Notes under the pieces: model-generated
The model's input: only the letters and a program-made list of their open reading frames with translations
What the model was told of the DNA's origin: nothing
Database searches by the model: none
Program-made: the position numbers and the translations under genes
Assembly: GCA_032249095.1 (NCBI GenBank)
Contig: JAVVGN010000014.1
Location: forward strand, 1-32,000
Reading direction: 5' to 3'
DNA from: Candidatus Caldarchaeales archaeon
GTDB lineage: Archaea; Thermoproteota; Nitrososphaeria_A; Caldarchaeales; Calditenuaceae
DNA length: 32,000 nt
Shown: piece after piece, positions 1 through 32,000 of the stretch
Numbering within the stretch: position 1 is the stretch's first letter
Layout: each line of letters begins with the position of its first letter

Positions 1-81
1 AAACTCCTGCAAGTCGTCGGGTTTTTGAAAGTGGGTGACGGCAATTAAGCGGACAGTGGGTTCACGAATCAACGCAGCCAC
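1..81 (-). CDS. hypothetical protein, first 27 codons only (gene runs off the left edge)
   Basis: GTG at 81-79 on the minus strand. GGAGGG (complement of 91-96) lies 9 nt upstream, directly after the stop of the 84..284 ORF. The frame stays open to position 1 (VAALIREPTVRLIAVTHFQKPDDLQEF). Confidence 0.3.
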   Translation of the reverse strand, partial: MAALIREPTVRLIAVTHFQKPDDLQEF

Positions 82-83
82 CT

Positions 84-284
84 CTACGATCCCTCCTCTC
101 CACCCTGCTTGGGTTGCTTCTTTAAATCAGAGGAATCGGCAGAGATCTCACGACCACAGACAGTGCACCGCCACCCACCCAATTTGCCCGACGGCATGCG
201 GGGGTTAAATACTCGCATCCCCTTCCCATATTTCCCATCCTGATATTCGTGCCGACAAGTGCACGACGCTATCTTAGGAAGCAT
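84..284 (-). CDS. small zinc-ribbon protein (66 aa)
   Basis: ATG at 284 with GGAGGAG about 11 nt upstream (complement of 296-302). Two Cys pairs (CTC...H and CTVCG) are typical of a zinc ribbon. No family recognised. Confidence 0.55.
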   Translation of the reverse strand: MLPKIASCTCRHEYQDGKYGKGMRVFNPRMPSGKLGGWRCTVCGREISADSSDLKKQPKQGGEEGS

Positions 285-329
285 CCCTCACCCATCTCCT
301 CCGTGTCAAAATCTCAAGTGGTGGCAAAA

Positions 330-1058
330 ATGCTCATCTGGTTTAACCGACCAACCTATATTATACTTCGTAGAGATGTCGTCCAATGGCTACGCCTCGC
401 CAAAGGATGGCTGGAACCCATCCTGCCCAACCTCGTCGTCGGCTGGCGCGGAATAACGACCAAACACCCCCTCCTCGCCCAAAAGCCCTACAAGCTGGTA
501 GGGGTTCAACCAATGTCAGAAGAAGAAATCGCCGCCTGTATGGTCTACTACGGCTCTGATAAGCCAACCTACGCCATCACCGCCCTAAACTCCCTCCTAA
601 AGATAACTACGATAGTCAGCAATCCCAAAGAAGGCTACGCCGTCCATCAACTCCATCCTTTTACCTACTTTTTTGTCCTGCCAGAGCCAGCCCCGCCGCC
701 TGATATCGCCAGCGGCGGGCAAAAACCACTGGCAGAACTCGCCCTCTTCCTCCCCTCCGTCCGCCAACAGCGCCGAAGACTTGAACCACTCACCACTTAC
801 TTAAGCACACTGCTAACAATTTACTACCTCCTCAGCCCGACAGATGCAAGGATAGAAGACGTCACAATGCAGCTGCGGGGAAATATCATGGAAATAATCC
901 AAACCACGACTCCCGAAAATTTCCTGTGGGCCATTTGCTTGGCAATCGCGGTAAAATACGAATGGCATACTGCTATCCCGCCCGCCCACATGGCGGAGGT
1001 TCAGTGGGCAACCTATTGCTATTACCAAGCATTACACACCCTTCAAATTCGGAGGTAA
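330..1058 (+). CDS. hypothetical protein (243 aa from ATG 330; ORF opens at 249)
   Basis: Long ORF with protein-like composition. The start at 249 would overlap the divergent 84..284 gene, so ATG 330 (GGTGG 5 nt upstream) is preferred. No recognisable motif. Confidence 0.5.
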   Translation: MLIWFNRPTYIILRRDVVQWLRLAKGWLEPILPNLVVGWRGITTKHPLLAQKPYKLVGVQPMSEEEIAACMVYYGSDKPTYAITALNSLLKITTIVSNPKEGYAVHQLHPFTYFFVLPEPAPPPDIASGGQKPLAELALFLPSVRQQRRRLEPLTTYLSTLLTIYYLLSPTDARIEDVTMQLRGNIMEIIQTTTPENFLWAICLAIAVKYEWHTAIPPAHMAEVQWATYCYYQALHTLQIRR

Positions 1059-1064
1059 CGGGGA

Positions 1065-1352
1065 ATGTACCGACGGTGCTATAATAGACGGTGCAAATTA
1101 CCCGCCACCCACAAATGCGACATATGCGGCCGACCCTGCTGCCCCCTTGATTCAGAGCTCGTGCGGCGGGGCGAACTAACAAAAGAAGGAATAAAGTGGC
1201 ATGATAGCCTCCTTTGCCTAATCTGCCTAAAGCAGAAAATGAAGGAAGACGAATTAGGAGGCAAGGAATGGCTATCCACCACTATCAGGATAAAACGCCA
1301 AGTACGGCGACAGATGTACCGCGCCCCTGCCATACAGGGGGAAGCGCGCTAA
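1065..1352 (+). CDS. Cys-rich zinc-finger protein (95 aa)
   Basis: ATG 1065 is preceded by GGAGG (cggaggtaacggggaATG). Contains CxxxxC...CDICGRPCC...CLIC motifs and a basic C-terminus. Confidence 0.6.
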   Translation: MYRRCYNRRCKLPATHKCDICGRPCCPLDSELVRRGELTKEGIKWHDSLLCLICLKQKMKEDELGGKEWLSTTIRIKRQVRRQMYRAPAIQGEAR

Positions 1353-1396
1353 AATTGAAAAGCGCCAACCCTACCTCGTTTCGGAGGTGACCGTAG

Positions 1397-3985
1397 GTGT
1401 TAACCCTAGACCCACAATTTATTGAGGAGCAGGTAGCAAAAATTCGGGAGAAGGCAATCGCTAATAACGATACCCTCTGCCTGAAAATCCTCGACTGCAT
1501 CATCGAAGCAAAAGCCTTCGACTCCAAACACCGCCTCTCCCTCTCCGAACTCTCCAAGCGAACAGGCATAAACCCAGGAACCATCTACCGACTCCTGTTC
1601 GGCACCAAAAAGCACAAGGCACGGCTGCTAAAATACGGCGTCGTCACCTGGGAACGGAAAAACCGCAAAGGCAAAAGGCACGGCCTTTACCTCAAATTAA
1701 CCCCCAGCGAAAACAAAGACAAAACATTGCACTTCAAGCGGGAATTCGCCCTCCAACAACAAACATCACCCAACGAAGAAGTCCGCAGGGAAGTAAATAA
1801 GCGCCACTTCAACCCCGATATCGCCTACTTCCGACTGGAAAGAATCCTGCGCAACAAGGAGTGCATGAAAATCATCGACGCCGTCAAACGCTACGGCATC
1901 TTCCGCTGGAAATCCGCCGTCAACCTCAAAACCCTCTCTACCCTCGCCAACGTCCACCCAACTAACGCCTCCCGATATATCATCCCAAGAAAAGAAAAAT
2001 ACCCCTTCCCCCACCTGCGCGACTTCTTCAGCTGCTCCCGACGAGGAAGACAAGTCAAACTCTACGTCCTGCCCAGATGGAAACCCCTCTTCGACCTCTT
2101 CCCATCCCCCGACAACCCCAAAGTCTCCGACGAACACCTCACCCGCATGGCCCACCTCTACTTTTTTATCTTCGCAAATCATTACGGTCTTGCCACCAAA
2201 TGCGACGAATCCTGTAAATACTGTAACGAATTTGCTACAAATCTGTCTCTCTCTCCTCCCCAGCCTTTTTCCTCTACCTCCCTTAAAAATACTGAAGAAA
2301 ATCCGCAGGGGGGCAACGCGCCCTTGACCGAGTTAGATTCCAACACTGAAATCGAAATCAAAAACAACCTAAGAGAGCCCCTAGCCCTATCGGAAGAGCC
2401 GGTATTATCCCAGCCTAGCCTAGCCGAAAGCCCAACCCCGCCAGAGCCACCCCAGCCTTCGGGGGTCTGCCACCAGAGCCCAGAGCCCCCCCAGCCTCCG
2501 GCGGGCTGCCACCAAACCCCAGAACCACCCCAACCCCTGCCACCCGCCGAGCCCGCTGAGGGGGATGACCGGACCGCAACCTCCGGTTTTGAAGCGGTGG
2601 TAGCGGTTGGCCGGAAAGAAGATAACCAACAACTATCCTCTAACGACAAAAATGAAACAAAGTTAGAGGGGAAGGATTCCGTGCCTTCCAAGTCGGGCGG
2701 TGGTGCTGGAGGCGCTGGGGGTGTAAGCAGTGGCGTTGGGGGGGCAAGCGGTGACAGTGGGAGTGAGGGTAAGGGGGGTAGAGGTATGTCGGCTCTTCGC
2801 AAGGGCACCGACGGCGGTGGGGGGAGCGGAGGCTCTGGGAACGGTTCGGAGCTATCGGACTTAGACATGGCCGACCGCGAGATTTGGGAATTGGTGGGAC
2901 GGTTGACGGGGTGGAAGCAAACTGACGGCGGGGTAATTGCGAATGGTTGCCCGCTAACTTATCAGGAAGCTGTTCGGCTCCTTTGCTCCGCCCTTTGGTC
3001 TGGTGAGGAGGAATGCCTGCTGCCCTTTGGCAGCCAGGTAGCTGACCCATCGAAGTTGGGGAGGGCAGAGGATGAGGAAATCCTTGAGGGGAAAATCGAC
3101 GAGTATGAGTATGAGTATTACTGCTTAGATTCAATAGATTTTCTCCCGCCCATTCAGAAGGTTCTCGCCAGTCGGCCGAGGCGGGAGGTGGTTGTGTGGG
3201 CGCGCAACGGCTATAAGGCGCAGAAGTGGTGGTGGGATGGAAGGCACTGGTGGAAATTAGGCGAGCATGACTTCCGCGATGAGGATGGTTTAGGAGAGCG
3301 AGCCTTCTGGCACGACCCGGATCTGCCGAGTGGTAGTGGCGCTTTTGGGCTGACGAAGCGAGGTCATCGGCTCCAGCTGTGGTATAGTCTGAGAAGATAC
3401 TGCTGGGTTCTTATCGGGTCGGCGCGTTATGATAAGAAGGCGATGGAGAAGTTCCTTGCTAAGATGCTCCGTCATCGGCGGCGAGAGTATCTCCGAAAGC
3501 GAACGGAGCCGAGAATCTGCACGAAGATTCATCCGCTGCGGAAGGGCATCTTTCATCCAGCAGAGTTAAATGAGAAGGGGTGTTGTGCCAAGTGTGGGCG
3601 CAAAGTGGCGCCTTCGCAGCTTCGCCTCTTTGACCTTCCTAAGGACTTTGAGCGGGATGTGCGGGAAATTCAGCGCAAGCAGAGAACCTCTGAAGGCACC
3701 CTCGTGTTGATGTATAACGGCTACTATCTTTGCGATACCTGCACAAAGGAGGTCCACGTGGACATGTACCGCATCGGTCGGCGGTTTGAGCACCGTTTGT
3801 TCAAGAAATACTTTAAGGGTCGGGATTTATTTACCGAGTTAGGAATTGTGCTGGGGGTGCGGGAGCTCTCGGAAGATGAGTGGAAGAACCCCCGCTATGC
3901 GTTCCTCTATCGTCTGCGCTTCTGGCCGCAACTTTGTATCTGGCACTTGGAAAAGGTAGGAGGTTGGGGTCTCTTTGCGGGCTGA
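1397..3985 (+). CDS. large multidomain protein (862 aa): N-terminal HTH-like modules, Pro-rich and Gly-rich low-complexity linker, Trp-rich C-terminal domain with CxxC...CxxC zinc ribbon; function unknown
   Basis: GTG 1397 with GGAGG 9 nt upstream (1383-1387). HTH-like segments LSELSKRTGINPGTIYRLL and LKTLSTLANVHPTNASRYI. PEPPQP repeats and a GGAGGAGG tract. CCAKCGRK...CDTC near the C-terminus. Confidence 0.8.
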   Translation: MLTLDPQFIEEQVAKIREKAIANNDTLCLKILDCIIEAKAFDSKHRLSLSELSKRTGINPGTIYRLLFGTKKHKARLLKYGVVTWERKNRKGKRHGLYLKLTPSENKDKTLHFKREFALQQQTSPNEEVRREVNKRHFNPDIAYFRLERILRNKECMKIIDAVKRYGIFRWKSAVNLKTLSTLANVHPTNASRYIIPRKEKYPFPHLRDFFSCSRRGRQVKLYVLPRWKPLFDLFPSPDNPKVSDEHLTRMAHLYFFIFANHYGLATKCDESCKYCNEFATNLSLSPPQPFSSTSLKNTEENPQGGNAPLTELDSNTEIEIKNNLREPLALSEEPVLSQPSLAESPTPPEPPQPSGVCHQSPEPPQPPAGCHQTPEPPQPLPPAEPAEGDDRTATSGFEAVVAVGRKEDNQQLSSNDKNETKLEGKDSVPSKSGGGAGGAGGVSSGVGGASGDSGSEGKGGRGMSALRKGTDGGGGSGGSGNGSELSDLDMADREIWELVGRLTGWKQTDGGVIANGCPLTYQEAVRLLCSALWSGEEECLLPFGSQVADPSKLGRAEDEEILEGKIDEYEYEYYCLDSIDFLPPIQKVLASRPRREVVVWARNGYKAQKWWWDGRHWWKLGEHDFRDEDGLGERAFWHDPDLPSGSGAFGLTKRGHRLQLWYSLRRYCWVLIGSARYDKKAMEKFLAKMLRHRRREYLRKRTEPRICTKIHPLRKGIFHPAELNEKGCCAKCGRKVAPSQLRLFDLPKDFERDVREIQRKQRTSEGTLVLMYNGYYLCDTCTKEVHVDMYRIGRRFEHRLFKKYFKGRDLFTELGIVLGVRELSEDEWKNPRYAFLYRLRFWPQLCIWHLEKVGGWGLFAG
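2441..2545 (+). repeat. imperfect 39-nt in-frame tandem repeat (about 2.5 copies) encoding PEPPQPxxxCHQx
   Basis: Unit 1 at 2441-2479 (ccagagccaccccagccttcgggggtctgccaccagagc). Unit 2 at 2480-2518 (ccagagcccccccagcctccggcgggctgccaccaaacc). A degenerate, internally deleted third unit starts at 2519. Confidence 0.8.
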
Positions 3986-4017
3986 CAGAGTTAATTTCGG
4001 CGCCGAAATTAACTCTG
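3986..4017. repeat. 32-bp perfect palindrome CAGAGTTAATTTCGGCGCCGAAATTAACTCTG, copy 1 of 2
   Basis: Exact reverse-complement symmetry. It starts 1 nt after the TGA of the 862-aa gene. An identical copy lies at 16291-16322. No flanking T-tract. Confidence 0.9.
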
Positions 4018-4081
4018 CGGGGGGCTATCGGACTTTCTCGACCGTGTCATTGAAGGAGATTGTCTGGCTGTTCTGCGCCAA

Positions 4082-4495
4082 TTGCCTGACGAATGCGTGG
4101 ACATGACATTCGCCGACCCTCCTTTCAATTTGGGCAAGCAGTATGACTCCTACAACGACCGAAAGCGATTGGACGAGTATCTGAATTGGTGCAAGGCGTG
4201 GCTTCATGAGTTGGTTCGGGTGACGAAACCGACAGGTTCTATCTTCGTGCACAACATTCCCAAATGGCTCACTTACTTTGCCACCTTTCTCAACGAAGTC
4301 GCTTACTTCAGGCATTGGATAGCGTGGGACGCACCAGGACAACCTTTGGGCAAAACCCTTTATCCCCGTCACTACGGTATCCTTTACTACACCAAATCGC
4401 CCAAAGGCTTCAAGTTCTATGACTTGCGCTTCCCTCATCCACGATGTCGCATTTGCCAAGCACCTCTCAGGGACTACGGCGGCAAAAACCCTTAA
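4082..4495 (+). CDS. DNA methyltransferase (beta-class N6A/N4C, N6_N4_Mtase type), N-terminal fragment ending at a frameshift
   Basis: Catalytic motif IV DPPF (FADPPFNLGK) and the zinc-ribbon-like insert CRICQ...YGGK. The frame is open from 4013 and encodes the conserved IEGDCLAVLRQLPDE, but it has no ATG/GTG/TTG before TTG 4082. It stops at 4493-4495 just after the A5 run at 4484-4488. Confidence 0.8.
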   Translation: MPDECVDMTFADPPFNLGKQYDSYNDRKRLDEYLNWCKAWLHELVRVTKPTGSIFVHNIPKWLTYFATFLNEVAYFRHWIAWDAPGQPLGKTLYPRHYGILYYTKSPKGFKFYDLRFPHPRCRICQAPLRDYGGKNP

Positions 4496-4935
4496 TGCAC
4501 CCTTTCGGTCCTTTGGTTTCCGATGTCTGGACGGGCATTCACCGCATCCATCACAAAGTTCGCCGTGACGAACACCCATGCCAACTGCCAGAGCACTTGT
4601 TGGAGCGGTTGATTTTGATGTGCACCGACGAGGGCGACATCGTGTTAGACCCCTTTGTGGGCACAGGGACGACGGCAGTAGCAGCGAAAAAGTTGGGGCG
4701 CCGCTTTATCGCCATTGACATTGACCCCAAATATGTGGCGATCGCCCAGCGGAAACTGGGGCGAGTTCAGCCGACGAAAATCGGAGACTGCTATGTGAGC
4801 ATCTACCTCGATCGGGTCGTCACCATCCGAGATAAAGACTGGGAAAAACTCCGTCCTTTCCTTGAGACGCAAGAAGGCGCAATGGGTTTGTGGGGCGACC
4901 AACCAACAAATTCGCCTTTGCTCTTTGGGGACTAA
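4444..4935 (+). CDS. DNA methyltransferase, C-terminal fragment (AdoMet-binding motif I)
   Basis: HPCQLPEHLLERLI and DIVLDPFVGTGTTAVAAKKLGRRFIAIDID form motif I (FxGxG) after motif IV, which is the beta-class order. This frame is -1 relative to the 4082 ORF. One extra A in the A5 run would read YGGKKPLMHPFGP continuously. Confidence 0.8.
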   Translation: MSHLPSTSQGLRRQKPLMHPFGPLVSDVWTGIHRIHHKVRRDEHPCQLPEHLLERLILMCTDEGDIVLDPFVGTGTTAVAAKKLGRRFIAIDIDPKYVAIAQRKLGRVQPTKIGDCYVSIYLDRVVTIRDKDWEKLRPFLETQEGAMGLWGDQPTNSPLLFGD

Positions 4936-5474
4936 ACTTGGATGAGGAATGGTAAGAGCGGCCGAACATAGGGGAGCATATCGTCGATGGCATCTGGCTT
5001 GCTTAAGCCGAGCCATAGGTCGGCGGTTTCAGGGACGTTGGTTACGCCCCGTATGGGGTCTACGACACAGGTGACCTCAAAGTGTGACCCCAACATGAGG
5101 GGGACGGTGACAGCCTCTACCCGAAGCGGATTAGGGATACCTGTTACGACGATGATATCCCCACCAGCAGGACCTGAGTAAGGCATATCTTCCCCCGCCT
5201 CAAAGGCTAAGGGGATGAGAATTTCTTCGCCTGTTATTTTGTGGACGAACCGTCTGGGGATATAGACGGTCATCGTTTGCGAGGCGGTTATGTAAACATG
5301 GACATCAGTTGCATTGATCCTATCTTGGAGGCTGTCTACAAGGCACGGAGCATTGGCTATAATGATGGCGGTATCTTCATCTCGGCCCGTTGCGACCCTA
5401 ATCACGCAGCATTTCCTTGTCAGCCGAAACCAAAAAAATTGCTCTTTAGGGCGGTAGTCTTTTAGGTCCAGCAA
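4932..5474 (-). CDS. hypothetical protein (180 aa)
   Basis: TTG start at 5474 with GGTGAG 6 nt upstream. Its stop overlaps the methyltransferase stop (ctaa). No motif recognised. Confidence 0.45.
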   Translation of the reverse strand: MLDLKDYRPKEQFFWFRLTRKCCVIRVATGRDEDTAIIIANAPCLVDSLQDRINATDVHVYITASQTMTVYIPRRFVHKITGEEILIPLAFEAGEDMPYSGPAGGDIIVVTGIPNPLRVEAVTVPLMLGSHFEVTCVVDPIRGVTNVPETADLWLGLSKPDAIDDMLPYVRPLLPFLIQV

Positions 5475-5521
5475 GGCGACTCACCGTCAGAAATTTTAAA
5501 ATTCTACTGGGTGATGCCCTA

Positions 5522-8401
5522 ATGCCTATTGAGCTCCTTTTGAAGGCACGGATTTATCCAATATCGCTGGTAGGGATTGCGAATAGATACAAACCGCGCC
5601 TCGAATTCTCGAGGGAAAACTACAATATTTGGAAAGTAGAGATTGCGGTGGGGGCTCTATCTTCTCTTTTGGAAGAGCTTTGGAAAACGCAAAAGGAGCT
5701 TTTGAGGTATGCTCAGAATCTTCCTCAATTGTTCGAGGCGACGGGGTATGATCCTTATTTTATTCAAACCGACTGGCCAGCCTTAGTACCTCTTGCTTTA
5801 GCCGTTCACTTACACGGGAATTTCTCTTCCCCAACAGAGAAAGTAGAAGGCGGTTTGGTTGAGTTGTTCAAGGAAAAGTTAAAGAATGCAATAGAGGCGG
5901 TAAAATCATTAAAAGTAAGTAATGCCGATGCATCTAAGGCAATAAACGAATTTCTCTCACTATTTCGTGAATGGGCGAAGAATATTGCTCAGGATCCAAA
6001 TCAAAGACTGGATTACAATGACATTCTTAACGAGGTTAATAGTAAGCTGGGGAATGTTTTTCCTGTTGAGGAGGTTCGTAGGCATATTGCTGCCTTCGCT
6101 TCGGACCTTCTGCGATTGGTTTCTGTAACTGAGGAGGAGTTAGGAACCAGTTTTCAAGAACCCATCAATGAATTTTTTAGCCAAGTGAGAGGGACTTATG
6201 TTAGCTATCTACAGAGCAATGTATGGTTCAATATGGCCCCCTTTAATTCCATTGAAAATCAGGACTTGAATCAGTTTTCATTTGAGTTTTTCCCGTGGAT
6301 ATTGATTGTCCGTTATTATCTTAACAAGATGACGGGGAATGTTCAGGGGAGCCTTTGGAGACAATTGATGGAAGACCCTAATAAAACTTTGGGGGCTGGT
6401 GCGACTTGGGGATCCAACCTCCCTGCTCTGTTGTGGGGTAGCCTTTATCCCTCGCAGCGGGAAGACACATCACCGACCGATGAGAGGATTGCTGAAAAAG
6501 CAATTTCCTCCCCGTCAGTAATTGCTCCGCTTGTTTCTGGAGCAACCTCAGTGGGCAAGTCTAAATTGACTAATTTGTCTTTAGCGACCACGGTGGCAAA
6601 TGACATTGCTGTTCTGACAACAGGAGTACCGCTTGGTCTTGAAACTGCAGAAGTTCATCGCCGCAACTATCCGGGCCAATTGAGTGGGATCGTGGATTGT
6701 TTGAAGGACGTCTTGGTTTTTGTTTTGAGTTCTCTTGAAAGTTCGAAAGATCCAGCAGTTACTTTAGCTACTTTAAAAGAAATTTTAGAGAATCCAAAAA
6801 CTCCCACGCTATCATCTTTTCTAAAGAGTCTGTTAAATATTACATCTATAGATAGTATTAAGGAAGAGCAAATTAACGAGTTTAAGCAAGTTTTGCGAGA
6901 GAAAGTCAATAGATTAGAGGACTTAGAGAGGCGTTATTCTCAGCAACAAGATCGTTTGCGTAGAGCTTGGGAGTTTGTCAGCGAATTTGGTGAAATAATT
7001 GGGTGGAAAGTGGGATTTCACGAAGACGTGGACAGAATGATAGAGAATATTTTCCGGATGTTAGTAGAAGTGTCAGCAAATTATCGTAGTTCTGGATGGA
7101 GAAAATCTCTTTGGCCCCTTGCCTCTAGAGCTTATAGGTTTTTCGGCAGCCACATAGCAGTGTCATACGGTGCTCCTACTAATGAGTCTGAGGCGACTGG
7201 TTCCTTAGAGGGCGTGAAAGGTCCTCGTGCAGCTATGCTTCGGTTTGTAGACACTGTGCTGGGCACTACCGCGTCGCCTCCGCAGGAAGATGAAGATCTT
7301 TTTAGGCGGTTCGTTAACGCTATTAGGGAACTTCATAAGGTTTTAACTATGATAGCAGCTGCAAGGGATAAAAGAGCTGTTTTAGGTATTTCTTCCGCCG
7401 GGTGGAAGAGTGAACTCGATAGTCGATTGAAGGAAATTGGGTTAAGTGTGGAGGAAATTGTCAAAAGTGATAATGTCGAGGATCTTTATGAGCAAGCGAA
7501 GGCGAAAGGGGTCCTTACTCGAGAGAAACTGGAGGAAATTTTCTCATGGTTTAGGGGAATTGTGGAAAAAGCTTGGGAAAATCTTGCCGACAAAGCCGCG
7601 AAGCGAGTATCGCGGGTGGTCAAGGGACTAAGCTTGACGACGATGCCTCCTGGGGAGTTGTCGGAGTGGTTGGCAACGTTGTTTAGGGCTGCGCGTGTGG
7701 AGCAGTATGGGACGGTTTCCATTGCAGAAGAGGTTCGCCGTGAGGGATCTGAAGAAGGTGGTGAGAAGTCCGTTATTTTGGAGGCACAGACAATTGCAAC
7801 TACAGAAGAAATAGAGGACTCTCTTCGTAAGATATTGGAGGCGTTCGCATCGGCGCATAAGGATGTAGGGAATATCTCTTCTCTTTTAGGAAATTTTGCG
7901 GAGGCTTGGGATAAGTATGTCGCTGAAATCGGAAGGAGCGAGATAACGATTGATTCGGTAGAGTTCGGTGAAATAGTTGGTAGGGTGCTTGAGGAGCTAC
8001 TGAGACAAGGCAAGGTACATAAAGACTTCGTTAAGGATTTTGTAATATGGTTGTATAAAGTTAAAGGAGGTTCTATAGCGGGACTGGAAAGGTTACCTAA
8101 CTTACAAGGCATAGTTGGTGAAGCTTTGGAGGGACAGGGTGAAGAAAAGGGAGGGGTTGAAGAGCCTTCAGAGTCAGAGGAGGTGGAGGAAGGGCCGGCA
8201 CCACCATTTGGGCCTGAAGAAAGCACGTCAGCTCCCTCCGGTTTGGAGCAGGAGAGTAGTTCAGTTTCTCCTTATGGTTCAAGCGAACCTTCTGAATTCA
8301 AAACAGAGAGAAGAGAAGAGGAAGAGAAAAAAGAAGAAGGGGGAAGGCGCCTCCTACTTAAGTTTGTCTTTTTAGCGAAAGCGCTGCGAGTCTTTCCTTA
8401 A
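5522..8401 (+). CDS. large, mostly helical hypothetical protein (959 aa) with acidic/Lys-rich C-terminal tail
   Basis: Uninterrupted 2.9-kb ORF. ATG 5522 has GGGTGA 8 nt upstream. The E/K/L-rich composition suggests helical repeats or coiled coil. The tail is EEVEEG...EEEEKKEEGG. Confidence 0.75.
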   Translation: MPIELLLKARIYPISLVGIANRYKPRLEFSRENYNIWKVEIAVGALSSLLEELWKTQKELLRYAQNLPQLFEATGYDPYFIQTDWPALVPLALAVHLHGNFSSPTEKVEGGLVELFKEKLKNAIEAVKSLKVSNADASKAINEFLSLFREWAKNIAQDPNQRLDYNDILNEVNSKLGNVFPVEEVRRHIAAFASDLLRLVSVTEEELGTSFQEPINEFFSQVRGTYVSYLQSNVWFNMAPFNSIENQDLNQFSFEFFPWILIVRYYLNKMTGNVQGSLWRQLMEDPNKTLGAGATWGSNLPALLWGSLYPSQREDTSPTDERIAEKAISSPSVIAPLVSGATSVGKSKLTNLSLATTVANDIAVLTTGVPLGLETAEVHRRNYPGQLSGIVDCLKDVLVFVLSSLESSKDPAVTLATLKEILENPKTPTLSSFLKSLLNITSIDSIKEEQINEFKQVLREKVNRLEDLERRYSQQQDRLRRAWEFVSEFGEIIGWKVGFHEDVDRMIENIFRMLVEVSANYRSSGWRKSLWPLASRAYRFFGSHIAVSYGAPTNESEATGSLEGVKGPRAAMLRFVDTVLGTTASPPQEDEDLFRRFVNAIRELHKVLTMIAAARDKRAVLGISSAGWKSELDSRLKEIGLSVEEIVKSDNVEDLYEQAKAKGVLTREKLEEIFSWFRGIVEKAWENLADKAAKRVSRVVKGLSLTTMPPGELSEWLATLFRAARVEQYGTVSIAEEVRREGSEEGGEKSVILEAQTIATTEEIEDSLRKILEAFASAHKDVGNISSLLGNFAEAWDKYVAEIGRSEITIDSVEFGEIVGRVLEELLRQGKVHKDFVKDFVIWLYKVKGGSIAGLERLPNLQGIVGEALEGQGEEKGGVEEPSESEEVEEGPAPPFGPEESTSAPSGLEQESSSVSPYGSSEPSEFKTERREEEEKKEEGGRRLLLKFVFLAKALRVFP

Positions 8402-8579
8402 CAAACTCTATTCCACCCTTGCCAACTCTTAGGAAGAAGTGAGCAAGCGACGGTGACAAAGCGGCGATAAGAACGATGCAGACTATCTCCGCTACTGGGT
8501 TTTTAGTTGTTACTGCTTTGTAAAAAAGCATTGCTTGCGTCAGGATAGTCATGAAAAGCCATTGCCATTCCTTCTTCAT
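8358..8579 (-). CDS. small membrane protein (73 aa, two hydrophobic segments)
   Basis: Hydrophobic stretches WLFMTILTQAMLFY and AEIVCIVLIAALSPSLAHFFL. It is the last gene of the minus-strand cassette. The Shine-Dalgarno (SD) AAAGGAGG is 18 nt from the ATG, which is long. The 3' end overlaps the convergent 959-aa gene by 44 nt. Confidence 0.4.
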   Translation of the reverse strand: MKKEWQWLFMTILTQAMLFYKAVTTKNPVAEIVCIVLIAALSPSLAHFFLRVGKGGIEFVKERLAALSLKRQT

Positions 8580-8606
8580 GTTCTCTTTTTCTTTTCGCCT
8601 CCTTTC

Positions 8607-9233
8607 TTAATTAAAGACTGTTTCTTCCTCCTGTTGGTCACCCAACGCTTTTTGTACCTTTGTGTTCATTTGAGCCATGGTTTTGTCAAACTCTAGGGCG
8701 GCGGAGATGTAGGTCAGCAGGGCGGCGATGAACAGGTCGACAAGTGGCTCAAGTTCTGCATCCTTCGTCTTGAGGTAGGACAGGACGGCAGGAAAGTAGA
8801 CGAGGATCCCCCACATCGCGTTGATCAGCACGGCCATTATATTTGCTAATGTAAGAGCATGCGGGTCCATTTCCACTATCGGTTGTAGGTGTAAGATAAG
8901 GGCTGCATCGGCGTAAAAGGCTTGTGCTGTGACGATGAGGTTCTCCGTTTGACTTAGTATTTTTATGTATCTCATGTTTATTTCATCTATTTGCGTATTC
9001 TCTATGGTTGCTGTGCTCATGTGCTTAAATATTTGTTCTTTGATGTTGCCTTCTTCTGGTTTCAGTTCTTTTGGAAGGAGTCCGCCCTCGCTCATTAGGT
9101 CGATAATTTGAGCGATGGAACGGTGTATCCTTACCAGTTTATTGAAATGGATTAACGGCAGTCTTTCCGAGTTAGCCATGTTGGGTGGTGGGGTGGACAC
9201 CCCCCACTTGCGCACCTCCTTATCTCGCATCAT
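8607..9233 (-). CDS. membrane protein (208 aa), function unknown
   Basis: Two C-terminal hydrophobic helices (IMAVLINAMWGILVYFPAVLSYL and LVDLFIAALLTYISAAL). TAAGGAGG directly follows the upstream protease stop. The start is uncertain: ATG 9233, or in-frame GTG 9200. Confidence 0.6.
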   Translation of the reverse strand: MMRDKEVRKWGVSTPPPNMANSERLPLIHFNKLVRIHRSIAQIIDLMSEGGLLPKELKPEEGNIKEQIFKHMSTATIENTQIDEINMRYIKILSQTENLIVTAQAFYADAALILHLQPIVEMDPHALTLANIMAVLINAMWGILVYFPAVLSYLKTKDAELEPLVDLFIAALLTYISAALEFDKTMAQMNTKVQKALGDQQEEETVFN

Positions 9234-10023
9234 CTAAGATGAATTCTAGATTCCATTGTGCCAAGGTGTCTCGGATTCTCTTTATGGGGACGGCAAGGTT
9301 AATAGTTTCCCCAGCGCCCCGAGTTAGCATTCCGGCGTAATAGCACCGCTCATTGTCTACGACAAAGATGCCGCCGCCCGACGAGCCAGGTTGGGCTGTC
9401 GAAGAAAGCTGGATGAACGGTTTATTGTTGAGCATGCGGCTTGTTGCCGAGATGACACCGAAGGTAACGGAGTTAACGAGTTCGCCTAACATTGAGCCGC
9501 AGTGGTAGACTGGTTGTCCAGCGTAGACCGATTTATCTTTTGGTAGGGGTCGTGCCCCGAAGGGCAGTAGGTCTTCCTCGTAGGGTTGGAGCACTGCGAG
9601 ATCGTTACCACCTCGTTCTTCAATGGGCGAATATTTGAGGATTTTACAGCGTAGGCGCAACTCGCCGGTTACAACTCCGTCTTTCACTCGTTCAATGACT
9701 ACGGTGACGTCGTCAAATACAGCAATTTTTACGTCTTTTTGTTCTTCGCCTGGCTGGGGAGGTTTGGTAATGTACCTGATGGCTCGGGAAACGACATGCC
9801 CTGCTGTGAGGACAAACGTCCCTTTAGATGTTTTGAAGACAGTGCCCGACCCAGCGACTATCCATTGGCTGGTTGCTCCGCCGATCCCTTCAAAGACGGC
9901 TACTTGGACGGAAGGAGCGAGCACTCTTTCACGGATTTCTTGTTCATTAGGAAGTTGGGTTGCGATGGCAATAGCGATTGCCATCCCCAGTGCTGCGGTG
10001 GCTAAGGCTCCTACTCGTTTCAT
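9220..10023 (-). CDS. trypsin-like (S1/DegP-like, no PDZ) serine protease with N-terminal signal/anchor
   Basis: Catalytic triad contexts LTAGHVV (His), GNDLAVL (Asp) and QPGSSGGGIF (Ser). Hydrophobic N-terminus MKRVGALATAALGMAIAIAIA. GGAGG lies 9 nt upstream of ATG 10023. Confidence 0.85.
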   Translation of the reverse strand: MKRVGALATAALGMAIAIAIATQLPNEQEIRERVLAPSVQVAVFEGIGGATSQWIVAGSGTVFKTSKGTFVLTAGHVVSRAIRYITKPPQPGEEQKDVKIAVFDDVTVVIERVKDGVVTGELRLRCKILKYSPIEERGGNDLAVLQPYEEDLLPFGARPLPKDKSVYAGQPVYHCGSMLGELVNSVTFGVISATSRMLNNKPFIQLSSTAQPGSSGGGIFVVDNERCYYAGMLTRGAGETINLAVPIKRIRDTLAQWNLEFILDDAR

Positions 10024-10077
10024 TAACCTTTGCCTCCTGTTCTGGGGTACCTTTTGTTGTGCCGTTAATATTATAGC

Positions 10078-10329
10078 CTACGGCTGGTGTAGGATAGCAT
10101 TTATCCAGAGCAAGTAGGCGGCAAGGTCGTGGAGGGCTGCTGGTGAGTATTCTGACGGGTTGATGCGGCTCGCTATCCACGTGATAAGGGGTTCTCTGGC
10201 TTTGGCGGGGGCGGCTCGCCCTCGTCCCTTCAATTGCGTTTTTGATAGGGCAGCTTCTCGTCTGGAGATGATTTCCATGATGTGGAGCATTTCTTCCCAC
10301 AATCTTGTCTTCTTGCCAGGCTTTTTCAT
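10078..10329 (-). CDS. hypothetical small protein (83 aa)
   Basis: ATG 10329 with GGAGGG 8 nt upstream. It fills the gap between lon and the trypsin-like protease on the same strand. Confidence 0.45.
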   Translation of the reverse strand: MKKPGKKTRLWEEMLHIMEIISRREAALSKTQLKGRGRAAPAKAREPLITWIASRINPSEYSPAALHDLAAYLLWINAILHQP

Positions 10330-10351
10330 AGCAGCGCCCTCCGATAGGATT

Positions 10352-12757
10352 TTAGGAAGCGTGTTTTTCCAGTTTAATATCCAGACGGGCTAATACCTCT
10401 TCTATTGTTTCTACGGGCGTTATCCTGATTCTATGTGATAGTTTGCTTTTCTTAAGCCAGTAGTCTACTTCGTCTTTATTGGCAGCAGGGATAAGGATTT
10501 CTTCTAGCCCGGCGTTTTCTGCTGCGACAATTTTGGCGGGCAGACCGCCGACGGGGAGAATTTCGCCGCTGGCACTAATCTCTCCTGTCATTACCACGAG
10601 TCTTCCAATCGGTCTGTTGAGGTGGGTGCAGATAAGTCCGATGGTGATGGCAAGGCTGGCAGACGGCCCTCCCCGTGGCAGGGAAACAGATGGAAGATAA
10701 ACGATCCATTTGGTATTAGCGCTGTCGAATGTAGGAATGTGATGTCGGCACCATAGGAAGGATGATTTGATACTTTCCTTCATGCTATCATCAGCATTTC
10801 CAATGATTTCGATGTTCCAGGGGGAGTTATTATTTGCAGCTTGGTCAATCTTATGAATTTCCACCCAGAAGACGACCCCCTCGCCACTTCTATTGACCCC
10901 GACGACGGGGATATAGCCGACACGCTGGGCATACTCATTCTTCCACTCCACGAGGGGAACGGGTGGGGGGAAGTGGCGTTGTATGAATTTCGCCGTAACC
11001 CTTTTTTCTTGAAGGCACAGGGCTTTTCTTAAGGCACTTTCTACCTGACGTTTGACCTCTCGGACGCCCGCTTCCCATCTTCCCCAAGTTTTGACGATGT
11101 AGGAGATAGCGTCGTCCGTAATAGCCACATGTTCTTCTGTTATTTGCCAGTTCTTTCGTATGGTTGGTATAAGGTAATGCTTTACGATTTGGAATTTTTC
11201 GGGAAGAAGGTAGCCGTTAAACTGGATGAATTCCATGCGGTCGGCGAGGATCGGGTCTATATTCTCTTGAACATTGGCGCCACAGATGAAAAGAATATTG
11301 GAAAGGTCAATGGGGTAGTCTACATAGTGATCGAAGAAATCGTGATTTCTATCAGGGTCTAGTGCGTCCAGCAGGGCGGCGTCAGGTCTACCTTTGTAGC
11401 TTAGCCCAAGCTTATCGATTTCATCAAGGAAGATAATTCCGTTTAGTGCTTTCAATTGGGCGAGGGCAGAGGCGATACGACCTGGCATAGCGCCGATGTA
11501 GGTTCGGCGGTGTCCCTTAATTTCTGATTCATCTGAGACGCCGCCGAGGCTAACCCTGTAGAAGGGCAATTTAAGCGCTTCTGCGACCGCTGCTGCCATT
11601 GATGTTTTTCCTGTTCCCGGTGGACCAATAAAGCAAAGGATATTGCCTTTTGGTGGTCTCTTGAGATGAGTGTAGAGGGCTAAATATTCCGATATTCGTT
11701 CCTTTGCGTCAAAGAGTCCGTAGTGGCTGTTTTCTAAGGTAGTTATGACCTCGCTGAGATTTGTGTTGGGTTCAACATACTTCCCCCACGGTAATGAGAG
11801 GACGAATCGCACGTGGCGTAGGGTAATTGGTCTTTCTGGGTTAGTGATGTACCCTGCTACCGATTCTACTTCTTCTCGGAGTTTTGCTTTTAGCTGTTCT
11901 GGTAGGTTGGGATTGGTTTGTATTTCTTTTAGGAGTTCGTCAGCTTCGCTATCACCTGTTGTATATGAGATTTCTTTTATTTCGGTGTTAATGGCGTCAC
12001 GGAGGTGTGATAGGAATGCCAGTCTTTGCTGTTTTGCGGCGGATTCGTCAGCTTCTTCCCTTACTTTTTTCACCTCTTCCATCCGTATCTTTAGAGCTTT
12101 GACAAAATTTAGGACTTCCATAGCGAAGTCTCTAAAGTTCGTGGTGCTGACAATTGATTCGTAGTCGCTTGGCAGCATAAAGTAGGCGACATTATCGGAT
12201 TGAAGGATTTCTATTATGATGTGGTAGAGAGATTGTTGTAGCCCTTCGCTGGATGAGATTATTAGCGGGTCTTTGTTTCTCACTTGGTTGTAGGTCTTTT
12301 GAACGATTGCTTTGAGGGTAGGGACTAATTCAAAGAAGTCGCTCATGTTGAAGAACTGGAATATTTGGATACAGGCATCAGCAAGGGCGAAGTCGGGTTT
12401 ATCCGACAGGTATGGACTAAATGGGATGGTATTTCCTTTGCCTACGAAGCATTGCGCCTCGTTGTCGAACCAGATTTCGTTTATCTGGATTGCGTTGCCG
12501 AGGCTGGTTTTCACCCACCAAATATTTTTCTCTTCTTTTACCTTTTCCCACTTTGTTACAATTACCCCTCGTCTTAACAGGTCAGTTCCGTCTTTAACTT
12601 CTTGGGCGCTGAAGAAGCGTTGTGGGACGAGGGCAACGCCGAGGGGATGTTGAAGGGCGTTAAGTGAAATCGTTCGCCCTACCGCTATTCCGTCCCGTTC
12701 TGTCCTTGGGTACGGATAAAATCGAATCGGAAGTATGGCGAAAGTGATTTCACTCAC
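10352..12757 (-). CDS. lon: LonA-type ATP-dependent protease (801 aa)
   Basis: Walker A GPPGTGKTS and Walker B IIFLDEIDK. The Lon signature SDESEIKGHRRTYIGAMPGRI is colinear with E. coli Lon. Protease domain has RGGPSASLAI (catalytic Ser) and VGGLPAKIVAA (Lys aligned to Lon K722). GTG start at 12757 overlaps the vWA stop (GTGAGTGA). Confidence 0.9.
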   Translation of the reverse strand: MSEITFAILPIRFYPYPRTERDGIAVGRTISLNALQHPLGVALVPQRFFSAQEVKDGTDLLRRGVIVTKWEKVKEEKNIWWVKTSLGNAIQINEIWFDNEAQCFVGKGNTIPFSPYLSDKPDFALADACIQIFQFFNMSDFFELVPTLKAIVQKTYNQVRNKDPLIISSSEGLQQSLYHIIIEILQSDNVAYFMLPSDYESIVSTTNFRDFAMEVLNFVKALKIRMEEVKKVREEADESAAKQQRLAFLSHLRDAINTEIKEISYTTGDSEADELLKEIQTNPNLPEQLKAKLREEVESVAGYITNPERPITLRHVRFVLSLPWGKYVEPNTNLSEVITTLENSHYGLFDAKERISEYLALYTHLKRPPKGNILCFIGPPGTGKTSMAAAVAEALKLPFYRVSLGGVSDESEIKGHRRTYIGAMPGRIASALAQLKALNGIIFLDEIDKLGLSYKGRPDAALLDALDPDRNHDFFDHYVDYPIDLSNILFICGANVQENIDPILADRMEFIQFNGYLLPEKFQIVKHYLIPTIRKNWQITEEHVAITDDAISYIVKTWGRWEAGVREVKRQVESALRKALCLQEKRVTAKFIQRHFPPPVPLVEWKNEYAQRVGYIPVVGVNRSGEGVVFWVEIHKIDQAANNNSPWNIEIIGNADDSMKESIKSSFLWCRHHIPTFDSANTKWIVYLPSVSLPRGGPSASLAITIGLICTHLNRPIGRLVVMTGEISASGEILPVGGLPAKIVAAENAGLEEILIPAANKDEVDYWLKKSKLSHRIRITPVETIEEVLARLDIKLEKHAS

Positions 12758-13910
12758 GACAGTCTTCTACCTCCTTTGTCTCTGCTATAGGTATGGATGC
12801 GATGAATTTCACACTTCTAAATTTATTCTTTTTCTCTTCAAGAGTTTTCTGGCAATCGCGTCGCTCGTTTATTATTATACCGAGTATTGTAGAATCCGTC
12901 ACCAAGTCTCTGTCGGTATCGGTCGTGTCAAAATCGCTGATGAGGATAATGGCTTCAGGCTTTAATTGCTCTTTGTCTATAAGCTTTTGGATAGACCTGA
13001 AGATTTCTGTTCCGCCTCGTCCTTTCATTGTCGTTAGGAATTCTGGGAGTTGTTCGCTGGCGTAGGTGGATACCCAGCGACTTTGGAAGTCGGCGTCAAC
13101 CTGTGCGACATGTATTTCTGTGGTCGGATAAATGGATTGGAGCATCTTCACTATGGTTATTACTAAGGATGCGCAGGTTTGTAATCCTGCCTTAGACATA
13201 GACCCCGATGTATCTATTCCTATGACGATTTGTCTTGGGTACAGGGGGAGAACGATTTCCGCATACTTTTGCTGCCAGAGGAGTAGGATATCGTATTCTG
13301 GTCGGCTGAAGCCTCGGCGCTTTGTCACCGTTGCCTCTATGATATTTTGGAGTCGAAATGTGAGGTTCCCGCCGATGGCGGGGGGTATGTATTCCACGGC
13401 ACCACCAGTTGATTTTCCAGCCGTTAGGGGTAGTGTCATCCAAGTTAGCTTGGTCTCGTCTGGGATGTTGGGGTTGTTTGAAATTTGCTGGTGAAACTGT
13501 TCAAAGGCGGTATTTAGTTGTTCGGGGCTTAGGATGCGGCTGGCGAAGGACTGTTTAATAATGCTTTGGCTGTCCATCTCGCGGATACTGCGCCAGCCCT
13601 GATGGTCATCACCGAAGCCCATTTGTCTCGTGATGTTATTTGAGTGTCGTAACTTTAAGAAGATTTCCTCGGCGCTTAGCCCGAGCCATTTTCTCTTTAC
13701 TGGTTTAATTTGTTTGAAGGTAGAGGAGCTGATAGTGATGAGTAGGTGGTTGACCTCCAAGTCACAGGAGTAATCCCAGCGGGGGTCGTTATGGAGGACT
13801 GTACCTCTGCGGAAGTGAAGGAGGAGAATGTGGGCGGCGATGTGGCACAAGTAAATCCTTAGGTGGGCAGGGGTAATTTCTTCCAACCACTCTTCACCGA
13901 CTTCGCCCAC
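12750..13910 (-). CDS. DUF2201-type protein: degenerate metallopeptidase-like N-domain plus vWA domain (main ORF; true N-terminus lies upstream across a frameshift)
   Basis: MIDAS motif VIGIDTSGSMS, then GRGGTEIF and ILISDFD. The N-domain LCHIAAHILLLHFRRG matches the position of the HExxH...H..RRG motif of DUF2201_N, with Glu replaced by Ile. There is no SD before GTG 13910. Confidence 0.8.
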   Translation of the reverse strand: MGEVGEEWLEEITPAHLRIYLCHIAAHILLLHFRRGTVLHNDPRWDYSCDLEVNHLLITISSSTFKQIKPVKRKWLGLSAEEIFLKLRHSNNITRQMGFGDDHQGWRSIREMDSQSIIKQSFASRILSPEQLNTAFEQFHQQISNNPNIPDETKLTWMTLPLTAGKSTGGAVEYIPPAIGGNLTFRLQNIIEATVTKRRGFSRPEYDILLLWQQKYAEIVLPLYPRQIVIGIDTSGSMSKAGLQTCASLVITIVKMLQSIYPTTEIHVAQVDADFQSRWVSTYASEQLPEFLTTMKGRGGTEIFRSIQKLIDKEQLKPEAIILISDFDTTDTDRDLVTDSTILGIIINERRDCQKTLEEKKNKFRSVKFIASIPIAETKEVEDCRE

Positions 13911-14049
13911 AAAAAAAGTTGTGGCTCACGACTTGTAGCGTAGGGGGTGTGGAAGGTTTATCGGCGAGGACCCAGACGGCGGGCAGGAAGGCTGCCAGCA
14001 CGGGAAAATCTTCTACTACCGATAATAAGACGCTATAGAGTTTGTGCAC
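13894..14049 (-). CDS. N-terminal fragment of the same DUF2201/vWA gene (46 aa before the frameshift)
   Basis: GTG 14049 with AAGGAGG 8 nt upstream. It encodes VHKLYSVLLSVVEDFPVLAAFLPAVWVLADKPSTPPTLQVVSHNFF, then meets the A7 run (13911-13917). Removing one base fuses it to VGEVGEEWLEE... of the 12750..13910 ORF. It is too short for the 60-aa ORF track. Confidence 0.7.
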   Translation of the reverse strand: MHKLYSVLLSVVEDFPVLAAFLPAVWVLADKPSTPPTLQVVSHNFFCGRSR

Positions 14050-14144
14050 GTTCCATGCCTCCTTCTTTCAGGCGCCGTATGTATTCTCGGACTAACCGAC
14101 GGAGACGGTGCGGGTGACGGGCAACCCGCTGTCTATATTTTACT

Positions 14145-14852
14145 TCACGATGCGGCCTTTCTGCTTTTTTTGTAGACATCTGCCTTCAATAGGTAGTCTT
14201 CCAGCTTTTCCTTCCATTCAAGGGCGCGCCGCCAGAGGGAGGGCCGGATATCCCGCAGGTTCTTGTTGAAGATGATGGTTTCTAAGCCTTCAATCGTCTT
14301 GTGGAGGACGGTAGCGGCCTCTTCAGAGATAGTGACTGGGAGAGGTTCGCCGCACCGATCGCACCAAAGCGGTGCGGGGACGATGTCTTCGTCTTCCAAC
14401 GAGGCGACCATTACAGCTTTTTGCAGGAGGACGCTTTCTTGCTCCTTTGCGCAGGTGGGGCAGTAAACCTTTTCGCCCGCCTCTAGCAGGACGACGGCGC
14501 CCTTCCGCACGGAAAGCGGAGCCGCCCCGCACTTGGCACAAACAATGCCGTCGTGGACTTTCTCCAACCTGAAGGCCCTAGATCTTACTTTGTCTGGCAA
14601 TCCTTGACGGCACTTAGAACAGATGACGTTTTTGCCTAGCGCATACCACTCCATTTTTGCTTTTTGCCACCTGCTCTTTTCCAGGCTACCTTCGTCTACC
14701 TCATATGCCTTTTCTTCGTCCCACCAATAGAAGCACTCACCGCAAAAGCATGGGTGAGATTCGTCCTTTTCCCAATTTCTCACCTTCTCGTCGTTTTCAT
14801 CTATCGTGTCTGGGCAAGGGCAGCTGCATCCCTCTTCTTTTCGCCAAGGCAT
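14145..14852 (-). CDS. multi-zinc-ribbon protein (235 aa)
   Basis: At least five CxxC-type pairs (CSCPC, CFCGEC, CSKC, CAKC, CPTC, CDRC). First gene of the vWA-Lon cassette, on the same strand. Confidence 0.65.
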   Translation of the reverse strand: MPWRKEEGCSCPCPDTIDENDEKVRNWEKDESHPCFCGECFYWWDEEKAYEVDEGSLEKSRWQKAKMEWYALGKNVICSKCRQGLPDKVRSRAFRLEKVHDGIVCAKCGAAPLSVRKGAVVLLEAGEKVYCPTCAKEQESVLLQKAVMVASLEDEDIVPAPLWCDRCGEPLPVTISEEAATVLHKTIEGLETIIFNKNLRDIRPSLWRRALEWKEKLEDYLLKADVYKKSRKAAS

Positions 14853-14873
14853 ATTGCATCACCATTCTTGATT

Positions 14874-15536
14874 TTAGGATTTTATTCCCACGATATTTGT
14901 TGTATTAGGAAACTTCCCGCCTGGTTTCCAGATGCCAGTTGAAGATCCTCCGTCTAACCGTATGGCATCCGTATATCCGAGCCGCAGCAATTGTCTGCCC
15001 GTTTCCCACAGGGATGATCCTCTTGAGATGCCAATAGCGATTAGGTTTTTCTTTTCGTTCCACGCTATGAAGGAGAAGTAATGATGCTCAATGATATAAG
15101 GAGATATTCCTTCTTTTCGCAGTTGCTGGTAGGTCGCTAATGTTCCTCGTCGTAGGAAGTATGACCCGCCGCCGATTGCTAATCGTATTTCATTCGTTTT
15201 TATTTCTTTTTTGCCTATAAATACCTTCTTTCCGTTTGACCGAACCAAACCCATATAGACGGTATTGTCTTGAAAGATGACGAGGCACCCCCGTTCGAGG
15301 CTATCCCACCAAGGGAATGGGTAGAGGACTTTTCCATCTCGGACGACCCAGTTGGCGAGGGTTTTGTGGCGGATGCTAAAGAATGTCCCGTTTATTGCGA
15401 CTTTCAAGTCTTTTAGGCTTTCCCCTTTTAGTCGAAATGCCAATTTGTCTGGTGGCGCCGTTCCGGCGATGATGACCTCAGCGGCGCCTTTAACACCGAT
15501 GATGCTAATGATAAGGGCAATGACGAGCAACCTCAT
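14874..15536 (-). CDS. secreted phosphodiester glycosidase family protein (NAGPA/DUF2233-like)
   Basis: Signal-like N-terminus MRLLVIALIISIIGVKGA. Family-typical AINGTFF and AIRLDGGSSTG motifs. SD-like GAGAGGA upstream of ATG 15536. Confidence 0.65.
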   Translation of the reverse strand: MRLLVIALIISIIGVKGAAEVIIAGTAPPDKLAFRLKGESLKDLKVAINGTFFSIRHKTLANWVVRDGKVLYPFPWWDSLERGCLVIFQDNTVYMGLVRSNGKKVFIGKKEIKTNEIRLAIGGGSYFLRRGTLATYQQLRKEGISPYIIEHHYFSFIAWNEKKNLIAIGISRGSSLWETGRQLLRLGYTDAIRLDGGSSTGIWKPGGKFPNTTNIVGIKS

Positions 15537-15636
15537 TTTCCTCTCGGAGGCTTACTTATTGTCGCCCCCACGGTAAATTTTAGGTCTCTTCCGAGGTAGG
15601 ACTTAAGTGGTGTTGTTCTGTCGTTAAAATTTTGTT

Positions 15637-16200
15637 GTGGAGGTGATAAAGGTGACCGATTTATTCCTGCGTTGCTTAAGGTTTGTTCTAAAGTGGGAAG
15701 GCGGTCTTAGTAATGACCCAGACGATCCAGGCGGTCTGACGAATCGGGGCGTTACGCAGGCTCGTTATGACCAGTATCGTAAAGAAAAGGGGCTCCCGAA
15801 AAGGAGCGTTGCCCAAATGACCGAGCAAGAGATGCGGGAGATTTACTGGAAGTATTATTGGGTTCCAGTGAGGGGGGACGAGTTTCCTTATCCTCTTGCT
15901 CTTGCTGTTTTTGATACGGGTGTCAATATGGGGACGGTGACGGCGGTTAGGCTTTTGCAGCGAGCTATCAATGACTTGTTACCGTCTGCAAAGTGGATAG
16001 ATGTAGATGGCAAAGTGGGGCAGCAAACCTTATCTGCTGCTAAGTCTTTGCCGGATAGGACCCTTGCGTTGAAGTTGTGCGACCGTCGGGAGGAGCGCTA
16101 CCGAGCGATCGTTCGTGCTAATCCGAAGTTGGGGAAATTCCTGCGGGGTTGGCTTAACAGATTAAATGACCTACGCAAGGAAATTCAGAAGGGCGCGTAG
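15637..16200 (+). CDS. GH108-type lysozyme with PG_binding_3 domain (endolysin-like)
   Basis: LKWEGGLSNDPDDPGGLTNRGVTQ is the GH108 signature. The C-terminal VDGKVGQQTLSAAKSL is peptidoglycan-binding-like. The more likely start is GTG 15652, with GGAGG (15639-15643) 8 nt upstream. Confidence 0.85.
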   Translation: MEVIKVTDLFLRCLRFVLKWEGGLSNDPDDPGGLTNRGVTQARYDQYRKEKGLPKRSVAQMTEQEMREIYWKYYWVPVRGDEFPYPLALAVFDTGVNMGTVTAVRLLQRAINDLLPSAKWIDVDGKVGQQTLSAAKSLPDRTLALKLCDRREERYRAIVRANPKLGKFLRGWLNRLNDLRKEIQKGA

Positions 16201-16263
16201 CTCAATGGCAGAGCAGCCGGCTCATAACCGGTAGGGTGGGGGTTCGAGTCCCTCCGCGCCCAC
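16192..16263 (+). tRNA. tRNA, anticodon CAT (elongator Met type, or Ile2 if lysidine-modified); no encoded CCA
   Basis: Full 72-nt cloverleaf by hand. Acceptor GGGCGCG/CGCGCCC, D arm GCTC-AATGGCA-GAGC, anticodon arm GCCGG-CTCATAA-CCGGT (CAT at 16224-16226), variable loop AGGGT, T arm GGGGG-TTCGAGT-CCCTC, discriminator A. The G1-C72 pair argues against a bacterial initiator. Confidence 0.85.
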
Positions 16264-16290
16264 TTTATGTCGTCGTGGGGTGAGGGGGCT

Positions 16291-16322
16291 CAGAGTTAAT
16301 TTCGGCGCCGAAATTAACTCTG
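16291..16322. repeat. 32-bp perfect palindrome, copy 2 of 2
   Basis: Identical to 3986-4017. It lies 27 nt after the tRNA and 76 nt from the stop of the convergent nrdJ gene. Confidence 0.9.
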
Positions 16323-16398
16323 TCCTAACAAGGTTGCTACGAAGCGTAGGCAAAGTGACGGTAAATCCCTTGATTTTCTTGCTGTCGATTATCTCGGC

Positions 16399-19300
16399 TC
16401 AGTCGCATCTCGTGTAGGAGCACGAGACGCAAGCTGAGCAACCGCCAAGCCTAATCATGATCCCTCCGCACTCTGGGCAGGTCATGCCGTCAATTTGTAT
16501 GGTCTCATCTGATTTTCCTTTTTGTGCGGTTTCAGCGATTAGGTGATTACCGTTTTCTGGTTCACCGCACGCTTTGGCGAGTGCCCTGCCGACGGCATCG
16601 GGGACAGAAAAAACAACAGTCCCGTCGGGCTGACGCTGCCAACTCCCGCTTCGGATAAGTCTCAGTTGTTGGATGAGTTCTTGTGGCGGAACATCATATT
16701 GGAGACCAATACTTAAGGCCCTACCGAGGGCCTCGCCGAGTGCTGCCGTCGTTGACCCGCTTTTTCCGATGTTGATGAAGACCTCACGGACTTTTCCTTC
16801 CGCATCTTTAGAAACAGTGATGTAGACGTTGCCTGCCTCTGTTCGGTATTTGAAGACCTCGGCGTTGAGGGACGCAGGGCGGACGAACCGAACTCGTTTG
16901 GGCTCGGACTTTTCTTTTTCTGTTCTCAGGATATCTTCTCGGCTACCTTCTCGGTAGACGGTGATGCCTTTGCATCCCCGCTTCCACGCCTCAAAGTAAA
17001 TATCCTCTACGGCTTTAGGTGGTATGTCGCGAGGTAGGTTGACGGTGCTGCTAATTGCGTTATCAATCCCTGCGGTTTGGATAGTTGCTTGCATTTCTAC
17101 TCTCATGATTGGGTCGATTTCGTGTGCTGTGACCAGGTGTGGAGGCAATTCTTTCTTTCCTGTAACTTTGAAGTAGTCGTTCACTGTCGGGTGGAAGACC
17201 TCGAATTCCTTCTGGCTGAGGCTTTCGGAGCGCCTGTAGTATTTGACTTGGAAGATGGGTTCGATGCCCGTAGAGACTCCTGCCATCGTGCCGATGGAGC
17301 CTGTTGGGGCGATCGTTAGCAAGGTGACGTTGCGGATGCCGTGCTTTTTGATTCGTTCCCTCAGTTGTTTGGGCAGGCGTTTGACGAATTCTGACTGGCT
17401 GTATCCCTCCCAGTCAAAGGCAGGGAAGGGGCCCTTTTCTATGGCTAAGTTAATGCTCTCGTCGTAGGCGGTATCTCGCATGACGGTGAAGACTTTTTCG
17501 GCGAATTCTACTGCCTCTTCGCTGTCATACTTGATCCCCAAAGCAAAGAACATATCCGCTAATCCCATGATGCCTAATCCCAGCCGCCGCTCTCGGTTTT
17601 GAACCTCCCGCTGGGCTGGCAGCGGATATTTGTTCTTGGCGTCGGCATAGTCTATGACGGCATCAAGGAATCGGACGCCAAGCCTAACTGCCTTTTTGAA
17701 TTCCTCAAAGTCAAAGTGGGCATGTTCTGTGAATGGGTCTTTGACGAACTTGTAGAGGTTGATCGCTGCAAGGTTGCAGGCGCCGTATGCGGGCAGCCCG
17801 ATTTCGGAGCAGGGGTTAGTTCCAAGCAGCGGGTGGAAGTATTCGCTGTTACTGTTTCTTTTCATGGTGGACCAATATATTAGGCCTGGCTCGGCGCTGT
17901 TTGAGATTACCCACCCATTAGCGAGGACAAAGGTATGATTATCGGCGACAGTGATATCATAGACCTTTTCTTCTTGTCTTCCAGCCAAACGGACGTTCAC
18001 GATTTTCTCGTAATGAATATCTGCTGCTAGGTGGCGGCGAATGTGTGGGTCTAACGATAATATAGGGTAGCGAAGAATGGTTGCAGGAGCGACCCGTTCG
18101 CGGATACAGCCCCTCCAAATTCGATAGAAGAGGACGAAATTTGCGATCATGGGAATGCCGACCAGCTTAGATGTGGTTGTTAAGGCATGCTGTTCTAGTC
18201 GTTCTTGCTTGCGTCGGATAAGGAAGCCAACGCGTTGGGCGAAGAGGTTATTGTAGCCCTGATAAATCTTCAACCGATAAGTGTCACGGGTTCGGCAAAC
18301 CTTTCCGTTGATAACCTTCTCTTTGCCTCTTTGAGCCAAGCTGAGACGGCTGTGGATGCCCAACAGCAAAAGCAACCGCTGGACGGATTCCAAAATGGAG
18401 CGAGAAACGGACGAGACAGAAATCGTTCCGCCCTCCTCCACACAGCCGTCGCCGCTAAAGTAACCACGCAAGAAAGCAGCAATAATGGGAATGGGGGCTT
18501 CTGCGAGGAAGGAGGGGACTACTTTTTGCCCATTTTGGTAAATGCCGAGTGCTTGGAGGGTTAGGCGGAGTGTAGTGCAGTCTATGCGCAAACTGACCCA
18601 ATTACCTGCTTGGCGTTCCCATACCCACTTCGCGTTGAACCTGCGAGCAATTTCTTCCAACAGAGGCTGCAATTCTTTTGCTTCTTCTACGTGCAAGGCA
18701 AGTCGCAAGCCGCTTTTCCTAACAGAACCCTCTGCTAACCACAGCCCCAGAAACTCTGCGAAAGTCTCGTCTACAGGGAAACGTAAAGGTAATTGTAAGT
18801 CGTGGTGGTGACTTGGCTTCCAGAAGACGCCATCGGCAGGGATTTCCACGCCTTGGGCTCTCAACCGCACGGCTTCTTTGATAGGTAGATGACCTACCCG
18901 CAGATATTCATCAGCTCGCCACGCCTTTCCGCTGGGGAACTTGCCCAGCAAGTGACGGACGCGCGGCGTTTGAAGTAACTGGATAATTGGCTCACCTGTC
19001 AACCCATGACCGAAAGCAGCCAGAGTCTGCCATTGGTCCCGTAAATCCACCCAGGCGACCTGTTCGTCCTTAGCCTCATCTTTCTCGGTGGTTTTAGCAA
19101 TAGCAACGAAATCGCCTGGACGAAGGGCAGAGACGGGAACACTTTCTATGCTCCCTTCAGGCGTAAGGCGATAAACGATATGGTCTTCGGTGGCGACGAA
19201 AACTTTCCCGCTTTCCGTCTCCGCCTCATAAAGCCTTTTGTCGTTTGCAAACTCGTAAACCTTCGTGATTGGCTTCCGCTCCAGTTGCAGCGTTTCCAAG

Positions 19301-20145
19301 TTCAGCGAAAGAACCTCATAATGCACTTTCGAGTTAGCGTGCCATTCCTTCACTAAGTCACCGATGCGCATCAACTGTCGCTTACCATCTTTCCAGACGA
19401 ATAAAAGTGTGTCGTAAGGCACACAAGCCCAGGCTGACTTTACGATCTCGTCCATTAGTTCTCTTGCGTCGATTTTCTTTTCCACTTTGAATCCTTCGCC
19501 TTCGAACCTGAGCCACCATTTTCGACCGCGCTTAACTGCTTCCATGAACTCGTCGGAGATTTTTACGGAGATATTGGCGTAGCGGACTTTCGTCAAATCT
19601 CGCTTGATTTTGACGAAGTCTAGAACATCGGGGTGCCAGTCCTCAATGGTTATCATTAGAGCGCCCCGTCGGAAATGCTGCCCGATGGTTCCTGTCGTGA
19701 GCGAGAATAATTCCATGAATGAAACTGCGCCTGTCGAGAACCGTGCTGTATTTCTTACTGGCATTCCTGCTCCACGAAGGGGCGATATGTCCGTCCCCAC
19801 TCCGCCTCCCATTGAATATGTTCGTGCCATCTCTTTAGCGCAATCATATATTGCTTCTATGCTGTCTCCCTTTATCGGAATAAAAAAGCAGTTGTAGCAC
19901 GTGCATTTTTGTATTTCGTTTCCTACTGCGTGTAGGATCCGCCCGCCAGGGACAAACCGAAAATCGCTAAGGAGCCACCAATAATCTGGATTGCTTTCTA
20001 GCCCCAGTGCGGCTAACACCCGCCGCCACATATCTTCAGGTGTTTCTTCAACGATGTTGTCCTTTTCGTCACGCAGGGCATATTTCTCCACAAAGATGCG
20101 TGCTCGCAATTCGTCGCCACCGAAGAACTCCAACGCCTTCTTCAT
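16399..20145 (-). CDS. nrdJ: ribonucleotide reductase, class II (NrdJ-like), intein-containing precursor (1248 aa; about 739 aa after splicing)
   Basis: The N-terminus FVEKYALRDEKDNIVEETPEDMWRRV, RILHAVG and the active-site TNPCSEIGLP (thiyl Cys) are RNR hallmarks. C-terminal CPECGG...CSACVSC zinc ribbon. No glycyl-radical motif and no adjacent nrdB. The class II assignment is an inference from architecture. Confidence 0.9.
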   Translation of the reverse strand: MKKALEFFGGDELRARIFVEKYALRDEKDNIVEETPEDMWRRVLAALGLESNPDYWWLLSDFRFVPGGRILHAVGNEIQKCTCYNCFFIPIKGDSIEAIYDCAKEMARTYSMGGGVGTDISPLRGAGMPVRNTARFSTGAVSFMELFSLTTGTIGQHFRRGALMITIEDWHPDVLDFVKIKRDLTKVRYANISVKISDEFMEAVKRGRKWWLRFEGEGFKVEKKIDARELMDEIVKSAWACVPYDTLLFVWKDGKRQLMRIGDLVKEWHANSKVHYEVLSLNLETLQLERKPITKVYEFANDKRLYEAETESGKVFVATEDHIVYRLTPEGSIESVPVSALRPGDFVAIAKTTEKDEAKDEQVAWVDLRDQWQTLAAFGHGLTGEPIIQLLQTPRVRHLLGKFPSGKAWRADEYLRVGHLPIKEAVRLRAQGVEIPADGVFWKPSHHHDLQLPLRFPVDETFAEFLGLWLAEGSVRKSGLRLALHVEEAKELQPLLEEIARRFNAKWVWERQAGNWVSLRIDCTTLRLTLQALGIYQNGQKVVPSFLAEAPIPIIAAFLRGYFSGDGCVEEGGTISVSSVSRSILESVQRLLLLLGIHSRLSLAQRGKEKVINGKVCRTRDTYRLKIYQGYNNLFAQRVGFLIRRKQERLEQHALTTTSKLVGIPMIANFVLFYRIWRGCIRERVAPATILRYPILSLDPHIRRHLAADIHYEKIVNVRLAGRQEEKVYDITVADNHTFVLANGWVISNSAEPGLIYWSTMKRNSNSEYFHPLLGTNPCSEIGLPAYGACNLAAINLYKFVKDPFTEHAHFDFEEFKKAVRLGVRFLDAVIDYADAKNKYPLPAQREVQNRERRLGLGIMGLADMFFALGIKYDSEEAVEFAEKVFTVMRDTAYDESINLAIEKGPFPAFDWEGYSQSEFVKRLPKQLRERIKKHGIRNVTLLTIAPTGSIGTMAGVSTGIEPIFQVKYYRRSESLSQKEFEVFHPTVNDYFKVTGKKELPPHLVTAHEIDPIMRVEMQATIQTAGIDNAISSTVNLPRDIPPKAVEDIYFEAWKRGCKGITVYREGSREDILRTEKEKSEPKRVRFVRPASLNAEVFKYRTEAGNVYITVSKDAEGKVREVFINIGKSGSTTAALGEALGRALSIGLQYDVPPQELIQQLRLIRSGSWQRQPDGTVVFSVPDAVGRALAKACGEPENGNHLIAETAQKGKSDETIQIDGMTCPECGGIMIRLGGCSACVSCSYTRCD
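17899..19425 (-). mobile_element. intein (509 aa) with LAGLIDADG homing-endonuclease domain, inserted in nrdJ
   Basis: N-terminal splice junction SAWA|CVPYDTLL (Cys1 codon 19425-19423). Block B is VATEDH. LAGLIDADG motifs are FLGLWLAEGSV and FLRGYFSGDGCV. C-terminal junction VYDITVADNHTFVLANGWVISN|SAEPGLIYW (Asn codon 17901-17899, +1 Ser). Joined exteins give the conserved RNR AW.(S/G)EPG context. Confidence 0.9.
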
Positions 20146-20275
20146 TGCCTACCTATCCTCCTTCCGTAGGGTTGAGTTACGGTCTAATTATACCTTAGGA
20201 TTCCTTTTCTGGATCGTTAAGGACTTCTTTGATGTCCTCTGATTCCAAATCGGGGTAGGCGGCAAGTATCTCTAA

Positions 20276-20296
20276 TTCTATATTAGTTCTATATTA
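20276..20296. repeat. tandem direct repeat TTCTATATTA x2 with 11-bp periodicity in the nrdJ upstream region
   Basis: Identical copies at 20276-20285 and 20287-20296, within the AT-rich 223-bp divergent intergenic region (20146-20368). A TATAAT hexamer at 20318-20323 follows. Confidence 0.8.
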
Positions 20297-20368
20297 TAAC
20301 TTGAGCGTTGCTTGCGCTATAATACTTGCTGGCTTGAACAGGCAATGACCTTTGCTGGAGGGATCGCT

Positions 20369-20773
20369 ATGCAAGAGCCAGTAGGAATACTTACAGCACT
20401 GCTGAAGATTATAAGGTGGCTGCGGGAGGAGACGGAGCGCAATAAGTTGTTTTGGGAAATGCGTCAAAGCGGGGTGGCGGAGGTATCGGTGAGGAATTAC
20501 ACATTTCGGCTTATCGCTGCGGAGATGGAAGTCCCCCAAGAAGGAAAGATAGAAGTGCCAGGTGCGGGTAAGGGTCGGGCGTTTGCGGTTCGCCGATTCA
20601 CCCAGATTTTTGTCCTTCAAGGGGATAATCTTCTTATCCATGCAGCCAGTTTCATGCACCCTGTCCTTGAGAGCGAATTGGCGTCTCTTGCCGATGTCGT
20701 CATTTCCCAAATCGCCGCGAGAAACGAAGAGCGGTTACGCCGTCTGCTTACCGACTTGGGATTAACCTCCTAA
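20369..20773 (+). CDS. hypothetical protein (134 aa)
   Basis: ATG 20369 with GGAGGG (20357-20362) 6 nt upstream. Strong G-at-first-codon-position periodicity in this frame. The overlapping minus ORF 20294..20710 has antisense-like composition. Confidence 0.45.
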   Translation: MQEPVGILTALLKIIRWLREETERNKLFWEMRQSGVAEVSVRNYTFRLIAAEMEVPQEGKIEVPGAGKGRAFAVRRFTQIFVLQGDNLLIHAASFMHPVLESELASLADVVISQIAARNEERLRRLLTDLGLTS

Positions 20774-21752
20774 AAAGGTCTACATACTGCTTGGCTCTAA
20801 AATCCCACGAGAACGCCAGTTTTTCCGACGGAGGTGGGAAGACGGGTTCCAATTTTCTGTTTTTGATGATTTCTTCGATTCCTGCGCCAATCTCCTGCAA
20901 TACATCCCCCTGTCTGTAAAGGATAGTATTTCGTTCTCCCAGTAAGGACCATGTGTTGGTGGCGATTACGTACAGGCCGAGCGCCCAGTATTCATAAATC
21001 TTGATGGGGTCGGCAAACACTGCCGCTGTGTTAAAGGGTTTGAACGGCACCAACCCGATGGCGGGGTAGATGATTTTTGCTTTTATATTGAGAAAGTCAA
21101 TACCGATAGGGGAGATTTCAATGCTTAAGTTGTCTGGTCTTTCGGGGAAAAGTTCCTCTGGCGTTAGGGGGGATGCGAGAAAGTAATGAAAGTAGCATTG
21201 CGGGTACCTCTTAGGGATTTCTTGTAAGGCGGCAAAGTCAGTCCATTCTTGGCCAGGAAAATATGCCCCCCAATAGTATATGTGGACCTTTGTATCCGTG
21301 CGGACTGGGGGCGGGGTCATCGCTTCTTTTCGTATCCCATTTCCTATGACATAGACGGGCTTTTTATAGGGAAGGTATTGGCAAGCAAGTTGCGGGTTGA
21401 CCGTAACAATGATGTGGCTCTTTTGGGCTGTATAGTCGTCTGCTTCCCGCAAATCTAAATTTTCTATTAGTTCGTTTCCTCGCCAATAATCGCATATGTC
21501 ATATATGATTGGACCCAAGCAAAACATGTTTTGGTTTTCTAATACACCCCATTTCCCTGGAAAACCGACGACGAGGATATCCACTGGTTCTCCCGTCCAT
21601 CGGAATTCGGGCGGAGTAGCTCCATCTGTTTGGGAGTAGAATAGCACTTTTATGTCTGGGAAATTTCGCTTTATCGCTTCAGCGAGGGCTTGGTATCTTT
21701 GGTTTCCACCCGTTGCCCCCCACGGGGCACCTGATATGAAGAGTACCCGCAA
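20748..21752 (-). CDS. putative GT-B fold glycosyltransferase (334 aa)
   Basis: The N-terminal MRVLFISGAPWGATGGNQRY pattern is typical of GT4/GT1-like enzymes. The C-terminal KIYEYWALGLYVIATN resembles the E..(A/W).G.PV(I/V)AT motif. Motif-level evidence only. Confidence 0.5.
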   Translation of the reverse strand: MRVLFISGAPWGATGGNQRYQALAEAIKRNFPDIKVLFYSQTDGATPPEFRWTGEPVDILVVGFPGKWGVLENQNMFCLGPIIYDICDYWRGNELIENLDLREADDYTAQKSHIIVTVNPQLACQYLPYKKPVYVIGNGIRKEAMTPPPVRTDTKVHIYYWGAYFPGQEWTDFAALQEIPKRYPQCYFHYFLASPLTPEELFPERPDNLSIEISPIGIDFLNIKAKIIYPAIGLVPFKPFNTAAVFADPIKIYEYWALGLYVIATNTWSLLGERNTILYRQGDVLQEIGAGIEEIIKNRKLEPVFPPPSEKLAFSWDFRAKQYVDLFRRLIPSR

Positions 21753-21822
21753 GGCGGGTCACCTCCCCCTCGTAAATTTTAATTTGCAGTTTCCTAAAAT
21801 CGTTGGTGGAGGTGTTTTGCTA

Positions 21823-22605
21823 ATGTCGTGGAAACAAATTTTCCACGAAATGTTAGAGTTGCAGCGTGAGCGCCATCGGGTAGCCGCCCAGTTGAATAAG
21901 GCGCGGCGAAAGGGTGCTTCAAGTCTTTTGGCTCGGGATATGGTTGGTTTGCGGAAGGCTGTAAGGGACATTACCCAATTGGCTGGTAAGGGTGAGGCGG
22001 CTGCTTCGGTTCTTGCGAAGGCGTTATCTAGCATTCCAGTTGCTGACAGGAAGATGGCTGAGTCAGCGGTGGATGTCGTTCTTGAAAAGGAAGGCGTGTT
22101 GGAGAGCATAAAGAAGCGTTTCGCCGCTAAAGAGGCGAATATAAAAAGGAAAATTTCTCAGCTCATTCTGAAGGAAGTTTTTGGCGGCACTTCTACGGCA
22201 GAGGATGTGGCGGCGGCGAAGGAGCGACTTCAAAAGGCCCTGCGGGAAGCGAAAACACTTGATGAAGTCGTTGATGCCTGCCGTTCCTACATCCTTGTTA
22301 AAGCTAATCGTCTTTTGCAGGAGAATGGCGGGAGACTGCCCCATGACCCTGACGTTTTGGGCGCGACCAAAAAAACGGTGAGGGGAATCTGGAAGGACGC
22401 CTACCGAAAGGAATTGCAGAATACGATTCATTCGCTGTTGAAGAAGGAGAAGGGTGGGGAGGTGGCGAAGCGCCTCTTTGAGTTGTGGCTGGAGGAGAAG
22501 GTAGGGTCTCCTCGCGCAAGCAAGGCTGTTGATAAGCTGTTTCCTGTCTTGGCAGCGACGTGTGATTGGGAGCTAGTAACAGGGTTGTTTCGGAAGGGGG
22601 TTTGA
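21823..22605 (+). CDS. helical hypothetical protein (260 aa), possibly a virion assembly/scaffold-like protein
   Basis: ATG 21823 with GGAGG (21808-21812) upstream. The ORF-track start at 21652 would overlap the divergent glycosyltransferase. A/K/E/L-rich helical composition. The functional guess is weak. Confidence 0.6.
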   Translation: MSWKQIFHEMLELQRERHRVAAQLNKARRKGASSLLARDMVGLRKAVRDITQLAGKGEAAASVLAKALSSIPVADRKMAESAVDVVLEKEGVLESIKKRFAAKEANIKRKISQLILKEVFGGTSTAEDVAAAKERLQKALREAKTLDEVVDACRSYILVKANRLLQENGGRLPHDPDVLGATKKTVRGIWKDAYRKELQNTIHSLLKKEKGGEVAKRLFELWLEEKVGSPRASKAVDKLFPVLAATCDWELVTGLFRKGV

Positions 22606-23042
22606 TGGACCTGACCTTTGCCGAGTTAGCAGATCGTTTGATGGCGAAGGATGAGGAAACATTGAAAGAAGCAGCGAGGGCGGCGGTGCAAGTGCTCAAG
22701 CTCTTTGATCATGATTGGTTTAATTGGGAGGTTTTGGGCTGGGCACTTGCCCGCCTTCTCGGCATCTCCGAAGAGGAATTAGAGGAAAATCCGGAATTGG
22801 GGTGGGCAGTGAAGGGGTTGGTCGGTCATGCCTTAAGTCGGTCGGAGAAGAGGCAGTGGCAATTGATTGGTGAGACCTTGTTGGATCTGACGGAAATGCC
22901 ACCAGAGGCAATTTTGGTGCGTTTTGGTCGGAACAAGTTTCTACCGGCTCTTGTTGCCCACTATCGCATCAGTTGGCAATTTCCCGATATTCGGGAGGAA
23001 TATCAAAAGGTATGCAGGAAGTTAATGGGGGTCACGCCCTGA
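22605..23042 (+). CDS. hypothetical protein (145 aa)
   Basis: ATG 22605 overlaps the upstream stop (TGATG), which suggests translational coupling. GGAAGGGGG lies upstream. Confidence 0.6.
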   Translation: MDLTFAELADRLMAKDEETLKEAARAAVQVLKLFDHDWFNWEVLGWALARLLGISEEELEENPELGWAVKGLVGHALSRSEKRQWQLIGETLLDLTEMPPEAILVRFGRNKFLPALVAHYRISWQFPDIREEYQKVCRKLMGVTP

Positions 23043-23043
23043 T

Positions 23044-24177
23044 ATGCCTTGGTTTGTTCTTTCAGGACGGAACGTTGGTTTTCGGATTGGAAAGTGGGCT
23101 CCTGATTTTGAAGCAACTGTCCCAGTTATCAAAGATGTTCTTTATGGTCTTTCTGATGCCACGTCGGTGCCTACAGGAGTTACCATTTTCACCAACCCGT
23201 GCTTCCTTAATGAGGTTGACATAGATATGTCTGCTGGCATTAACCCCATCGTGGCATTGGGTGTGGAAAACATTGCTTCTTTGGAGGAGTTCGTCGTCCG
23301 AGCGCAGAACGTCCGCACGCGGTTTACTGTTCAGTCTCAGCAGGCGGGGGCAACGAGCGGACCAATAGATTTCGTCCATAACTTGATATCGGGCGCTACG
23401 AGGTTGGGCACCTCTGTTGGCGCTAATACTTATCACCTGCCGCCCTATTTCCTAGATTTCTTTGTGGTTGAGCCTCGCGTTGGTGCCTTAGGCACCCCTG
23501 TTAGGGTTTGGCGGCTAAGTGCTCCGTTCGCTTTCATTCGGAACTTACGGTGGACGCAACGCCCAGAGGATGCGGCGCAACTGGAGATCACTTGGTTTGT
23601 CCCCTATATCTTCTTTGGAGATGTCGGTACATCGGTCCCAACTCTCTCTTCCTATGATGCCTCAGCGGGCGTCCTTATCGTCCGCGAAGCTGTCTTTGAT
23701 ATTGAAAGTGAGGAAAGTGACAGAACGGACAACGTCTTAGACCTGGATACGTTCCAATCCCAGCGGATCGTTACCGACTTTTCCATTGAGATTAATAACG
23801 ATTTGCGGGAGGTTTACACTGCGTCTTTACCTTCGGACATGGATGAGCCCAACGAGGCGGTTAGACGAACTCTGCGGGTCTTTAATGCGATCTTCGAGGG
23901 TCGATCCACAATCACTTCTAGCTTTACCGTTATCTACCCAGGCGGTCTGAAGGGGTCGCTTAACTTGGCACTGCCTCAGGTTCTTAAGAAGATATCCTTT
24001 ACCTATTATGAATCTGCTGGTGCTGGAGCGACCGAGCCGCCAGTTCCTGTGTACAGTTTGATTTTGCGGCATGCGAAGGTGTTGGATAGCCGTGTAGCCC
24101 TAGCAACGGAGCAACAGATCGTCCTGACGACGAACGTCCAAGCAATGGATATAGAGGCGGTGCTACGGCCGTCATAA
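23044..24177 (+). CDS. putative virion structural protein, paralog A (377 aa)
   Basis: ATG 23044 is 1 nt after the upstream stop. Beta-rich composition. Shares colinear motifs with the next ORF (MPWFVLSGRNVGF / MGWYAVSGRQVGW; SAGINPIVALG / PAGINPVGVIG; FIRNLRW...LEITWFVP / YISRLRG...LQVDFVAP). Confidence 0.7.
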   Translation: MPWFVLSGRNVGFRIGKWAPDFEATVPVIKDVLYGLSDATSVPTGVTIFTNPCFLNEVDIDMSAGINPIVALGVENIASLEEFVVRAQNVRTRFTVQSQQAGATSGPIDFVHNLISGATRLGTSVGANTYHLPPYFLDFFVVEPRVGALGTPVRVWRLSAPFAFIRNLRWTQRPEDAAQLEITWFVPYIFFGDVGTSVPTLSSYDASAGVLIVREAVFDIESEESDRTDNVLDLDTFQSQRIVTDFSIEINNDLREVYTASLPSDMDEPNEAVRRTLRVFNAIFEGRSTITSSFTVIYPGGLKGSLNLALPQVLKKISFTYYESAGAGATEPPVPVYSLILRHAKVLDSRVALATEQQIVLTTNVQAMDIEAVLRPS

Positions 24178-24229
24178 GAACTGGCGGAAAGCCCTTGATA
24201 ATTAAGGGATGGACAGGTTGTGATGTTGA

Positions 24230-25213
24230 ATGGGCTGGTATGCTGTCTCAGGGCGGCAGGTTGGCTGGGCAGCTGGTCTTCTCCTTTCCCAACCGCCAGA
24301 GCATTTTGTTTATCCTAACTACCCTGTTGGTGTTTGGTGGTTCCCCGTCGTACCATTTTTAAGGAATATCCGATTTCAGTTCCCAGCTGGTATCAATCCA
24401 GTTGGGGTGATCGGTTACGGCCATCCGCCTGGCACAATGGTTTCTCTTATTCCTTCGGTATCGTTCAGTTTGGAGTTTTATGTTCAGCAAGGGAACGTCC
24501 TCCCGTTTATTGACGCTGTTATCCAAAATGCTCTTTGGGAGGCATGGTATGAAGCTGGGCAAATGCCTGTTTACCTTCTTCCGATGCCGTTTACATTTTT
24601 ATTTACGGTTAGAGCGGCTGGGAACCCGACTGTCTTTCTGAGGCAGGTCGCCTGTCCGTATGCGTACATTTCTCGGTTGCGTGGCTATACGGGTGAAGAC
24701 GGTGCCTTGCACTTGCAGGTAGATTTCGTTGCGCCGATCCTGCAACTTCTGTCCAGCGACTTCGGGGGCGTTGTTTCTAACTACGACCCTGTTGCTCCGA
24801 TCCCGCTCATTCGAGAGATTGCTACGGCTGATTGGGGTGAGCGGCAGGTAATCAGTCTCTCTTGGGAAGTAACAAACCAATTGGAGTTCCTTCATGCGTC
24901 ATGGCGACAGTATCCGCAACTGGTTCCTTTTCTGCGGACACCTCCAAGGTTGATATATCGTGGCAGTCGTATAACGGTTAACCTTCAAATTCTTCACCCC
25001 TATTTCAGTTCGTCGATCATTAGTACCGATGCTTCGGCGCCCGTGTTTGATTTTGCGTTCCTTGTTAGGTCCCGAATCGGGGGTAATCCTAGTTGGAACC
25101 GGCTCCTCAAGTTTTATCAAAGTAGAATAACCTCGCTAAATATAGAGTATTCCGTTGATAATGCTGCCATCGAAAATGTAGAAGTCTTTGCAAGGTACCT
25201 TGGATGGGGATAG
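24230..25213 (+). CDS. putative virion structural protein, paralog B (327 aa)
   Basis: See paralog A. A further match is RIVTDFSIEINNDLREVY / RQVISLSWEVTNQLEFLH. It lies immediately upstream of terL. Confidence 0.7.
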   Translation: MGWYAVSGRQVGWAAGLLLSQPPEHFVYPNYPVGVWWFPVVPFLRNIRFQFPAGINPVGVIGYGHPPGTMVSLIPSVSFSLEFYVQQGNVLPFIDAVIQNALWEAWYEAGQMPVYLLPMPFTFLFTVRAAGNPTVFLRQVACPYAYISRLRGYTGEDGALHLQVDFVAPILQLLSSDFGGVVSNYDPVAPIPLIREIATADWGERQVISLSWEVTNQLEFLHASWRQYPQLVPFLRTPPRLIYRGSRITVNLQILHPYFSSSIISTDASAPVFDFAFLVRSRIGGNPSWNRLLKFYQSRITSLNIEYSVDNAAIENVEVFARYLGWG

Positions 25214-25220
25214 GTTTGGC

Positions 25221-27191
25221 ATGAGGAAAACGAAGACAGCGCCACTTAAGGGGCTTATCAAAACGAAGAAAGACTTGTTCAATTTTGCCAAGAATGCTTT
25301 TGGGTTGCGTTTCGCTCGGCATGCTGTGTGCGAGCATCACCAAGCGCCGCTTGATGCAGTGTGGGATATTTATAGCCAGCAAGTTCGCAATGCGATTATT
25401 ATTGGGTCTCGGATGAGCGGTAAGACGTCGCTTGTGGCTTTCCTTCAGGTTCTCTTTGCTTTGTCCTATGATAATTGCGAGAGTGTTTCCGTCGCTGCTC
25501 GGATAGACCAAGCGAAGCTTTGCTATGACTATGTTCGTCGGATGCTTTACCGTCATGAGATTTTTGCCAAGTATACGCCACCGCCGCAGTCCCCAAACCA
25601 CAGCAGCGAGCGGCTCATTTTGCATAACGGCTCGATTATCCGCATTTTGCCTGCGACGGAGAAGGGTTTGAACGCGCCGCACCCACACAAAGTTTTCTTT
25701 GACGAGGTGGATTTGATTGACTGGACTGTTTTGCAGCAGGGCTTGAGTATGGCTAAGGGAGACGAGCAAGCAGGGTTAATTGGTCAGCAGGTTTTTGCGT
25801 CCTCTTGGAAGAAGAGTTTCGGGCCGCTGGCTCGGCTAAGTAAAGCAATTCTTTCTGGTGGTGCTTTATCTGAGTCGGGGCACAATCTTATTGGTGGGAA
25901 AATTTATCGTTGGTGTGTTTTTGATGTAATGAAGAGGTGTCCTTCCTCGAAGGCATGTGAGGAATGCAAATTGATTAAGAAGACTCTTTCTACTGGGGAG
26001 GAAATTTCTTTTTATGATATTTGTCAGGGGCGGTGCCTTAAATCGGATGGTTTTTTGCCCCGCGAGGAGGCGTGGGAGCGGTTCGTCCAGATGGACGAGG
26101 CAGTGTTCAGAAGCGAATGGCTTTCTGATGAGCCGTCTCCCCTTTATGCGGTTTTCAATATTCCGCCGACATCTTATTTGCGTTCTTGGGATGCGATGCA
26201 GGTACAGGGTCGGATTATCGTTGGGGTGGATGTAGGGACATCGGCGCCGACAGTCTTTTTGCTTCTCCAAGTCCTGCCTTCGGGGATAGTCATCGTCTTT
26301 GATGAAATTCGCCGATATGGCACGAGTATTAAGGCAATTGTTGAAGAGGCGCATCGTATTCAGGCGAAATATAATCCAGAAGTTTTTGTCGTGGACCCAC
26401 GGTCTACGATGGTTGTTAGAGAGATGCAGGAGTCTCGGTTGCGGGCGCAACCTGCTCCTTTCCTTTTTGCCAACACTGCTGCTAGGATGCAAGAGAAAAT
26501 CAATCGTATACGCCTCGTTCAGAATGCTTTGGATGTTTCACCGTGGGGTTTCCCTCGCCTATTCTTTGTGAAGGAGCGATGCGAGCTCTTGTTAAAGGAA
26601 ATGAAAGATTACTCCTTTGAGACAGATATGGAGGGTAATCCGACGGATAAGTTACCTGACGGTAATGATGATGGCATAGATGCCCTCGCTTATGCCTTCT
26701 CTTACTTGGAGGTCAATGGGTTGTTACCGAGAGCTGTCCCCGCCGATGTTATTAGAAACGATTGGGAAGTTGTGCGTCAATACATCCTTCATGAAGAGGA
26801 AGTTGCGAAGGTGGCGGAAGTTTCTCAACCTTTGATCCGTTCCGAGGGGATACAGGATGAGGTTGTTCGCCGTATGCGGGCTTTAATAGCCGAGCAGATG
26901 CGTAATACCCAAACATTTGTTAACACTTACCTTCCGACGTCCGAGGCGATAGACGACCAAATTGCCCGAAAGCTCCACCAAATTAGCGAACTGCGCCAAT
27001 TGGTTCAAAACCCAGACTTGCCTGCGGAGGAGCGGGAACGGATTAGGCGTGTTTTGTGGGAGATGCAGGAGGACATGGAGAAGGCGTGGACGGCAATGGA
27101 ATTGCGGTCGGTGATGTCGGCATACGACAATTCCACAGGTAGTATACCCGTTTTCTTCTTGGATATACTCCTCAGGCCTGGTGATTGGTAG
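25221..27191 (+). CDS. terL: terminase large subunit
   Basis: Walker A GSRMSGKTS and Walker B KVFFDEVDL. RNaseH-like nuclease motifs IIVGVDVGTS and DGNDDGIDALAYA. ATG 25221 follows the stop of the preceding gene (25213); the ORF-track start at 25188 overlaps that gene. Confidence 0.85.
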   Translation: MRKTKTAPLKGLIKTKKDLFNFAKNAFGLRFARHAVCEHHQAPLDAVWDIYSQQVRNAIIIGSRMSGKTSLVAFLQVLFALSYDNCESVSVAARIDQAKLCYDYVRRMLYRHEIFAKYTPPPQSPNHSSERLILHNGSIIRILPATEKGLNAPHPHKVFFDEVDLIDWTVLQQGLSMAKGDEQAGLIGQQVFASSWKKSFGPLARLSKAILSGGALSESGHNLIGGKIYRWCVFDVMKRCPSSKACEECKLIKKTLSTGEEISFYDICQGRCLKSDGFLPREEAWERFVQMDEAVFRSEWLSDEPSPLYAVFNIPPTSYLRSWDAMQVQGRIIVGVDVGTSAPTVFLLLQVLPSGIVIVFDEIRRYGTSIKAIVEEAHRIQAKYNPEVFVVDPRSTMVVREMQESRLRAQPAPFLFANTAARMQEKINRIRLVQNALDVSPWGFPRLFFVKERCELLLKEMKDYSFETDMEGNPTDKLPDGNDDGIDALAYAFSYLEVNGLLPRAVPADVIRNDWEVVRQYILHEEEVAKVAEVSQPLIRSEGIQDEVVRRMRALIAEQMRNTQTFVNTYLPTSEAIDDQIARKLHQISELRQLVQNPDLPAEERERIRRVLWEMQEDMEKAWTAMELRSVMSAYDNSTGSIPVFFLDILLRPGDW

Positions 27192-27860
27192 TCAGATATT
27201 CTTGGTAAGGTTATCTTCGGTCAGCAGAAAGACTGTGCCGAGCCAATTGGCATAAGCCACCCTCGCTGCCCCAGTAATTTTTAAGGCGGAAGCGCTGCTT
27301 AAGCTTTGCTTCAGAAAGATTTTATTGTATGTTATAAGATAGGTAGCTTCGCCTGTATCCCATATAACGGTGGCTTTTGTTATTCCGTTTATTGTTTGTC
27401 CATCCCATCTAATATCCGTGTGTTTCACTGTAACTCGTTCTACAGAGGTATCGGTGTCTTTGGACATCTGCCAAGCCCGATAGGTTAGAAATGCCAGTGT
27501 GATGGGGAATGGGTGCCCCCATCTGAAATGGGGGATGAAGACTTTCCATTCATCGGGCTCGAATGCAGCTATCCGTTTTGCCCACTCCTGCGCTGCTGCG
27601 TGGTAGCGTCTCCAATTATTGGCGACACTATAAAAGTAAGGGTGGGAGAAAGAGATGCTTACCCCATAGTTGGTGTTATTCAGGTAAATGAGCAGGTGGG
27701 TGGGAGGAGGATTGGTTGAGGGCGGGTCTATTTCTTCGTTAAGGCACCGCAACAAGCACCGAATTGTTTCTACGTCGCAGCCTCCGGCCTGTCCGCATGA
27801 GTTGAGAAGGCAAAACAGGTCAAAGTTCTTAAGCTGCTTCTCCAGCTTCGTCCTCTTCAT
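27192..27860 (-). CDS. hypothetical protein (222 aa)
   Basis: Clean ORF. Its stop abuts the terL stop with no gap (TAGTCA). It has an N-terminal Cys cluster (CLLNSCGQAGGCDVETIRCLLRC). Confidence 0.6.
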   Translation of the reverse strand: MKRTKLEKQLKNFDLFCLLNSCGQAGGCDVETIRCLLRCLNEEIDPPSTNPPPTHLLIYLNNTNYGVSISFSHPYFYSVANNWRRYHAAAQEWAKRIAAFEPDEWKVFIPHFRWGHPFPITLAFLTYRAWQMSKDTDTSVERVTVKHTDIRWDGQTINGITKATVIWDTGEATYLITYNKIFLKQSLSSASALKITGAARVAYANWLGTVFLLTEDNLTKNI

Positions 27861-28731
27861 CTTTTTCTCTGCCCTCTTGATATTTTAGGAGGGCATCAAG
27901 GAGGCTGGAGATGGCGGCGCAAATCTCTTTCTTGGGATAGCGGCACGTTGCTAACATCGGTAGGCGCCGCTTCATGCAGCCAACAAGGTAGTAGAAGAAT
28001 TCCCATTGGTTAACAGATAAGGCTTCCAAGAGGTAGTCGATGAATTCACTATGATAGCGGCTATAGGCGTTAGCGGCGCGGATAGCGACATCCGTCAGCA
28101 CTCGCCGTTTTTCGTCTTCGGCGGCTTCTTCACGGAGTTTAAGTTCTTCTCGCAGGTCAACTTTTGGTTCTTTGCCTTTGTCCGTTTGAGTTGCCTGCTC
28201 CCGTGCTTTCTTTACGACTTCTGCGGGTCGCCCTGGTCGCTTCTCTTCAGGCTCTGCTGTTCCCTTCTTAGCCATTTCTTGTAGGAGTTGTTCCTGTCGT
28301 AGCAGGTTGAGTTTGTACCGTAGTTCTCTTACATTCCAGCCGTTGTACTCCGCTTGCTTGGCAACGCTAACGATGGTGTCCCAATCAAGGTAATCAGCGG
28401 CGTAGGCAAGGTGAATGTGGGCACTGAAAGACAGTGATGGAAACCGGTTTGTGACTTCTCCGAAGACTGTGGCTACCTTCTTAAACTGGGAAACTTGAGA
28501 GCGGTCGTAGTGAAGGGCGGAGACAAGCCCTTCCTCCAGCTGTGGCAGGAGCTTTGGATGATTCTGCTGGAAGTGGTAGATGACGTCCACGACTGCCCAG
28601 AGGGAGAGCTGGTATGCTGTTGACACGGAGTGAAGCAAGGTTAGGGCTTCTTCCGTTGTTTCAATCTGGGCGATTCGTTGGCGCAGCTTTACATAGTCGG
28701 TGTCTTCATAGATTGTTGGGCGGGCTGCCAT
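27829..28731 (-). CDS. hypothetical protein (300 aa), possibly DNA-binding
   Basis: The segment LSFSAHIHLAYAADYLDWDTIVSVAKQAEYNGWNVRELRYKL resembles the LSWSHY...WSVRELE motif of DUF1016/ParB-associated N-domains (from memory). Charged helical C-terminal half. Confidence 0.6.
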   Translation of the reverse strand: MAARPTIYEDTDYVKLRQRIAQIETTEEALTLLHSVSTAYQLSLWAVVDVIYHFQQNHPKLLPQLEEGLVSALHYDRSQVSQFKKVATVFGEVTNRFPSLSFSAHIHLAYAADYLDWDTIVSVAKQAEYNGWNVRELRYKLNLLRQEQLLQEMAKKGTAEPEEKRPGRPAEVVKKAREQATQTDKGKEPKVDLREELKLREEAAEDEKRRVLTDVAIRAANAYSRYHSEFIDYLLEALSVNQWEFFYYLVGCMKRRLPMLATCRYPKKEICAAISSLLDALLKYQEGREKDEEDEAGEAA

Positions 28732-28970
28732 CGTCGGTCGCTACCTCCTTTGTTGCGGTTTTTTAAAGCCTTCAGCCACCGCTCTAACTCCATCCACTGT
28801 ATTATATTCAAGTCCCTTCGTTTTTCAATGCCATACCGCAGTTTTGCCCATACGCGTGTCCAAAAGATATAGGCAGGCACCCCATTTATTTTTTCTTCAC
28901 CCCAGATCTCTTTAGCGAGGGCGTGGACGCGCCGGATGACCTTCGTTTTTGCCTTTTCTCCTTTTTGCAT
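28689..28970 (-). CDS. hypothetical protein (93 aa)
   Basis: ATG 28970 with GAAGGAG 10 nt upstream. It overlaps both neighbours: 85 nt with the nuclease ORF and 43 nt with the 300-aa ORF. Confidence 0.45.
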   Translation of the reverse strand: MQKGEKAKTKVIRRVHALAKEIWGEEKINGVPAYIFWTRVWAKLRYGIEKRRDLNIIQWMELERWLKALKNRNKGGSDRRWQPAQQSMKTPTM

Positions 28971-29464
28971 GTTTTCTCATCTCCTTCATCCCACCGATAG
29001 AGGGGTAGAAGGACTATCTTTTCTCCTTCCCAATCAATAAGTGTTATGTCATGCGTTGGGCTTATAGGCACTCGCGCCCGTAGCGTCAGCCCCTTTTTAG
29101 GGTTTTTCGTGAACCGGACTGTGACTTCCTTCTCAACCGCAAGGTGAGGAGGAGTATCTTCCTTTCTAAGGAGGATCATGGGCTTCTTTCCAAGGCGGGT
29201 TCGGAAGACAACGCATAGGGCGGGGCACATTGACCTCATTTCTGCCCTTCGGATAATTGTTTCCCATGTTTGCCTCGTCAAAAGGTACGGGTCTTTTGAG
29301 GTAAGTTTAACTTCCAGCAGGAATTCCTTCTCCCACCGTTTGACTGACCTAATATCGAGCGATGCTTGGAGAGCTCCTGAGGCGGGGGTAAGTATCCCGC
29401 CGACACGTCTCTTCACCCACCGTTCTGCCCTTGTTCCTTCCCTCTTTATGTCCTTAGAGGTCAT
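28886..29464 (-). CDS. PD-(D/E)xK nuclease, Hjc-like putative Holliday-junction resolvase
   Basis: The motif order GTRAERWV...SG...LDIRS...FLLEVKLTS matches the E...D...E-x-K layout of Hjc/RecB-type nucleases. ATG 29464 (AAAGGAG 7 nt upstream) is preferred over ATG 29494. The basic C-terminal tail overlaps the next gene. Confidence 0.55.
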   Translation of the reverse strand: MTSKDIKREGTRAERWVKRRVGGILTPASGALQASLDIRSVKRWEKEFLLEVKLTSKDPYLLTRQTWETIIRRAEMRSMCPALCVVFRTRLGKKPMILLRKEDTPPHLAVEKEVTVRFTKNPKKGLTLRARVPISPTHDITLIDWEGEKIVLLPLYRWDEGDEKTCKKEKRQKRRSSGASTPSLKRSGVKKK

Positions 29465-29885
29465 GTTGGCTCTCCTTTCTTTCCGAGACTGCATGATGAA
29501 GTATTTCGCAAATGCGCCGCACCAGCACTATATCTCTGGCTATTTCCCCCTTCAGCAAAGGGCCCCTTAGGCTTATCGGTAGAGCGTCTTTATTGCACCC
29601 CAGGTATTGGCAGATGGCTGCGATAGCGGCGCTCCAAGCCATTTGGGATGAAAGGACAAGGATGCCGTAGCATTGGTGGCTGTAGTTTGGGTCGCTACTT
29701 CTTTTGATGACAACACCGACAACCTTTCCGTTTAACCAGTCAGCCCAGACGGGGATTGCATTCCGATGACACTTGGCGATATCTCTAATCTTCCTCTTCG
29801 CTATCCCAGTCGCTATCCTCATCAATAGTTTCCGAAGGAACTGCCGTAATCTCTTCGTTAGCGTCTTCATCTTCTTCATCTTCAT
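29454..29885 (-). CDS. hypothetical protein (start uncertain: ATG 29885 or ATG 29822)
   Basis: ORF between the RecA-like gene and the nuclease. It overlaps the RecA-like 3' end by 38-101 nt depending on the start. No clear SD. Confidence 0.35.
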   Translation of the reverse strand: MKMKKMKTLTKRLRQFLRKLLMRIATGIAKRKIRDIAKCHRNAIPVWADWLNGKVVGVVIKRSSDPNYSHQCYGILVLSSQMAWSAAIAAICQYLGCNKDALPISLRGPLLKGEIARDIVLVRRICEILHHAVSERKESQHDL

Positions 29886-31110
29886 CCTCGTCCTTGTAGA
29901 TCTCTCTCCCCTTCGCTTGCACCGTCAAAAGTTGACTCATCCTTTCCTTGACTCGGCGAGCCGCCTCCCCAAGTAATAGTTGGCGTACCTTCTCGTTTTT
30001 GTAGGCGTCAAGGTAGCTGAATCGTATCACTTTTGTGTCATCTATGGGCAAGTAGAAAGCTGTTCCAATGCCAGGTTTTATTTCCTTATACAGCACTTCT
30101 GTGAGAACCCCATATGTGAGGATGTGATAGATATTATCGACATCGCCGGCTCGTAAGGACAGTTGAGGAATATCCACAATAGGATAGAAGAAGGAGATAT
30201 CAAGGTTGGGAGGGATGGCGGTGGGCGAGGCAAAGACTTGTGCCTTTTTGATTGTAATCCGAACCTTATGGTAAGTTCCCTTAGCTGCCAATACCTTCTC
30301 TTTTTCGTTCCCTTCATATTCCAGCGTTGTGACGAATGTCGGAGTAAATGTTTCGGGGGTGTGAAGTTGAATCGTTAGTCTGCTGAGGTGTTCCAGTGCG
30401 TAAAACTTGAACATTTTGAAGGGTGCACCCCGACCAGCTGCTCCAATATCTGCCCTCATATGCGTTGTGATGACCAAAGCAACATTCGCTTCTAAAAGCA
30501 GGTTCGGTAAACCAGCGAGAAAGATGGAGCCTGTCTTTGCGAATGCTCCGATGGGCGCGTCAGCGATTAACCCTTTGTCGCCTGTTGTGGCTTCTTCCCA
30601 CTTGGTTGGCAAGAGAGCCGAGAGACTGTCCAGAATAACGAGGTACTTCTTTCGTTCCTTATTCGTCTCCGCCAGCTCTATTATCAGGTTTTTGATGTCC
30701 GTCAAGCAATCTTCCAGCATGGAGTAATGTTCAATGAATAGTCTCTTGCCGACTAAATCCAGAGGGATCCCTACTGTTTGAAGACGTTGGGGGGTTGTTG
30801 AGCCTTCCGTATCGGCGTAGACGACCGTGCCCCCTTCCTGAAGGTGGGATGCTGCTAGGCGTAGACAGAAAAGGGTCTTGCCGCTACCTGGTAATCCACC
30901 TATAAGAGTGATATGCCCTACAGGAACTCCACCGATGATGCCGTCAAATGGTAGTATTCCTGTCGGAATGAAGTCAGTAACGGCTCCTATTTTGGAGGAG
31001 CGTTTAAGGATACTCCTAATAAGATTTGCTGCCCCGTCGTCTGCTTCGGGTATTGGGGTTACGTCAGGTTGAATTTGTGTTGGCGTGCGAGGTTTCCGTC
31101 CCATAGGCAT
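29785..31110 (-). CDS. RecA-superfamily ATPase (KaiC/RadA/RecA-like; recombinase or helicase-loader type)
   Basis: DGIIGGVPVGHITLIGGLPGSGKTLFCLRLAA (Walker A), VVYADTEGS and KYLVILDSLSALLP (Walker B). Highly acidic C-terminal tail DEDEDEEDEDA...DSDWDSEEED, as in RecA/SSB-type tails. Confidence 0.75.
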   Translation of the reverse strand: MPMGRKPRTPTQIQPDVTPIPEADDGAANLIRSILKRSSKIGAVTDFIPTGILPFDGIIGGVPVGHITLIGGLPGSGKTLFCLRLAASHLQEGGTVVYADTEGSTTPQRLQTVGIPLDLVGKRLFIEHYSMLEDCLTDIKNLIIELAETNKERKKYLVILDSLSALLPTKWEEATTGDKGLIADAPIGAFAKTGSIFLAGLPNLLLEANVALVITTHMRADIGAAGRGAPFKMFKFYALEHLSRLTIQLHTPETFTPTFVTTLEYEGNEKEKVLAAKGTYHKVRITIKKAQVFASPTAIPPNLDISFFYPIVDIPQLSLRAGDVDNIYHILTYGVLTEVLYKEIKPGIGTAFYLPIDDTKVIRFSYLDAYKNEKVRQLLLGEAARRVKERMSQLLTVQAKGREIYKDEDEDEEDEDANEEITAVPSETIDEDSDWDSEEED

Positions 31111-31128
31111 TGGGCATAGGAATGCCTA
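31104..31128 (-). promoter_or_regulatory. 8-bp inverted repeat (TAGGCATT / AATGCCTA, 9-nt loop) that includes the start codon of the RecA-like gene
   Basis: On the mRNA strand the sequence is TAGGCATT-cctatgccc-AATGCCTA, and the second arm contains ATG 31110-31108. There is no SD within 15 nt. Confidence 0.3.
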
Positions 31129-31174
31129 CGCCCTATCACCGTCCCTTCCTGATAGATTATCGTTGATGCCTTCC

Positions 31175-32000
31175 TCAGAATGGGAATTCTTCTAGGAGGT
31201 CACTTTCGCCAGTGAAGGTATCTTCGTCGTCTGGTTCGGGCGATTCGTCGTTAGGGATATCTTCTTCTGCTCTAAGCACTTGCATTGATTTCCAGAGCTC
31301 GCTTTGGAGCTTTTGCCTTAGGAGGTGGTACTGCGGTTGGGTTAGGTCGGTGATGCGTTGCCCCCGTTCAAGGAAGTTGCGGGCGATGTATCGGAAGGCT
31401 TCCCGCCTATCAACCGCCTCAGTAGGGGGAATACCATGTTCCCGCTTGTAAAGAGTGGATGCCAACTGGACTAGGTCATCCACCTCACGCTGGGTAATCC
31501 GTGCTTGTGTCCATTTGACGAAATCCGTCCACTCAGTTTCACCGAAGGAATGGGGGTCTTTTTGGATAATTTCCGAGTAGAGGAGGAGCCACTGGTTGAG
31601 AGTTTCGGGGGGTATAGACCCAAGTTGTTGTAGAACGGGGATCTTGCTGGAGGGCAGTTGTGTCGGTGTTTGAGTGCCGGGTTTTTCCACTGAAGGTTTC
31701 TTTTCAATAGCGCCTACTTCTTCTTCATCTTTGGAACGGCGCCCTAGCTCTTCTTTCGTGATGAAGCGGTAGGAGCCGTCTCGTTCCAAGATAGCGGCTT
31801 TACCCGTTTCTATTGCTTCGTTGATGAAGTTGAGAAGACAGTCGGTACCGTGATGGAGCAGGATGCAGTTAACGATGCAGTTGCGGATGGCTTTGTGAAG
31901 GGCAGCCGCTGTTCCGTGCAGTTTTCTTTCTTCCGATTCCGTTGATTGAACGATGAACCCATCCTGGCCACCGTAAGCTAGGGGAATATAATCGCGGTCT
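31175..32000 (-). CDS. hypothetical protein, 3' part (gene starts beyond the right edge)
   Basis: The minus frame is open from 31999 with no stop (DRDYIPLAYGGQDGFIVQSTESEERKLHGTAAALHKAIRNCIVNCILLHHGTDCLLNFINEAIETGKAAILERDGSY...). The ORF-track start at 31789 is only an internal TTG. Acidic C-terminus. Confidence 0.6.
   Translation of the reverse strand, partial: DRDYIPLAYGGQDGFIVQSTESEERKLHGTAAALHKAIRNCIVNCILLHHGTDCLLNFINEAIETGKAAILERDGSYRFITKEELGRRSKDEEEVGAIEKKPSVEKPGTQTPTQLPSSKIPVLQQLGSIPPETLNQWLLLYSEIIQKDPHSFGETEWTDFVKWTQARITQREVDDLVQLASTLYKREHGIPPTEAVDRREAFRYIARNFLERGQRITDLTQPQYHLLRQKLQSELWKSMQVLRAEEDIPNDESPEPDDEDTFTGESDLLEEFPF

Follow-up and report, generated by a model that had tools for sequence, protein, structure and literature searches.

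DUF2201-type vWA proteins are normally partnered by an ATPase of the MoxR class, and the cellular DUF2201 loci that we sampled agree with this general view, which the preliminary description of the present DNA had also put forward: a P-loop ATPase of 325-364 aa adjoins the vWA gene in five of five, and three of these five neighbours are assigned to AAA/AAA_5 by Pfam. In AAA+/vWA pairs the MIDAS of the vWA domain binds the target, and the domain itself docks on the AAA+ ring (PMC9976466; PMC7159879), while models of NorQ-NorD place a finger of the vWA protein in the AAA+ pore (PMC9976466). Peptidase effectors are common in the ternary MoxR-vWA systems (PMC7159879; PMC12839542). In the stretch of 32,000 nt analyzed here (the window), the partner of a DUF2201-type vWA protein appears to be an intact LonA protease, as the preliminary description had proposed, and the two genes still overlap in relatives with as little as 33% (vWA) and 43% (Lon) identity. 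Our reading, to which we give a probability of roughly 0.45, is that the locus is a lineage-specific module of a novel jumbo phage clade, consisting of four translationally coupled cistrons (a Zn-ribbon protein, an Arg-rich micropeptide, the DUF2201-type vWA protein and the LonA protease), and that the vWA protein may be a dedicated Lon adaptor that captures a target for degradation.

The viral setting that had been ascribed to this DNA is borne out by genes for a large terminase subunit (25188-27191), a GH108 endolysin and a ribonucleotide reductase with an intein, as well as by relatives of the window that lie on contigs of 131-256 kb. The lineage is that of a novel, uncultivated jumbo phage, absent from both GenBank phages and IMG/VR. 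The vWA family comprises 17 clusters, and a search of 1.84 billion representative proteins with the N-region of the Lon protein found only three real relatives; both families are thus confined to one phage lineage.

In Table 1, we have listed the features of the co-oriented block. Six of the seven minus-strand genes first described are single ORFs as reported, and the vWA gene (14049-12750) is not; the block also begins one gene earlier, with the NAGPA gene, and includes a 48-aa ORF that had been missed.

Table 1. Features of the co-oriented block in the window, in order of transcription
Feature	Position	Strand	Basis
NAGPA (phosphodiester glycosidase) domain protein, 220 aa, first gene of the block	14874..15536	-	Pfam PF09992, 49.7 bits
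Multi-CxxC zinc-ribbon protein, 235 aa, first core component	14145..14852	-	ORF
Unannotated 48-aa arginine-rich ORF, MSTKKAERPHREVKYRQRVARHPHRLRRLVREYIRRLKEGGMERAQTL	14033..14179	-	Translation
vWA gene, N-terminal piece, 46 codons, GTG start after AAGGAGG	13912..14049	-	Collinear with uninterrupted L007 protein
T7 run (TTT TTT T), candidate +1 frameshift or slippage site, or junction of a split gene	13911..13917	-	Two ORFs in different frames
vWA gene, main piece, 386 aa from GTG	12750..13910	-	Pfam, invariant columns, AlphaFold2/Foldseek
Complete LonA-type AAA+ protease, 801 aa, GTG start	10352..12757	-	Pfam, hhalign, AlphaFold2, Foldseek
83-aa protein	10078..10329	-	ORF
Trypsin-like serine protease, 267 aa, HtrA-like, no PDZ domain	9220..10023	-	Pfam Trypsin_2, 57.8 bits
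208-aa protein, soluble N-half, at least two hydrophobic helices in C-half	8607..9233	-	ORF, hydropathy
73-aa small hydrophobic protein	8358..8579	-	ORF

The core order (Zn-ribbon, peptide, vWA, Lon) is conserved in every related locus whose flanks are on the contig, and together with the vWA/Lon overlap it is kept from 97% identity to the low values given above. The GTG start of Lon overlaps the vWA stop in GTGAGTGA, just as first reported, and this overlap measures 4-14 nt across the related loci, the exception to adjacency being L012, in which a TnpB insertion separates the two genes. The neighbourhood survey recovered the pair well beyond this contig: about 18 loci, fetched from independent metagenomes, share the arrangement, and so it is not a matter of chance. 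Identities to the window for the Zn-ribbon, vWA and Lon proteins run from 84, 91 and 95% through 48, 54 and 68% to 33, 32 and 43%, i.e., the three proteins appear to diverge in parallel. In L007, L008 and L018 the module persists though the flanking genes differ; a Cas4-like PD-(D/E)XK nuclease gene follows Lon and overlaps its 3' end, and in L007 an N6_N4 methyltransferase gene precedes the module.

The Zn-ribbon protein, which gave no match above threshold in a search of protein families (Pfam among others), is conserved over its C-terminal ~165 aa, with four Cys pairs and the helical motif RPxLW..A..WKEKLDDYL, and wherever the flank is long enough, the gene immediately before the vWA gene encodes its orthologue, in L007 and L018 (33-34% identity) as well. 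The 48-aa ORF shares 35 nt with the 3' end of the Zn-ribbon gene and 17 nt with the start of the vWA gene, for which its KEGG codons double as the Shine-Dalgarno sequence. The core of the micropeptide, KY.RRV.RHP[HN]RLR[RH]LV...I[RK]RL[KR]EGG, occurs in all 12 main-clade loci and is recognisable in L007 and L018. Nei-Gojobori counts of synonymous to non-synonymous changes are 8:1 between the window and L009 and 8:0 between L010 and L012, with pS about 0.9 and pN about 0.2 between clades; judged by these substitutions, the ORF is conserved and under selection.

The stretch from 14049 to 12750 is 1300 nt long, which is not a multiple of three, and it holds a 51-aa ORF (14049-13894) and the 386-aa ORF (13910-12750) in different frames; only if the frame moves by +1 in the T7 run can the two be joined. 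All 12 loci of the clade with 48-97% identity have the sequence TTT TTT Y GTN, always with exactly one extra nucleotide, and the break is absent from the 33-35% clade. The other Phe codons in those vWA genes are divided between 72 TTT and 135 TTC. After the T run the zero frame continues with TGT or CGT, both of which are the rarest among their synonymous codons in the genes of the window, and every locus offers a possible restart codon at -7 to 0 codons. Synonymous to non-synonymous counts for the N-terminal piece, obtained by the same method, are 10:0 (window versus L014) and 19:3 (L003 versus L010). Both pieces are under purifying selection, and therefore the vWA gene is not the fixed pseudogene that had been considered earlier. 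It appears instead to be either recoded, by programmed +1 frameshifting or transcriptional slippage, or split, with the T7 run as the candidate site.

The N-terminal piece encodes the first helices of a DUF2201_N-like domain (MHKLYSVLLSVVEDFPVLAAFLPAVWV...NFF) before the zero frame stops at 13894, and the main piece contributes the rest of this metallopeptidase-like domain, in which a conserved HIAAH....H replaces HExxH, so that the glutamate is lost and three histidines are kept. The Pfam assignments expected for the protein were largely recovered, with DUF2201 above its cutoff (27.7 versus 26.4 bits), weaker matches to VWA, VWA_2 and VWA_3, and DUF2201_N just below its cutoff (21.9 versus 23.2 bits); the protein also matches phrog_1314 (E 5e-19). 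The MIDAS is intact and invariant (D279-T-S281-G-S283, T347 and D372 in the numbering of the fused 432-aa protein). AlphaFold2 models the vWA half with block-mean pLDDT of about 62-89 and the N-half with low confidence (below 50), and the Foldseek matches of the vWA half include the integrin I-domain, Rpn10, MDN1-MIDAS and BatB.

The Lon gene has an AAGGAGG of its own 12 nt upstream. Its product carries Walker A (GPPGTGKT, 378-385), Walker B (IIFLDEIDK, 441-449), the pore-loop motif TYIGAMPG from residue 419 and the catalytic residues Ser699 and Lys742; the Walker A, Walker B and Ser motifs are found in seven of seven clade clusters, and two clusters gave no match to the pore-loop pattern and one no match to the Lys pattern. 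As anticipated, Pfam found AAA (85 bits), Lon_lid (31.6 bits) and Lon_C (90 bits), but it did not detect the expected LON_substr_bdg (PF02190) in the N-domain. This domain (1-~260) aligns with cellular LonA N-domains by hhalign (probability 90%, E 1.5e-6), alignments with PDB entries for LonA/LONP1 extend from residue 143/185 through the end of the protein, and the AlphaFold2 model (pLDDT 84) matches full-length LonA in Foldseek over about 800 columns (E 1e-47), all of which points to a diverged LonA N-domain. In the 55% clade identity amounts to about 46-48% in the N-domain and to 76% in the ATPase-protease part, and the N-domain evolves at about the rate of the vWA and Zn-ribbon proteins. 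This phage LonA with its clade-specific N-domain retains all the catalytic motifs and is predicted to be enzymatically competent. The Lon gene of L004 is broken by two 1-nt insertions.

The remaining genes of the block, several of which had been counted as parts of one cassette, are less constant. The trypsin-like protease has the predicted Trypsin_2 domain, with catalytic positions His76, Asp141 and Ser215, a partial NCBIfam match to DegP/HtrA and an N-terminal hydrophobic segment (4-22), and it is predicted to be membrane-anchored or exported; its gene is patchy, present in the window clade and L013 (78% identity) and absent from L003, L010, L012, L015, L007 and L018, and is an accessory gene. 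The 83-aa protein and the two membrane proteins are limited to the closer clades and likewise fall outside the core. The former is the block's most conserved gene (98% and 76% identity to two nearer clades), and in L007, L008 and L018 the nuclease takes its place. The product of the 208-aa ORF probably starts at Met19, the start called in L001, and would then have 190 aa; it is conserved in the main clade only, with 30% identity to the L003 clade; comparison with an MgtE-like protein of L007 found the two unrelated. The 3' end of the 73-aa gene overlaps a convergent 959-aa gene by 44 nt. The NAGPA protein, with a hydrophobic segment at residues 5-23 in a hydropathy scan, is probably exported, and its gene, which the main clade, unlike L007 and L018, conserves ahead of the Zn-ribbon gene, is a neighbour outside the core module. 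TnpB mobile elements are also found near the module.

Replacement of the small MoxR ATPase usual for such vWA proteins by Lon suggests a private, targeted protein-degradation machine, and by analogy with NorQ-NorD, CbbQ-CbbO, RavA-ViaA, BchI-BchD and proteasomal Rpn10 we infer a vWA/MIDAS-guided delivery of substrates to Lon. The vWA protein would dock on the Lon hexamer, probably via the diverged N-domain, and its MIDAS site, perhaps with the dead peptidase cleft, would capture a specific target that Lon would unfold and degrade; a third component, target-recognising or regulatory, would be formed by the Zn-ribbon protein with the Arg-rich peptide. The phage would thereby bring its own proteolysis machine, aimed at host or phage proteins. 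The roles in host takeover, anti-defence or lysis timing proposed in the preliminary description are likewise hypothetical. With a low-efficiency +1 event, the vWA protein would probably be scarce relative to Lon, in keeping with one adaptor for each hexamer. The neighbouring NAGPA protein, exported trypsin-like protease and small membrane proteins would act in the cell envelope and would not be obligatory. Against an adaptor role, synteny in the main clade extends over the entire region (ribonucleotide reductase, GH108, NAGPA to the 959-aa gene), and the linkage may in part be inherited gene order; moreover, the TnpB insertion in L012 and the broken Lon of L004 suggest that tight coupling, or Lon itself, may be dispensable in some variants. 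The same synteny and insertion would fit Lon and vWA as functionally unrelated neighbours kept together by vertical inheritance, with Lon as a general quality-control or host-shutoff protease and the DUF2201 protein served by another ATPase elsewhere in a genome of roughly 250 kb, of which 32 kb was inspected for MoxR genes. This seems rather improbable, since of the whole block only the pair, the Zn-ribbon gene and that of the micropeptide survive in the 33-43% identity clade, where the flanks differ and the start and stop codons still overlap, and both families are confined to one lineage.

It is also possible, if unlikely, that the phage Lon has in the vWA protein, and perhaps in the Zn-ribbon protein too, a regulated substrate, a plug or an inhibitor instead of an adaptor. 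An element of the vWA protein could engage the Lon pore and gate the activity of Lon, or the lifetime of the vWA protein could act as a timer, e.g., as a switch for late functions or lysis. The finger of NorQ-NorD models, the envelope and lysis genes that adjoin the module (a divergent GH108 endolysin, the exported NAGPA and trypsin-like proteins and the small hydrophobic proteins) and a recoding that would hold vWA levels low and tunable are all in keeping with such a role, whereas strict conservation of the MIDAS suggests an external ligand, L007 and L018 keep the pair without lysis-type neighbours, and the vWA model is of modest confidence. A role in conflict, with a Zn-ribbon sensor, a vWA co-chaperone and Lon as both AAA+ motor and peptidase effector, serving superinfection exclusion or the destruction of host defence proteins, would share the three-component logic of the ternary systems and their frequent use of peptidases, and the Cas4-like nuclease overlapping Lon and the nearby TnpB elements would suit it. 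We regard it as distinctly doubtful, because neither the vWA nor the Zn-ribbon protein matches a PADLOC family and the matches of Lon there are weak and partial, the syntenic position is fixed in every relative, as for a core gene and not a variable island, and MoxR, a VMAP/iSTAND component and effector diversity are all missing.

Compared with the described vWA-MoxR ternary systems and the PADLOC families, the module fits none, in line with the original remark that the combination is not a described system. The likeness to vWA-MoxR-VMAP systems that had also been suggested does not hold: these combine MoxR with a VMAP, iSTAND, FtsH or beta-propeller component and fuse the effector to the vWA C-terminus, and the phage module has neither such components nor such a fusion. 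In NorQ-NorD-type pairs the vWA finger enters the AAA+ pore; such a finger in the pore of Lon would turn the vWA protein into a substrate or plug and not an adaptor. Generic cellular DUF2201 genes have a MoxR-like ATPase gene adjacent to them; in the phage module this place is taken by a LonA that is predicted to be catalytically intact.

The genes under study belong to a run of ORFs that point the same way and either overlap or lie a short gap apart; the extent of the run is given in the table below together with the other features discussed, and we regard the central module of this run as an AAA+/vWA pair, confined to one uncultivated lineage, in which a LonA protease would be both motor and effector. 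The preliminary description was right about the minus-strand run; its start lies one gene further upstream than had been proposed, at the gene for a NAGPA-domain protein that has an N-terminal hydrophobic segment and is divergent from a GH108 endolysin gene. Pfam supports the main domain calls made earlier (vWA, Lon and trypsin-like), and the Zn-ribbon, 83-aa, 208-aa and 73-aa proteins found no match in Pfam, PHROGs, NCBIfam or PADLOC. Scans for promoters and terminators stayed at background level.

Coordinates of the block, its neighbors and corresponding features in related loci (L numbers designate loci fetched from relatives)
Feature	Locus	Coordinates	Strand	Remark
Run of co-oriented ORFs	window	15536-8358	minus	
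NAGPA-domain protein	window	15536-14874	minus	
Zn-ribbon protein	window	14852-14145	minus	
A7 run at end of Zn-ribbon gene	window	~14160-14185	minus	TAC AAA AAA AGC
Arg-rich micro-ORF	window	14179-14033	minus	48 aa
Micro-ORF start region	L001	~9730-9766		ATG replaced by ACG
Upstream piece of vWA gene	window	14049-13894	minus	51-aa ORF
Downstream piece of vWA gene	window	13910-12750	minus	386-aa ORF
Frame-break site	window	13911-13917	minus	T7 run; equivalent sites in L009-L017
Frame-break site	L001	9994-10000		
Frame-break site	L003	10096-10102		
Lon	window	12757-10352	minus	801 aa
Lon in three frames	L004	11211-13669		
83-aa protein	window	10329-10078	minus	
Trypsin-like protease	window	10023-9220	minus	267 aa
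208-aa membrane protein	window	9233-8607	minus	
73-aa protein	window	8579-8358	minus	
PD-(D/E)XK Cas4-like nuclease	L007	12471-13652		
PD-(D/E)XK Cas4-like nuclease	L008	3308-4453		
PD-(D/E)XK Cas4-like nuclease	L018	7769-8914		
TnpB (OrfB_IS605/Cas12f-like)	L012	2853-4025	minus	
TnpB	L006	18577-19860		
959-aa protein	window	5522-8401	plus	
GH108 endolysin	window	15637-16200		
tRNA-Met (CAT)	window	16191-16263	plus	
Ribonucleotide reductase	window	16399-20145	minus	one intein, 1201-1248 aa (with L004)
Ribonucleotide reductase	L004	3973-7578		one intein, 1201-1248 aa (with window)
Ribonucleotide reductase	L003	5351-7567		no intein, 738 aa
Ribonucleotide reductase	L005			no intein, 738 aa
Ribonucleotide reductase	L006	2851-7632		two inteins with LAGLIDADG domains, 1593-1712 aa (with L001)
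Ribonucleotide reductase	L001	2349-7487		two inteins with LAGLIDADG domains, 1593-1712 aa (with L006)
Large terminase subunit	window	25188-27191		

The viral setting proposed for the block is sound, given the large terminase, a Holliday-junction resolvase and a ribonucleotide reductase encoded in the window and the presence of relatives on contigs of 131, 199 and 256 kb, the largest being Ga0587146_00055. Among GenBank phages there is no DNA match to the block by megablast and none to the vWA protein by tblastn, and Lon retrieves only cellular-type matches at 32-36% identity; three pattern-based scans of IMG/VR (for the vWA protein, Lon and the vWA alignment) returned no relatives. The large terminase has a single match, in Microcystis phage Mvi-JY20 at 21% identity, and most ORFs of the window are without a Pfam or PHROG match. 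The block belongs to an unsampled jumbo-phage lineage that is missing from reference phage collections. The ribonucleotide reductase gene of this lineage is polymorphic for inteins across loci, and the tRNA-Met gene begins within the final codons of the endolysin gene. At the other end, the 959-aa gene, which has no family match, is convergent with the block, sharing 44 nt with the 73-aa gene. Its product, which ends in a Ser/Glu-rich low-complexity tail, outpaces its neighbors in divergence (70% identity in L001, where Lon has 95%, and 24% in L003); a 1086-aa gene of similar size and position is found in L007.

The distribution of these genes, as followed by gene calls and by comparing each window protein with all fetched loci by tblastn, resolves what had been seen as a seven-gene cassette into a conserved cytosolic core and a set of envelope-directed neighbors that vary, the latter comprising the exported NAGPA protein, the anchored trypsin-like protease and small hydrophobic proteins. 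The order Zn-ribbon, vWA, Lon holds in every related locus with enough sequence, including the deep clade of L007, L008 and L018, in which the module order is the same although the genes flanking it differ. In these three loci the 3' end of the Lon gene is shared over 23-44 nt with a gene for a PD-(D/E)XK Cas4-like nuclease, which replaces the 83-aa gene, and an N6_N4 methyltransferase gene stands upstream of the module in L007. The core of the cassette has thus proved conserved, while its trypsin-like and small membrane genes are patchy or clade-limited: the 83-aa, 208-aa and 73-aa genes occur only in the main clade, and the trypsin gene, found in the clade of the window and in L013 (78% identity, same position), is absent from L003, L010, L012, L015 and the deep clade. 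The trypsin-like protein matches PF13365 Trypsin_2 at 57.8 bits (cutoff 27.6), carries His76, Asp141 and Ser215 and has no PDZ domain, features that mark it as trypsin-like and not a full HtrA. Equivalence of the 208-aa membrane protein with an MgtE-like protein of L007 was considered and rejected (hhalign probability 0.2%). Identities of the Zn-ribbon, vWA and Lon proteins diverge in parallel, at 84/91/95%, 48/54/68% and 33/32/43%.

Individual loci carry disrupted versions of the module. A TnpB gene lies exactly between vWA and Lon in L012, where the overlap of the two genes is broken and the C-terminus of the vWA protein is altered; another TnpB gene lies a few kb away from the module in L006. 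Compared with L005, the Lon gene of L004 has 11 mismatches and, in addition, two 1-nt insertions that spread it over three frames; one insertion falls in the Walker A codons, and the N-terminal fragment forms a separate protein cluster (P0138). Either this copy of the gene is decaying or the breaks are errors of assembly.

The Lon ORF, whose GTG start overlaps the vWA stop in GTGAGTGA as had been noted earlier, matches Pfam AAA (85 bits), Lon_lid (31.6 bits) and Lon_C (90 bits). Its motifs include GPPGTGKT at 378, the pore loop TYIGAMPG at 419 and IIFLDEIDK at 441; Walker A and B are matched in all seven clade clusters, and the pore-loop pattern goes unmatched in two of them, P0023 and P0024. 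Ser699 (GGPSAS) and Lys742 (GGLPAKIVAA) are invariant in a 33-sequence alignment. The S16 Ser-Lys dyad and AAA+ module are, by sequence, complete, and proteolytic activity is predicted. The Pfam domains expected from the preliminary description were recovered in the case of AAA and Lon_C, and LON_substr_bdg (PF02190) went undetected in the N-domain. The N-termini of the Lon clade nevertheless align with those of cellular LonA over 162 columns (hhalign probability 90%, E 1.5e-6), and alignments with the sequences of solved LonA and LONP1 structures cover the phage protein from residue 143 or 185 onward to its C-terminus. An AlphaFold2 model (pLDDT 84 overall, about 90 for residues 1-240) shows the beta-rich (PUA-like) subdomain of the LON domain, with strands between 4 and 111, its helical bundle, spanning 123-203, and its long helix, from 208 to 261, and Foldseek aligns it over ~800 columns to the full-length LonA structures 7p6u, 7fd4 and 7ypk (E 1e-47 to 1e-42). 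The first ~140 residues thus belong to a diverged Lon N-domain missed by Pfam.

No cellular LonA is more than 39% identical to the phage protein, in alignments along about 70% of the length, and NCBIfam TIGR00763 scores 445 bits (cutoff 608) with a match to residues 197-791 only; judged by these comparisons, the phage protein is a divergent LonA member and not an orthologue of housekeeping Lon. When residues 1-280 were searched against 1.84 billion representative proteins, only three real relatives appeared, all from this lineage, and a large homology search with an alignment of the Lon N-termini missed even the known members. Within the lineage the N-domain retains 46-48% identity and the ATPase-protease part 76%, so that the N-domain diverges about as quickly as the vWA and Zn-ribbon proteins.

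The downstream piece of the vWA gene matches PF09967 (DUF2201) at 27.7 bits (cutoff 26.4), with weaker matches to generic vWA models. Of the two domains anticipated for this protein, DUF2201/vWA was confirmed and DUF2201_N (PF13203) fell just below its cutoff (21.9 against 23.2 bits, profile positions 50-147 only). The MIDAS residues D279, S281, S283, T347 and D372, in the numbering of the joined 432-aa product, are invariant, as are the motifs DTSGS, GGT and SDF. In nearly every family member HIAAH....H stands in place of HExxH (the exceptions are one HVAAH and one HIAVH), so that the peptidase-like domain has had its glutamate replaced and has retained three histidines; a weakly related DUF2201-like ORF on metagenome contig L020 has HETLH. 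The N-terminal peptidase-like domain is likely to be a binding module and not an enzyme. AlphaFold2 gives the C-terminal half a vWA fold, for which Foldseek finds integrin I-domains, Rpn10, the MDN1 MIDAS domain and BatB, and leaves the N-terminal half of the joined protein at pLDDT <50; the protein ends about 30 residues past the vWA domain. The family comprises 17 clusters among 5.8 billion proteins, and a scan of 185,579 GTDB species genomes found no cellular or prophage copy, only generic DUF2201 proteins at 20-32% identity. The premise that DUF2201 proteins are usually partnered by a MoxR-class ATPase agrees with the cellular loci inspected: a 325-364-aa P-loop ATPase precedes the vWA gene in all five, with a Pfam AAA/AAA_5 match in three. 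The partner gene of the phage vWA protein encodes LonA and not a MoxR-type (AAA_5) ATPase.

The span 14049-12750 had been read as a single vWA gene, but at 1300 nt it cannot be one ORF: it holds two ORFs in different frames, and a +1 shift at the T7 run is needed to join them. The 46 upstream residues (MHKLYSVLLSVVEDFPVLAAFLPAVWV...SHNFF) run without a gap into VGEVGEEWLEE... when aligned to the uninterrupted 431-aa homologue of L007 (..GRNFYLGKVGAEWLKK..). The break, one extra nucleotide at the identical codon, is present in all 12 loci of the clade with 48-97% protein identity and is absent from the 33-35% clade (L007/L018), whose proteins are collinear with the joined product. The site reads TTT TTT T GTN or TTT TTT C GTN in all 12, and Phe codons elsewhere in the same genes number 72 TTT and 135 TTC (35% TTT). 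Both pieces are under purifying selection, which rules out a pseudogene, the fate that the preliminary description had allowed for; the break is fixed and the gene is not decayed. In the upstream piece there are 10 synonymous and 0 non-synonymous differences between the window and L014, and 19 and 3 between L003 and L010, with dN/dS = 0-0.15 within clades. A sequencing artefact was likewise ruled out, the break recurring in JGI and ENA assemblies of different samples and also as T6C in several clades. Nor are homopolymer breaks general in the genome; the one further candidate, a T7 run at 22375, is probably on the non-coding strand.

Two readings of the break have been weighed. One is a programmed +1 slippage, which might be ribosomal, with tRNA-Phe re-pairing from UUU to UUU or UUC, or transcriptional, through slippage on the U6-7 run; the other is a split gene in which coupled re-initiation would take place at a nearby start codon. 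Every locus offers a GTG, ATG or TTG in the +1 frame at -7 to 0 codons from the site, which would permit re-initiation. A strong AAGGAGG precedes the upstream piece; the internal GTG has none. At the site the zero frame continues with TGT or CGT, in each case the synonymous codon that window genes use least; no upstream Shine-Dalgarno-like stimulator was found at the shift site, and RNAalifold gave no convincing structure around it (covariation term -0.03). We favor slippage as the probable reading, because the invariant TTT TTT is not required by a split gene in the lineages of the window, L010 and L013, and grant the split gene an appreciable, lesser probability. The break is accordingly treated as a candidate +1 slippage site with upstream and downstream frames both under selection. 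Recoding would yield the junction peptide ...QVVSHNFFVGEVGEEWLEEITPAHLR, and a split gene would yield ...NFFCGR(SR) plus an N-terminal (f)MGEVGEEW....

What looked like a 95-nt "gap" separating the Zn-ribbon gene from the vWA gene is itself coding. It contains an unannotated 48-aa ORF, MSTKKAERPHREVKYRQRVARHPHRLRRLVREYIRRLKEGGMERAQTL, that overlaps the 3' end of the Zn-ribbon gene and the start of the vWA gene, and whose KEGG codons serve also as the vWA Shine-Dalgarno sequence. Its Arg-rich core is found in all main-clade loci and is recognizable in L007/L018. Synonymous outnumber non-synonymous changes by 8 to 1 and 8 to 0 within clades, with pS about 0.9 and pN about 0.2 between them, a pattern of purifying selection at the sequence level. 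In the L003 clade the ATG of this ORF overlaps the Zn-ribbon stop (TTATGA) and its end falls on the vWA start (TAATG), so that Zn-ribbon, peptide, vWA and Lon are tied by overlapping signals. The micro-ORF frame opens at an A7 run near the end of the Zn-ribbon gene; in L001 the ORF has no canonical start, and the A7 run is there in the Zn-ribbon gene. A second +1 shift might lengthen the Zn-ribbon protein.

In established AAA+/vWA pairs the vWA domain attaches to the AAA+ ring, and the ligand of the MIDAS is an acidic residue of the target (PMC9976466; PMC7159879). By analogy, the vWA protein could be a dedicated adaptor that brings a target to the phage Lon, a reading to which we assign a probability of roughly 0.45; the Zn-ribbon protein and Arg-rich peptide would be a third recognition or regulatory component, and the +1 event would keep the adaptor sub-stoichiometric. 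The linkage of Zn-ribbon, vWA and Lon in every locus with enough sequence, their parallel divergence, the intact catalytic and MIDAS sites and the coupled translation signals speak for such a dependence, and against a tight one stand the TnpB gene between vWA and Lon in L012 and the two insertions in the L004 Lon gene. That vWA and Lon are unrelated neighbors we hold to be improbable. Slightly better odds, still low, go to the vWA protein being a substrate, plug or timer of Lon. If the vWA protein does steer Lon as an adaptor, it would represent a new way to give Lon substrate specificity and, on the part of viruses, a new means of degrading selected proteins in bacteria. All parts of the module are small enough for expression and testing. 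The fullest version of the adaptor reading is doubtful as a whole: a jumbo-phage machine in which a frameshift-throttled MIDAS-vWA pseudo-peptidase adaptor, a Zn-ribbon sensor and a micropeptide feed chosen host proteins to LonA. Such a machine would amount to a viral counterpart of receptor-guided degradation by the proteasome. To our knowledge, AAA+/vWA pairs have so far been remodeling chaperones or conflict-system switches and not feeders of a processive protease, and we know of no dedicated vWA partner for any cellular Lon. Searches of the literature on Lon with vWA proteins, jumbo phages or DUF2201 yielded no account of the pairing, which may be described elsewhere.

A phage-borne conflict or anti-defense module is also improbable, in about the same measure as unrelated neighbors. 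The vWA-MoxR ternary systems resemble the phage module in combining a third protein with a vWA protein and an AAA+ ATPase and in involving peptidases (Kaur et al. 2020, PMC7159879), and one ternary type adds the AAA+ protease FtsH; that paper makes no mention of Lon. The phage block differs in having no MoxR (a bpMoxR match on Lon reaches only E 0.097), no VMAP, iSTAND, FtsH or beta-propeller component and no effector fused to the vWA C-terminus. Its third gene, unlike the third components of those systems, encodes a Zn-ribbon protein without a family match, and the module is single-copy, syntenic and viral, whereas theirs are mobile and diversifying. In PADLOC-DB v2 the Zn-ribbon, vWA, 83-aa, 208-aa and 73-aa proteins had no match and Lon had partial ones, to DolB (45 bits, AAA region), BrxL (21 bits) and CARF-Lon (31 bits); no significant full-length match to any system component was found.

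The L003-type site, UUU UUU CGU, shares a UUU_CGU core with the influenza PA-X site UCC UUU CGU (PMC8310308). As at PA-X, re-pairing of the P-site tRNA-Phe from UUU to UUC is allowed; a further likeness to PA-X and bacterial prfB-type +1 sites lies in the next zero-frame codon, here the least-used Arg or Cys codon. It differs from these in belonging to a bacterial virus, in having neither an upstream stimulator nor a convincing RNA structure, in a U6-7 run that also permits transcriptional slippage, and in its nearby restart codon. As a case of +1 recoding in a bacterial virus, the conserved UUU UUU Y break would be a rare one.

The phage Lon resembles the cellular LonA proteins (those of E. 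coli, Thermus and Meiothermus, and human LONP1) in its full architecture, its complete set of catalytic residues and a model that aligns full length; it differs from them in the low identity already noted and in a divergent N-domain that lies outside Pfam. Adaptors or inhibitors of Lon reportedly include B. subtilis SmiA and phage T4 PinA. The closest likeness of the module as a whole is to the MoxR/vWA pairs (NorQ-NorD, CbbQ-CbbO, RavA-ViaA, and COG3864/DUF2201 with AAA_5), in which a vWA protein that has an intact MIDAS, as well as an accessory domain at its N-terminus, is encoded next to a hexameric AAA+ ATPase and the two genes are, as here, probably co-translated. The two Pfam domains are shared with cellular DUF2201 proteins, at 28 and 22 bits here and 77-165 bits in the cellular proteins. 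The differences are that the partner, a full LonA of the HCLR clade, carries a fused S16 protease and is not a ~330-aa MoxR, that vWA precedes the ATPase where cellular DUF2201 loci have the ATPase first, and that the HExxH glutamate has been lost in the phage vWA protein; the expected outcome would be degradation of the target, as against the remodeling or metal insertion carried out by MoxR/vWA pairs.
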